Shown: positions 1-56,219 of the stretch, one piece after another | How the letters are laid out: each line of letters opens with the position of its first letter | Numbering within the stretch: position 1 is the stretch's first letter | Source: Candidatus Eiseniibacteriota bacterium | Lineage (GTDB): Bacteria > Eisenbacteria > RBG-16-71-46 > DASYSL01 | NCBI GenBank assembly: GCA_031431875.1 | Contig: JANPEF010000147.1 | Span: forward strand, 1-56,219 | Length of the DNA stretch: 56,219 bases | Reading direction: 5' to 3' | Program-made: the position numbers and the translations under genes | Notes under the pieces: model-generated | Seen by the model: only the letters and a program-made list of their open reading frames with translations | Database searches by the model: none | What the model was told of the DNA's origin: nothing

Positions 1-1456
1 CATGATCGAGACGCGCGTGCTGGTGCCGAACCTCGACCTCGGCGGCTGGCCGGCGGTGTGGATGCTCGGCACGACCAACCTCGGGTGGCCCGGCAGCGGC
101 GAGATCGACCTGATGGAGATGGGCGCCGGCAAGGCCTTCCGCGACCTGCACGACACCCACAACGGTGGCAACGGCCTGAACAACTCGACCGTGAACCAGA
201 TGGTGGGCGCCAACGCGATCTACTACTCCGCGGGCGCCGTCAACCCGGGCAATCCCTCGGGCGCCGCCAGCCTCGCCTACGATCCGAACGACGTCAGCGA
301 CCGCCCCTACTACAACTACGCCAACCCGCTGAATGGCCGCTTCCTGATCTACCGGGTGTACTGGGACGAGAACTCGATGCGCTTCACGGTCGTCGATGGC
401 GGCGTCGAGCGCGACCTCTACGCCCAGCCGTTCGTGTTCGGCAGCGATGCCGACGAGTTCCGCAAGCCGTTCTACCTGCTCGCCAACCTCGCCATCGGCG
501 GCACCTACACCGACGCCTGGCGCCTGGGCGACCCGGGCAGCGGCCTGCCGGTCTCGATGCCGCTGCCGGCCACGATGTACGTGGATTACGTCCGCGTGTA
601 CCAGTGGAACGGTCAGGGCGAGGTCGCGCTGGGTCCGCCCACCTGGCAGGCCGGACGGTTCGGGCTGTTCACCGACCTGACGCCGACTGACGCCGGTCTC
701 GTCACCGGCGTCTCGTCGGAGGTCTACGTCTGGGAGAACACGCTGCTGAACGGCACCATCGCACCGTTCGAGGGAAGCAACGGCCTCACCTGGAGGACCA
801 ACGGCAAGGGATGGTTCGGCGCGGGCATCATGTCGCACCAGCCGAAGAACCTGTTCAACCTCGGCGACGGTTTCCTCAAGTTCCGGATCAAGATTCCGGC
901 CAACGTCACGTTCAAGATCGGAGTCATCGATTCGTGGGGCAACCAGAACTACGTGGCGCTCCCCGCGAACCAGACGAAGTACGGCCTCGTGCGCAACGGC
1001 CAGTGGGGCCAGGCGTCGATCCCGATCAGCGAGCTGCGCGGCACGGCCATCGACCTGCGGATGCTGAGCTACGAGTTCGTCATCCTCGAGGAGTCCGGCA
1101 CCGCCTGCGAGTTCGCCCTCGACGACATCTACTGGGAAGCGAGCACGCCCGTCGCCGTGGGCGACGAGGGCGTCGCGCCGCGTGGTGTCCTGCGGATGTC
1201 GAGTGCGCCCAACCCGTTCCACTCCACGACGGAGCTGCGCTTCGAACTGGCGGCTCCGCTGCCCTACGAGGTCACGGTCTTCGACGCGGCCGGAAAGCGG
1301 GTGACCGCATTCCGTGGCATCGGCCGGGCCGGGGCGAACGCGGTGCGATGGGACGGCCGCGACGACCAGGACCGCAAGGCCCGCCCGGGCGTCTACTACT
1401 ATCGGCTGGTGTCGGATGGGCGTTCGGCGAGCCGGCAGGTGGTGCTGCTGCCGTAG
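1..1456 (+). CDS. GH16 beta-glucanase (laminarinase-like) with a carbohydrate-binding-like module and C-terminal FlgD-Ig/T9SS-like domain; probably 5'-truncated by the window
   Basis: WPAVWML...WPGSGEIDLME (GH16 ExDxxE motif), PFYLLANLAIGG, MYVDYVRVYQ. C-terminus APNPF...VFDAAGKRV...WDGRD...PGVYYYRL. No signal peptide is visible, so the true start is probably upstream. Confidence 0.88.
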   Translation, partial: MIETRVLVPNLDLGGWPAVWMLGTTNLGWPGSGEIDLMEMGAGKAFRDLHDTHNGGNGLNNSTVNQMVGANAIYYSAGAVNPGNPSGAASLAYDPNDVSDRPYYNYANPLNGRFLIYRVYWDENSMRFTVVDGGVERDLYAQPFVFGSDADEFRKPFYLLANLAIGGTYTDAWRLGDPGSGLPVSMPLPATMYVDYVRVYQWNGQGEVALGPPTWQAGRFGLFTDLTPTDAGLVTGVSSEVYVWENTLLNGTIAPFEGSNGLTWRTNGKGWFGAGIMSHQPKNLFNLGDGFLKFRIKIPANVTFKIGVIDSWGNQNYVALPANQTKYGLVRNGQWGQASIPISELRGTAIDLRMLSYEFVILEESGTACEFALDDIYWEASTPVAVGDEGVAPRGVLRMSSAPNPFHSTTELRFELAAPLPYEVTVFDAAGKRVTAFRGIGRAGANAVRWDGRDDQDRKARPGVYYYRLVSDGRSASRQVVLLP

Positions 1457-1492
1457 CAGGCGCACCGCGATCGCGCGGGTCGGGACGAGAGG

Positions 1493-1538
1493 GCAAACGA
1501 AACCGGCCCCGCCTTGCGGCGGGGCCGGTTTCGTTTGC
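1493..1538. terminator. Bidirectional intrinsic terminator
   Basis: Perfect 21-bp stem gcaaacgaaaccggccccgcc / TTGC / ggcggggccggtttcgtttgc between convergent genes. Confidence 0.85.
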
Positions 1539-1558
1539 AGCTGTTGCGAAACGGAGGG

Positions 1559-2227
1559 CTACTTGTACTGCGCCTTCAGGCGACCCCACGTCGCCGGCGT
1601 GGCGGGCGTGGTCTGCGTGGGGCCGACGACGACGGAGCCAGCCGCCGGTGCATCGGTGATCCACACGCACGGTCCCGTCACCTGGAAACCGTACTGCACG
1701 TGGCGAGCCGGGTCACCGATCGTGACCAGCGACACGCTCCAGCTGCCCGACGCCGGAAGGACGATGGCCGACTGGACGAACGAAGAGAAGTCCGGAGCGA
1801 AGTCCTTGATGACCGCCCGGGCGACGTGGCTGGCCGCCAGGTTGTTGGAGAGGACGTCACCGCTGAACGTCACGTTCTGACCCCCGAAGGCGGCCGGCTC
1901 GACATACATGTTGGCTTCCATGATCTTGTTGCCGGTGGAACCAGGGCCACCCGCCGGCGTGTACCAGAACGGATTGGGATCAGGGATCGAGTTCGGGCTC
2001 AGCCGCAGGTTGTTGCCGGTGAACACGGCGGCCAGCTCACCCGTTGCCCACCCCGAGCCGAAAACGTACCCGCCGCCGTTGGAAGGCAGTTCGAACACGT
2101 TCATGAAACCCTGATAGGGGTCACTGCCGCTGACGGTGACGCTGACATCGGCACGCGCGCTGCCCGCCACCATGACGCCGGCCACGACGAAACCGAGAAC
2201 GACGCTCTTCAGTAGACCTGTCTTCAT
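1559..2227 (-). CDS. Secreted hypothetical protein with C-terminal TWGxxK motif
   Basis: GGAGG RBS, signal peptide ending ARA-D, beta-rich body, C-terminus TTPATPATWGRLKAQYK. Confidence 0.85.
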   Translation of the reverse strand: MKTGLLKSVVLGFVVAGVMVAGSARADVSVTVSGSDPYQGFMNVFELPSNGGGYVFGSGWATGELAAVFTGNNLRLSPNSIPDPNPFWYTPAGGPGSTGNKIMEANMYVEPAAFGGQNVTFSGDVLSNNLAASHVARAVIKDFAPDFSSFVQSAIVLPASGSWSVSLVTIGDPARHVQYGFQVTGPCVWITDAPAAGSVVVGPTQTTPATPATWGRLKAQYK

Positions 2228-2482
2228 CGACCTATCCTCCGCTTTCCGAATGAGGGGACCGCGGCCCCCGGGGGGTCAGACTCTTCCTGCAACAGACAAG
2301 AGCGACGCGCTGTGCGATGTGGCAGTTCCAATCATCCTGCGAGGCTCTGGAGGGAACTGGAGCTTCCTGACATGCCAGAAGAATAGACTATGTTCGGCCA
2401 CCGTACAAAGTAGAATCTTGAGCCGGATGCTCGGCAAACGCCCCCCCGGGGGAGGCGGCCTCGTCCCCTCCAAGGGTACTCT

Positions 2483-2507
2483 CAACACGTTGTGGTGCAA
2501 TAGTTTA
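2483..2507. promoter_or_regulatory. Inverted pair of IHF-like sites (CAA-N4-TTG-N5-CAA-N4-TTA)
   Basis: caacacgttgtggtgcaatagttta in an AT-rich patch; matches the IHF core CAAnnnnTTR on both strands. Confidence 0.4.
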
Positions 2508-2557
2508 GAAAGTAATGCGGGGACCACGATCGGCACCGCAGCCGAGGGGTCGTGGGC

Positions 2558-3544
2558 TTACTGCAGCTTCTTCACCGCCTCGGTCAGGGCCGGCACCACC
2601 TCGAAGGCGTCGCCCACGATCCCGTAGTTGGCGAGCTTGAAGATCGGCGCGTCGGCGTCCTTGTTGATCGCCACGATCGTGCGCGACGAAGACATGCCGG
2701 CCAGGTGCTGGATCGCGCCCGAGATGCCGATCGCGACATACAGCTTCGGAGACACGGTCTTTCCGGTCTGGCCCACCTGTTCCCCATGCGGGCGCCAGCC
2801 CGCATCGACCACGGCGCGCGAGGCGCCGACGGTGGCGCCGAGTGCCGCCGCGAGTTCTTCGATCAGGTGAAAGTTCTCGGGGCCCTTCAGGCCGCGACCG
2901 CCGGAAACGATGATGTCGGCCTCGGTGAGGTCAGCCGGGCCGCTCGTCGCGGCGCTGGTGCCGGTCGTCATGACCCGCCAAGCGGAGGCCTCGAAGTTGA
3001 AGCCCGCGAGCGCCTCGACCGGCGCGCTCGCCCCCGGGCGATGCTCGGTGAGCGCGAACAGCTTCGGACGCAGGCTCGCGAGTGCGACCCCGCTGGTGAA
3101 CGCGACGCGCTGGATCGCCTTGCCTGCATACACCGGCCGTGTGGCAACGAGCTTGCCGCCCTCGACGGCGAGCGCCGTGCAATCGGAGGCGAGGCCGGCC
3201 TGGAGTCGCGCCGCGACGCGCGGGGCGAGGTCCTTGCCCATCGCGGTCGCCGAGAAGAACACGTGGAGAGCACTGGTCACTTGCTGCGCAGCAACCACCG
3301 CGCCGGCGAAACCGTCGGGCTGATACCGGCCGAAGGCCTCATGCGCGGCGTGATACACACGATCGGCGCCGTAGGCGCCTGAGTGGGCCGCTACGCCCGC
3401 GACCGCGGCCGGTCCACAAAGGAGGGCGACGACTTCGCCACCCCCGAGCCCGGCATCGGCAAGCCGGCGTGCTTCGGAAACCGCCTCGAACGAGCTGAGC
3501 TTGATCTCACCGTCACGCGCTTCGAGAACGACCAGAATTCCCAT
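2558..3544 (-). CDS. etfA: Electron transfer flavoprotein alpha subunit
   Basis: [49 protein letters not shown]. The ATG at 3544 overlaps the etfB stop (TAATG). Confidence 0.96.
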
Positions 3545-4311
3545 TAAATCACCTTCGCTTCTTCGCGCAGCAGCCGCACGAGTTCGGGGACGGCGGCCAC
3601 GCCCTCGCCGACGATGCGGCCGACGGGCCGGTCGGGCGGCAGCGTGAGCGACAGCACTTCGATCGACGGCGCGCCGACCTGCGCGGGCTTCTCGTCGATC
3701 GCCTTCTTCTTCGCCGCCATGATGCCCTTGAGCGAGGGATAGCGCGGCTCGTTGAGGCCCTTCTGGCAGGAGACGACCGCGGGCAGCGCAAACGAGACGT
3801 CCTCGAGCCCGCCCTCGATCTCGCGCTGTGCGATACACGCCGCACCAGCGGCGGCGGCACCGGTGCCGTCGATCGTGAGCTTCGTCACAACGGTGACGCA
3901 CGCGCGCTCCAGCAGTTCAGCCACCATCGGACCGACTTGAGCTGCGTCGTCGTCGACGGCCTGCTTGCCGCAGAGCACCAGCTCGAAGTCGCCGGCGGCG
4001 ATCTCGGCGGCGAGCGCGCGCGCGACCTGGAGCGCGTCGAGCGGACCGTCGGCGGTGAGCAGGATGGCGCGATCGGCGCCCATGGCGAGGCCATTGCGGA
4101 TGGTGGGTTGCCACGCGGACGTGCCGACGGTCAATAGCACGACTTCGCCGCCGCCGGCTTCCTTCAGCTTGAGGGCTGCTTCGAGGGCGAACTCGTCATA
4201 GGGATTGATCACCAGCGAGACACCGGCGGGATCCAGTTGCTTTCCATCGGGCCCGACCTTCACGCGCGTGTCGGTCGAGGGGACGGGCTTCATGAGGACG
4301 GCGATGTTCAC
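3544..4311 (-). CDS. etfB: Electron transfer flavoprotein beta subunit
   Basis: INPYDEFALEAAL, LAMGAD, GKQAVDDD, NEPRYPSLKGIMAAKKK. GTG start at 4311 with AAGGA RBS. Confidence 0.95.
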   Translation of the reverse strand: MNIAVLMKPVPSTDTRVKVGPDGKQLDPAGVSLVINPYDEFALEAALKLKEAGGGEVVLLTVGTSAWQPTIRNGLAMGADRAILLTADGPLDALQVARALAAEIAAGDFELVLCGKQAVDDDAAQVGPMVAELLERACVTVVTKLTIDGTGAAAAGAACIAQREIEGGLEDVSFALPAVVSCQKGLNEPRYPSLKGIMAAKKKAIDEKPAQVGAPSIEVLSLTLPPDRPVGRIVGEGVAAVPELVRLLREEAKVI

Positions 4312-4378
4312 GGACCATTCCTTGCGGAGGGATGAATGCGAAGACGGAAACGGCGGCCGGGAGGCCGCCGACGCCCGC

Positions 4379-4407
4379 ATCTTGGCCGCCCGGCGACGAC
4401 CCGTCAA
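4379..4407 (-). promoter_or_regulatory. Putative sigma70 promoter of etfBA
   Basis: TTGACG-N17-CAAGAT on the minus strand. Confidence 0.5.
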
Positions 4408-4482
4408 GGGGCGGCGCATGGTGAAACAAGTCCATCCATGGCCGCCAACGCGGCCCCGCGCGGTGCGGATTGGAACCGGTGG

Positions 4483-4511
4483 TTGCGAGCCCCGATCCTG
4501 CCTCTTATAGT
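4483..4511 (+). promoter_or_regulatory. Putative sigma70 promoter of the OMP genes
   Basis: TTGCGA-N17-TATAGT. Confidence 0.55.
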
Positions 4512-4552
4512 CCGCCGGTGTCTCGATCGACCCCGACCCTGGAGGTTCCGCT

Positions 4553-5044
4553 GTGATGGATCGCTTGCTCCGCCGTTCGGCCGTTCGTTGCCTCACCCTT
4601 GGTGCGCTCGCGCTCGCCTTCGCCGCCACCGCTCCCACGACCGCGAGCGCCGGCCCGTTCGGCGTCCACGCGGGTCTGGCGCTCAATCCGGACCAGCTCC
4701 TGCTCGGCGCACAGGCCACGTTCGCGATGTCGGGCGAGCGCCTCTACCTGGTCCCCCAGGCCGAGTTCGGCGTGTTCAACGGCGGGTCGTTCGTCGTCCA
4801 CGCGGATGCCGAGTATCGACTCGGCGGCAAGGATGCCGGCATGCGCCCGTACGTCGGCGCCGGCGGCACGTGGTGGAGCTACAACCCCGAGGGCGACGGC
4901 GAGACCGGCGACACGTTCGGCGTCAACATCGTGGGCGGCATCGCCACCCAGAAGCTGAGTGGAAAGGGGAAGTTCGCCGAGGTCATGTTTTTCCTCGACG
5001 ACGAGCTGCCGGACTTCCGTTTCGTGATCGGGACGAACTTCTAG
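4553..5044 (+). CDS. Small outer-membrane beta-barrel protein
   Basis: Signal peptide, amphipathic strands, RPYVGAGG, C-terminal Phe (VIGTNF), GGAGG RBS. Confidence 0.8.
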   Translation: MMDRLLRRSAVRCLTLGALALAFAATAPTTASAGPFGVHAGLALNPDQLLLGAQATFAMSGERLYLVPQAEFGVFNGGSFVVHADAEYRLGGKDAGMRPYVGAGGTWWSYNPEGDGETGDTFGVNIVGGIATQKLSGKGKFAEVMFFLDDELPDFRFVIGTNF

Positions 5045-5068
5045 CTCGAGACGGCGTTTTCGGTCCAT

Positions 5069-5113
5069 CGGCCCCGGCGCGGCCTCCCTTGCGGGAGGAT
5101 TGCGCCGGGGCCG
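5069..5113 (+). terminator. Stem-loop between the two OMP genes
   Basis: cggccccggcgc...cctccc-TTGC-gggagg...gcgccggggccg followed by TTT. Confidence 0.55.
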
Positions 5114-5180
5114 TTTGCATGCCTACACTCCCTGGGCAGCATCGGTGTCTTGAGGTCCCACCGCACAAGGAGGTCCCTGC

Positions 5181-5669
5181 ATGAAGTCGCTCACCCGCAT
5201 TGCCGCCGCCGCGTTCCTCACGTCGGTCGTCGCGTTCTCCGCCAGTCCCGCGTCAGCCCAGTTCGGCGTCCGCGCCGGCTACAGCTTCACCCCCGACCAG
5301 GTCGTCCTCGGCGCCCACTACATGCTGCCGATCGGCACGTCGGGCCTGCACCTGATTCCCAGCGCCGAGGTCGCGTTCGGCGATGATGCGTTCACGATCT
5401 ACGGCAACGGTGACCTGGTGTACCGCTTCAACGCCGGCAGCGTGAAGCCGTACCTGGGCGGCGGCGTCTCGGTCGTCAACTACGATCCGGACGACATCGA
5501 GGTCCTGGGCGAGACGGTCGACGTCGAGAGCGACACCGAGGTCGCCTTCACCGCCCTGGGCGGCGCCTGGTTCAACGCCGGCGGCAGCACGCCGTGGTTC
5601 GTCGAGGGCAAGATCGGCCTCGACGACAAGTCGCCGGACGTCAAGGTCATGGTGGGCGTCGGGCTATAA
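5181..5669 (+). CDS. Small outer-membrane beta-barrel protein (paralog of the upstream gene)
   Basis: AGGAGG RBS, signal peptide ending ASA-Q. FGVRAG..PDQVVLGA and KPYLGGG align with FGVHAG..PDQLLLGA and RPYVGAG. Confidence 0.82.
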   Translation: MKSLTRIAAAAFLTSVVAFSASPASAQFGVRAGYSFTPDQVVLGAHYMLPIGTSGLHLIPSAEVAFGDDAFTIYGNGDLVYRFNAGSVKPYLGGGVSVVNYDPDDIEVLGETVDVESDTEVAFTALGGAWFNAGGSTPWFVEGKIGLDDKSPDVKVMVGVGL

Positions 5670-5690
5670 CGTCCAGCGAAGCTGGACAAG

Positions 5691-5733
5691 ACAGCAATCG
5701 CCCGGTTCCCTCGCGGGGGCCGGGCGTTGTTGT
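5691..5733. terminator. Bidirectional terminator between the OMP gene and acsA
   Basis: acagcaa-t-cgcccggttccc-tcgc-gggggccgggcg-ttgttgt. Confidence 0.65.
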
Positions 5734-5759
5734 TGAGTGCTCGGCGCTGCGCGCCTGCG

Positions 5760-7718
5760 CTACACCTTCGCGCGAGAAACGTGCTCGGCGACCAGCTTCT
5801 CCACCACCTCGGGCTCGGCCAGCGTGCTCACGTCACCCAGCCCGTCGTACTCGCCGGCGGCAATCTTCCGGAGGATGCGGCGCATGATCTTCCCGCTGCG
5901 CGTCTTGGGCAGCCCCGCCACGACGTGCACGACGTCGGGGGCGGCGAACGAGCCGATCGCCTGGCGCACCTGCTCCTTGAGCGCGCCCTCCAGCTCATGC
6001 CGATCGCGCCGCGCCGCCTCGGCGTGCACGTGCACGTAGGCGTAGATGCCGGTGCCCTTGATGGCGTGCGGGAAGCCGACCACCGCGGCCTCGGCCACCG
6101 CCTCGTGGGCGACCAGCGCGCTCTCGACCTCGGCCGTGCCCAGGCGATGGCCGGCCACGTTGAGCACGTCGTCGATGCGCCCGGTGATCCAGTAATCCCC
6201 GTCGGCGTCGCGCTTGCAGCCGTCGCCGGTGAAGTACAGCCCCGGATACTGCGAGAAGTACGTCGCCTTGAAGCGCTGGTGATCGCCCCACACGCTGCGG
6301 GCCTGCCCGGGCCACGAGGTGGCGAGGCACAGCGCGCCGCTCACGCCGTTGCCCTCGAGCGGCTGGCCCGTCGCCGGATCGACGACCACCGGCAGCACGC
6401 CGAACAACGGCCGCGTCGCCGAGCCGGGCTTGGTCGGCGTCACGCCGGGCAGCGGTGAGATGAGGATGCCACCGGTCTCGGTCTGCCACCACGTGTCGAC
6501 GACCGCGCAGCGCGCGTCCCCCACCACGTCGTGATACCAGCGCCAGGTCTCGGGATTGATCGGCTCGCCGACTGTTCCCAGTACTCTCAGTGAAGCGCGA
6601 GAAGCGCGCTTCACAAAGTCATCCCCGGCCTGTGCGATCGCCCTCAGCGCCGTCGGCGCCGTATAGAAAATATTCACGCCCAGGTCGTCGACGACCTGCC
6701 AGTAACGCCCCGCATCGGGATACAGCGGCGTCGACTCGAACAACACGGTCGTCGCGCCGTTGGCCAGCGGCCCGTAGACGATGTAGCTGTGCCCGGTGAT
6801 CCAGCCGACGTCGGCCGCGCAGAAGTACACCTCGGGGGCGTGGTAGTCGAAGACCAGCTTGTGCGTCATCGCCGCGTACACCAGGTAGCCGCCGGTGGTA
6901 TGCAGCAGACCCTTGGGCTTCCCGGTGCTGCCGCTCGTGTACAGGATGAACAGCGGATCCTCGGCCCCCATCCACGCCGCGGTGGCGGTCGAGCGTTGCT
7001 TCGCCATCTCCTCGGCGAGCCAGTGATCGCGGCCGGCCTTCATCGGGACCGCGGTCTCGGTGCGCCGCGCGACGAGCACGGTGGTCACCAGGTCGAGCCC
7101 TTCGACCGCGCGATCGGCGATCGCCTTGAGCGGGATCGCGCGCCCGCCGCGCAGGCCTTCGTTCGCGGTGAGCAGCACCTTGCAGCCGGCGTCGAGGATG
7201 CGGTCGCGCAGCGAGTCGGCGCTGAAGCCGCCGAAGACGACCGAGTGGATCGCGCCGATGCGCGCGCAGGCGAGCATGGCGTACACCGTCTCGGGGATCA
7301 TCGGCATGTAGATGCAGACGCGATCGCCCTTCTTGACGCCATGGGCGAGCAGCACGTTGGCGAGGCGACAGACCTCGTGCTTGAGCTCGCGATACGAGAT
7401 GTGGCGGTAGACGCCCGGCTCGTCGGCGGCCCAGATGATCGCGGTGCGATCGCCCAGGCCCGCGGCCACGTGGCGATCGACGCAGTTGTGCGCCACGTTG
7501 AGCCGTCCGCCCGAGTACCACGCGAAGTCGACCGCCTCGTAGTCGGCGTCGAACACACGATGCCACGGATGGAACCAGTCGAGCGTCTTCGCCTGCTCGG
7601 CCCAGAACGCCTCGGGTTCGTCGAGCGAGCGCTTGTACATGCGCTCGTACTCCTCCCACGAGGAGAGGTGCGCGTTCTCCTGGATGTGGGGCTTGACGGG
7701 GTAACGGTCATCGGACAT
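5760..7718 (-). CDS. acsA: Acetyl-CoA synthetase (acetate--CoA ligase)
   Basis: [43 protein letters not shown]; 652 aa. Confidence 0.97.
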
Positions 7719-8003
7719 GCGCGGCAGTCTAGCGCACGCCCCGCGGCGAGTTCACCGTGGAATCCTGCGCCGTTCCGCGGCTAGCTTGAGGACCCGCGCA
7801 GCTCGCAGCGCCTTGTCCTTGATCTTCTGCGCCGGATCAAGTTCGATGGGCTCGCGGGGGTGCGTACGGATTGCGGATGGAATCCATGGTCGGGGCCACA
7901 GCAGAGTGAGGGGACTTTACCGAATGCAGCTAAACTCGGATCAGATTCATAAGGTTCTTCAACGCATTGTCCCGCATGCGGTTCTGTATACAGACTCGAG
8001 TCG

Positions 8004-9416
8004 ATGACGATGGCCTTGGCCACCGCCTTCCCGCCCGGCTTCCTCTGGGGCGCCGCCACGTCCGCCTGGCAGATCGAGGGCTCGCCGCTGGCCGATGGCG
8101 CCGGGCCCTCGATCTGGCATCGCTTCGCGCACACGCCCGGCCGCGTCGCCGACGGTTCGACCGGGGACCTCGCCTGCGACCACTGGCGCCGCTGGCCCGA
8201 GGACGTCCAGTGGATGAAGCGCACGGGCCTGACGTCGTATCGCCTGAGCGTGTCGTGGTCGCGGATCCTGCCTTCCGGGACAGGCCCGGTCAATCAGGCC
8301 GGGCTCGACGGCTACTCGCGCCTGATCGACGCGCTGCTCGCCGCCGGCATTGCGCCCATGGTCACGCTCTATCACTGGGACCTGCCGGCCGCGCTGGACG
8401 ATCGCGGCGGCTGGCTCAACCGCGACATCGAGTCGTGGTTCGCCGACTACGCGAGCGTGCTGTTCGACGCGCTGGGCGACCGCGTGCCGCTGTGGGCGAC
8501 GATCAACGAGCCGTGGGTCATCGTCGACGGCGGCTACCTGCACGGCACGCTGGCGCCGGGACACCGGAGCGCGTTCGAGGCGCCGCGTGCGGCGCACCAC
8601 GTGCTGCTGGCGCACGGCGCGGCGGTGCGGGCGTTCCGGGCTTCTCGGGCCGGTGCGGCCGGCGTCGGCAAGATCGGCATCGTCGTCAATCTCGAGCCCA
8701 AGGACGCCGCGACCGATCGGCCCGAGGACCTCGCCGCAACGGCCCGCGTCGACGCGCAGTTCAATCGCCACTATCTCGACGCGCTGTTCCTCGGCCGCTA
8801 TCCCGACGAACTGGCCGAGGTCTACGGCATGGGCTGGCCCGCGTTCGACCCCGCCGACTTCGCGCGGATCGGCGAGCCCATGGACTTCGTCGGGGTGAAC
8901 TACTACTCGCGCGGGCTGACCGTCGACGCGCCCGACGTGTGGCCCACGCGCTCGAAGACGGTGAAGAATCCGGCGGCTTCGTATACCGACCTGGATTGGG
9001 AGGTGTACCCGGAGGGGCTGACCCGAGTCTTGAAGTGGGTCCGCGACCGCTACACCCCACTCCCGTTGTATGTCACCGAGAACGGCTGTGCGATGCCCGA
9101 GTCGCCGGTCCTGCCGCCGGGCACGGCGCGGCTCGAGGATCTGGAGCGCGTCGCGTACCTGCGCTCGCACGTGGCGGCCGTGCGCGATGCTCTCGCCTCC
9201 GGCGTGGATGTGCGCGGCTACTTCGCCTGGTCGCTGCTCGACAACCTGGAATGGGGTCACGGGTTCGCCAAGCGCTTCGGCTTGCTGCACGTCGATCACG
9301 CGACCCAGGTGCGCACGCCCAAAGCGAGCGCGTCGTTCCTGCGGGCGCTGGCGACGACGAACGGGGCGGCGGTTGATGACGCGAGCGCGGGAACCCCCGA
9401 ACTGCCGGAGGCCTGA
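8004..9416 (+). CDS. GH1 beta-glucosidase (cytoplasmic)
   Basis: FLWGAATSAWQIEG, TLYHWDLP, TINEP (acid/base), YVTENG (nucleophile), WSLLDNLEW. Confidence 0.96.
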   Translation: MTMALATAFPPGFLWGAATSAWQIEGSPLADGAGPSIWHRFAHTPGRVADGSTGDLACDHWRRWPEDVQWMKRTGLTSYRLSVSWSRILPSGTGPVNQAGLDGYSRLIDALLAAGIAPMVTLYHWDLPAALDDRGGWLNRDIESWFADYASVLFDALGDRVPLWATINEPWVIVDGGYLHGTLAPGHRSAFEAPRAAHHVLLAHGAAVRAFRASRAGAAGVGKIGIVVNLEPKDAATDRPEDLAATARVDAQFNRHYLDALFLGRYPDELAEVYGMGWPAFDPADFARIGEPMDFVGVNYYSRGLTVDAPDVWPTRSKTVKNPAASYTDLDWEVYPEGLTRVLKWVRDRYTPLPLYVTENGCAMPESPVLPPGTARLEDLERVAYLRSHVAAVRDALASGVDVRGYFAWSLLDNLEWGHGFAKRFGLLHVDHATQVRTPKASASFLRALATTNGAAVDDASAGTPELPEA

Positions 9417-9421
9417 GGGAC

Positions 9422-9889
9422 ATGCTCGAAGCCATCCGTCGCTTTCTCGCAGGCGGGACGGGACCGGCTGACGCCGGGACTTCCGGCCCGACCGCCGAGG
9501 AGGAGCTGCGGGTCGCTGCCTGCGCCCTGCTCCTCGAGCTCGCCCACTCCGACGACACGTTCAGCCCTGAGGAGCAGCGCCTCATCGAGGAGGCCCTCGG
9601 CCGGCACTTCGGACTTTCCGCCGAGGAGGGTCGCGGCCTCATCGCACTCGCCGAGGAGCGCCGCAGGCTCGCGATCGACCTCCACGGGTTCACCCGCATC
9701 GTCCTGTCGCGCTACGACGAGGGACAGCGCATGGTCCTGGCGGAACTCATGTGGCGGGTCGTCGACGCGGACGGCGTGCTCTCGCGGCACGAGGAGGCGC
9801 TGATGCAGAAGCTCGCGTCCCTGCTCGACCTTCGGCCCGCCTATCTCGCCGCGGCGAGAAAGCGCGCGGCGCCGGATCGCGAGGTCTAG
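9422..9889 (+). CDS. TerB-family (tellurite resistance-like) protein
   Basis: ACALLLELAHSD..FSPEE, MWRVVDADGVLSRHEE. Starts 5 nt after the GH1 stop. Confidence 0.82.
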   Translation: MLEAIRRFLAGGTGPADAGTSGPTAEEELRVAACALLLELAHSDDTFSPEEQRLIEEALGRHFGLSAEEGRGLIALAEERRRLAIDLHGFTRIVLSRYDEGQRMVLAELMWRVVDADGVLSRHEEALMQKLASLLDLRPAYLAAARKRAAPDREV

Positions 9890-10045
9890 CCCGCCTCCCG
9901 GGCGCTCGGGGTAGCCGGCCGTGACCTCTCCTCACGTCGAGGGCCGCGGGCAAGTTGCCGACGGCGGTCCGGCTGCGCCGGCGGGGTTGTGATGCTGGCG
10001 AACTGGTCTTGAGACCAGTTGAGACGACACATTTGAATGTGCGCA

Positions 10046-10070
10046 TAATACACTCAACCACAACATGTTA
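10046..10070. promoter_or_regulatory. Degenerate inverted IHF-like site pair
   Basis: TAA-taca-CTC-aacca-CAA-catg-TTA. Confidence 0.3.
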
Positions 10071-10312
10071 GACTTCAGACTATGTCCTGCTCGAAGCGCG
10101 CCACAAACCTCGCCACCAGCATCGCGACGTACAGCACCCCCCCACCGACTCGAGCCCGCACAGGGCAAGAATGGAGGCGGTGCCGAAGCCGAGGTCGAGC
10201 CGTGGATCCTGCAACGGGATGCTGAACGCGATCGAGGTCGCGAGGACGACGAGCGGGACGACGTGGTTCTCGGCGGATCGTCTCCCGGGCAGGCTCCGGT
10301 CGCCCTCCCGGT

Positions 10313-13300
10313 TCACTCGAGAGGGAAGGTCACCTTTGCCGGCAGCGTGCGGACGACCTCTTCCCGGCCGCCGACAGGCGGCCGAACACGGATCCCGCCC
10401 GCCGGGACGTGCACGCCGGCATTGATCTCCACCACAACGCTTTGGCCACGCTGGCTCATGCGATAGCTCAGAGGCCCGAAGGGCGTCGGCAAGCTCCGCA
10501 CGCGAACCCCGCCCGGGCCCGTGACCCAGTCGCGCCGCACGCCGGCGCCGACCACGAGCACGCTGTCGGCGCCCCCACTCCCGCCCGGGCCCTCGGCGTA
10601 GGCGAACAAATCCACGAACGAGCGCACGTAGTCGGTGCCGCACCAGGTGTGCGGCATGTCGCCGAGGAAGCGCGGCTTGCGCTCGTCGCTCGAGACGACC
10701 TCGGCCCAGTGGCGGAAGCCGGCCGGGCGGCGGTCGCGGAGGAACCAGTCGAGGGCGGCGTTCGCGCGGTCGCGCTGGCCCAGGCGGACGAGCGCGCCGA
10801 TCGTGCGCAGCTCGTAAGGCGTGTAGGCGTCCCACGTCTCGAGCCCGTCGCGGCGCTTGACGAAGAAGTCCCAGTAGCCGGCGAACGTGCGCTCGAGCGC
10901 CGCGCGCGAGACGACGTCCTCCCCCGCCGCGACCGGGTCGAGCGCGATCGTGGTCGAGGTCGCGTCGAAGTCGCCCAGGTCGGCGCAGCCCGGCACGTAC
11001 TCGATCTTGTGCACCTTCTGGGCCGCGAGGATCGAGGCGGCGAAGTCCCCGGCAAACTCGGCGCGGCTGGCGGCGAAGCGCGCGGCATCGTCGGCGTGCC
11101 CCAGCCGGCCCGCGAGCCACGACGCGTCGGTCAGCCCGCGCAGCGCAAAGAAATCATCCCAGTAAGAGTGCATGGGCTTGGCCGAGTAGCCCTCGTGGCT
11201 GATCGACGGCGGGAGCAGTCCGTAGAAGTGCGCGTTCTCGGGCGTGCGCCACTCGGGGGTGCGGCGGGTCGCGCGCAGGGCATCGATGTGGTCGGCGGCG
11301 CGGCGCACGGCAGGCCACAGGTCGGCGGCCAGCGCGGTGTCGCCGGTGTAGCGCAGGACCTCGGCGACCAGGAACACGAACTGGCCGTGGCTGTCGTGCT
11401 CGGGCGTGGGATCGGGGCCGCGCTGGTCGACGCAGCACGGGACCGCCCCGTCGGCCGGGACGAACCGGGCGAACCAACGCGCGAACTCCCTGGCGATGTC
11501 GGGCTCGCCGACGCGCAGCATGGCCGAGGAGCTCAAGGCGCCGTCGCGGATCCACGAGCGCTCGTAGGAGCGGGCGCCGGGCTGGACGGCCGAGCCGTCC
11601 CGGGTGACGCGCAGCCATCCCAGCTGGGCGCGGAAGGTCTGGAGAGCTTCATCCCCTGCCGGAGGCAGCTCGATGACCAGATCGCCCCGGAGAGCGCGCC
11701 ATGCGGCCGCGCTTGCGGTGTGGGCCTTGTCGAACGCGCCGGGCTTCGCGGCAGCGGCAGCCCCGGCGGCCGACCCATCCATCGCCGTCGCGATCTCGAT
11801 CTGCCGGGCTCCGCCCGGCTTCAAGTCGAACGCCCACGTCAGGAGGCCCGAGGCGTGGCCAAACGGATCCGCCACGCCCCCCGACGGCGGCACGCGACCG
11901 GCGACCATGAAATCGGCGACCACATCGCCCTGGTCGAACGTCGCGGCTCCGACGCGATCGGCCAGCGGCGTGACGTGGATTGGCGGGCGGCCGGCGACGG
12001 CGATCGTTGCAGGCGTAACGATCAGCGAATCGACGCGGGCCGCACCCCCGGTCGTGTTCAGGAACTGCGCCGGCGGGTTGACCTGGAACGGGCGGAGCGC
12101 CAGGCCCAGCGTGCCGGTCGTGCGCACCCTCCCGCGGTTCTCGAGCCGGTAGCGGACGCGCAGATGTGCCGCCCCACTGTCGCCGGCCACGAACGCGGTG
12201 GTCGTGAGGGCCAGGCCCTCCGGGCTGGACCACTCGACGATCGGCATCGGGAGGTCGCCGTCGACCAGGCGCTGGGCGTGCGGGCCGTCGCGCCAGGTCA
12301 GCAGCCGATCGCCGAGCCGCACGAACGCCTCGAGCGAGGGCCCCTGCTTCCACGGCTCGACACGGCCGTCCTCGTCGACCAGCGCCTCGGCGCGGTCGCG
12401 GTCGGCGCCGATCGCGGTCCAGTAGGGCTGCTCGCCGACGATGCCGCGCGGGTACGTGCCGGCCGGCGCGCCTTCGGCGACATGGGCGAAGAAGTCGTTG
12501 ATGCCGGGCGCCCACGCCGGCGGCAGCACGTCGATCGCCTCGACCGCGCCCTGGAGCGAGGTGTCGCCGTCGCGCGCGCGCAGGCGGATCGAGCTGGCCT
12601 CGGCGTCCGGGAAGTACAGGAGATCCGTGCCACCGTTGCCGCCGCGCACCTCGCGCGGGGCGCCGGAAATGCGCCCGTCGTCGTCGACCAGGACGACCGT
12701 GTAGTCGCGCACGGCGCGGCCCGGCGCCCACTGGATGCGCACGGCGGAGAGGTCGCGGCTGCCGCCCAGGTCGGCGATCACGTTCGAGAAGCCGCCCCTG
12801 AGCACCGGCGCCGGCGGCGGATCGACGGCCGGCGGCAGTTCCTCGAGCGTCAGGTCGTCGAGCCACACGGTGCCCTCGCCGCCCGAGCCCGCGGTGATCG
12901 CGAACTCGATCGCGGCGATCCTGCCGAGCGTGCCGCCGCCGATCGGGCCCCAGGCGAACTCGATCTTGCGCTTCTTGGTCGCGATCGAGTCCCACTGCGC
13001 GGGAAACACGAAGTCTCTCCGGTTGTTCCACCACACGTTCGTGCCGGTCGAGTCGATCAGCTTGAACTCGAAGTTCTGCGACCCGCTGACGCCGCGCACG
13101 GCGAGATGGAATCGGTAGTCCGCCGGCAGGGGCACATCGAACGCCTTGCGCGCGACCGCGTAGCCACCGCCGCGCACGAACTTGTAGTCGAGGCGGAGCG
13201 CGCGGCCGTGGACGCCCTCGTCGGAGGAGATCTCGAGCTCGACGCCGCCGGCGGGATGAGCGCTCCAGCTCGTGGGGTCCTCGAAGGCGTCGACCAGTAC

Positions 13301-13384
13301 CCGCGGCGAAGCCGCGGGGGAAGCCGGACCCGCCGCGAAGAGGGCCATCGCGAACGCACACAAGAACACCATGCTCCGCGACAT
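10313..13384 (-). CDS. Secreted CBM-like/discoidin-like protein with C-terminal (alpha/alpha)6 glycoside-hydrolase-like domain
   Basis: Signal peptide; CBM11-like N-terminus (ALRLDYKF...GTVWLDDL); C-terminal RSYERSWIRDG, EHDSHGQ, SISHEGYSAKPMHSYWDDF, GDMPHTW. ATG overlaps the permease stop. Confidence 0.75.
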   Translation of the reverse strand: MSRSMVFLCAFAMALFAAGPASPAASPRVLVDAFEDPTSWSAHPAGGVELEISSDEGVHGRALRLDYKFVRGGGYAVARKAFDVPLPADYRFHLAVRGVSGSQNFEFKLIDSTGTNVWWNNRRDFVFPAQWDSIATKKRKIEFAWGPIGGGTLGRIAAIEFAITAGSGGEGTVWLDDLTLEELPPAVDPPPAPVLRGGFSNVIADLGGSRDLSAVRIQWAPGRAVRDYTVVLVDDDGRISGAPREVRGGNGGTDLLYFPDAEASSIRLRARDGDTSLQGAVEAIDVLPPAWAPGINDFFAHVAEGAPAGTYPRGIVGEQPYWTAIGADRDRAEALVDEDGRVEPWKQGPSLEAFVRLGDRLLTWRDGPHAQRLVDGDLPMPIVEWSSPEGLALTTTAFVAGDSGAAHLRVRYRLENRGRVRTTGTLGLALRPFQVNPPAQFLNTTGGAARVDSLIVTPATIAVAGRPPIHVTPLADRVGAATFDQGDVVADFMVAGRVPPSGGVADPFGHASGLLTWAFDLKPGGARQIEIATAMDGSAAGAAAAAKPGAFDKAHTASAAAWRALRGDLVIELPPAGDEALQTFRAQLGWLRVTRDGSAVQPGARSYERSWIRDGALSSSAMLRVGEPDIAREFARWFARFVPADGAVPCCVDQRGPDPTPEHDSHGQFVFLVAEVLRYTGDTALAADLWPAVRRAADHIDALRATRRTPEWRTPENAHFYGLLPPSISHEGYSAKPMHSYWDDFFALRGLTDASWLAGRLGHADDAARFAASRAEFAGDFAASILAAQKVHKIEYVPGCADLGDFDATSTTIALDPVAAGEDVVSRAALERTFAGYWDFFVKRRDGLETWDAYTPYELRTIGALVRLGQRDRANAALDWFLRDRRPAGFRHWAEVVSSDERKPRFLGDMPHTWCGTDYVRSFVDLFAYAEGPGGSGGADSVLVVGAGVRRDWVTGPGGVRVRSLPTPFGPLSYRMSQRGQSVVVEINAGVHVPAGGIRVRPPVGGREEVVRTLPAKVTFPLE

Positions 13385-14205
13385 CACCCCTTCACCCCGC
13401 CCATCATGACCCCGCGCACGTAGGCCCGCTGCAGGAACAGGAAGACGATCAACACCGGCGTGATCGTGATCACCGACCCGGCCATCATCAGTTCCGTGTC
13501 CTGGACGTGCTCGCCGACGAGCCCGGCCAGCGCCACCGGCAGGGTGTACTTGCTCTCGTCGGAGAGGACGATCAGAGGCCACATGAAGTCGTTCCACATG
13601 GACAGGAACGTGAATGCCGCGAGCGTGACGAGGATCGGCGCCAGCAGCGGCAGGACGATCGTGCGGAAGATGTGAAACTCCCCCGCCCCGTCCATGCGCG
13701 CGGCATCGAGCAGCTCGTCGGGAATCGACAGCGCGTACTGCCGCACCATGAAGATGCCGAAGATGCTGGCCAGGCCGGGGATCATGACCCCCGCCAGGGT
13801 GTTGACCAGCCCCATCTTCTGCAGCAGCAGGAACAGCGGCAGCATGCCCACCTGCCCCGGGATCACGAGTGCGGCAAGCAGGGTGCGGAACAGCGGCTCC
13901 CGGCCCTTGAAGCGCAGCTTGGCGAACGCATAGCCGGCGGCGCCATTGATCATCAGGGACAGCAGCGTCGTGAACACCGCCACGAACAGGCTGTTGCCCA
14001 GGTGTCGCGCCAGGTCGAGCCGGGTGAACAGCGCGTTGTAGTGCTCGAATGTGACCGTGCTGGGGAACAGCTTCGGCGGAAACGTCGTCGCCTCGCCCGG
14101 CGGCATGAGCGACGCCGACAGCATCCAGACCAGCGGCACGAGCGTGATCGCAGCGCCGGCGATCAGTGCGGCGTGGAGCCCGATCGCGGGACGGGCGCGG
14201 CTCAC
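13384..14205 (-). CDS. Carbohydrate ABC transporter permease (MalG-like)
   Basis: EAA loop IPDELLDAARMDGAGEF, WNDFMWPL; GTGA overlap with the upstream gene. Confidence 0.92.
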   Translation of the reverse strand: MSRARPAIGLHAALIAGAAITLVPLVWMLSASLMPPGEATTFPPKLFPSTVTFEHYNALFTRLDLARHLGNSLFVAVFTTLLSLMINGAAGYAFAKLRFKGREPLFRTLLAALVIPGQVGMLPLFLLLQKMGLVNTLAGVMIPGLASIFGIFMVRQYALSIPDELLDAARMDGAGEFHIFRTIVLPLLAPILVTLAAFTFLSMWNDFMWPLIVLSDESKYTLPVALAGLVGEHVQDTELMMAGSVITITPVLIVFLFLQRAYVRGVMMGGVKG

Positions 14206-15110
14206 GACGGGCGCTCCCTGGTCAGGCGCAGCTGGATCAGCGTGCCGATCAGCATGATGACGAAGAGGACGAACGCGATCGCCGCGGCGAGGCCCATCCG
14301 CCACCAGCGGAAGCCCTCCTCGTACATGAGGAGCACGACGGTCGTCGTGGCGCGCAGCGGACCACCCTGGGTCATGACGTAGGGCTCGGCGAAGATCTGG
14401 AAGTTGCCGAGCATGGTGATCAGGATGACGAACAGGAACGTGGGCATCAGGTTGGGCAGCGTGATGTTCCGGAACTGCCCCCACCACGACGCGCCGTCGA
14501 GCCGCGCGGCCTCGTACTGCTCCTCGGGGATGTTCGACAGCCCGGCGACGAAGATCAGCATGTTGTAGCCGAAGTTTTTCCACACCGCGAGCAGCACGAT
14601 CGCGGGCATGGCGAAGGTCGGGTCGCCCAGCCAGTCGACCGGCGGGATGCCGATCAGGCCCAGCGCGTAGTTCACGAGGCCATACTTGGGGTGCTCGAGG
14701 TAGCGAAACACGATCGCCACCGCGACCAAGGTGGTCACGACGGGCACGAAATAGATCGTCCGGAACAGCCCGCGCAGGCGCGTCGCGCGCGCATGAACCA
14801 GGAGCGCAGCTCCAAGCGAGACGCCAACCGACAGCGGCCCCGCCACGAGCACGAAATAAAACGTGTTGCCGAGCGCCTTCCAGAGCAGCGGGTTGGCGAG
14901 GACCGCGCGGTAGTTCTCGAAGCCCACAAGGCGGGCGGTCGAGGGATCGGCGATGGCATAGATATCGAAGTCGGTGAACGACAACACGAGCCCGGCGAGC
15001 ACCGGGAACACGAAGAACAGCGTGATCAGACCCAGCGCGGGAGCGAGGAACCACCATGCGGCACGCGCCTCGCGGCGGGCGCCCTCGGGCAGCGCGCGGG
15101 TGGCGCTCAC
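14202..15110 (-). CDS. Carbohydrate ABC transporter permease (MalF-like)
   Basis: IPEEQYEAARLDGASWWGQFRNITLP, MTQGGP; GTG start overlaps the binding-protein stop. Confidence 0.92.
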   Translation of the reverse strand: MSATRALPEGARREARAAWWFLAPALGLITLFFVFPVLAGLVLSFTDFDIYAIADPSTARLVGFENYRAVLANPLLWKALGNTFYFVLVAGPLSVGVSLGAALLVHARATRLRGLFRTIYFVPVVTTLVAVAIVFRYLEHPKYGLVNYALGLIGIPPVDWLGDPTFAMPAIVLLAVWKNFGYNMLIFVAGLSNIPEEQYEAARLDGASWWGQFRNITLPNLMPTFLFVILITMLGNFQIFAEPYVMTQGGPLRATTTVVLLMYEEGFRWWRMGLAAAIAFVLFVIMLIGTLIQLRLTRERPS

Positions 15111-16405
15111 GGCTTCGCCCCCGTCGCGGCGAGGGCGCGCGTAACGAGCCATCGCCGCTTCTCGAGGATCTGGTCCACTTCCCGATCGAGCTGCGCCAGC
15201 GCCTGCTCGGAAGTCTGCGCGCCGCGGATCGCCGCCTCGGCGCGCTCCTGCAGGCGGATCGAGATCTGCTCGGCCTCGGGGATCTTGGCCAGCGGGCGCA
15301 CGCGCTCGAGCTGCACGCGGAACGCGCGGGCACGCGGGTCGGCCACCAGAGCCGAGTCGTTCCACGCCGAGCGCCGCGCCGGCAGCGAGCCGGTGAGTTG
15401 GAAGAAGCGCGCCTGGACGTCGGGCCGCGACAGGTACGACAGGAAGCGCCACGCCGCCTCGGGATGCTTCGACGAGCGGAACATCACGAGGCTCGCGCCA
15501 CCTGCGGTCGAGACGCCGGACTCCGGGCCGTCGGGCCCGGGCAGCGGCGCGGTCGTCCAGGAGTCCTGCAGCGAATCGGGCAGGCGGCTGCGGAACTCGC
15601 CGAGATTCCACGGGCCGGTGATGTACATGGCGAACGAGCCGCGCGCGAATTCTTGATAGAGGTTCGACATCTCCTGGTTGCCCATGGGCGACGCGTAGCC
15701 ATCCTTGAACAAGCTCAGATAGAAATCGAAGCCCCGACGAAACTCCGGCGCCGAGAACGCGCCACGGGTGTCGTGATCCGCCAGCAGCGCCGAGCCGGCC
15801 TGCGCCCCGAAGATCGCCGGCTGCGTCCACTCGTTGGCGGGAAGGAAGATCGCGTCGGTGCCCGCGGGCATCGTGCGCTTGAGCGCGGCCAGCGCGGCGC
15901 GGAAGCCCTCCCACGTGCCCGGCACCGAGTCGTAGCCGGCGGCGTGGAGCAGGTCGCTGCGGTAGAACAGGACGCGTGTGTCGACGTACCACGGCACGCC
16001 GTAGGTGACGCCGTCGACCACGTTGGTGTCCCAGATGCCGTCAAAGTAGTCGTCGCGCTTCACGTCGCCGGCGGCGGCCACGCGCGTGTCGAGCGGTGCG
16101 ACGGCCTTCAGTGCTGCGAACTCGGCGATCCACGTGTTGCCCAGCTGCGAGACGTCCGGCGACGAGCCGCCGACGTGCGCGGTGAGGAACTTCTCGTGTG
16201 CGGCCGACCACGGGATCTGCTGGACGAGGACCCTCACGTCGGGGTTGTCGCGCTCGAAGTCGCGGGCGAGCTCCTCGACGACCTCGCCCTCGCGGCCCAT
16301 GCCCCAGAAGCGGATCGTCGTGACGTTTTTCTGGTCACCACCGGACGCGCAGCCGGCAACAGCAACCGCAAGCAGGAGCGCTCCGAGCGGCTTCGCCCGC
16401 TTCAC
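15107..16405 (-). CDS. Sugar ABC transporter substrate-binding lipoprotein
   Basis: Lipobox AVAGC, PDVSQLGNTW, YGVPWYVDTRVLFYRSDLL, AMYITGPW. Confidence 0.92.
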   Translation of the reverse strand: MKRAKPLGALLLAVAVAGCASGGDQKNVTTIRFWGMGREGEVVEELARDFERDNPDVRVLVQQIPWSAAHEKFLTAHVGGSSPDVSQLGNTWIAEFAALKAVAPLDTRVAAAGDVKRDDYFDGIWDTNVVDGVTYGVPWYVDTRVLFYRSDLLHAAGYDSVPGTWEGFRAALAALKRTMPAGTDAIFLPANEWTQPAIFGAQAGSALLADHDTRGAFSAPEFRRGFDFYLSLFKDGYASPMGNQEMSNLYQEFARGSFAMYITGPWNLGEFRSRLPDSLQDSWTTAPLPGPDGPESGVSTAGGASLVMFRSSKHPEAAWRFLSYLSRPDVQARFFQLTGSLPARRSAWNDSALVADPRARAFRVQLERVRPLAKIPEAEQISIRLQERAEAAIRGAQTSEQALAQLDREVDQILEKRRWLVTRALAATGAKP

Positions 16406-17865
16406 CGCCCGACCCCGGTCGAATCCAGCCAGCCACCGGTGAAGCCAGCGCGCTTCAGCCCGCGCACGAGGTGAGCATTCTTGCGCATCGTCTTCCACAC
16501 GAGGCCGCTTCGGTAGTTCTCGATCATGGCGAGGATCGGGCCCTGGTCGATGCCCAGGTAGTCGGTGTCGAACCAGCCGACGCCAGGCACCACGTGACCG
16601 TGCTGCACGCGCACGGGCGCGTCGAACGTGGGGTTGAACGCGTCGACGAATCCATACTGACCGTAGAGTGGTTCCCCATACGTGTCGCGCATGTGGCGGA
16701 GCGTCGCGATGGTCTCCCCCGGCAGGAACGGAATCGATCCGCCCACCGCCGTCGGCGCGAGCGTGCCATCGTCGATCACATCGGTGAAGCTCGCTCCGCG
16801 AGCGTTATAGGTCTGGAACCTGCGCTGCCGTCCATCGAGCGTCATCGTCGTGTCGAGCGGGCCGTCGCAGGCGGTCAGGCCCCAGACGTTCTCGCCATAG
16901 CCCTTGAAGCCGGACGGATTGCGGATCGCATAGGCCCGCTGTGCGATCGTCGCCCGCTTCGAGTTCTCGAAGTAGTCGCTCCCGTGGGCGCGCATCGAGC
17001 TGTCACGGATGCCGGCGTAGTCGACCCACACCTGGCTGTACTGGTGCCCGAACAACGGCGCGAAGCCAAGGTGTTCCTGCCCCTCGAACGAGCCCCACTT
17101 GTAGTGAGCCGTGTACGCCGCCCACGCGCCGTCGTCCACGGGATGCGTCGGCGAGCCGAGCGCCAGCAGGTAGAGGATCATCGTCTCGTTGTAGCCGCGA
17201 TAATCCCACGCGAGATGCCCGCCTTCGGGCGTCCAGCCGAGCGAGATCGTGGGTGGGCGGATCGAGGCCCACTTCCAGTCCACGCGGGTGTAGAGCGCCT
17301 CGGCGAGGTCGCGAATCGCGGTTTCATCCGGGGTCGCACGATCGAAGTAGCTCTGGCAGAACAGAGTGCCGGCCATGAGCATCGCCGTGTCCTGGGTCGA
17401 CAGCTCGACGGTCTCGAAGCGCTGGCCGTTCCCCGGATGCAGGAAGTGGTAGAAGAAGCCCTTGTAGCCCGTCGAGCCGACGCGCGCGGTGTCCTGCTTC
17501 GCGGCCAGCATGTAGGCGAGCGTCGTCCGGGTGCGCCGTGCTGCCGCCTCGCGCGGGATCCACTCGCGCTCCGCGCCGATCGGATACGCGGTCAGCGCGA
17601 AGCCCATCGCCCCGACCGAGACGAAGGACTTGGTCGGCCAGCGATCGGGCGACAGGCCGGTGGTCGAGTCGGTCGTCTCCCAGAAGAAGCGGAACGTGCG
17701 TTCGGCGAGGGAGTCGAGGAAGGCTTCGTCCGCCGTTACGGACTGCGACGGGCCGGGAGCTCTCCGCTGGTTCGCGCATCCGATCGTCGCCAGTGTGCAC
17801 GCGGCCAGGATGGCCGCCACCCCCACCACCACCGCGAGCGTCCCTGCCCGCGCGAGCAATCTCAT
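16402..17865 (-). CDS. GH144-like (PF10091 'glucoamylase') endo-beta-glucanase, probable lipoprotein
   Basis: GYKGFFYHFL, VELSTQDTA, GYNETMILY, PLFGHQYS, WGLTACDG, YGFVDAFN, LGIDQGPILAMIENYRSG; LAAC lipobox. Confidence 0.85.
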   Translation of the reverse strand: MRLLARAGTLAVVVGVAAILAACTLATIGCANQRRAPGPSQSVTADEAFLDSLAERTFRFFWETTDSTTGLSPDRWPTKSFVSVGAMGFALTAYPIGAEREWIPREAAARRTRTTLAYMLAAKQDTARVGSTGYKGFFYHFLHPGNGQRFETVELSTQDTAMLMAGTLFCQSYFDRATPDETAIRDLAEALYTRVDWKWASIRPPTISLGWTPEGGHLAWDYRGYNETMILYLLALGSPTHPVDDGAWAAYTAHYKWGSFEGQEHLGFAPLFGHQYSQVWVDYAGIRDSSMRAHGSDYFENSKRATIAQRAYAIRNPSGFKGYGENVWGLTACDGPLDTTMTLDGRQRRFQTYNARGASFTDVIDDGTLAPTAVGGSIPFLPGETIATLRHMRDTYGEPLYGQYGFVDAFNPTFDAPVRVQHGHVVPGVGWFDTDYLGIDQGPILAMIENYRSGLVWKTMRKNAHLVRGLKRAGFTGGWLDSTGVGR

Positions 17866-20800
17866 GCGCGCGGCCCGAGCTGGATCGTCACCGCGTGCTC
17901 CCGCCCGTCGCGCGCCAGCGGAATGCGTGCCGCGCCGTCGACGATGCGGGTCGGCGACCCGTCGACCGCGGCGCGCGACACGATCTCGGACGCGGCCGAC
18001 TTGCCCGAGCCGGCGGCCGTCAGGCCACCCCGGACGTCGATCACGTAGGTCGTGCCATCGGGCAGCCGGCGGCGCACCGTGTAGCCCGGCCAGTCGTCGG
18101 GGATGCATGGCTTGACGACCAGCGTGTCGCCGCCGTCGATGGTCACGCCGAGCACGGACTCGAGGGCGACGCGCAGCAGCCAGCCGGCCGAGCCCGTGTA
18201 CCACGTCCAGCCGCCGCGGCCCACGTGCGGCTCGGCGCCGTAGACGTCGGCGGCGACCACATAGGGCTCGACCTGGTAGGTCGCGACCTGCGCGGGTGTC
18301 TGGGAGTGGCTCACGGGGCTCAGCAGTTCCAGGAGATGCGCGGCGCGGTCGCGGCGGCCGCGCTCGGCAAACGCGCGCACGACCCACAACGCGGCATGAG
18401 TGTACTGGCCACCGTTCTCACGGACGCCGCGGACGTAGCCCTTGATATATCCAGGGTCATTCGGGGTGTTCTCGAAGGGCGGGTCGAGGAGGCGGATGAT
18501 GCCGGCTTCGTCGGAGATCAGGTGCTCCTCGACCGCGTCAAGCGCGCTCTCCGCGCGCGGAGCTGGCGCAGTATCGGCGATCGTGGCCCACGCCTGGGCG
18601 AGCGCGTCGATCCGGCACTCGTCGCCCTGGGCGGTGCCCAGCGGCGTGCCGTCGTCGTAGTAGCCACGGCGGTACCACGCGCCGTCCCAGCCGGCGCTCT
18701 CGAGTGCTGCGACGAGTCGAACTCGCTCCAGGTCGTAGCGCTCGGCGCGTGCAAGGTCGCCGCGGGCGCGCACGAGCGGCGTGAAGTCCGTGAGCACGGC
18801 ATGGAGGAACATCGCCATCCACGTGCTCTCGCCCTTGCCGTCGTGGCCGACGCGGTTCATGCCGTCGTTCCAGTCGCCGCAGCCGAACAGCGGCAGCCCG
18901 TGGGCGCCATTGCCGACCGTGAGCGAGCGCTCGATCGCGCGCAGGCAGTGCTCGTACACGCTGGCGCTGGCCGTCGAGATGGTCGGCGCGAGGAACACCT
19001 CCTGCTCGCCGGGCTCCAGCTCGCGCGCAACCACGAAAGGGGCAACCTCGTCGAGCACGGTCGCGTCGCCGGTCGCAGCGACATACGTGGCCGCGAGCCA
19101 CGGCAGCCACAGGAGATCGTCGGCGAAGCGCGTGCGCAGGCCGCGCGCATCGGGCGGGTGCCACCAGTGGAGCACGTCGCCGGTCTCGAACTGGTGGCGC
19201 GCATTGCGCACGATCTGGGCGCGGAACATCGCCGGGTCCGAGTGCAGCAGCGCCGAGGAATCCTGCAGCTGGTCGCGGAAGCCGTAGGCCCCGCCCGACT
19301 GGGCGAACGCGGTGCGCCCCCACAGCCGGCAGGCGATCGTCTGGTACAGCGCCCAGCCATTGATCATGCGATCGAGCGCGGGCGCGGGAGTCGTCACCTG
19401 CACGGCGCCGACGAGCGTCTCCCAGAAAGTGGTCATCGCGGCGAGCGCGGCCTCGGTCGCGCCCGGGGTGCGGTAATGCGCCAGCAGCGCATCTGCGGCG
19501 GCGCGGTCGAAGGCGTCACCGAAGACAATCGTCCACGTGGCGGACGCGCCGGGTGCCAGCATGAAGCCCACCGCCTGGGCAAAACACGGATCCAGGTCGT
19601 CGCCGGTGCGGCCGTCGAATCCGGCCGGATCCGTGAGCCCCCGCGGCGCGGCGAGCCCCTCCCCCGGGCCACCGAGGAACGCGGCCCGGTCGCAGGTGAA
19701 CGCGTTCGCACTGGCGCCCGCCTCGCCGATCAGCGCGGTGAACGCGACGCGGCCGCCGTAGAGCGCATCCCCCGGGCGACGCGCGTACAGCGCCGTGCCG
19801 TCGGACGCCGCCTCGGTCACGACTCCACCGGTGGCGTGCGTGGGCAGGCCGCCGAGCACGAGCTGCTGATACGACGCCAGAACCAGGTGGCGCGCAGCGC
19901 CGCCAGGATTCGTCACTGTCACCCGCACGATCTTGACCGGATCATGCCGCGGGACGAACACCTCGGCATTGCACGACAGCCCCAGCGCGGTGCGCCGGAA
20001 GCGCGTGACACCGAAGCCATGCCGGGCTTCGCACGGATCGCCCGTGGCACCGGGCGCGAGCGGGCCGACCGGACCGGGCAAGGGCGAGGCGATCGCGCCG
20101 TCGATGTCGTCGCGCAGCCACAGCGCCTCGCCGGGCGGATCGAGCAGCGCGTCGTTCGACCACGGCGAGAGGCGGCGTTCGCGGCTGTTCACGCTCCACG
20201 TCGCACCCGCGCCGGTCTCGCTGACGAGCCCGCCGAAGTCCTCGCTGGCGATCACGTTGATCCACGGCTGGGGCGGCCGCGTCGCCGCGAGCCCGCCGCC
20301 GAAGCGCACGACGTACTCGCGACCGGCCGAGGCGAAGCCACCGCTGCCGTTCCAGAACTCGAGTGGTTCCGCCGCGAACGCGGCCTCGAGCGCGGCGGCG
20401 GCGGTGCGGTCGCGGTCATGGTTCGCCGAAGGCGAAACGCTCGACTCATCCGCGAGGACGGGCGCAGCCGCAATCTCGACCACACCATCGACCGGCGCGG
20501 CCTCGCCGGCAAAGCCGATCGCACCCAAGCCGGCAACCTCATCGCGCCGCGCGTTACCGCGCGAGCGGGCGCCCGAGAGGATCGAGGCGCCGCCCTCACC
20601 GCGGGCGCGAGCAAGTGCTGCGAGTACGGCCGCGCGATCCTCACCCGCCACAAGCGCGAACGTCAGAGTCACCGGCGCGCCGGCCTTGACCGTGCGGGTG
20701 ACGCGCAGCGCCAGCACGGGATCGAGCACGTTGCCGACGGTCGACGACCACGGCGCGGCACTCGCCAGGGCCCGCGGCCGCGTGCGATCGGGCACGCGGC

Positions 20801-21452
20801 CCAGGAACTTCGCGCGATCGCTCTCGAACTCGACGGCACGATCCTCGAGCACCGCCAGTCCCATCCACGGGAACTTCTCGCCCGCGCCGCGTGGGCGGCG
20901 CCGCGCCAGCAGCGCGCCGTCGGCCGCCGACCACTCGGTCTGGACGAACAAGCGCGAGAACGCCGGATGCGACGCGTCGGCGGCGCGATCGTGTAGCACG
21001 ACCTCGAGCGCCACGGCAATCTCGATCGTGCGCGCGGCCGGGCCGTCGTGCGACAGCGTGATGCGGCGGATCTCGAGCGGCAGCGTGGGGTGCACGGCGA
21101 CCGCCAGGCGCGCTTCGATCTCGTGCTCCACCCGCGAGAACTCGACCGCACCCGGTCCGAAGCGCGCGCGCACGGCGCCGGTACGCGGCGCGCACGGCGC
21201 GGCCGCGACCGACCACAGCGCATCGCGTTCGCGGTCGACGAGCCAGACGAGGAAGCCGTCGCCGTCGACGATCGGGTCGCCGGCCCAGCGTGTCAGTGCA
21301 TGGGCGCCGAACGTCGACAGCCCCGTCCCGCCCGCGGTGACGAGCGTGGAGTACCCCCCGTTCGACAACAGCGCGGCGACCGGTGGCGCGGGGCGCCGAA
21401 GCAACGAGGCCGCGCCGGCGAGGGCAGGGACAGGCTCAGGGACAACGCTCAT
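17862..21452 (-). CDS. GH94 glycoside phosphorylase resembling the C-terminal region of cyclic beta-1,2-glucan synthase
   Basis: LLSNGGY, PPQPWINVIA, QSGGAYGFRDQLQD, GDWNDGMNRVG, ENGGQYTHAA, GRGGWTWYTGSAGW; no signal peptide. Confidence 0.88.
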   Translation of the reverse strand: MSVVPEPVPALAGAASLLRRPAPPVAALLSNGGYSTLVTAGGTGLSTFGAHALTRWAGDPIVDGDGFLVWLVDRERDALWSVAAAPCAPRTGAVRARFGPGAVEFSRVEHEIEARLAVAVHPTLPLEIRRITLSHDGPAARTIEIAVALEVVLHDRAADASHPAFSRLFVQTEWSAADGALLARRRPRGAGEKFPWMGLAVLEDRAVEFESDRAKFLGRVPDRTRPRALASAAPWSSTVGNVLDPVLALRVTRTVKAGAPVTLTFALVAGEDRAAVLAALARARGEGGASILSGARSRGNARRDEVAGLGAIGFAGEAAPVDGVVEIAAAPVLADESSVSPSANHDRDRTAAAALEAAFAAEPLEFWNGSGGFASAGREYVVRFGGGLAATRPPQPWINVIASEDFGGLVSETGAGATWSVNSRERRLSPWSNDALLDPPGEALWLRDDIDGAIASPLPGPVGPLAPGATGDPCEARHGFGVTRFRRTALGLSCNAEVFVPRHDPVKIVRVTVTNPGGAARHLVLASYQQLVLGGLPTHATGGVVTEAASDGTALYARRPGDALYGGRVAFTALIGEAGASANAFTCDRAAFLGGPGEGLAAPRGLTDPAGFDGRTGDDLDPCFAQAVGFMLAPGASATWTIVFGDAFDRAAADALLAHYRTPGATEAALAAMTTFWETLVGAVQVTTPAPALDRMINGWALYQTIACRLWGRTAFAQSGGAYGFRDQLQDSSALLHSDPAMFRAQIVRNARHQFETGDVLHWWHPPDARGLRTRFADDLLWLPWLAATYVAATGDATVLDEVAPFVVARELEPGEQEVFLAPTISTASASVYEHCLRAIERSLTVGNGAHGLPLFGCGDWNDGMNRVGHDGKGESTWMAMFLHAVLTDFTPLVRARGDLARAERYDLERVRLVAALESAGWDGAWYRRGYYDDGTPLGTAQGDECRIDALAQAWATIADTAPAPRAESALDAVEEHLISDEAGIIRLLDPPFENTPNDPGYIKGYVRGVRENGGQYTHAALWVVRAFAERGRRDRAAHLLELLSPVSHSQTPAQVATYQVEPYVVAADVYGAEPHVGRGGWTWYTGSAGWLLRVALESVLGVTIDGGDTLVVKPCIPDDWPGYTVRRRLPDGTTYVIDVRGGLTAAGSGKSAASEIVSRAAVDGSPTRIVDGAARIPLARDGREHAVTIQLGPRA

Positions 21453-23086
21453 CGCACCTTCACGAGGCGAGCCACGGTCGAGGACTCGCCCATCGTGAGC
21501 CGCAGGTGATAGAACCCGGGAGCCAGGCGCGAGCCGTCGACCGGCAGTGCCTGTTCCCCGGCAGCACGGACCTCGTCGCCCAGGTGCGCGACGATGCGAC
21601 CCCGCGCATCGATCAGGTCGGCGCGCACGCGACCGGCGGCGGCGAGGCGGAAGCGCACGACGGTGCGATCGCGGAACGGCGTCGGCTCGACCGCGCGCAG
21701 CATGATCGCCGGGGCGCCCACGCCGACCGCATCATCGCCTACGTCGGTCGTGATCGGCGTGAAGCCCGCTCGCGCGAGGCCGTTCGCAAGATCCGGATCA
21801 TTGCTGAGACGCCGCCACACGGCCTCGCTACGGTAGTTCTCGATCATGAGCACGATCGGGCCCTGGTCGATGCCCAGGACGTCCTGGCCGGTCCAGCCGA
21901 CCGTGGGATTGAACGCGTCGGTGAATCCGTACGGACCCCACAGCGAACCGCGCCAGTTGTCCCACAGGTTATGCATCAGCGGCACCACGACCTCGGGCGC
22001 GAACGGTAGCGACGAGATGCCCGCAGTCGGCGTGATCGTGCCATTCTCGCTCCAGGCCGGCGGCGCACCGTGCGCCGCGTAGCCGGAAGGATCGTCCGAG
22101 GCAGTGAGTCCCCACAGGCTGTCCGAGTACGCTTCCCAGCCCAGCGGGTTGTCGATGCAGTAGGCTCGTTGCGCGAGCGTGGCGCGCCGCGAGTTCTCGA
22201 AGTATGTGATGCCGCGGAATTGCATGTAGCCGTCCTGGATGCCGCGGAAATCCAGCCAGCAGTGCGAGTACTGGTGCCCGAACAGCGGCGGGAAGACGAC
22301 GTAGCTCTGGCCGTAATGCGTCTGCCAAGAGTAACCGTTGAGCCACGTGCCCCACAGCATCGGGATCGGATGGGTCGGCGACCCGAGCGCCATGATATAG
22401 AGGATCATGGCCTCGTTGTAGCCGACCCAGTGGCCGTACCCGCCGAACCCGGTGCCGGGCTTCCATCCCATGTAGATTCCGGCTGTGAGGTTTCGCGTGA
22501 AGTTCCAGTCGCAGCGCCGCCAGATCGAATCGGCCAGCGCGCGGATCTGGACCTCCTCCGGATGGAGTCCGCTGAAGTACTGCTTCGTGTCGAGGATGCC
22601 GGCCATGAGTAGCGCGGTGTCGATCGTCGACAGCTCCGAGTTCCACGTGCGCCTGGCCGTATTCATGTCGAGCCAGTGATAGAACAGGCCCTTGTAGCCG
22701 ATCATGCCGTCGACGGCCGTGCCCTGCGGCCCGCTCCAGAACGTGTCGAGCGTGGTGAGCACGCGCGAGCGCACGGCCGCGCGATCGAGCCAGCCGCGGT
22801 CGACGCCGATGCACAGCGCCGACAGGCCGAAGCCGGTCGAGGCGATGCTGCTCACGGAGCCCGGTGTGTCGCGGTCCTTGATCAGCCCGTTGGCCGGATT
22901 CGCCTCGTTCCAGAAGTAGAGGACGCCCGCGTGCTGCACGGTGTCGAGCAGCGCCTCGGTCGTGAGCGCGTGCGCGGGCCGGGCCGCGGGCAGAGCGAGA
23001 GCGCCGAGAACGGCGATGGCGACGACGGCGAGTGCGAGCCCGCGCCGGAGCACGGACGGCGGATGGATGCTGGATGCGTGGCCCAT
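21449..23086 (-). CDS. Secreted GH144-like (PF10091) glucanase with C-terminal T9SS/FlgD-like domain
   Basis: GGAGG RBS before the ATG at 23086; SSIASTGFGL, ELSTIDTALL, GYNEAMILY, PLFGHQYS, LGIDQGP; tail EPTPF...IDARGR...PGFYHLRL. Confidence 0.85.
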   Translation of the reverse strand: MGHASSIHPPSVLRRGLALAVVAIAVLGALALPAARPAHALTTEALLDTVQHAGVLYFWNEANPANGLIKDRDTPGSVSSIASTGFGLSALCIGVDRGWLDRAAVRSRVLTTLDTFWSGPQGTAVDGMIGYKGLFYHWLDMNTARRTWNSELSTIDTALLMAGILDTKQYFSGLHPEEVQIRALADSIWRRCDWNFTRNLTAGIYMGWKPGTGFGGYGHWVGYNEAMILYIMALGSPTHPIPMLWGTWLNGYSWQTHYGQSYVVFPPLFGHQYSHCWLDFRGIQDGYMQFRGITYFENSRRATLAQRAYCIDNPLGWEAYSDSLWGLTASDDPSGYAAHGAPPAWSENGTITPTAGISSLPFAPEVVVPLMHNLWDNWRGSLWGPYGFTDAFNPTVGWTGQDVLGIDQGPIVLMIENYRSEAVWRRLSNDPDLANGLARAGFTPITTDVGDDAVGVGAPAIMLRAVEPTPFRDRTVVRFRLAAAGRVRADLIDARGRIVAHLGDEVRAAGEQALPVDGSRLAPGFYHLRLTMGESSTVARLVKVR

Positions 23087-23109
23087 GGATGGATCCTCCG
23101 TCGTCACGA

Positions 23110-24147
23110 TCAGAACTCGATGCCCAGTGTCATGCGGTGCGCCACCTCGAGACGGCCCATGTCGGCATAGGCGTAGTCGAAGCGGAACCCCAGCGCGTCG
23201 TTCAGGTCCCCGCGGACGCCGGCGCCCAGCGTGAGGCCACCCTCGGCGTCCTGCTTGAACAGGTTCTGCCAGCCGGCGCGAAACGCGAACAGCGCCTTGT
23301 ACGCGTACTCCCCGCCCAGGTTCAGGCTCTCGCTATTATCGCTCGGGTGGAGCGCGTCGAGCGCAAAGCGCAGGCGGTTCCGCGGATCGATCCGCACCGG
23401 CAGGCTGACGCCGAAGCGCATCAGCACCGGGACGGAGTGCGATTCGGTGAAGATCTCGGCGGGCAGCGCCGGATTGTCTCCATTCACATCCGGATCCTGG
23501 TCGTAGGTCACGCGCAGGTCACGCCCGGAGAACTTGCCGCCGACCCCCAGGTTCGAGAGGCTCGCGCCCAGCTCGAGCCCGCCCTCGCTCACGCGGTAGA
23601 GCGTGCCGAGGTGGAACACGGCGGTCGAGAGCGTGCTGTTCCAGATCCGTTCCTGCAGCCATGAAGCTTGCACGCCAATCGTGAAGCGGTCGGTGATCGG
23701 CCGGCCCCAACCGATTCCGACGGCGAGGTCCGTCACGTTGAAGCGTTCGCCCGTACCCAGGGGCTGGCTCACGGTTCGAACTTCGATGTCGCCCGAGCCG
23801 AGCTGCGTGACGCTGCCAACCAGCGCGCCGGCTCCCCCCAGCGGAAATGCCGCGACGACATGGTTGTAGTCGATCCCGGCGATCCACTCGGCGTGCGACA
23901 GCCCGACCCCGCTCTCGCTGATGCGCCCGATCGCCGCCGGGTTGTAGTACGTCGCGTCGAGGCCGAGGCCGAGCGACACGCCGGCGTTACCCATGGCGAC
24001 GATACGGGCGCTCGGCTCGATGAGGAGGAACGTGCCGACCGTCGTGCCGGTCTTGCTCTGCGCGCCGGCGTCGCCGGCCGACAGCAGGCTGGTACCGACG
24101 AGCAGCCCGACGACGGCCGCCAGCCGATTCCCGGGACGCCTGATCAC
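23110..24147 (-). CDS. PorV/PorQ-family outer-membrane beta-barrel protein
   Basis: KTGTT..TFLLIEPSARIVAMGNA, YYNPAAI, SHAEWIAG, RFDYAY; C-terminal Phe. Confidence 0.8.
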   Translation of the reverse strand: MIRRPGNRLAAVVGLLVGTSLLSAGDAGAQSKTGTTVGTFLLIEPSARIVAMGNAGVSLGLGLDATYYNPAAIGRISESGVGLSHAEWIAGIDYNHVVAAFPLGGAGALVGSVTQLGSGDIEVRTVSQPLGTGERFNVTDLAVGIGWGRPITDRFTIGVQASWLQERIWNSTLSTAVFHLGTLYRVSEGGLELGASLSNLGVGGKFSGRDLRVTYDQDPDVNGDNPALPAEIFTESHSVPVLMRFGVSLPVRIDPRNRLRFALDALHPSDNSESLNLGGEYAYKALFAFRAGWQNLFKQDAEGGLTLGAGVRGDLNDALGFRFDYAYADMGRLEVAHRMTLGIEF

Positions 24148-27100
24148 TTGATGACCGCGAACTTGCCGATGGCCGGTTCGGTGCCGGGAGCTTCCACCTG
24201 GAAGACGTACAGACCCGGGGCGCAGTCGAGATTGTCCTTCGTGCGCAGATCCCAGGCGACGTAGCCATCGAGCGAACCGTCGTGCCGCAACGTCTGGACG
24301 AGTTCACCCCGTACCGTGTAGATGCGAACCACCGCACTGCGCGGCACGGCGCGAAACTCGAGGCGTCGCACGCCGCGCCCCGAGGTGGCGAAGCGCGCCG
24401 GCTCGAACGAGGCCGCACCGACGTACGGATTGGGCACGACGTACGGGGCATTCGTCACCGCGACGGCACCCGCGGCGCCCACCTTCTCGCCCGCGGTCGT
24501 GAACGTGAACACGTCACTCGGCGTGATCGGCAGGGTGATTCGCGCCGTGAACGTGTCGCCGAGTCCGGGCGAGCGGAGCGGCCCCACCGCCGTGGTGTCG
24601 AGCTCGACACGCCATGTTTGTTGGGGTGTCGTCGGGGTTGCGGGCAAGTAGTTCACGATGTCGATGCGTTCATCGAGCCGGGACAGCGTGCCGTTCGCGT
24701 CGATATCACGGAAGACGAAGTCGAGCTTGCGCTCTCCCGTCGGCTCGAGCGCGAACACCTCGAAGCGTGCGGGTCGCGCCGGGGCGGGAAAGACCGCGAG
24801 CCCGGTGTCCTTCACGACATCGGAGAAGCGGATCTCGAAGTCAACGGGATAGCCCGGCCGGCGCAGGTTTGCATCGAGCACGGGAAGGTACGTAACCTTG
24901 AGTCCCGGATTGGTTGGCGGGCCCGGCGCGAAGCCCGAGTTCGCCGCGTCGAATCGCACGACCGAATCGGCGGCGACGATGGGCAGGAGCCCCGCGGCGA
25001 CCGGCCCGATGCCTGCGCCCGCAAAGTCGCGGCCGGTCGCGAACAGGGTGTCGGCCGCGGAACTGTCCACCAGCGAGTACGTCTCGGCGCGAATGCTGTC
25101 GGGAGATGAGTTGGCGAAGATCACCTTGAAGAGGTGGCCATCGGGCACGAGCGCCGAGTTCACGACATCGACCACGACGTCGCCACGACCGACCCCCACC
25201 GTGTGGGTCGCGCTCGTCACATCGGCGCGTACATAGCCCGGGACCCTCGGGTTCGGCCGGACGCGCACGGCGTTCTTCGGCAAGTTGACGCCGCCACGCG
25301 ACGTGCGCGAGACGGTGATCGCGTTCTCCGACGGATAGAAGGCGAGCGAGTCCGGGCCTGGCTCATACCCGTAGTCATACGCCGTGACCCCGTAGTAGTA
25401 CTCCTGCCCGTTGGTCACCGTGGTGTCGGTCCACGTATGTGTGATTCCGGTCTCGTCGCCCACCCAGTACGACACCCCGTCGACCGTACGCTGCGAGTAG
25501 CCGCGCCGGTCATCGATCAGGTCGAACTGGGCGATCGGCCGGCCGTTGCCCGACAAGGTGCCCGAACCCGTGCCGGTCGAAATCACCTGGGGATCGAGGA
25601 AATCCGGCTCGGTCGAGCGGTAGATCCGATAGCCCTCGAAATCGTTCACGTTGCTCACCGGGTCGATACCGCGCTCGGCCACATCGTCCCACGACAGCCG
25701 CACGAAACCGTCCGCTGCCTCGGCCGTCAGCGTGGGCATCGGCGGGGGCACGGCGAACTGGTAGTTCGCGTCGTAGATCTGCTGCACGGTCAGCACGTTC
25801 GTGCGCAGGTCCCCGAGCGTGGCACCAAAGGCGAGCGCCAGACTGAAGCGCTCGGTCTGCCCGGCCTTGAGCGGGAACGGTCCCGAGGCAAACAGGAATC
25901 CGATGTTGTAGTTCGAGGCCACCGGCGGGTCGAAGCGCGCCTGCGGATCCGGGTTGGTGAACTGGGTGTACAGCTTCTCCGGCCAGTCCTGGGATTCGGT
26001 GAAGAACAGAATGTTGTCGAAGGACGGATCCGGATTACCGGCCCCGGCCTTGATGCGGTTCATCTTGAAGCCGGTGAGCCCGATCTGGTCGCTCTCATTG
26101 AGGTCCGTGCCATCGAAGTTCGGTTCGCCCGCGCTTGGCTGGCCATCGCCTTCGCCGGTGTCGCCGGTTCCGGCCACTCCGTCGCCGCCCACGTCGTGGA
26201 ACTCGGCGGTCCAGTCGAGGTCCTCGTCGCCGGTCCACCAGCGGCCAGCGCGATAGGCGGGGCGACCCTCGAGCGGCCCGTACGCGGCCTCGAACTTCGC
26301 CAGGTCGTAGCGGAAGGCCACCTCGGCGCGAATCGCCTCAGTCCCGTCGACGGGGGAGCCCTCCCCCGAGTCGCGTCGCTCGCGAATCATGCCATCATCG
26401 TCGTCGTCGATCTCGTTGAACGGATTTCCCGGCGTCTCGAGGTAGGCGTAGCCGAGGTAGCCGGTCTTCCCGCAGTTGCCCGACAGGTCACGGCCGTGTC
26501 CGAAGCGGTCGAACGTGTAGACCAGATTGAGTCGCGATGACAGGTCGAAGGACGCATTGTCGTCGTCGGACTCGAAGATGCCGTCACAGGACAGGGCCGA
26601 GCCGCCAACGCCCGCATCCATGTAGAGGCCGAAGATGATGTCTTCGTAGTCCGTGGTCGACTCGTTGGTGATGTCGTAGTGCCAGAAGATGACATTTCCG
26701 GCCTGCGGGTTCGCCCACTGGAAGCCCCGGACCGCGACCCGAAGCCCCAGCCCGCGCCGCGTCGTGTCGCGAGTGTCGGGGAAGTAGTCCCACCCGTCAT
26801 AGTACTGGTCATCCATGACGGTGAAGCTCTCCTGATCGGCTGCGGGGCGCTTGCCGAAGTAGCCGTTCCAGCTTCCCGGCCAGCCGGGATCGTCCGGATC
26901 GAGCCGCTTGTCGGGCCACTTTCGGGGCCACGTCTTCGCGTCGGTGCTGATGGCCGGCGAGCGGTCGATGTTGACGCTCGAGCTGTCCTGGAAGTAGCCC
27001 GGCCGCGGCTCGAAGCGCATGGTCAACCCGGTGTTGGGGCTGATTCCCTGCCGCTCGCGGAATCCCGTTTCCATGATGTAGGCCTCGAGCTTGTTGCGCT

Positions 27101-27404
27101 GCGTGATCTTGGTCAACACGAACGGTGTGATCCCGTCGCCGTAGTTCATGCCGCTGCCCTTCGGCACTTCGACCGAGTGGAAGGTCGACAGGTCCACGCC
27201 CTGCGGATCGGCCGGGTAGTCGCCGACCATGCCGAAGTTCGTGAACGAGGTGCGAATGCGGGCCGCGTCATGCGTGCCCTTGCGCTCGGCGTCGACGGTG
27301 CCGCGCTTGTCCGCGGAATCCGGGAGCGGCACCTGCGCACCGGCCCGCGCGGGGAGGAGGGCGAGCAGCAGGGCTGCGATCGCAAGGGCGCGGGGGGCAC
27401 TCAC
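24144..27404 (-). CDS. Large secreted hypothetical protein (1086 aa) with acidic repeats, an FN3-like segment and a C-terminal CTD-like domain
   Basis: GTG start with GGAGG RBS overlapping the TBDR stop; signal peptide; VRLSWDD..FEGYRIYRS..NGQEYYYGVTAYD; tail VVPNPY...IYTVRGELV...WDLRT...GLYVF...GKFAVIK. Confidence 0.85.
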   Translation of the reverse strand: MSAPRALAIAALLLALLPARAGAQVPLPDSADKRGTVDAERKGTHDAARIRTSFTNFGMVGDYPADPQGVDLSTFHSVEVPKGSGMNYGDGITPFVLTKITQRNKLEAYIMETGFRERQGISPNTGLTMRFEPRPGYFQDSSSVNIDRSPAISTDAKTWPRKWPDKRLDPDDPGWPGSWNGYFGKRPAADQESFTVMDDQYYDGWDYFPDTRDTTRRGLGLRVAVRGFQWANPQAGNVIFWHYDITNESTTDYEDIIFGLYMDAGVGGSALSCDGIFESDDDNASFDLSSRLNLVYTFDRFGHGRDLSGNCGKTGYLGYAYLETPGNPFNEIDDDDDGMIRERRDSGEGSPVDGTEAIRAEVAFRYDLAKFEAAYGPLEGRPAYRAGRWWTGDEDLDWTAEFHDVGGDGVAGTGDTGEGDGQPSAGEPNFDGTDLNESDQIGLTGFKMNRIKAGAGNPDPSFDNILFFTESQDWPEKLYTQFTNPDPQARFDPPVASNYNIGFLFASGPFPLKAGQTERFSLALAFGATLGDLRTNVLTVQQIYDANYQFAVPPPMPTLTAEAADGFVRLSWDDVAERGIDPVSNVNDFEGYRIYRSTEPDFLDPQVISTGTGSGTLSGNGRPIAQFDLIDDRRGYSQRTVDGVSYWVGDETGITHTWTDTTVTNGQEYYYGVTAYDYGYEPGPDSLAFYPSENAITVSRTSRGGVNLPKNAVRVRPNPRVPGYVRADVTSATHTVGVGRGDVVVDVVNSALVPDGHLFKVIFANSSPDSIRAETYSLVDSSAADTLFATGRDFAGAGIGPVAAGLLPIVAADSVVRFDAANSGFAPGPPTNPGLKVTYLPVLDANLRRPGYPVDFEIRFSDVVKDTGLAVFPAPARPARFEVFALEPTGERKLDFVFRDIDANGTLSRLDERIDIVNYLPATPTTPQQTWRVELDTTAVGPLRSPGLGDTFTARITLPITPSDVFTFTTAGEKVGAAGAVAVTNAPYVVPNPYVGAASFEPARFATSGRGVRRLEFRAVPRSAVVRIYTVRGELVQTLRHDGSLDGYVAWDLRTKDNLDCAPGLYVFQVEAPGTEPAIGKFAVIK

Positions 27405-30082
27405 GGCTTGCCTCCGCCGCTCCACGGCCCGGCAAGGCTCAGTCCGAACTCGATGCGACGCGACGAGTAGAACAGGCTCGGATTGCTCAAGGCGAACTGG
27501 TCTCCTGCGGGGTTGAGCGAGTAGTAAGGGCTACCGGTCGTGGCGAACACCGCCCCGTTGAAGTAGCGCGTGTCGAACAGGTTGAAGATGCGCAGGAACG
27601 CGCGGAACGGCGCCCCGCCCGCCCGCAGCGTCTTCTCACCCCGGAGATCGACGACGGCGCCGGCGGGTTTCCGACCCGAGTTCGCCTCCTGCCCGTAGCC
27701 GAAGCCGCCGACCACGTTCGGAGTGTACGGCTGGCCGCTGCCGATGCGCACGATCGTCGAGGCTGCGAAGTCGTCGGGACGCGCCAGGTTCGCGGTCAGG
27801 TTGAGGGTGTGGCGCTGATCCCAGTTGAGCGGGATGCTGCGCGGCCGCGGATCCTCGCCCGCCGCCGCACGGGTGGCGGTCTCGCGCGGATCGCTCGAGT
27901 TGCCGCTCGCCTCCTGCCAGGTGTAGTCGAGCGTCATGCCGAACAGTCCGCGCGGCCGCAGGTCAAAGGCCACCGTGAAGCCCAGCACGCTGCCGAAATC
28001 GATATTGGTCAGTCGCGCGTACTCCGCGCTGCTGTAGGTCTCGATGAACTCGACGCCGAGCAGGTCGCGGATGTCCTTGTAGAACACCGTGAGGTCCACG
28101 CCAAGGTCCTCGCTCACCGCCTGCTTGTATCCGCCCTCGTACTGGATCGTCAGTTCCGGTCCGACGTCGGGGTTGCCGAGCACGCCGACCTTCGCCGAGC
28201 CCTCGGGCGTCGCCTGCAATCCGCTCAGGATCGAGTAGTCTGCGTTTGCAAAAATCTCGCCGATCGGCGGGAACTGGGCGAAGTGCCCGTACGCGAAGTG
28301 CGCCGCTGCGCGCGGGCCGGTCGGCCACGACACGCCGATGCGCGGCGACAGGATCCACTTCGGCGTCGTGGGGCGCGGCGGCGCGGTCGGGCTGCCGGAG
28401 ATGTCGTTCGTCGGATTCGACAGGTCGCCCGGCACCGTCGACCGGGCATCGAACAGGTCGAGCCGGAGCCCGGTACGGGCCGTGAGGTCGTTCCATTCGA
28501 GCTGATTCTGCGCGAACGTCGAAGCGATCACGGGAAAGTAGAGCGCAGGCGCATAGAGGCGCTTCTCAGGATCCTCGCTCACGCGCACGAGCTGCTCCTC
28601 CCCGTCGACCACCGGATAGGTGAGGTAGCCGAGGGTCCCGAACTCGACGCGCGGCAACTGCAGCTCGAGCCCGGCCTTGAACTGGTTCGTCGCCGAGGCC
28701 TGGCGCACGTAGGAGCCCTTGAGCATGAACGTGTTCGTGTTCTGGTGGAATCGCGCCGCACTGACCCCGGCGTAGGCAATTCCATCCACGAGCTCGAGTT
28801 TGCCCGCGGAGTCGTAGCCCGAATCGTAGAAGTCCTCGAAGGTTCGATCAATGTAATCGAAGTAATTCTGGCGCACACTCAGGTTGTAGAACGACTTCGC
28901 GTTCAGCACGTGGTTGACGTCGAGGCCGTGCACGATCGAGAACGTGTGCTGCTTCGAACGGCCGTCGGGCATGATGGAGAATGACCAGTCCGCACTCTGC
29001 GCGTCGATCTCGTTGACGATCGCCTGGTAGCTGAACTCGACGTTCTTCAGGGAGCGGTTCGACACCTTCGCCACGCCCGACCGCTCGCGCGATGTGCCGA
29101 GCGATACTTCGGCGCCACTGCCCGTGGTCTCGCTGACCGCGGTGACGCGGTTGTAGTCGGTCGGCTCGAACAGGTCGATGCCGCGCACCCAGTCGTCGAA
29201 CCCGGCGGCGCGCGCACTCAGCAGGAAGAGCGTCTGCGGCAGCGGCGTCGGCCCCGTGAGGCCGAGCTGGAGACTGCGCGAATCGAACGGCCGAAACTCG
29301 TATTCGGCGACCCGGCGCTCGGGACCGGTGGGGAAGACGAATCCGCCGCCGTAGGCCTCGGCATTCCACGCGAACTTCTGACTCCCCCGCTTGAGGACGG
29401 CGTTGACGACGCCGCTCTGGGCCTGGCCGTACTCGGCGTCGAAGGTGCCACTGATGACCTGCACTTCCTCCAGTAACGAGCGGTCGAGGCGCAGCGTCGA
29501 CTTGTTGTCGTACGCATTGTTCACCGAGACTCCGTCGACCTGGTACTGCACCTCGCCGATGCGCCCGCCGCGGAAGTGCCCGTCGACGACGCCGGCCTGG
29601 AGGTTCACGACGTCGTCCAGACTCTGCACCGGAAGCATCGCAATCTCGGCCGACGACACGCTGACCAGCGAGCTGGTCTTCCCGACGTCGACGACCGCCC
29701 GCGTTGAACGGACGACGACCTCCTTCATCTCGAGCGCTGCCTCGACGAGCAGCACATCGAGGCGCGTCGTCAGGTCGGACGACACGGCGACGCCGGTCAT
29801 CATGACCGGCCCGAAGCCCAGCAGCGCAAAGCGCACGTCGTACGATCCCGGGGGCAGGTTGAGGATCGAGTAGCGGCCCTCGTCATCGGTCACCGCCCCG
29901 GTCCGGGCCGCGGGCACGGCGACGTTCACGCCGACGAGCGGACGCTTCTGCGCGTCGAGCACGCGACCGGCGATCTTGCCCGTCGTGCCCGCCCACGCGT
30001 CGCGCGCGCCCACGCTGCCGCCGGCCGCCCCCACGAACGTGAGGACGGCGGCGAGCGCGATGTTAGTGAGCCGTCGGATCAC
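27401..30082 (-). CDS. TonB-dependent receptor with N-terminal carboxypeptidase-regulatory-like domain
   Basis: GTTGKIAGRV, plug HFRGGR..EVQYQVDG, ISGTFDAEYGQAQSGVVN; barrel motifs SPRIGVSWP, FYKDIRDL, WDQRHT. Confidence 0.9.
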   Translation of the reverse strand: MIRRLTNIALAAVLTFVGAAGGSVGARDAWAGTTGKIAGRVLDAQKRPLVGVNVAVPAARTGAVTDDEGRYSILNLPPGSYDVRFALLGFGPVMMTGVAVSSDLTTRLDVLLVEAALEMKEVVVRSTRAVVDVGKTSSLVSVSSAEIAMLPVQSLDDVVNLQAGVVDGHFRGGRIGEVQYQVDGVSVNNAYDNKSTLRLDRSLLEEVQVISGTFDAEYGQAQSGVVNAVLKRGSQKFAWNAEAYGGGFVFPTGPERRVAEYEFRPFDSRSLQLGLTGPTPLPQTLFLLSARAAGFDDWVRGIDLFEPTDYNRVTAVSETTGSGAEVSLGTSRERSGVAKVSNRSLKNVEFSYQAIVNEIDAQSADWSFSIMPDGRSKQHTFSIVHGLDVNHVLNAKSFYNLSVRQNYFDYIDRTFEDFYDSGYDSAGKLELVDGIAYAGVSAARFHQNTNTFMLKGSYVRQASATNQFKAGLELQLPRVEFGTLGYLTYPVVDGEEQLVRVSEDPEKRLYAPALYFPVIASTFAQNQLEWNDLTARTGLRLDLFDARSTVPGDLSNPTNDISGSPTAPPRPTTPKWILSPRIGVSWPTGPRAAAHFAYGHFAQFPPIGEIFANADYSILSGLQATPEGSAKVGVLGNPDVGPELTIQYEGGYKQAVSEDLGVDLTVFYKDIRDLLGVEFIETYSSAEYARLTNIDFGSVLGFTVAFDLRPRGLFGMTLDYTWQEASGNSSDPRETATRAAAGEDPRPRSIPLNWDQRHTLNLTANLARPDDFAASTIVRIGSGQPYTPNVVGGFGYGQEANSGRKPAGAVVDLRGEKTLRAGGAPFRAFLRIFNLFDTRYFNGAVFATTGSPYYSLNPAGDQFALSNPSLFYSSRRIEFGLSLAGPWSGGGKP

Positions 30083-31965
30083 TGCACGAACGTGAGCTTG
30101 CCGGACAGCGTCGTCCGCTCGACTCCGCTCACCGGATCAGTGACCCGCAGGCGGTAGAGCACGAGACCCGGGCCCTCGGCGCGCGGCACCACGATGTGTC
30201 CCTCGCCGGCGGCGCGCACGCCCAGGTTGTGCTCCATCAGCTTGCGCCCGGTCACGTCGTAGGTCTCGAGCAACAGGCGGCTCGCCTGCGCGAGCTGGAT
30301 ACGTACCGTCGCGTTCGAGCGCACGGGATTCGGGGAAGCGCCGAGAATCGTGTAAGCGCCGGGAGCGCCGGGCGGAGGGTCGCCCACCGCGACGACAGCG
30401 GTCGGATCGGCGTAGGCCCAGACCGGACAGCAGGTCGCCTCGCGCTCGCGCATGTACCAGGTGCGAGTGGCATAGCTGTCGGTCCACGGGGTGAACGAAT
30501 CGCCGTCGTTGTAGATCATGCCGAGGTGGACGATGCCGTCGCCCAGACCGGCCGGATAGCCGAGCTTGGTGAGATCGACTCCCAGCTCGGCCGTATACCC
30601 GACGTCAGGCGAAAGCCCAAGCGTGTCCAGCGTGGTGCCCGGCTTGAGCAGCAGCGCGACCTGGGCGCCCGCGAGGGAGTCGCGCAGGTACGGCAGGTAA
30701 TTCCCCGCCAGGGCGGTGCCCGTCGCGGACACCTGGAACGACAGCGTGCGGCCGAGTAACTGGCGGTCGGAGCCACGCAGCACGTTCTCGTTGAGGAAGA
30801 CGGCGAGACCGTCTTCGCGACCGACTTCGACGAGGTTCTGGACGACCTGATCGTCGACGTCGAACCCGAAATACAGCCAGTCGTTCTTGACCACGTACTT
30901 CACGCGGACCTCGCCTGGATCGATGATCGCGGCGAGCCCGCCGTTGACCGTGGGCTGGTACTGCCCGGAGCGGTGCGCCGCCACCCCTCCATAGCTTGCG
31001 CGCAGCGCGTCGTCGCCGTAGCGCAGCGTGATCTGGGGGGCCTGCGCCCACACGGCGTCCCCCAGATTGCCGTCGATGACCGGCGCGGCGAGTGCTCCGG
31101 CGTTGGGCAGGATCAGTTCTGGTCCGATGACCGGCACGGTGCCCGAGGCGACGGTGACACCCGGCCGGGCATGGATGCGCACTTCGCCGTACCAGGCAGC
31201 GTTGCCCCACGGATCCTGCCACCACACACGGTTGGCGCTGAACTTCGGGGGGTCGTTCGGCCACCTCCAGTCGCAGTCGTAGATCGAGCCAGTCCACTCG
31301 ATGATGTCGCCGCCGGGTTGCGTGATGTCGTACCCCATGACCCCCAGGTCGAAGCGCATCTCCATGATGTAACCCGTGTCGAGCAAGGTGTCCGAGTTGG
31401 CGGTGCCGAGCACCCTGGTCACCGCATCCCACGCCGCGATCTGTTCCGGCGTGCGCGGCGAACCGACCGGTTCCTCGGCCCACAGCCCCTTGAACGCCGG
31501 GCCCTGCCCGATGGGCGGCGTGCCGAATTGACTCTCGTACCACCAGCCGTACAGGTACTCCGAATTCGGCTTGGGCGCACCGGTCGAGGCGTGGTTCTTG
31601 AGATTCATGAGCAGGCCGTCGAACCGGTTGAAGATCTCCGAACCGCCGATCGAATTGTCGCGCACGAAGGCACCCAGGTAGAGCTGGTTTCCCACGGTGA
31701 GGAACTTGAGCGTCGCGTGCGTCGGATCGATCGGGGTGGCGCCGGATTCGATCTTCCAGCCGCTGCCCGGCACGCCCGAGTCGATGCCGAAGCGGATGAC
31801 CGTCGACTCGGCAAGTGCCCAGGCTGGCTCGTTCAGGTTGCCGTCGAGGGTGATCGAAGCGCCGTTGGTGGAGCGGGCCCAGATTGCGTCCTTGCGTTCC
31901 GCGTGCGCGGCGCCGGCGGCGAGCAGAGCCGTCGCAGCGATGGCGAACAGGATGAGCTTCTTCAT
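30079..31965 (-). CDS. Secreted protein with two CBM9/DOMON-like sugar-binding domains and a T9SS-like CTD
   Basis: CAGGAG RBS, MKKLILF signal peptide; repeated ITLDGNLNEPAW / PVIDGNLGDAVW; tail ASPNP...YDVTGRKL. Confidence 0.75.
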   Translation of the reverse strand: MKKLILFAIAATALLAAGAAHAERKDAIWARSTNGASITLDGNLNEPAWALAESTVIRFGIDSGVPGSGWKIESGATPIDPTHATLKFLTVGNQLYLGAFVRDNSIGGSEIFNRFDGLLMNLKNHASTGAPKPNSEYLYGWWYESQFGTPPIGQGPAFKGLWAEEPVGSPRTPEQIAAWDAVTRVLGTANSDTLLDTGYIMEMRFDLGVMGYDITQPGGDIIEWTGSIYDCDWRWPNDPPKFSANRVWWQDPWGNAAWYGEVRIHARPGVTVASGTVPVIGPELILPNAGALAAPVIDGNLGDAVWAQAPQITLRYGDDALRASYGGVAAHRSGQYQPTVNGGLAAIIDPGEVRVKYVVKNDWLYFGFDVDDQVVQNLVEVGREDGLAVFLNENVLRGSDRQLLGRTLSFQVSATGTALAGNYLPYLRDSLAGAQVALLLKPGTTLDTLGLSPDVGYTAELGVDLTKLGYPAGLGDGIVHLGMIYNDGDSFTPWTDSYATRTWYMREREATCCPVWAYADPTAVVAVGDPPPGAPGAYTILGASPNPVRSNATVRIQLAQASRLLLETYDVTGRKLMEHNLGVRAAGEGHIVVPRAEGPGLVLYRLRVTDPVSGVERTTLSGKLTFVQ

Positions 31966-33011
31966 GATGAGGATCTCCTGGCCCGTGGCGTGGCCGATCG
32001 CGCTTCGCTGCCGGCGCGCTCCGATCCGCACGAGCGGCGGATCACGAGCATGGCCGGAGTGACCTGATGGCGGCGCTTCAAGGCTGCGCCGTTCTTCCCG
32101 TCGACCAGCCTCTCCACGGCGCGGGCGCCAAGATCGAGCAGGTCGACGTGGACGGTGGTGAGCGGCGGATTAAGATAGCGGGCCATGGCAATGTCATCGA
32201 AACCGACGATGGCCATGTCCTCGGGAACGCGAAGCCCCGCCTGGGCAAGCGCGCTCATCGCCCCGATCGCCATGTAGTCATTGGCGACGAAGATCGCCGT
32301 CGGCCGCGGCCGCAGCGCAAGGAGCCGCGCCACCGCCGAATAGCCGGACGGTTCGGTGAAATCGCCCGCGGCGACAAAGGCCGGATCGGGCTTGAGACCG
32401 CGCGCCGCGAGCGCCTTCCGCCAGCCCTCGAGGCGCTGCCGGGCGTCGGCGTTCTGGGTCGGCCCGGCGATCATGGCAATGAGTCTGTGCCCAAGTTCGA
32501 GCAGGTGCGTGACCGCGGCCACGGCTCCGCCGGCATTGTCAATCGAGATCGAGTCGCAGCCGATCGCGCGCACGCCCGGATCGAGCAGGACCAGCGGAAA
32601 GCCCGGACCCGCAGCCTTGACCAGCACGGCGGTGTCCACGTCGGGCGCCATGACGATGAGCCCTTCGATCCGCCCGCGCATCGCGCGCAGCGCGCCGACG
32701 AGATCGTCGCCGTTGGCATGCGAGCTCGAGACGAGCAGGTGCAGGCCGTCGCGGCGTGCCCGCAGATCGATCCCGCGGAGCACTTCGGAAAAGAATTCAC
32801 CGTACAGATCGGGGAGGAGCACGCCAAGCGCATGGGTCCGGCTGGTGATCAGGCTGCGCGCGGTCTCGTTCGGCGTGTAGTCGAGGCGAGTCGCAGCGTC
32901 CTTGACCCGCGCACGAGTCTCCGACTTCACCCGCACATTGTCGTTCAGGACGCGCGAGACGGTCGCGACCGAGACGCCCGCGGCGCGGGCGACATCACGA
33001 ATAGTGGCCAT
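31962..33011 (-). CDS. LacI-family transcriptional regulator
   Basis: ATIRDVARAAGVSVATVSRVLN helix-turn-helix; PTAIFVAND, VPEDMAIVGFDD, PPLTTV. Confidence 0.96.
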   Translation of the reverse strand: MATIRDVARAAGVSVATVSRVLNDNVRVKSETRARVKDAATRLDYTPNETARSLITSRTHALGVLLPDLYGEFFSEVLRGIDLRARRDGLHLLVSSSHANGDDLVGALRAMRGRIEGLIVMAPDVDTAVLVKAAGPGFPLVLLDPGVRAIGCDSISIDNAGGAVAAVTHLLELGHRLIAMIAGPTQNADARQRLEGWRKALAARGLKPDPAFVAAGDFTEPSGYSAVARLLALRPRPTAIFVANDYMAIGAMSALAQAGLRVPEDMAIVGFDDIAMARYLNPPLTTVHVDLLDLGARAVERLVDGKNGAALKRRHQVTPAMLVIRRSCGSERAGSEARSATPRARRSSS

Positions 33012-33060
33012 GGCTTCGGTCCGGGCGCGTCCTTCGGGGGGAGTGTGCGCTCCCAAGAAC

Positions 33061-33097
33061 GACCCGCCCCACAGGACAAGTCCGGGTGGGGCGGGTC
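33061..33097 (-). terminator. Intergenic stem-loop after the first locus gene (partial terminator or stabiliser)
   Basis: gacccgccccac...gtggggcgggtc; weak U-tract (gttctt) on the minus strand. Confidence 0.55.
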
Positions 33098-33126
33098 GGC
33101 TTCATCGGGTTCGCCTTGTGCCTTCT

Positions 33127-33924
33127 CTAGCGATAGTCGGCCTTGATCTTGCCCCAGGTCGACGCTGCGGCCGGGACCGGGCTCGCGTCGTAGCAGATGT
33201 TCGACCACTCAGTCCGCAGATTGATCGTCGGGCCCTGACCACCCCACGGAATCTGCATGTAGCCGCCGGCGTTCGCGGGATTGAGGATGCCCCACAGGCC
33301 GCGCGGCGGATCCTGGGTCGGGTTGCCCTCGTCGAAGGCGAGCGGGCCACTCGAGAACGTGCCGTTCGAGTTCGTCAGCGTGTAGACGATGGTCCCCGGG
33401 CTGGCGGCAGAGAGACCGTTCGGCTTGTAGTCGATCGCGAGCGTGACCGACGTGCCCTTGACGTAGGTCTGGAGGTGCGCGCCGGTGAACGAGTAGAACG
33501 GCAGGCGACCGCCGAAGCAGGCGATCTCGCCCGAAAACGTATTGAGCATGAACACGCCGTCGTTCTCGAGCGACCACCACGGCGAAAGACGCAGCCCCGC
33601 TTCGCCGTTACCCGAGCCCGAAACGAGAACCGTGGCGCAGAATGAGAACTGATCGCCGTTCAGAAAGTCGACCGCATTGATGTTGTCGGTCGACAAGCTC
33701 CACGCGTGCCGGTTGGCACCGCCGGAACAGCCGGCCGCGGCGTCATCGATGATGACGCTGGCGAAGTTATTGTCGATCACGGTAAGGCTGGAGCCATTAC
33801 AGTCGTTGTAGACGCGGGGGATCACGACGGCACTGTTGGCGGCCGGGGTGGCCGAGGCAACGCTGGCGAACGCGATGGTGGCGAGAGCGAGCGTAGTAGA
33901 GAAGAGGTAACGCTTCGGATTCAT
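33127..33924 (-). CDS. Secreted hypothetical protein with C-terminal TWGxxK motif (265 aa)
   Basis: AGGAGG RBS before the ATG at 33924; signal peptide ending ASA-T; C-terminus SPVPAAASTWGKIKADYR. Confidence 0.85.
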   Translation of the reverse strand: MNPKRYLFSTTLALATIAFASVASATPAANSAVVIPRVYNDCNGSSLTVIDNNFASVIIDDAAAGCSGGANRHAWSLSTDNINAVDFLNGDQFSFCATVLVSGSGNGEAGLRLSPWWSLENDGVFMLNTFSGEIACFGGRLPFYSFTGAHLQTYVKGTSVTLAIDYKPNGLSAASPGTIVYTLTNSNGTFSSGPLAFDEGNPTQDPPRGLWGILNPANAGGYMQIPWGGQGPTINLRTEWSNICYDASPVPAAASTWGKIKADYR

Positions 33925-34112
33925 CAGGGACTTCCTCCTGAAGGCGGAGGCGCGTCGACGGACTCCGGAGGAGAACGTCGGGCGTCGGGGATTGAAAGAA
34001 AAAGGCAAGGACCCGGAGAAAGGCAGGAGCACCGGCGTGCTGATTCCGAGATCGAATGAACTCGAAGGTCCGGGTCGGGGGGAACCCCGGACACGCCTGT
34101 GACTCGCACCGG

Positions 34113-34146
34113 TGAAAACGTTTACATGGAAAGCTCCGGCTGTCAA
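34113..34146 (-). promoter_or_regulatory. Locus promoter: TTGACA -35 with a LacI-type operator over the -10 region
   Basis: Near-palindrome TGAAAACGTTTACA (34113-34126) with a central CG; TTGACA on the minus strand at 34141-34146. Confidence 0.72.
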
Positions 34147-34226
34147 CCCGGAACTCGTTGCCGCTCCCCACTTGATTGGTTCTGCCCACTTCAGTATGGG
34201 GTCGACATCCTCCCCTGAAGATCTCA

Positions 34227-34251
34227 TAATCGATTGCAGGACAATCATATA
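34227..34251. promoter_or_regulatory. Inverted IHF-like site pair
   Basis: TAA-tcga-TTG-cagga-CAA-tcat-ATA. Confidence 0.4.
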
Positions 34252-34362
34252 CAAAGTAATTTTGCGATTCGAGTCGGCGCGACGCCGAGAGTTCCGGACT
34301 CGCCCGGCCGGGGTTCTCGTCGGAATCTGCACACGAATCGGCCGGCCCGGGACCCACAAGCC

Positions 34363-34539
34363 TCAGGCTGCCGGGTCTGGCCCGCCTTCCGGGCGATCGG
34401 CATCATCGTCGAGGATCGCCCGCATTGCGGGCGTCGTCACGTCGTCGAACTGACCCCGGCGTGCCGCCCAGAGAAACGCGAGGATCGCGGCCAGGACGAG
34501 CCCGAGCGCCGCCGGAACGAGGATGTAGAGAACACTCAC
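34363..34539 (-). CDS. ccoS: cbb3 oxidase maturation protein CcoS/FixS
   Basis: VLYILVP...FLWAARRGQFDD..TPAMRAILDD. Confidence 0.9.
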   Translation of the reverse strand: MSVLYILVPAALGLVLAAILAFLWAARRGQFDDVTTPAMRAILDDDADRPEGGPDPAA

Positions 34540-37010
34540 GCGGCGACCGCAGGCTCGGGAACGGCGTCGAACGTCCGCCCGCGCCAGGCGATGAGGAGCA
34601 CGGTGAGCGAGCTCGCCGGCATGAGGATCGCCGCGACCAGCGGGTCGATCCACCCCGCGAGCGTGAGCCCGGCGCCCACCAGGTTGTAGACCAGCGAGAC
34701 GGCGATGGCGCGGCGGATGACCCGCATCGTGCGCGCGCTGCCGTCGACCAGCGGGATGAGCCCGTCGAGTCCCGGGCGGGAGAGAAACACGTCCGCTGCC
34801 GCGAGCGACGCTTCCGCGCCGCCGCGCAGCGCCACGCCGACCGAGGCGCGCGCCATGGCGGCCGCGTCGTTCACGCCGTCGCCGACCATGACGACCGGTC
34901 CGCCGACCTCGAGGCGCTCGATCTCGGCGCGCTTCGCCTCGGGCGAGGCCCCTGCCCGGCGTTCGTCCGGCCCGACTCCGAGGGTGTCCCCGACCGCCGT
35001 GACGACATCGGCGGCGTCGCCGGAGAGGATGCGCGGCGTGAAGCCGCGGGCGCGCAGGGCGGCCAGCGTCGGCGCGGCGTCGGGGCGAATGCGATCGGCG
35101 AACCCCGCAGCGGCGACGGGCCGCCCGTCGATCGCGATCCACACCGGGGTTCGGCCGTCCGCGGCGGCAGCGGTCGCGCCGGGAGGGGCCGCGGCGGCGA
35201 TCCCGCCGGCGCACTGCGCGAGCACGAAGCCCGGCGCGCCGATGACGACGCGGGATCCGTCCACGACACCGCTGATGCCACCGCCGGGGACGATCGTGAC
35301 GTCCTGCACGGTCGAAGTGCCGATGAGCGACGGCGCGAGCGCGGCGACGAACGCGTCGGCGACCGGGTGCCGCGCCTCGCGCTCGAGCGCGACGACGGCC
35401 GCCGCGGCACGCGCGTCGCCGGACCAGGCGACGAGCGCGAGCTGGCCCTCGGTCAGCGTTCCCGTCTTGTCGAGCACGATCACGCCCGGGCGAGCCAGTC
35501 GCTCGAGCGCGTCGCCGCCGTGGATCAGGATCCCGCTGCGCGCCGCGCGCCCGATGGCCACCGTCACCGCGAGCGGTGTGGCCAGCGCGAGCGCGCACGG
35601 ACAGGTGACGATGAGCATCGCGATCGCGTGGTCGAGGGCGACGGTCGGGTCGATCCGCGACCACACGAGCCAGGTCAGGCCGGCGAGCGCGAGCACGACG
35701 GCGACGAACCCGCCCGCCAGCCGGTCCGCGGCGCGGACGATCGGTGCGCGCTGGGCCGCGCCCGACTCGACCGCGCGCGCGAGGCGCCCGACGCGTGTCT
35801 CCTCCCCCACCTGCTCGACGCGCACGAGGATGCGCGGGCCACGCACGATCGTGCCGGCCCACACGGTATCACCGGGACCCACGTCGCCGGGGCGCGATTC
35901 ACCGGACAGCAGCGACGCGTCGATCGCGGTGCGGCCCTCGAGCACGGTGCCGTCGGCCGGAATGGCATCCCCGTGCCGCACCTCGACGCGGAGGCCGGGC
36001 AGGAGCGCTTCACTCGGCACCTCGCGGACGACACCGTCGTCGGCGACCAGGCGGGCGATGCGCGGCGCGAGCGCGGCGAAGAGCTCGGTCGAGTCGACGG
36101 CGGCCCGCTGGGCGCGCATCTGCAGGAAGCGCCCGACGAGCAGCAGGAAGACCAGCGTCGCCACGCCGTCGAAGTAGATCGGGCCGCGACCGGTCCAGGT
36201 GTTGATCGCGCCGCGCACGAAGCCCGCGCCCAGGGCCAGCGCGATGGGAACGTCCATGTGCAGGGACCGCGCCTTGAGGGCACCGATCGCCGAGGTGAAG
36301 AACACGCGCCCGGGCCCGGCGAGGGCGGGTGCGGTGAGCAGCAGGCTGAGCCAGCGGAAGTAGCGCTCGAACTCGGGCTCGATGCGGCCGAACCAGCCGG
36401 CGTACAGCGCAGCGGCAAGCATCATCACGTTGCCGGCCAGTGCGCCGGCGAGGCCGATGCGCGCCAGCATCGCGCGGTCCTCGGCGCGACGGCGCGCCTC
36501 GCGCGCGGCGGCGCGGTACGGATGCGGGCGATAGCCGAGCGTGGCGAGGGCGCGCGCGATCGAGGACAGCGGCCGGGCCGGGTCGAACACGACACGAACA
36601 CGCGCCCGCGGCAGGTCGAGCTCGGCGCTCACCGCGCCGGGCACCACCCGCGGCAGCCGTTCGACGAGCCACACGCACGACGCGCAGTGCACGCCCTCGA
36701 GGTGGAACTCGACCTCGCGCAGGCCGTCGGCGAGGGGCCGCACGTGGCGCTCATGAAATGCGGGATGATCGAACTCGGCCCAGGCGGACATCGTCGCGTC
36801 GCTCGCCAGCGGCCGGACGCGATCGCCGAGCGCATAGAAGCGCTCGAGCCCGCTGGCATGGATCAGCGTCCACGCGGCGTGGCATCCGCCGCAGCAGAAA
36901 GCCGGGTCCTCGCCGTCACGCGGGGACGTCGCGGCGCTCTCGACGACGAGCCCGCAGTGGGCGCAGGTCGTACTTCGCGTGGCGTCGAGCGCCTCAGCGA
37001 CAGCAGTCAT
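34536..37010 (-). CDS. ccoI: Copper-translocating P1B ATPase CcoI/FixI
   Basis: CAHC/CCGGC, HCASC metal-binding domain, TCPCAL, DKTGTLT, MVGDGVND. Confidence 0.93.
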   Translation of the reverse strand: MTAVAEALDATRSTTCAHCGLVVESAATSPRDGEDPAFCCGGCHAAWTLIHASGLERFYALGDRVRPLASDATMSAWAEFDHPAFHERHVRPLADGLREVEFHLEGVHCASCVWLVERLPRVVPGAVSAELDLPRARVRVVFDPARPLSSIARALATLGYRPHPYRAAAREARRRAEDRAMLARIGLAGALAGNVMMLAAALYAGWFGRIEPEFERYFRWLSLLLTAPALAGPGRVFFTSAIGALKARSLHMDVPIALALGAGFVRGAINTWTGRGPIYFDGVATLVFLLLVGRFLQMRAQRAAVDSTELFAALAPRIARLVADDGVVREVPSEALLPGLRVEVRHGDAIPADGTVLEGRTAIDASLLSGESRPGDVGPGDTVWAGTIVRGPRILVRVEQVGEETRVGRLARAVESGAAQRAPIVRAADRLAGGFVAVVLALAGLTWLVWSRIDPTVALDHAIAMLIVTCPCALALATPLAVTVAIGRAARSGILIHGGDALERLARPGVIVLDKTGTLTEGQLALVAWSGDARAAAAVVALEREARHPVADAFVAALAPSLIGTSTVQDVTIVPGGGISGVVDGSRVVIGAPGFVLAQCAGGIAAAAPPGATAAAADGRTPVWIAIDGRPVAAAGFADRIRPDAAPTLAALRARGFTPRILSGDAADVVTAVGDTLGVGPDERRAGASPEAKRAEIERLEVGGPVVMVGDGVNDAAAMARASVGVALRGGAEASLAAADVFLSRPGLDGLIPLVDGSARTMRVIRRAIAVSLVYNLVGAGLTLAGWIDPLVAAILMPASSLTVLLIAWRGRTFDAVPEPAVAA

Positions 37011-37728
37011 GGGCAGCGGGATCGGGTGCGGTGGCACTCGCATCCAGGGTGCGGGCGGAGACCGCCGGCGCGTCGAGCCGCCCGGCCAGCGTCAGTGCGC
37101 CGAGCACGAGCACGGCGAGCGCGGTCAGCGCCGGCAGGCGCCGGGACAACGGACCGAACGCGCCGCGTGCCACGAGGCCGACCGCGGCAAGGGCCGGCAG
37201 GGTGCCCGCCCAGAAGACCGCCATGACCAGTGCGCCCGGCAGCGGCGCGCCGGTGCCGGCCGCGGTGGCGACGAACGCGTAGAGCCAGCCGCAGGGCAGC
37301 AGCGTCGTGGCCAGCCCGAGCACGAACGCGCGTTCGATCGGTGGGCGCTTCGCGACCCCGCGCAACGCCGCAGCGACCGGTCCGCCGGCACCCGCCGCGC
37401 CGCGGCCCAGGCCGGCCGACCACTTCACGCCGAACGCCTCGAGCAGGCGTGCGCCGCCCCACAGCACCATGAGCGCGCCGGCCACGATCGTCGCGCCACG
37501 GGCCACGCCGACAAGCGCGCCCGCGTGCGTGACGCCGGCGCCGATCGCCCCCGCGAGCAGGCCGAGCGCGACGTAGCTGAGTAGCCGTCCGCCGTGATAC
37601 GCGACGTGGGCGCGCGTGCGGGCGCGGCCGTCCGCCGAGTAGAAGCAGACGAACCCGCCGCACATCCCGGCGCAGTGCGCGCTGCCCAGCAGGCTGGCCG
37701 CAAGCACGCTGCCGACGAGCGCGATCAC
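36994..37728 (-). CDS. DsbD_2/TauE-like membrane protein of the cbb3 assembly cluster
   Basis: GSAHCAGMCGG, YHGGRLLSY, LLPCGWLY, FWAGTLP. Confidence 0.85.
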   Translation of the reverse strand: MIALVGSVLAASLLGSAHCAGMCGGFVCFYSADGRARTRAHVAYHGGRLLSYVALGLLAGAIGAGVTHAGALVGVARGATIVAGALMVLWGGARLLEAFGVKWSAGLGRGAAGAGGPVAAALRGVAKRPPIERAFVLGLATTLLPCGWLYAFVATAAGTGAPLPGALVMAVFWAGTLPALAAVGLVARGAFGPLSRRLPALTALAVLVLGALTLAGRLDAPAVSARTLDASATAPDPAAHDCCR

Positions 37729-38216
37729 GACGCGCCCCGCACCGCGTCCGCGCGCAGGCTGGTCGTGAAGTGGGCGTCGCCCAGCGCCGCGTTGACGCGC
37801 AGCTCCCACAGGCCGGAGCGCGGCAACGGGAGCGTCGCCGCGTAGACCCCGTCGCCACGGCCGACGAGTTCCGCCGATGGGCGGCGCACCTCGCGGTTGT
37901 GGATCGCCTCGACGGTGACGTGCGCGCCGTCGACCGGCCGCCCGTCGCGGTTGACGATGATCACGCGCACCGCGGCGTGCGCCGCCTCGCCGGCGCCCTC
38001 GATTGCGCCGATGGCCACCACCGCGGTCCAGCCCAGCGCATCCGACGCGTCACGCCGGGCGGCGGTCGAGTCCCAGGCCACGGCCTTCGGATACGCGTCG
38101 GGCTCGACGATCGCCGCGTCGGGATCGTGCGCCAGGCGCAGCACCGCGACGTTGGCGATCACCGTCAACGCGAGCACGGCGATCATCGCCGCCGGCCACA
38201 GGTTGCCGGGCTTCAC
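37725..38216 (-). CDS. ccoH: FixH/CcoH-like protein
   Basis: N-terminal TM helix (LWPAAMIAVL), VEPDAY..AVAWD, GVYAATLPLPRSGLWE; position in the cco operon. Confidence 0.75.
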   Translation of the reverse strand: MKPGNLWPAAMIAVLALTVIANVAVLRLAHDPDAAIVEPDAYPKAVAWDSTAARRDASDALGWTAVVAIGAIEGAGEAAHAAVRVIIVNRDGRPVDGAHVTVEAIHNREVRRPSAELVGRGDGVYAATLPLPRSGLWELRVNAALGDAHFTTSLRADAVRGAS

Positions 38217-39622
38217 GGCTTCGCCCCCTCCGCCACGGGTCCGACCAGGCGCCAGGTGTAGTTGCGGGCGAACGAGCCGGAGCCCGGCGCGTCCTCGATG
38301 CGGAAGGTGATGTCGCGCCGCCCCTCGGGCAGCGCGCCCGCGGGAACGACGACGAACACGCTCGTCTCGGCGGTGCGGTGCGCGGGGACGGGGAACGGGT
38401 TGATCGGGGCGACCAGGCTCGCGTCCTCGCCCCCGTCGAGCGCGATGGCGTAGCGCCGCTCCACGTCGGAGCGGTTGGCGATCTTGAAGCGCACCTGGTT
38501 CACCACGCTGCCGTCGGCCTCGAACGTGTACGGCGCGCCCTTGCCGCGCAGGACGGTGACCTCGGTGTCGGCGCGCGTGCCCAGCTGCCAGACGAAGAGG
38601 CCGAGCACGACCGCGAGCGCCGCCGGGTAGAGCAGGACGCGCAGCCGCAGCCACGACGAGGGGCGACCTTCCATCGAGTCGCGCGAGCCGTAGCGGATGA
38701 GCCCGGGCTTGCGCCCCACCTTCGCCATCACGCCGTCGCAGGCGTCCATGCACTGGGTGCAATGGATGCACTCCATCTGCAGCCCGTCGCGGATGTCGAT
38801 GCCCGTGGGGCAGGTCGTGACGCACATGCCGCAGTCGACGCAGTCGCCGGTGCCCTTGACCGCGATGTGGCCGCGAGGCTCGCCGCGCCTCGTGTCGTAG
38901 GCCACGACCAGCGAGCGCCGGTCGAGCAGCACCGCCTGCAGGCGCCCGTAGGGACAGGCCACGAGGCAGGTCTGCTCGCGAAAGTACGTGAAGTCGAAGA
39001 AGATCAGTGACGTCGTGCCGAGCATGACGAGGAATGCGGTCGGGTGCTCGACCGGCGAACGCTGCACCCACTGCGCGAGTTGCTCGATGCCCACGAAGTA
39101 GCCGAGAAACGTGTGGGCGAGGAACATGGCCAGCAGGAGGAAGATCGCGTACTTGAGCGCCCGTCGCACGGGCAGTCCCCGCGCCGCATCGAGCTTGCGC
39201 ACTCCGGCCGGGCCGCCCTCGAGCGCGTACTCGATGGGACGGAACAGGAACTCCATGTACACCGTCTGGGGGCAACCCCAGCCACACCAGACGCGCCCGA
39301 GCAGGGCGGTGAAGAGGAAGATCGTGATCGCCGCCGAGAGGAACAGGAGCTGGAACAGCACGGTCTCGGTGGGCAGGAACGTCGTGCCGAAGAGGTGGAA
39401 CTCCCGCCGCGGCAGGTCGAGCAGAATGAGCGGTGCGCCGTTCATCCGCAGGTACGGGATGATGAAGAAGACGAACATCAGCGTCCACGCCACGACGCGC
39501 CGGCGCTTCCAGAACGACCCGAGCGACGTCCGCGGCCGGATCCAGCGCCGCGATCCGTCCTGGTTCATGGTCGGCAGGACACGCTCGGGAGCGTCGATGA
39601 GCTGGGGGACGGGTTCGCTCAC
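38213..39622 (-). CDS. ccoG: cbb3 oxidase accessory polyferredoxin CcoG/FixG
   Basis: GRVWCGWGCPQTV, CPYGRLQ, DCVDCGMCVTTCPTGIDIRDGLQMECIHCTQCMDAC. Confidence 0.94.
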   Translation of the reverse strand: MSEPVPQLIDAPERVLPTMNQDGSRRWIRPRTSLGSFWKRRRVVAWTLMFVFFIIPYLRMNGAPLILLDLPRREFHLFGTTFLPTETVLFQLLFLSAAITIFLFTALLGRVWCGWGCPQTVYMEFLFRPIEYALEGGPAGVRKLDAARGLPVRRALKYAIFLLLAMFLAHTFLGYFVGIEQLAQWVQRSPVEHPTAFLVMLGTTSLIFFDFTYFREQTCLVACPYGRLQAVLLDRRSLVVAYDTRRGEPRGHIAVKGTGDCVDCGMCVTTCPTGIDIRDGLQMECIHCTQCMDACDGVMAKVGRKPGLIRYGSRDSMEGRPSSWLRLRVLLYPAALAVVLGLFVWQLGTRADTEVTVLRGKGAPYTFEADGSVVNQVRFKIANRSDVERRYAIALDGGEDASLVAPINPFPVPAHRTAETSVFVVVPAGALPEGRRDITFRIEDAPGSGSFARNYTWRLVGPVAEGAKP

Positions 39623-40236
39623 TCTTCGGCCTCGACTTCGACGCCCTGCGGAGCCTTCGGGTTCTCCGGATGCGTACCGTGCACCGAGAGGACGTAGGCC
39701 GCCAGCTGATCGACCTCCTCGGGCTTGAGCACGGCGCCCCACGCCGGCATGCCCTTGTCGAGGACGCCCGCGCTGACGACGCGATGGATGTCCCCGGGTT
39801 TCCCGCCGTGGATCCAGGACTCGTCGGTGAGGTTCGGCCCGATCACACCGCCGGCGTCAGCCCGGTGGCAGGGCATGCAGTTCTTCATGTAGAGGACCTT
39901 CCCCGATTCCATGGCCCCCGGATCGGCCGCCAACGCCAGCAGGACGTCGTCGGCCGGGGCGGGCTTCGTCGCGCGGGAGGCGGCGTACTTCTTCTCGGCC
40001 GCCGCCATCTCGTCGGCATAGTTGCCATGCCAACCCTTGCCGAAGCCGACGATGGGCAGGACGTTCGCGGCGTAAACGGCAGCCCACACGATCGTCGCCC
40101 AGAAGCTCAGGACCCACCAGCGCGGCATGGGGTTGTCGTACTCCTGGATACCGTCGTAGGTGTGGTCGAACAGCGGTTCCTCGGCCGCACCGGCGGGCGA
40201 ATGCGGCGTCACGGCGGGCTTCTCGTCGGGCCTCAT
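39619..40236 (-). CDS. ccoP: cbb3 oxidase subunit III (short, single-haem CcoP)
   Basis: HTYDGIQEYDNPMPRWW, one CMPCH, GPNLTD, GMPAW. Confidence 0.92.
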   Translation of the reverse strand: MRPDEKPAVTPHSPAGAAEEPLFDHTYDGIQEYDNPMPRWWVLSFWATIVWAAVYAANVLPIVGFGKGWHGNYADEMAAAEKKYAASRATKPAPADDVLLALAADPGAMESGKVLYMKNCMPCHRADAGGVIGPNLTDESWIHGGKPGDIHRVVSAGVLDKGMPAWGAVLKPEEVDQLAAYVLSVHGTHPENPKAPQGVEVEAEE

Positions 40237-40430
40237 CACTGGCCTCCATTGCGCGGCTTGGTCGCGCTCTCGTCGTCGAACGGCAGGCGGCTGGCCTGGT
40301 CCATTTCACGCTTCGCTCCCGGGCGAAAGGTCGCGATGGCGACCGCGACAAACGCCAGGAGGAACAGGATGAGGGCGATCTCCGCGTAACGGGAGAGTCC
40401 GGCGTGGCTCATGATTTCGGAAAGTCTCAT
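40236..40430 (-). CDS. ccoQ: cbb3 oxidase subunit CcoQ
   Basis: 64 aa, single TM helix, ASRLPFDD; between ccoNO and ccoP. Confidence 0.8.
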   Translation of the reverse strand: MRLSEIMSHAGLSRYAEIALILFLLAFVAVAIATFRPGAKREMDQASRLPFDDESATKPRNGGQ

Positions 40431-42625
40431 CGGGCGGCCACTCCCGCGGGCTTCCGGATGTCGGTACCCAGGCGCTGCAGGTACGCAATCATCGCCACGA
40501 TTTCGCGATCCTCCAGGCCGGCCGGGCCGCCCTGCTCGACGATGCGGCGCCCCACCTCCTTCGCCTGCGCCCGTGCCGCGCCCGGCGCGTCGCGCACGGC
40601 GTCGCCGTAGGGCACGCCGAGCATCGCCATCGCATCGACCCGGTTCTGCACGGCCGGGAAGTCGAGGGGGTCGCGCAGCAGGTGCGGGTAGCCCGGCATG
40701 ATCGACTGCGGAATGATCGCGCGCGGACTCTCCATGTGCCGCACGTGCCACAGGTCGGGGTACTTGCCGCCCTCGCGCGCCAGGTCCGGCCCGATGCGGC
40801 GCGAACCCCACAGGAACGGGTGGTCGTAGACGAACTCACCCGGCTTCGAGTACTCGCCGTAGCGCTCGGTCTCGTGGCGCAGCGGGCGGATCATCTGCGA
40901 ATGACAGTTGAAGCAGCCCTCGCGGATGTAGAGATCGCGCCCGGCGAGCTCGAGCGGCGTGTACGGCTTGACCGAGGCGATCGTCGGCACGTTCGAGCGG
41001 ATCAGGAACGTCGGCAGGATCTCGAACAGCGAGGCGACGACGACCGCCACGACGACCATCACCGTGAACAGCAGCGGCAGTCCCTCCCACCGCCGGTGCC
41101 AGCCGAGGCCGGTGAAGCGGCTCCATGCCGTCGTCGGGGCGGCGTGCCCGGGCGCGTAGCCAGAACCGTCCGGCTCGCGAAAGGCGCGCGGGAGCGGCGC
41201 CGCCTGGATCACCGGCTCCTCGTAGACCCTCGGGCGGGCCTGCCAGGTGCGCAGGATGTTCCAGCCGAACAGGAACATGCCCGCCACGTAGAGGGTGCCG
41301 CCGATGGCGCGGCCCCAGTACATCGGCATGAGCTTCATCGTGGTCTCGATGAAGTCGGGGAACTGGAGACGGCCGGTCTCGTCGAAGGCACGCCACATGA
41401 GGCCCTGCGTCAGCCCGGCGCTGTAGATCGACGTCGCGTAGAGGATCATGCCGAACGTCGCCAGCCAGAAGTGGACCTCGGCCATCCGGGTGCTGTGCAA
41501 CTTCGCCTGGAACAACCGCGGCAGCAGCCAGTAGATCATGCCGAAGGTCATGAACCCGTTCCAGCCGAGGGCACCCGTGTGCACGTGGGCGATGATCCAG
41601 TCGGTGTAGTGCGCGAGCGCGTTGACGCTCTTCACCGACAGCATCGGCCCCTCGAACGTTGCCATGCCGTAGGCGGTCACCGCGACGACGAAGAACTTGA
41701 GGATGGGGTCCTCGGCGACGCGATGCCAGGCGCCACGCAACGTGAGCAGCCCGTTGATCATGCCGCCCCACGAGGGCATCCACAGCATGATCGAGAACAC
41801 CATGCCGGTCGTCGACGCCCATTCCGGCAGAGCGGTGTAGTGCAGGTGATGCGGGCCGGCCCAGATGTAGAGAAACACGATCGTCCAGAAGTGGAGGATC
41901 GACAGGCGGTACGAGTACACGGGGCGCCCGATCGCCTTGGGCATGAAGTAGTACATGAGGCCGAGGAACGGCGTGGTCAGGAAGAACGCCACGGCGTTGT
42001 GCCCGTACCACCACTGCATGAACGCGTCCTGCACGCCGGCGTAGATCGAGTAGCTCTTGAACGGAAACACCGGCAGCGACAGGTTGTTGAAGATGTGGAG
42101 GACCGCGACCGTCACGACCGAGGCGATGTAGAACCAGATCGCCACGTAGAGGTGCCGCTCGCGCCGCCGGGCGATGGTGCCGAACAGGTTGACGGCGAAC
42201 ACCACCCAGATGACCGTGATCGCGATGTCGATCGGCCACTCGAGCTCGGCGTACTCCTTCGCCTGGGTGAAGCCGAGCGGAAGCGTCACCGCGGCGGAGA
42301 CGATGATCGCCTGCCAGCCCCAGAAGTGGAGCTTCGACAGCAGGTCGGAGAACATGCGCGCCTTGAGCAGGCGCTGGGTCGAGTAATAGACGCCGGTGAA
42401 GATCGCGTTGCCCGCGAAGGCGAAGATGACGGCGTTCGTGTGCAGCGGGCGCAGGCGCCCGAAGGACAGCCACGGCACGTCGAAGTTGAGCACCGGGAAC
42501 GCCAGCTGCAGGCCGATCAGCAGCCCCGCGAGCATGCCGACGAGTCCCCACACGAACGTGGCGACGAGGAACTTCCGGACGATCGCATCATCGTAGCGGA
42601 AGGAGTCGAGACGGCCTTCGTTCAT
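40427..42625 (-). CDS. ccoNO: cbb3 cytochrome c oxidase fused subunits I/II
   Basis: RLRPLHTNAVIFAF, WWYGHNAV, WAGPHHLHY, AHVH, then YIREGCFNCHSQMIRP, WGSRRIGPDL. Confidence 0.96.
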   Translation of the reverse strand: MNEGRLDSFRYDDAIVRKFLVATFVWGLVGMLAGLLIGLQLAFPVLNFDVPWLSFGRLRPLHTNAVIFAFAGNAIFTGVYYSTQRLLKARMFSDLLSKLHFWGWQAIIVSAAVTLPLGFTQAKEYAELEWPIDIAITVIWVVFAVNLFGTIARRRERHLYVAIWFYIASVVTVAVLHIFNNLSLPVFPFKSYSIYAGVQDAFMQWWYGHNAVAFFLTTPFLGLMYYFMPKAIGRPVYSYRLSILHFWTIVFLYIWAGPHHLHYTALPEWASTTGMVFSIMLWMPSWGGMINGLLTLRGAWHRVAEDPILKFFVVAVTAYGMATFEGPMLSVKSVNALAHYTDWIIAHVHTGALGWNGFMTFGMIYWLLPRLFQAKLHSTRMAEVHFWLATFGMILYATSIYSAGLTQGLMWRAFDETGRLQFPDFIETTMKLMPMYWGRAIGGTLYVAGMFLFGWNILRTWQARPRVYEEPVIQAAPLPRAFREPDGSGYAPGHAAPTTAWSRFTGLGWHRRWEGLPLLFTVMVVVAVVVASLFEILPTFLIRSNVPTIASVKPYTPLELAGRDLYIREGCFNCHSQMIRPLRHETERYGEYSKPGEFVYDHPFLWGSRRIGPDLAREGGKYPDLWHVRHMESPRAIIPQSIMPGYPHLLRDPLDFPAVQNRVDAMAMLGVPYGDAVRDAPGAARAQAKEVGRRIVEQGGPAGLEDREIVAMIAYLQRLGTDIRKPAGVAAR

Positions 42626-43142
42626 CGAGCCTCCGGGGTGGACACGAAAAGACCGCCGGGACGAAGGGGTCCGGCGGTCGGGGCGAATACTGGACGGATG
42701 CGTCGTCTATTCGACGGTCGGCGGGCGCGGCGCGGGCGGGGATGAAAGACCGCCGTCACGCGGAGATACGGCGGGGGGTGAGACTGCCGTCGTCGCATGC
42801 TTGATCCCGTCGAAATGCGATCGCCTGCCGGGGGAACACAGGGCAGAGACGTTCGCGGGTGAAGCCTTCGGTCGGATCGTGCCTCGACGGCGCTCCCCCG
42901 TCAAGCGCATCGTCGTCGTCTCAGCGCCCGCGCACGATCTCGCCGCTCACGCGCGTCGTAGATGTGGCGGCCGCGTCCCGCGCTGCGAACGGGGACGCCA
43001 GCGTTGCGAGTTGCAGGGCGGCAGCGGCGAGGCTGCGCGCGACGACGGACGAATGGCGCATGAAACGGCCCTCCGGGGCGCGAGGCGCGCTCCCTGCACG
43101 GAGGGGAAGCAAGGTCCGGGCCGCATCGGGTACGCTGCGGGC

Positions 43143-43388
43143 ATGATCTCTCGCTATTACTTTCTCGACTGGCTGGGCATGGCGCTCGGATTCGTCGCCA
43201 TGTGGCAACTGGGCAACCGCGATCGCCGCGGCTTCATCCCCTTCATGCTGTCGAACGTCATCTGGGTCGTCATCGGGTTCTGGGTCGCGAGCCTGGCGAT
43301 GATCCTCGGCAACGCGATCTTCCTCGGCGTCAACCTGCGGGGCTGGTTCCGCTGGAGCGAAGAGGAGCGGCAGCGCGAGGCGGCGTAG
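43143..43388 (+). CDS. Small membrane protein (PnuC/nicotinamide mononucleotide transporter-like half domain)
   Basis: 81 aa, ~3 TM helices, LDWLG...GF...SNVIW...NLRGWFRW. Confidence 0.6.
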   Translation: MISRYYFLDWLGMALGFVAMWQLGNRDRRGFIPFMLSNVIWVVIGFWVASLAMILGNAIFLGVNLRGWFRWSEEERQREAA

Positions 43389-43406
43389 CCCGGATCCCGG
43401 CTCGTG

Positions 43407-44249
43407 TCACAGCGCGCGGCGCGAGAACCAGCGGACCGCGAGCGCCCCGCAGACGAGCACGTAGCCGATCGCCCAGGCGACCATGAGCGGGCTCGGCACG
43501 TTCGCGACCGAGAACGGCGTGAGGTGGAGTTCCCGCGCGAGCACCGGCTGCATGTGATACGCGGCGAGCTGCCACATCGACTCCGCAGGGAAGACGAGGC
43601 TCGCCACCACGCCCACGTCGCCCGCCCCCGGCGTCCGCAGCATGGTGCCCACCTGCTCGAACCACCCGCCGAGAAACGCGAGCCCATAGAGCCCGATGCA
43701 TGTCACCGCGTTCGCGATGGTCGACAGCCGCGTGCCGAGCGCGATCGACATGGTGAGCATGATCAGCCCCTCGAGCGCGAGCAGCGGCAGCCCGATGTGC
43801 AGGTTCGGCGGCGAGACGCCGCCGAGCACACGGGCAACCAGCAGCAGCCCGCCGGCAATGAGCGTGAGGTAGCCGAGCAGCACGATCGCGTGTCCCAGCC
43901 ACTTCCCGAGGACGATCGTCGCGCGCGAGATCGGCTTCGCCGCGACGGTCTGCATGACGCCGCTCGCGATCTCGCCGGACATCGTGTCGACCGGCAGGCA
44001 CGCGGCGGTGAGCACGGTCAGGAAGTTCACCGCGTAGAGCCCGGCCATGACGAAGAAGTTGAGCATCACCGGCCGGAGCGACAGCGGCGTCCCCCCGTCC
44101 TGCATGATCTCGCGCCGGACCGCCGCGAAGCCGAACCCGAACAGGAGCACGAACACCGCGCCGAAGATGACCGCGGCGAGCAGGATGCGGCGGCGCAGCG
44201 CTTCGTGGAGCGTGGCCCCGGCGATCGTCCACACGGCGCGGAGGCTCAT
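43407..44249 (-). CDS. ABC-2 type transporter permease
   Basis: TLHEALRRR, SGEIASG..QTVAAKPISRATIVLGKWLG; multiple TM helices. Confidence 0.88.
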   Translation of the reverse strand: MSLRAVWTIAGATLHEALRRRILLAAVIFGAVFVLLFGFGFAAVRREIMQDGGTPLSLRPVMLNFFVMAGLYAVNFLTVLTAACLPVDTMSGEIASGVMQTVAAKPISRATIVLGKWLGHAIVLLGYLTLIAGGLLLVARVLGGVSPPNLHIGLPLLALEGLIMLTMSIALGTRLSTIANAVTCIGLYGLAFLGGWFEQVGTMLRTPGAGDVGVVASLVFPAESMWQLAAYHMQPVLARELHLTPFSVANVPSPLMVAWAIGYVLVCGALAVRWFSRRAL

Positions 44250-45169
44250 CCCGGTCGCGCCCCGTCGCCGAGCACCGCGAGAAAGGTCTCCTCGAGCGTC
44301 GGGCGGCTCAGGGCCATCGCCTCGAGGTCGACGCCCGCGGCGACGACCTCGCGGGCGATTGCCGGAGCCGCGGACTCCCCGGTCACCTCCACGCGAATTC
44401 GGCCCGGGGCGACGACGCTCACCGGGCCGAACGCCGCAAGTCGCGCCAGCAGCGCCGGCGGCGTGGTCCCGAGAGTGAGCTCGAGCGCGAGCGTCCCGGA
44501 CGGCTCACCGAGGCGTCGCTCGGCGCGCACGCGCCCGGCCTGGAGGAAGACGACGCGGTCGCACGTCGCCTCGACTTCGCCGAGCAGGTGCGAGTTGAGG
44601 AAGACGGCGGTGCCCGCCGCCTTCAGCTCGCCGATCAGGTCGCGGACGAGGAGGCGCCCGAGGGGATCGAGCCCGGAGGTCGGCTCGTCGAGGAACACGA
44701 GCTCGGGGTCGTTGAGCAGCGCCTGGGCGAGGCCGATCCGCTGCAGCATCCCCTTGCTGTAGCCCGCGAGCCGGCGCTCCGCGGCATCGAGCAGGTCGAC
44801 GCGCGCGAGCAGCGCATCGATGCGTGTCTCGAGCCCCCGACCGGAGAGGCCGTAGAGCCGCCCGTGGAAGCGCAGCATCTCCCGCCCGGTCATCCAGTCG
44901 TGGAAGCGGAAGTGCTCGGGCAGGAAACCGAGTTTCGCGCGCGCGGCCCGATCGCCGAGCGGCCGGCCCAGCACGCTGCCGGAGCCGGCCGTCGGCGCGA
45001 TCAGGCCGAGCAGCATCTTGAGCGACGTCGTCTTTCCCGCGCCGTTCGGCCCGAGGAAGCCGAACACCTCACCGCGCTCGACCGTGAGCGTGAGCGCATC
45101 GACGGCGACCGTGTCCCCGAACCGGCGGTGCAGGGCATCGGTGACGACGGCAGGGCCGGGCGCGCTCAA
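44246..45169 (-). CDS. ABC transporter ATP-binding protein
   Basis: GPNGAGKTT, YSKGMLQR, FLDEPTSGLD, NSH. Confidence 0.95.
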   Translation of the reverse strand: MSAPGPAVVTDALHRRFGDTVAVDALTLTVERGEVFGFLGPNGAGKTTSLKMLLGLIAPTAGSGSVLGRPLGDRAARAKLGFLPEHFRFHDWMTGREMLRFHGRLYGLSGRGLETRIDALLARVDLLDAAERRLAGYSKGMLQRIGLAQALLNDPELVFLDEPTSGLDPLGRLLVRDLIGELKAAGTAVFLNSHLLGEVEATCDRVVFLQAGRVRAERRLGEPSGTLALELTLGTTPPALLARLAAFGPVSVVAPGRIRVEVTGESAAPAIAREVVAAGVDLEAMALSRPTLEETFLAVLGDGARPG

Positions 45170-46173
45170 GGAATGGAGTTCGCCATCTCGAGCAGCGAGT
45201 AGTCGCGGAGGTTGCCGCCGAGCGCGAAGACCCGCTCGCCGTTCGACCAGAGGAGGATGCGCTCGGGACGGCGATTGCCCGGCAGGGTTTCGGCGGCGTC
45301 CTTCCGGTCGCCATCCTCCGCCGCCTCGATGAGCAGCCCGTGCTGGCCGCGCACGTCGACCTCGCGAAACGTCGCCTTCCCCGTCGGCAGGGGGATGAGC
45401 ATGGTCGAGTTCCAGTCGACCCGGTCGGCGAAGCGCCGCGCCTCGTCGGCGGGCAGCCCCACGACGCGCAGGCCGATCTCGGCCAGCCGCGCGCGTTCGA
45501 GGCCCGGCGGCATGCTGATCTCCGGGTTCGGGGCCTGCATGAGCACGGCCTCGATCTTGTCCTTGCGGTAGCGGATGCCGACCCTGCGCCCGGTGCGCAC
45601 GTGGACGCGTGCCCCGTCGTACGCCGGCGGGATGCCTGCGTCGCGAATGTCGAGCGAGGCCAGCAGGTCGGAGAGCCGCCGTGCATCGAGCGTGAGCTCG
45701 ACCTCCTGGCCGTCGACCACCATCGCCGAGTCGGCGACGAGGCCGGCGGGCAGGATCGCGGGTTCGGCCGGCGCGTAGCCCGCGGCGGCGAAGGCGAGCG
45801 CCGGCGTGGCGAAGCGCTGGGCCGGCCCTGCCTCGCGCAGCACCCGCACCTCGCCGAGGATGCGGCGCGGATCGGCGACGTCCTTCTGCAGCGCCTCGAA
45901 CCGCGAGGGATCGACGTTCACGGCGACGAAGTTGCGCACCCGGAACATCTCGAGAAAGGCCTGCGCCCCGGCCCGGACATCCGGGAACAGCGCGAGTGCG
46001 GCGATCGCGACGGCCGCCGGCACGACGACACCGAGCGCGCGACGCAGCCCCCGGCGCTTGGGGAAGGAACGCGAGCCCCGCGCTGCGTCCTCGGCAGCGA
46101 GGCGGCGGCGCAGCGCGGAGGTGAACTCCGGGCGCGGATTCTCGCGCGCCGCGTGCAGGAAACGGTCATCCAT
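45166..46173 (-). CDS. Putative anti-sigma factor (single TM, extracytoplasmic domain)
   Basis: PRPEFTSALRRRL N-terminus, one TM helix then VRAGAQAFLEMFRV; directly downstream of the ECF sigma. Confidence 0.65.
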   Translation of the reverse strand: MDDRFLHAARENPRPEFTSALRRRLAAEDAARGSRSFPKRRGLRRALGVVVPAAVAIAALALFPDVRAGAQAFLEMFRVRNFVAVNVDPSRFEALQKDVADPRRILGEVRVLREAGPAQRFATPALAFAAAGYAPAEPAILPAGLVADSAMVVDGQEVELTLDARRLSDLLASLDIRDAGIPPAYDGARVHVRTGRRVGIRYRKDKIEAVLMQAPNPEISMPPGLERARLAEIGLRVVGLPADEARRFADRVDWNSTMLIPLPTGKATFREVDVRGQHGLLIEAAEDGDRKDAAETLPGNRRPERILLWSNGERVFALGGNLRDYSLLEMANSIP

Positions 46174-46175
46174 CG

Positions 46176-46727
46176 TCAGGCTCCTTCCCCGGGTGCGCCC
46201 CAGCGCTCCCGCAGGCCGGCAATCGTGCGCGACAGGATCGTGCCGACGTTCGACTCGCTGAGCCCGGTCGCCGCGGCAATCTCGCGATGCGAGAGCTCGG
46301 CACCGAACTTGAGCGCGACCAGGGAGCGTTCGCGCTCGGGGAGCGTGGTCAGCAACGACAGGAGCCGCTCGGCATCGGAGCGGCGCACGGCGACGTCCTC
46401 GGGTGTCTCGCCCGCGGAGAGGTTCGCGACTTCATCGAGGGACCCGTGGTCCCGTCGCGCCCGCGCGTGGTCGATCGCCACCCGGTGCGCGATCGTGTGG
46501 AGCCAGGTCGAGAACGCCCCGCGATCCTTCCGGTAGCGGGCGCGGTGGCGCCAGGCCTTCTCGAACGTGATCGAAGTCAGGTCCTCGGCCACGGCCCCGT
46601 CTCCCACCCGGTAGCGGAAGAAGTTGTAGATCCGGGGCATCTGGTCGGCAAAGACGGCGTCCCAGTCCGCCGCCTGGTCGGCGGCATGGGGCAGGGCCCC
46701 GCTCACGATCGCGCTCTCGGTCGACAT
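46176..46727 (-). CDS. ECF sigma factor
   Basis: AEDLTSITFEKAW, FSTWLHTIA, LPERERSLVALKF, SHREIA...SESNV. Confidence 0.92.
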   Translation of the reverse strand: MSTESAIVSGALPHAADQAADWDAVFADQMPRIYNFFRYRVGDGAVAEDLTSITFEKAWRHRARYRKDRGAFSTWLHTIAHRVAIDHARARRDHGSLDEVANLSAGETPEDVAVRRSDAERLLSLLTTLPERERSLVALKFGAELSHREIAAATGLSESNVGTILSRTIAGLRERWGAPGEGA

Positions 46728-46734
46728 GCAGCCT

Positions 46735-46764
46735 ATTGTACGGATGGACGGTCGCTCCGTCACA
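46735..46764 (-). promoter_or_regulatory. Putative promoter(s) of the ECF operon
   Basis: TGTGAC-N16-CGTA (ECF-like) overlapping a TACAAT located 7 nt before the ATG. Confidence 0.45.
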
Positions 46765-46794
46765 CCCCGCGTGCCGGTGCTAGAATCCCCGACC

Positions 46795-47682
46795 ATGAAG
46801 ACCCGCCTGCTGCCCGCGCTCTGTGCCGTCGCCGTCCTGCTGCTCGCCACGGGCCCGGTCGCGCCGGCCGAGGCCGCCGAAGCGGCCGATCCCGTCATCG
46901 ACTCGCTGACCGCCGTCGTCCGCGCCGATCCCGCGAACGGCCGCGCCCGGCTGAGGCTGGCGCAGAATCTCCTGGTCACGGGCCAACTCGACGAGGCCGA
47001 GAGGACCTACCGCCAGGTCGATTCGATGGGCTTCGCCCGGCTCATCGCGCGCTACAACCTGGCCGCGATCGCCGCGCGGCGCGGAGAGCCCGACTCGGCG
47101 TGCGCGTGGTTGGGCCGCGCGTTCGCGGCCGGCTACGGAAACTTCGCGGCACTCGACGCCGACGCCGACTTCGCCGCGCTCCATGGGACCGCGGCGTACG
47201 ACACGCTCGTCGCGCGCGCCCGCGCGCAGACTTACCCGTGTGACGCGGACCCGCGCTTTCGCGCCTTCGACTTCTGGATCGGCGACTGGGATGTAATGGC
47301 GAACGGCGTGCGCGTCGGCACGAACACGATCTCGCGCGAACTCGAAGGCTGCGCGCTGTACGAGCGCTGGCGCGCGAACCCGGCGTCGGGCTCGTACGGA
47401 CACAGCGTCAATCGCTTCGACCCGGCGACCGGCAAGTGGCGCCAGTTGTGGATCGACGCCAACGGCAACCAGACCGACTATGAGGGCGAGGTCACCGCCG
47501 ACGGCCTCCGGTTCACGGGCGTCGTGGTCCCGCCCACCGGGGCGGGCCAGCGCAGCGAGATGACCTTCACCCGGCAGCCTGACGGCAGCGTGCGCCAGTT
47601 CATCCGCTCGTCCCCGCTCGATCGCGAGGAGTGGACGATCGCATTCGACGCGATGTACGTGCGGCGAGCGGCCGCGCCCTAG
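46795..47682 (+). CDS. Secreted TPR protein with C-terminal DUF1579-like beta domain
   Basis: Signal peptide, TPR (ARYNLAAIAA), FDFWIGDWDV, WRQLWID. Confidence 0.72.
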   Translation: MKTRLLPALCAVAVLLLATGPVAPAEAAEAADPVIDSLTAVVRADPANGRARLRLAQNLLVTGQLDEAERTYRQVDSMGFARLIARYNLAAIAARRGEPDSACAWLGRAFAAGYGNFAALDADADFAALHGTAAYDTLVARARAQTYPCDADPRFRAFDFWIGDWDVMANGVRVGTNTISRELEGCALYERWRANPASGSYGHSVNRFDPATGKWRQLWIDANGNQTDYEGEVTADGLRFTGVVVPPTGAGQRSEMTFTRQPDGSVRQFIRSSPLDREEWTIAFDAMYVRRAAAP

Positions 47683-48923
47683 AGCGAGCGCCGCGGCGGC
47701 ATCGCGAAGTTGGCGAGCAGGATCCCGGCGGCCAGTGCGGCGGCGAGCACGACGAGCGTGAACAGCGCCTCGATCCCGGGCACCACGTCCTTCGCCACCA
47801 GCGCCGACACGCTGCGCACGCCGAGGCTCCCCGGCACGAGCAGGATCAACGAGGGGACGATCGCCACGGCCGCCGGGCGGCGGCGCACTCGGGCATACAG
47901 GTTGCCCACCAGACCGACGGCAAACGCGGCGACGAGGATGCCGATCTCGGGCCCGGCCACCTGGCTGGCGACGCGCTGCGTGCCGTAGGCCACCGCACCC
48001 GCGACGGCGATCACGAACACGTCCCTGGGCCGCGCCCGGAACAGCACGGTCAACGCCAGAGGGGTGAGCGCCAGTGCGAGGCCCTCGGTCCACGCCGGCA
48101 GCGGTGCGGAAGGTGCGGCGACCGCGGCGGCGCCGACGAGCGGCTCGAGGCGCGCGCCCAGCGCAAGCCCGAAGCCGATGGCGAGGAACGTGAGGGCCGC
48201 GCCGGCCATGCGCGCCGTCCCCGAAACCAGGTGGCGCGTGGCCAGTTCGGTCAGCGCGACCGTGAGGGTGAGGCCGGGCACGAGCACGATGAGCCCTGCG
48301 ACCGCAGCCATCGCCGGCACCAGCGGCGCGAACACCAGCGCCCAGCCGACGGCCGCCGCAGCGGCGGCGAACGAGGCGATCCACTCGAAGACCCGCGCCG
48401 CGTCGCGGTGCCGCGAGGCGAGCCATGCGAACCCGCCGGTCTGCGCCCCGATCAGCGCGCCGACCACGACCTCGTTCCAGCCGCCCCCGAGGAAGCGCGC
48501 GACGGTTGCCGCGGCGAGGCCGTACGCCGCGATCGTGAGCACCGGTCCGTAGCGCGGCGGCCGCGCGGCGAGCGCGTCGAGTTCCGCGATCGCCGCCGCG
48601 GGCGTGAGGCGATCCGCCTGCACCTCGGCGATCACCTCGTCGACGTGCACCATGCGCTCGAGGCCGACCCCGGTGGGCTCGACGCGGAGCAACGTCGTGC
48701 GCGACTCCTCCTCGCTGCCGAAGGAAACGAAGATCGAGGTGGGCGTCGAGAAGAAGCGGCCCTCGATTCCGAGCCGCGGGGCGAGGACGGACATCGCCTC
48801 CTCGATGCGATGCGAGGGCGCACCCGACTCGTGGAGGGCCCGCGCAAGGCGCAGCAGGAAGCGTTCGGCCGCCGGCCGGGGTCCTTCTGCAACTTCGCTT
48901 TGTGCGCCTGATCCGCCGCTCAC
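47679..48923 (-). CDS. Threonine/serine exporter family (ThrE) protein
   Basis: ALHESGAPSHRIEE, FFSTPT, LIVLVPGL...ELA...LVSG, LILLVPGS. The GTG start at 48923 is inferred. Confidence 0.85.
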   Translation of the reverse strand: MSGGSGAQSEVAEGPRPAAERFLLRLARALHESGAPSHRIEEAMSVLAPRLGIEGRFFSTPTSIFVSFGSEEESRTTLLRVEPTGVGLERMVHVDEVIAEVQADRLTPAAAIAELDALAARPPRYGPVLTIAAYGLAAATVARFLGGGWNEVVVGALIGAQTGGFAWLASRHRDAARVFEWIASFAAAAAAVGWALVFAPLVPAMAAVAGLIVLVPGLTLTVALTELATRHLVSGTARMAGAALTFLAIGFGLALGARLEPLVGAAAVAAPSAPLPAWTEGLALALTPLALTVLFRARPRDVFVIAVAGAVAYGTQRVASQVAGPEIGILVAAFAVGLVGNLYARVRRRPAAVAIVPSLILLVPGSLGVRSVSALVAKDVVPGIEALFTLVVLAAALAAGILLANFAMPPRRSL

Positions 48924-48976
48924 ACTGGCCCTTTCGTAGGGTGAGGTGGCAGCGTAGCACAACCTCCGAAAGCGTT

Positions 48977-49005
48977 GCGGGTCCGTAGCTTCGCCACGGA
49001 CCCGC
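48977..49005 (-). terminator. Stem-loop downstream of the kinase gene
   Basis: gcgggtccgtagc-ttc-gccacggacccgc. Confidence 0.55.
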
Positions 49006-49045
49006 CGACCGCCATTCAAGTGAGTTCTGAAGTCGGAGACCGCTC

Positions 49046-51751
49046 CTAGGCGGCGCGCTGCTCACCCTCGCCATCCCCTGCAACCACGGTGGGAACCACC
49101 CCGCGCTTCCACTCGGCGCGCACGATCTCGATCTCGGAGTCGAGCGCTGCGATGCCGGCCTCGACCTCGTCGAGACCGTTGCCGACGGCAAGCGTGGCGA
49201 TTCGGTCGAGCACCCACTCGGCACGTCCCGCCCCCACCGAGCGGCACATGCCGGCCAGCGCCTGGGCCTGGAACTCGATCGCCCGCGCGTCCCTCCACTC
49301 GGCGGCCTTCTTGAGGCGCTCGATGGGCTGGCGCGTGCGGGTGAGGAATGCATCGATGAGCAAACCGCGGATCTCGTCGTTGCCCATGCTGACCGCGTCG
49401 AGGCTGGCCGCGTCGATCACCGCGAGGTCGCCCGCATCCCACGGACCGGGCGCCGGCACCAGCGACGGCGCCGGCGACGAAGCCTCGACGGGCGCCGGCG
49501 CTTCGTTCCAGGTCGGCTCGGGCATGGACTCGGCGATCGGCTCGTTCACCGGCTCGGCGACGAACTCGGCCTCCACCATGACCTCGGGCACGAACTCGGG
49601 CACGAACTCCGCCGCGGGCTCAGGCTCTGCCGCGGCTTCGGGCACGACGAAGTCCTCGTCTACGTTGACCCGCGACTCGGCGGGCGCCGGTGCCGGTGCT
49701 TCGGCCGCAGAAGCGGCCTCGGCCCAGCGGGCGACCGTGGCGACGAGCGCCTCGAGATCGACCGGCTTGCCGAGCAGGTCGTCGATGCCGGCCTCGGCGC
49801 AGCGCGTGCGATCCTCCTCGCGCACGCGGCCGACCAGCGCGACGATCGGCGTGCGCCGTCCGCCGGCGAGATCGCACGAGGCGCGCAGGGCGCGGGCGCG
49901 TTCGATGCCCTCGTCCCCCGCCGAGGCGACGTCGACGAACACGACGTCGGCCGGTTGCGTGGCCAGCGTCGCCGCGGCGGCCTCGACGTCGCCCACCATC
50001 TCGGGCGCGTAGCCGACCCGACGCAGTGCCGAGGCGATGACCAGCTGGTCGATCGGGTTGTCCTCGACGACGACCACGCGAACGCGGCTCTTCTTGAGCT
50101 CGGCCACCGTGTGTCGAGTCACCAGGCGACCGGCGGTTCCTGGCTCGTGCCCGATCAGCTCAGTCAGCGCGGCGCGCAGTTCGCCGCTCTCGATCGGGCG
50201 CACGAAGTAGGCGCCGTAGCCCCAGCTCTCGGCCCGGGCGGCGTCGCCCGGGCGGCCCATCGCGGTCACCAGGGCGAGCGGCGTCGTGGCGAGCGACGCG
50301 TCTTCGCGCACCGTGCGCGCGAACGTGTCGGCGTCGAGCTCGGCCAGCTCCAGGTCGACCAACACCGCGCCGTACGGCGCCCCGGCGGCAGCCGCGGCCT
50401 TCATCGCCTCGATCGCCTCGAGCCCGCCGCGTGCCTCGTCGCAGGTCGCGCCCCAGGCGCCGATCGCCTCGCGAATGGCGCCGCGCGAGGCGGCTTCAGC
50501 GTGGATCACCAGCGCCTTCAGGCGCGTGACATCGCCGCGCTCGGCCGACCACGGGGCTGTCGCCGGGCGCTCGGCCTGCTTGCCGAGCGGAATCCGGAAC
50601 CACAGCTTGGCACCCAGTTCCGGGATGCTCGTCGCGCCCGAGTCGCCGCCCATCAGCGCCACGAGTCGACGTGCGATGGTGAGGCCCAGCGCCCGGCCGC
50701 CGAAGCGGCTGCCGGGAGCGGGCTCGCCGCGGTACAGCGCGAGCAGGCCGGCCTCGACCTCGGGATCGCCGCCGAGCGACGAGCCGATGCGGTTCACCCA
50801 GATGCGGACCACCGCCTGGTGCGCGGTCTCCTCGACCAGTTCGACGCGCAGCTGCACTTCGCCGCCCTCGGTCTGGTCGAGCGCGCACTGCGCGAGCTGC
50901 AGCAGGATCTGGCGGACGCGACCCGGGTCGCCGTTGACCAGCGACGGCACGCGATGGTGCACGAGGCTCGAGAACTGCACCTTCGAGTCGTGCGCCTGCG
51001 TCGCCAGCAGCGAGGCGACTGCATCGACGGTGACGCGCAGGTCGAAGTCCATCGAGCCGATCGCGAGCTGGCCGGACTCGATGCGCGAATAGTCGAGGAT
51101 GTCGTCGACCAGCTCGAGCAGCTGCTGGCCCGAACCCTGGATCACCTCGGTCCAGGTGCGCTGGTCGCGATCGAGGTTCGAGTCGAGCAGCAGGCGGCTC
51201 ATCCCGATGACGCCGTTCATCGGGGCGCGCAGCTCACCGCTCATCGAGGCCAGGAAATTCGACTTGAGCTCGGCGCCCGCGGTCGCCTCCTCGAGCCGTG
51301 CCGAGAGTTCCTTCGAGCGACGCTTGAGGACGTCGAGTTCCGAGTGGATCTCGTGCAGGTCGTGCGCGGCGCACACGTAGGCCCTGCGGCCGTTGGCCGC
51401 GTTCGCCAGCCGGATGTGCAGGCCGACCCAGCGCGCGTCGACGCCGCCAGTCAAGATAGGCGCCTCGAGGTAGAACTCGGTCTTGCCGCGACGGCGCTCG
51501 CGCAGGATCGTGCGGGCCGCCTTCATCTTCCACTCCTCGGGGAAGAGGCACGAGAACGGCTCGCCCGCGACCGCGGCAGCATGCCGACCGGTCAGCGTCT
51601 CGGCGGCGGCGTTCATCCAGGCCAGGCGCCCTTCGGGGCTGGCGCAGAAGATCGGCGTCGGAATGAGGTCGCGCGGATCGAACGAGGGATTGGCGGCGGT
51701 GGTCGAAGCGCCCCCGGTCGGGGTCGCCTCCTGCGACGTGCGGTCATCCAT
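49046..51751 (-). CDS. Hybrid histidine-kinase-like protein (PAS-HisKA-HATPase-REC-REC-HPt), catalytically degenerate
   Basis: FLASMSGELRAPMNGVIGM, ILDYSRIESG, GDPGRVRQIL, VVEDNPID, HPt-like AQALAGMCRSVGA. Confidence 0.85.
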   Translation of the reverse strand: MDDRTSQEATPTGGASTTAANPSFDPRDLIPTPIFCASPEGRLAWMNAAAETLTGRHAAAVAGEPFSCLFPEEWKMKAARTILRERRRGKTEFYLEAPILTGGVDARWVGLHIRLANAANGRRAYVCAAHDLHEIHSELDVLKRRSKELSARLEEATAGAELKSNFLASMSGELRAPMNGVIGMSRLLLDSNLDRDQRTWTEVIQGSGQQLLELVDDILDYSRIESGQLAIGSMDFDLRVTVDAVASLLATQAHDSKVQFSSLVHHRVPSLVNGDPGRVRQILLQLAQCALDQTEGGEVQLRVELVEETAHQAVVRIWVNRIGSSLGGDPEVEAGLLALYRGEPAPGSRFGGRALGLTIARRLVALMGGDSGATSIPELGAKLWFRIPLGKQAERPATAPWSAERGDVTRLKALVIHAEAASRGAIREAIGAWGATCDEARGGLEAIEAMKAAAAAGAPYGAVLVDLELAELDADTFARTVREDASLATTPLALVTAMGRPGDAARAESWGYGAYFVRPIESGELRAALTELIGHEPGTAGRLVTRHTVAELKKSRVRVVVVEDNPIDQLVIASALRRVGYAPEMVGDVEAAAATLATQPADVVFVDVASAGDEGIERARALRASCDLAGGRRTPIVALVGRVREEDRTRCAEAGIDDLLGKPVDLEALVATVARWAEAASAAEAPAPAPAESRVNVDEDFVVPEAAAEPEPAAEFVPEFVPEVMVEAEFVAEPVNEPIAESMPEPTWNEAPAPVEASSPAPSLVPAPGPWDAGDLAVIDAASLDAVSMGNDEIRGLLIDAFLTRTRQPIERLKKAAEWRDARAIEFQAQALAGMCRSVGAGRAEWVLDRIATLAVGNGLDEVEAGIAALDSEIEIVRAEWKRGVVPTVVAGDGEGEQRAA

Positions 51752-51830
51752 GATCGTCACCCGTGGTTCGGGGCCTCCTGTCCGCTCCGGGCGCGGCCGC
51801 GACCGGGCGGGGCACAGGTCTACGGGCTGG

Positions 51831-51857
51831 ATATCGGCCCGCCTGGTGCGTTCCTGA
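51831..51857 (-). promoter_or_regulatory. Sigma28 (FliA)-like promoter upstream of the pseudokinase
   Basis: TCAG-N15-GCCGATAT on the minus strand. Confidence 0.38.
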
Positions 51858-51876
51858 ACCCCGTCGGGGAAGGGTC

Positions 51877-51904
51877 TTGCGCCGGAAAGGCCGGTGGATA
51901 CAAT
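51877..51904 (+). promoter_or_regulatory. Putative sigma70 promoter of the fasciclin gene
   Basis: TTGCGC-N16-TACAAT. Confidence 0.45.
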
Positions 51905-51984
51905 GGCGCTGAATCCCACGCACTCGATCGCCTGCACCTTGCGGGATTTCCCGTCGTGTTTCCGCCATGGAGGTTGTCTCCGTC

Positions 51985-52494
51985 ATGAAGAATCGCTCCC
52001 TGCTCGCACTGCTCGCGCTCACCGTCGCGATCGGCCTGTCCGGCTGCTCGTCGGCCTCGGGCCTGGTCAACCAGGCTTCGTCCCTGGGCTCGCTCGTCGG
52101 TGCGAACCCGAACCTGTCGACGTTCATGGGTCTCGCGCAGTCGTCGGGCATCGACAAGATGCTCACCGGCAAGAACCCGCTGACGCTCCTCGCGCCGAGC
52201 AACGACGCCTTCAAGGCGCTTTCGCCGGACATGCTCGCGGGCCTGATGAAGCCCGAGAACAAGGACCAGCTGAGCGGCATCCTCAAGAACCACATCGTGT
52301 CCGGTGGCGCATCGCTCGACGACCTGTCGAAGATGACGGGCACGAACTCGCCGAAGAGCCTGCTCGGCTCGACGATGGACGTGACGCAGGCGAAGGACGG
52401 CAGCCTCTCGGTCGGCGGCGCGAAGGTCGTCTCGAGCGCGAAGGCCGGCAACGGCTTCGTCCACACCGTCGACAAGGTCATCCTCCCGCAGTGA
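51985..52494 (+). CDS. Fasciclin (FAS1) domain lipoprotein
   Basis: Lipobox LSGC, TLLAPSNDAF, ILKNHIV, NGFVHTVDKVILP; GGAGG RBS. Confidence 0.92.
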   Translation: MKNRSLLALLALTVAIGLSGCSSASGLVNQASSLGSLVGANPNLSTFMGLAQSSGIDKMLTGKNPLTLLAPSNDAFKALSPDMLAGLMKPENKDQLSGILKNHIVSGGASLDDLSKMTGTNSPKSLLGSTMDVTQAKDGSLSVGGAKVVSSAKAGNGFVHTVDKVILPQ

Positions 52495-52507
52495 CGCATG
52501 AAGCCCG

Positions 52508-52534
52508 GGGCGACCGCCGCGTCGGCGGTCGCCC
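52508..52534 (+). terminator. GC-rich hairpin after the fasciclin gene
   Basis: gggcgaccgccg-cgt-cggcggtcgccc; no clear U-tract. Confidence 0.45.
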
Positions 52535-52626
52535 TATCGGCTTCGCCCTCCGCAAGACCCCCGCCGCCCTGCTTCACGTCCTCGCCACCCCACTCGTGTC
52601 CGCCGAGTTGATCTGGAGCGTGAAGT

Positions 52627-53973
52627 ATTCCTTCTGATCCCGAGGACCCGACCCCGACATCCGTTCCGGCGCTGACCGATCGCGAGGTCTACCAGGCCTG
52701 GTGGCCACTCGCCGCGAGCTGGCTCCTGATGGGCCTCGAGTTGCCGTTGGTCAGCGCCGTCATCGCGCGCCTGCCGCTGGCCACCGTGAGCCTCGCCGCG
52801 TACGGCGGCGTCGTCATGCCGCTGTCGCTGCTCATCGAGGCGCCGATCATCATGCTGCTCGCCGCCTCGACGGCGCTGGCACGTGACTTGTCGTCGTATC
52901 GCGTGGGCTCGCGCTTCATGTGGACCGCGGGGCTCGCGCTCACCGCGCTTCACGTGCTGGTCGCCTTCACTCCGCTCTACGACCTGGTCGTCGTCGGCCT
53001 GCTGCGCCCGCCGCCCGAGATCGTCGAGCCCGCCCGCATCGGCATGCAGATCATGACGCCGTGGACCATGGCGATCGCCTACCGTCGCTACCAGCAGGGC
53101 GTGCTCATCCGTTTCGGGCGATCGCGCGCGGTGAGCGTGGGCACCGCCATCCGCCTGGCGACGATCGCGCTCGTGCTCGGTGCCGGCGCCGCGCTGTCGA
53201 CCGCATGGCACCTGCCCGGCGTCGTCATCGGCGCCAGCGCGACGTCGCTCGGCGTCGTCGCCGAGGCGGTCTACGCGTGGATTGCCGTGCGCCCGCTGCT
53301 GGCCGGCCCGGTCAAGGCCGCGCGCAACGACGGCCGCCCGCTCGACACGGCGCGCTTCCTGCAGTTCTACATCCCGCTGTCGCTCACGCCGCTGTTCCTC
53401 TTCGCCTCCATGCCGCTGTCGACGGCGGCGATGGGCCGCATGCCGCTGCCGCTCGAGTCGCTCGCCGCGTGGCCCGCGATCAACGGACTCGTGCTGGCCG
53501 TGCGCAGCACCGGCTTCGCGCTCAACGAGGTCGTCGTCTCGCTGCTCGATCGCCCCGGCGCCGCCGCGGTGCTCTTCCGCTTCGTGCGTCGCCTCGCAAT
53601 CAGTATCGGGCTCGTGCTGCTCCTCCTGGCGGCGACGCCCCTGGGCGGGGTGTGGTTCGGTGCGGTGGCCGGCCTCACCGGTGCGCCGCTGGCGCTGGCC
53701 ATCGCCGGCCTGTGGTTCGCGCTGCCGATCCCCAGTTCGACCGCATTCCAGAGCTTCCACCAGGGCGCGATCGTCCACGGTCGCGCCACGCGCCACGTCA
53801 CCGAGTCGGTGCTCGTGCTCCTGGGGACGATCGCGGCGGTGCTGGGAGTGGGGATCGCGCTGGGGCGGGTCCCTGGCTTGCACGTGGCGCTGGCGGCGGC
53901 GGCGCTGGGAAACCTGGCGCAACTGGCGTGGCTCGCCCGCCGCTCGAAACAGGTGCTCGCCCGCGGGTTCTAG
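52627..53973 (+). CDS. MATE/MOP-like multi-TM transporter; start uncertain (ATT 52627, CTG 52672 or ATG 52729)
   Basis: WWPLAASWLLMGLELP, EAPIIMLL, RRYQQGVLIR, FYIPLSLT; ~12 TM helices. Confidence 0.75.
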   Translation: MPSDPEDPTPTSVPALTDREVYQAWWPLAASWLLMGLELPLVSAVIARLPLATVSLAAYGGVVMPLSLLIEAPIIMLLAASTALARDLSSYRVGSRFMWTAGLALTALHVLVAFTPLYDLVVVGLLRPPPEIVEPARIGMQIMTPWTMAIAYRRYQQGVLIRFGRSRAVSVGTAIRLATIALVLGAGAALSTAWHLPGVVIGASATSLGVVAEAVYAWIAVRPLLAGPVKAARNDGRPLDTARFLQFYIPLSLTPLFLFASMPLSTAAMGRMPLPLESLAAWPAINGLVLAVRSTGFALNEVVVSLLDRPGAAAVLFRFVRRLAISIGLVLLLLAATPLGGVWFGAVAGLTGAPLALAIAGLWFALPIPSSTAFQSFHQGAIVHGRATRHVTESVLVLLGTIAAVLGVGIALGRVPGLHVALAAAALGNLAQLAWLARRSKQVLARGF

Positions 53974-54166
53974 CCGGTCGCGCGTGGCTCACTCGTCCGC
54001 CTCGGCATCGCCACGCTCGTGGGCCCCGCGACCGGGCGGCCTGAGCCGAGGGCCGCTTCAATCTGCAACAATCACGACGCTTGCGTGATAGCCCGGGAAG
54101 GACCGATTCTCCCCGGGAAGCGCGCCCCCCCGGGACGCCGCCCCCGAACCCGTGGAGATCCAACCC

Positions 54167-54436
54167 ATGAACAGCGAAGATCCCAAGAAGGCCGACTTCT
54201 CGAATGTCGAATCAGGCGGCTCGTCGACCGCGCCCCATGCCCCGACCCCGCCGGCGGAATCGCCCCCGACCGAGATGGCCTACACCGTCTCCGCGGGCGA
54301 CAGCCTGTCGGTCATCGCGAAGAAGGTGTATGGCGACGCCAACAAGTGGCGCCTGATCTTCGAGGCGAACACCGACCAGATCAAGGATCCCGACCTCATC
54401 CATCCGGGGCAGATCCTCAAGATCCCCGCAGCCTGA
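54167..54436 (+). CDS. LysM peptidoglycan-binding protein
   Basis: YTVSAGDSLSVIAKKVYGDANKWRLIFEANTDQIKDPDLIHPGQILKIP; GGAG RBS. Confidence 0.93.
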   Translation: MNSEDPKKADFSNVESGGSSTAPHAPTPPAESPPTEMAYTVSAGDSLSVIAKKVYGDANKWRLIFEANTDQIKDPDLIHPGQILKIPAA

Positions 54437-54468
54437 TCGTGACGTTCGCTTCCAGGGAGGACTCTCGC

Positions 54469-54930
54469 ATGATGCGTCTCCGCTCGATCGCCCGGCTCGG
54501 CCGGTTCGCCACCGTCGTCACCCTCGCCATGCTTGCCTTCGCCGGCTGTGCGAAGAAGGAGGAGGCCGCGCCCCCTCCGGTTGCCGAAGCACCGAAGGTC
54601 GTGCCGTTCCGCGTCGTGTCGATGGACCTGGGCAAGCAGCTCGACGCGAGCATGCGCGTCGTCCAGTCGTCGGCCCTGTTCGGCGTGCGCGACACGATCC
54701 ACCTGGCGATCGCCAGTGAGGGCTCGTCGCCGAGCGTCACGCTGCGCGCCGTCTGGAAGTTCGAGGACGGGCAGACCGTCGGCGATGACGCCCAGGGCCT
54801 CGCCCCGACCGGCCCGGCGCAGACCGAGTTCCACATCCTCAACAAGTTGCCGTGGCCGAAGGGCAAGTACAACGTCGAGCTGTTCGCCGACACGACGTCG
54901 GCCGGCAGGAAAGAGTTCATCGTCCAGTAG
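54469..54930 (+). CDS. Hypothetical lipoprotein (Ig-like)
   Basis: GGAGG RBS, lipobox FAGC-AKKEE, WPKGKYNVEL. Confidence 0.8.
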   Translation: MMRLRSIARLGRFATVVTLAMLAFAGCAKKEEAAPPPVAEAPKVVPFRVVSMDLGKQLDASMRVVQSSALFGVRDTIHLAIASEGSSPSVTLRAVWKFEDGQTVGDDAQGLAPTGPAQTEFHILNKLPWPKGKYNVELFADTTSAGRKEFIVQ

Positions 54931-55216
54931 TCCGTAGCCGCCGCGCCAGGATCGCGCCCGAAGTCCGCGAGAACTCTCCCACCCTCGGAGGTCCCGCCTG
55001 CTTCGCACGAACGGATTCGTCATGGCCGATTCGCCCGCCCCGCCGATAACCCCGGCAGCCGGGTCGGGACATCCGCTTGTCATCATTCCAGATGCCGTCC
55101 CCCGGAACCCGATCCGCCCCGCGCGGACCGCGGCCTTCGTGTTGTCCTTCGCTGCTCGAGCCGTTCCCCAGCCGCCTGCGACGTGCGCGCGGCGTTCCCG
55201 TGCTGGAGGTGATCGC

Positions 55217-56219
55217 GTGCTTCATTCGTGGCTGTCCCGCTGTGCCCTCGTCCTCTCGACCGTCGCGCTGGCCGCGGCCGCCGCGGCCTCCCCGGCGCTC
55301 GCCCAGTTCACGGTTCAGCGCACGTCGTCGCCGATCTTCTACACGGACATCGGCGACAACCCGAGCCTGTCCTGCATGTACGTCGCGTACGAGGTGACGA
55401 ACACGAGCCCGCTGGCCGTGCCCTCGGCCTGGGTCGACCTCGGCAACTTCGGCGGCGGCCTGGTCGGGCTCGCCCCGGGCGAGGACGGCCGCGTGCAATT
55501 GGGATCGCTGGCCCCGGGGCAGAGCAAGACGGCGTTCTTCTACCTGCGAGCCACCGCGACGACCGCGGTGGACCAGGCGCACGACGTGCGCGTCTACACG
55601 GCGGAGCCCCCGGGCCCGCCGGCGCTGACCCAGTCGTTCGCCTTCACCGACGTCGTGAGCACGATCTCGGCCAGCGCGAACAAGGTGACCACGGTGGTCT
55701 CCGGCCCGACACCCCCGGGACTCGGCGGCATCGTCACCATCACCGTCACCGGCGAGACCGGCACGATCGGCGGCGCCGGCATTCTCTCCTTCACGCCGGC
55801 AGCGGCGGTGAGCTGGCTCCCGGCGAGCTATGAAATGGTCGGTAGCACGATCACGTTTTCTGGCAGTGCCAACGCCGGGGTGCTCACCGACAGCCTCTAC
55901 TACATCGCGCCGTCGAGCTCGGCGACCGACTACGTCGCCCAATACCGCTTCCGCGCGGTCAACACGACCGTGGTGCCGGTCGTGGTCACGCCGATCGGTT
56001 ACCTCTCGAGCGGCGCCCAGATCAAGCACACCGACACCGGCAACTTCGGCGGCTTCGGCACGGTCGTGTCGCCGACGAACTTCGTTCGCGCGAGCAAGCT
56101 GGTGACACCGGCCGTGCTCGACACCGGCGGCGTGGCCACGTGGACCGTGCGCTTCACCAACAGTGCCGCCTACGTCATCGACCTCGATGACATCATCGAC
56201 CGCCTGCCTGCCGGCGCGA
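55217..56219 (+). CDS. Large secreted surface protein with a DUF11-like repeat; 3'-truncated by the window
   Basis: GGAGGTGA RBS, GTG start, signal peptide MLHSWLSRCALVLSTVALAAAAAASPALA-Q. The frame is open to the window end and ends SKLVTP...ATWTVRFTN...IIDRLPAG. Absent from the ORF track because it has no stop. Confidence 0.78.
   Translation, partial: MLHSWLSRCALVLSTVALAAAAAASPALAQFTVQRTSSPIFYTDIGDNPSLSCMYVAYEVTNTSPLAVPSAWVDLGNFGGGLVGLAPGEDGRVQLGSLAPGQSKTAFFYLRATATTAVDQAHDVRVYTAEPPGPPALTQSFAFTDVVSTISASANKVTTVVSGPTPPGLGGIVTITVTGETGTIGGAGILSFTPAAAVSWLPASYEMVGSTITFSGSANAGVLTDSLYYIAPSSSATDYVAQYRFRAVNTTVVPVVVTPIGYLSSGAQIKHTDTGNFGGFGTVVSPTNFVRASKLVTPAVLDTGGVATWTVRFTNSAAYVIDLDDIIDRLPAGA

Follow-up and report, generated by a model that had tools for sequence, protein, structure and literature searches.

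PUL prediction starts from susCD gene pairs (PMC5753385), and these genes are reported to be scarce in the CAZyme clusters of Ignavibacteriales (PMC10576277). Two published loci resemble the one described here. In the alginate locus of Rhodothermus marinus, the published gene list gives tonB, hypA and hypB in the order receptor, partner, barrel, with hypA (2181 nt) annotated as a T9SS type A sorting domain protein and hypB as a PorV/PorQ family member; both are entered there as hypothetical, with no function proposed in that list, and we liken them to our genes by order and annotation (PMC9530828). The β-1,2-glucan (IaSGT) cluster of Ignavibacterium album contains two GH144 genes, a GH94 gene, a Sop-binding ABC protein and a TonB-dependent receptor (TBDR); the main text on this cluster mentions the TBDR and does not discuss a partner or a barrel, which Figs. 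S1 and S12 of that paper may show (PMC8861115). Within the T9SS itself, PorU and PorZ keep their tails uncut, and PorV and PorQ bind these tails (PMC5562754, PMC10947112).

We analysed a window of 56,219 nucleotides (the whole of contig JANPEF010000147.1, from a Candidatus Eiseniibacteriota bacterium) in which a TBDR, a large secreted partner and an outer-membrane barrel are encoded as a trio. We incline, with slightly better than even confidence, to the view that these three genes supply the outer-membrane core of a β-1,2-glucan utilization locus, in which a barrel-tethered surface partner would capture substrate for the receptor. A full-text literature search, with most subscription papers outside its scope, returned no functional description of the trio, which seems not to have been studied before; one paper lists the genes without interpretation. 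A sequence-only reading of this DNA had proposed the triad, a T9SS-like export route, a dedicated barrel and a likeness to type-B C-terminal domains (CTDs) with PorP/SprF barrels; the first three stood, while the type-B/PorP reading did not.

The trio and its β-1,2-glucan locus

All three genes lie on the reverse strand: the TBDR (893 aa; 27401–30082), the partner (1086 aa; 24144–27404, starting at the GTG within GTGA) and the PorV/PorQ-family barrel (345 aa; 23110–24147). The 4-nt GTGA overlaps claimed for the TBDR/partner and partner/barrel junctions are both present, and another occurs at the junction upstream of the TBDR. As a special signal the overlaps were rejected, since by our own gene calls a 4-nt overlap links 597 of the genome's 2262 pairs of same-strand neighbours (26%); a promoter and terminator scan gave nothing exceeding chance.

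The trio sits within a β-1,2-glucan locus, where CAZymes for one glycan (two GH144, GH94 and GH1), an ABC system and a LacI-family regulator (31962–33011, reverse strand) are co-located with it, as around a PUL core. Between regulator and TBDR, on the same strand, lies a gene for a 628-aa secreted protein (30079–31965) that is CBM9-like, has a type-A-like tail and is a probable surface glycan binder, judging by its atlas neighbours (0.98–0.99), among which PF18962 occurs in 64–90% and PF06452 in 29–44%. It was found in 36 of 39 close loci of at least 12 kb. As a second likely surface binder already in the locus, this protein counts against giving substrate capture to the trio.

Beyond the barrel, still on the reverse strand, are a GH144-type endo-β-1,2-glucanase (21449–23086; PF10091) with a type-A-like tail (its TIGR04183 match is weak) and a match to the endo-β-1,2-glucanase 5gzh (E 8e-59); a gene matching 8rf9 (17862–21452; E 2.5e-237); a second GH144-type gene (16402–17859; PF10091); genes for a Lin1841-like ABC sugar-binding protein and two permeases (13384–16405; Lin1841 5ysb, E 6e-68); and a gene for a 1019-aa protein of no named family (10313–13372; weak TIGR01577 match, E 0.004) that recurs in β-1,2-glucan loci. 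A GH1 β-glucosidase gene (8004–9416; TIGR03356 over cut-off) lies on the forward strand.

By Pfam and AF2, the receptor consists of a signal peptide, a CarboxypepD_reg-like N-terminal extension, a plug and a barrel of 22 strands (pLDDT 86, pTM 0.86), the plug and barrel of a TonB-dependent transporter. It scored 55.5 bits against the SusC model TIGR04056, far below the cut-off of 368 and over residues 36–160 only. Its top structural matches are non-SusC TBDRs, and the absence of a SusC entry among the matches listed does not amount to exclusion. The receptor is a 22-strand, non-SusC TBDR.

Fold of the large partner

The AF2 model of the partner is all-beta (pLDDT 86.3, pTM 0.81) and suggests a mutarotase-like β-supersandwich, then an FN3 domain and two Ig-like domains, with a variant T9SS tail at the C-terminus. 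The N-terminal galactose-mutarotase-like supersandwich (residues ~35–550; 25755–27302) was matched best by dextran dextrinase 9ju0 (VIA Z 19.7, rmsd 3.2, 268 aligned), with glucoamylase 1lf6 (Z 18.9) and SOGP 5h3z (Z 15.1) behind it. The FN3-like domain (residues ~551–725; 25230–25754) was assigned from an Fn3-like profile match to 3mpc (E 0.027), Foldseek matches to FN3 arrays and DSSP; the structural search used the whole model, by which the C-terminal domains are barely tested. An Asp/Gly-rich insertion (residues ~321–442; 26079–26444) contains the motifs DDDDDG (333–338) and DVGGDG (404–409), as first reported, in loops that, by motif likeness, may bind Ca; it is kept in the near family and mostly absent from the far paralogues examined.

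The partner gave no Pfam match and its family has no name. Its relatives numbered 1857 among 8000 scored candidates, and 3209 50%-clusters at E ≤ 0.001. The supersandwich holds most of the subfamily-specific conserved residues, with 45 invariant positions in residues 24–550 and 20 in the rest. The partner carries an SPI-type signal, and its only cysteines, at 273, 311 and 1061, form no lipobox. The locus was indeed without a SusD-type lipoprotein: no SusD Pfam match was found in it and the one candidate, the partner, is by model and structural matches not SusD. SusD is absent among its structural matches listed, which does not amount to exclusion. In the model, the fold is of a carbohydrate-enzyme accessory type without a helical catalytic barrel.

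Such a fold does not itself reveal function, as it occurs in enzymes too. The partner could instead act enzymatically at the surface, using the supersandwich as the scaffold of a new hydrolase, lyase or epimerase that trims substrate at the receptor mouth, which we consider quite improbable. Pointing towards it are structural matches to the GH174 endo-1,3-fucanase 9k1g (Z 14.9; 243 of 449 residues covered) and the galactose mutarotase 3mwx (Z 13.8), the retention of D190, D199, D263, D281 and D282 even in far paralogues, and the invariance of H45, H76 and H242 in the close group. Residues D119, E120 and E218, reported as essential in Fun174A (PMC11943901), fall within the segment 68–377 aligned to 8jd7, assuming the same numbering. 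No named glycoside hydrolase catalytic domain was matched, however, in Pfam, NCBIfam or PDB sequences. The best matches are N-terminal domains of GH15/GH94/GH65-type enzymes, which we take to be non-catalytic, and the helical catalytic barrel of those enzymes is missing. E192, R226, Q229 and E323 are kept in neither the C145 paralogue nor the Bacteroidia homologue. An enzyme of this kind would need to handle glucans, mannans, peptidoglycan and peptides with a single scaffold, and two GH144 enzymes are encoded in the locus anyway.

Conservation and distribution of the module

A neighbourhood survey, named by the sequence-only reading as a check on the triad, covered several FCB-group phyla and found the receptor–partner–barrel order in 65 of the 67 related loci that could be assessed (42/42 close and 23/25 distant, both exceptions having a barrel nearby). 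In gene trees of 56 modules, strong splits were common to pairs of the three genes in 29/36, 31/36 and 31/36 cases, and 36 close modules formed one clade in all three trees, apart from this genome's own paralogues. This genome has three further receptor–partner–barrel modules, and several divergent copies per genome are found elsewhere. Strong homologues occurred in 53 of 101 genomes from this genome's phylum and in 66 of 151 from a sample of one large phylum; a related locus is present in an I. album MAG (receptor 47%, partner 57% identity).

GH144/GH94 genes were present in 38 of 39 close loci of at least 12 kb versus 2 of 19 distant loci, and the close subfamily tracks one substrate. Distant subfamilies adjoin GH9/GH16/GH2/GH3, GH130, GH20, amidase, M23 or OPT genes, placing the module next to peptide and peptidoglycan genes as well. 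Co-divergence and synteny are equally expected of genes merely inherited as one operon, and related loci are not independent. Covariation in paired alignments too shallow to inform (62 and 52 pairs) did not exceed that of shuffled pairs, peaking at z 7.3 versus 6.4–8.2 and at 7.4 versus 6.8–8.2.

These neighbourhoods bear on whether the partner, though barrel-anchored and glycan-binding, is a free-standing surface binder comparable to SusE/F that forms no stable complex with the receptor, a reading to which we give a small but real chance. Orphan partner copies away from any receptor (C61, C153 and a second copy in C75) are what it would predict, and the lack of any fused form, receptor–partner fusions included, among proteins of 1902–5000 aa is weakly in its favour. 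Yet of 75 assessable loci, 74 have the partner immediately behind the receptor, while the positions of the CBM9-like binder and the enzymes vary and either may be absent. The orphan receptor on C82 and the orphan partner on C153 also share their nearest module, that of C106 (318 bits; 46% identity).

Tail, barrel and export in comparison with known systems

The partner tail (residues ~986–1086; 24147–24449) carries VVPNPY (989–994) and ends in GKFAVIK, as first described. It gave weak profile matches to the tails of PorU (6za2, E 0.015) and PorZ (5m11, E 0.035; NF052228, E 0.049) and was not among TIGR04183 matches, for which the tails of paralogues C145 and C61 are barely over the threshold (25.5 and 24.7 vs 23). 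A profile of it picked up type-A tails weakly across the genome, in which seven variant tails of this kind form a separate set. By sequence, we regard the tail as homologous to type-A tails but of a distinct subtype, whose nearest likeness, a weak one, is to the tails that PorU and PorZ retain. The type-B reading fell, as TIGR04131/CHU_C and PorP/SprF models match neither partner nor barrel; genome-wide searches for type-B tails and PorP/SprF were blank, as were their controls.

The barrel scored 176.6 bits against the PorV/PorQ family model NF033709 (cut-off 90), with a profile match to PorV 6h3i_F (E 1e-20), and fell far below the equivalog cut-offs for PorV (NF033710; 62.2 vs 250), PorQ (NF033711; 66.1 vs 220) and PorV2. 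In a quick tree, all 26 sampled module barrels formed one clade (SH-aLRT 99) that excluded PorV, PorQ and PorV2, and the nearer precedent is therefore PorZ–PorQ, or PorU–PorV, not type-B/PorP. Having its own clade and co-diverging with the module, the barrel is dedicated as proposed, and it is an extra one because the genome has a separate porU–porV pair. The dedication is not strict, since three of the seven variant-tail proteins have no adjacent receptor and barrel and one locus has two partners per barrel.

A T9SS-like export route is supported by SprA (440.7; cut-off 200), by PorU (552; cut-off 420) with an adjacent PorV-like barrel on C58 that is a better candidate for PorV than the module barrel, and by roughly 100 tails of type A encoded in this genome; among 50 module-bearing genomes, 49 have SprA above the cut-off. 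The proposed search for SprA and PorK/L/M/N thus succeeded in its first part only. GldK, GldL and GldN passed their cut-offs in 4 of 4 controls but in none of 16 module genomes, of which this is one, and GldM in 0 of 50 module genomes versus 37 of 151 others, in cut-off searches that may miss very divergent homologues. A strict restriction of the module to motor-less genomes was rejected, as a GldM-positive genome carries a distant full trio. PF07980 (SusD) had no match in this 98.45% complete genome, with a positive control in Bacteroides thetaiotaomicron; strict mutual exclusion with SusD was likewise rejected, SusD occurring elsewhere in 12 of 50 module-bearing genomes.

The undetected GldK/L/M/N leave the energy source for export unexplained, and this favours a role in assembly or secretion instead of substrate capture, with the partner as a chaperone or shield for the receptor, or with the receptor itself as a secretion component like PorF. 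In Flavobacterium johnsoniae, an extracellular canopy next to BamA is supported by a FadL-family barrel (PMC12611786), and a TBDR co-purified with PorV in Cytophaga hutchinsonii (PMC8564354). We nevertheless hold such a role to be very unlikely: the trio lies within a catabolic operon under LacI, module subfamilies track catabolic gene content, and genomes carry divergent copies.

On the substrate-capture reading that we favour, the trio probably does the job of the Bacteroides SusC/SusD pair. The signal peptide, tail and genome content suggest that the partner would use Sec to cross the inner membrane and SprA to cross the outer one. By homology and the PorZ–PorQ precedent, the co-encoded barrel, not the housekeeping PorV, may take up the variant tail, which would escape PorU cleavage and serve as a lasting surface anchor. 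One-to-one linkage and fold are consistent with the tethered supersandwich working with its cognate receptor, taking oligosaccharides freed by secreted GH144 and feeding them into the channel in the way that SusD serves SusC; periplasmic sophoro-oligosaccharides would then reach the Lin1841-like ABC system and be broken down by GH94 and GH1.

More tentatively, and at somewhat less than even confidence, the trio may be a stable three-protein import machine and a second, independently evolved lid system: a T9SS-secreted, tail-retaining supersandwich that a PorV-clade barrel of its own clamps in place above a TonB receptor, built by SprA without a recognizable GldKLMN motor, and the main alternative to SusC/SusD for glycans and other polymers across FCB-group phyla outside Bacteroidia. 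Were the trio the uptake core there, loci and their substrates could be predicted from it as a marker in many polymer degraders that are still uncultured. It would also account for the many PorV/PorQ-family paralogues that lack an explanation, link the T9SS to nutrient import and pose the testable question of SprA cargo export without such a motor; R. marinus and I. album are cultured hosts.

Among known systems, type-B CTD proteins and their PorP/SprF shuttles share a co-encoded, substrate-specific barrel, and their orphans can share one encoded at another site (PMC12618676). The trio differs in having neither a type-B tail nor a PorP/SprF match. Type-B units are not known to include a receptor gene. 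PorZ–PorQ and PorU–PorV, of the Porphyromonas gingivalis T9SS attachment complex, have a secreted protein whose atypical tail is kept and bound at the surface by a PorV-family barrel of its own (PMC5562754, PMC10947112), as we propose for the trio, but our barrel is neither PorQ nor PorV, the partner body is unrelated to PorZ and PorU, and partner and barrel go with an importer rather than with cargo processing. Unlike SusC/SusD cores, the trio has a receptor that falls short of the SusC model, a third, barrel gene and, in place of a helical lipoprotein, an all-beta 1086-aa partner with an SPI signal and a T9SS-type tail. Like them, it pairs a TBDR bearing a CarboxypepD_reg-like extension with one partner gene directly after it, amid a regulated CAZyme locus, and occurs as several substrate-specific copies per genome.

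A conserved receptor, partner and barrel module

Three open reading frames with GTGA overlaps were confirmed on the minus strand where the sequence-only reading had placed them: a TonB receptor (30082-27401), a large secreted protein of 1086 aa (the partner; 27404-24144) and a PorV/PorQ-family barrel (24147-23110). The overlaps carry little weight because 597 of the 2262 same-strand neighbour pairs in our gene calls for this genome (98.45% complete, 70% GC) also overlap by 4 nt. Upstream of the trio lie a LacI regulator and a CBM9-like protein of 628 aa with a sorting tail; downstream are a tailed GH144, a GH94, a second GH144, an ABC binding protein with two permeases (13384-16405, without an ATPase gene at the locus), a 1019-aa protein without a named family (10313-13372) and, on the opposite strand, a GH1. 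The 1019-aa protein recurs in many beta-1,2-glucan loci, has only a weak oligosaccharide-amylase match and no PDB sequence match, and is a candidate new enzyme. Elsewhere, window positions 34536-42625 hold an ordinary cbb3-type oxidase cluster (fused CcoN-CcoO, FixG/H/I/S). Secreted-looking proteins at 1559-2227, 33127-33924 and, on another contig of this genome, C139:20037-21560 end in a short common tail, (T/S)WG-x-x-K-x-x-Y, which is unlike T9SS tails and is possibly a further sorting signal.

A genome scan returned at least 571 relatives, the best 80 of which come from Eisenbacteria, Krumholzibacteria, Ignavibacteria, Calditrichota, Rhodothermales, Kryptoniota, Marinimicrobia, Stahlbacteria and others. 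With 13 of these 80 loci interrupted by a contig end on one side, 67 could be assessed, and the proposed check for conserved synteny across phyla came out in favour of the triad: receptor, partner and barrel follow directly in that order in 65 (42/42 close and 23/25 distant loci, close meaning 51% or more), and both exceptions keep the barrel nearby. In one contig-end-cut locus, L071, the barrel precedes the partner, and the related locus L081 (4091-15659) combines a single receptor and a single barrel with two tandem partners and a SurA-like gene. Among loci of at least 12 kb, GH144 or GH94 was present in 38 of 39 close loci versus 2 of 19 distant ones. The neighbours of distant modules (58 selected proteins from 16 loci) include GH9, GH16, GH2, GH3, GH130 and GH20, as well as an amidase, an M23 peptidase and an OPT transporter. 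Trees of the three genes from 56 complete modules had 29/36, 31/36 and 31/36 strong splits in common, and each placed the 36 close modules in a single clade, separate from the paralogues in the window's own genome. This agreement demonstrates that the three genes are passed on together, but not that their products touch. Covariation over 62 and 52 paired sequences, a shallow sample, did not rise above shuffled pairing. The three-gene outer-membrane module is real and widespread.

The same genome carries further modules on contigs C145, C106 and C23/C75, the last spread over contigs in a different order with an extra gene inserted. Beside those at C145:14304-18090 and C106:61292-71260 lie a GWxTD-domain gene and another small barrel-like gene, and no CAZymes were seen adjoining either. 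The genome also has three partners and one receptor that stand as orphans. The C106 module is closest to both the orphan receptor (C82:47047-49377) and one orphan partner (C153:57261-59948); judged by this relatedness, the two may pair in trans, using the C106 barrel. An isolated 82-aa fragment (C139:21570-21818) corresponds to the large protein's residues 240-318 and is probably a remnant.

Folds, tail and export

The receptor was modelled as a plug with 22 strands (pLDDT 86). Its score against the SusC model, 55.5 bits, lies under the cut-off of 368, and the structural neighbours listed for it are receptors for siderophores, B12 and PQQ. The barrel exceeds the PorV/PorQ-family cut-off but falls far below the PorV, PorQ and PorV2 equivalog cut-offs. 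In a quick tree of 41 rows, all 26 module barrels group with one barrel from a GldM-positive genome, which was traced to a distant full trio; this clade has an SH-aLRT of 99 and excludes PorV, PorQ and PorV2.

A Pfam search with the large protein gave no match, and its 30 nearest Atlas clusters had no family in common. Its model, built from 68 sequences (pLDDT 86.3, pTM 0.81), comprises an N-terminal beta-supersandwich bearing an Asp/Gly-rich insertion, a linker helix, the FN3 domain suspected from sequence, two more beta domains and, at the end, the tail. A conservation profile concentrates the subfamily-specific residues in the supersandwich. Structural matches to this domain are the N-terminal parts of dextran dextrinase, glucoamylase and GH94 phosphorylases at Z 15-20 (rmsd 3-4 A, 240-280 residues aligned), with GH174 fucanase and mutarotases ranking lower. 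These last related folds, and five aspartates that persist in far paralogues, favour a surface enzyme; the model has no helical catalytic barrel and no TPR-type helical array, and we consider an enzyme improbable.

No lipobox cysteine was found in the partner sequence. Its tail does not match TIGR04183, and a profile of it sets apart 7 proteins of the genome (55-136 bits; others <=36), against ~160 ordinary type-A-like tails. The type-B CTD/PorP precedent invoked earlier was not borne out, and we rejected a type-B/PorP pair. The barrel is of the PorV/PorQ family, and the tail is nearest, through weak matches, to those of PorU and PorZ. Variant-tail proteins at C61:91729-97405, C153:57261-62296 and C75:48895-50352 adjoin unnamed lipoprotein-like genes that resemble one another (46% between C61 and C153).

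The window's genome encodes SprA and a PorU that has a PorV-like barrel of its own next to it, and 100 matches to type-A tails were counted there. In the 50 module-bearing genomes surveyed of the 80, SprA was over cut-off in 49, SusD in 12 and GldM in 0; GldK, GldL and GldN were over cut-off in 0/16 module genomes versus 4/4 controls. The proposed search for SprA and PorK/L/M/N recovered the former, with GldK/L/M/N undetectable. What was seen in this genome and in the survey (G001-G050), SprA, PorU, PorV-family barrels and ~100 type-A tails with GldK/L/M/N undetectable, is apparently a T9SS without the known motor and ring. When 151 genomes from one large phylum were compared, GldM occurred in 37 and a strong match to the partner (E <= 1e-50) in 66, with no overlap, a split that is not an independent test because the groups are lineages; four of the GldM-positive genomes had weak partner matches. 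The GldM-positive genome behind the extra barrel in the tree, G130, bears a distant trio (L116:7896-16867; receptor 1271 aa, partner 1242 aa, barrel 366 aa), and the module therefore also extends to motor-bearing lineages. That the trio is itself an assembly or secretion accessory seems to us very improbable.

Proposed working and known systems

PorZ and PorU of P. gingivalis retain their tails and are held at the surface by PorQ and PorV (PMC5562754, PMC10947112). The simplest reading of the trio combines two known devices: a barrel of a separate clade would hold the variant tail of the large protein, as PorQ and PorV hold PorZ and PorU, and the tethered protein would capture substrate for its paired receptor. 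By this analogy, anchoring by the barrel is probable. Substrate capture is suggested by the strict pairing with a single receptor, by subfamilies that follow the substrate and by the clustering of subfamily-specific positions in the supersandwich. The large protein could instead be a free-standing surface binder, which we think unlikely; the complete reading, a barrel-anchored protein capturing substrate for the receptor, is somewhat better than an even bet.

In the full-text literature, mostly without subscription papers and partly in excerpt, the trio was matched only by hypothetical genes listed in the same order in the Fig. 2 legend of PMC9530828; the accessible part of PMC8861115, on a related beta-1,2-glucan cluster, mentions the receptor alone. 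The module is apparently uncharacterised so far. Although the trio itself is not SusC/SusD, its proposed working is like that of the SusC/SusD core, and although its proteins are neither PorZ nor PorQ, the large protein would be anchored much as in the PorZ-PorQ pair.
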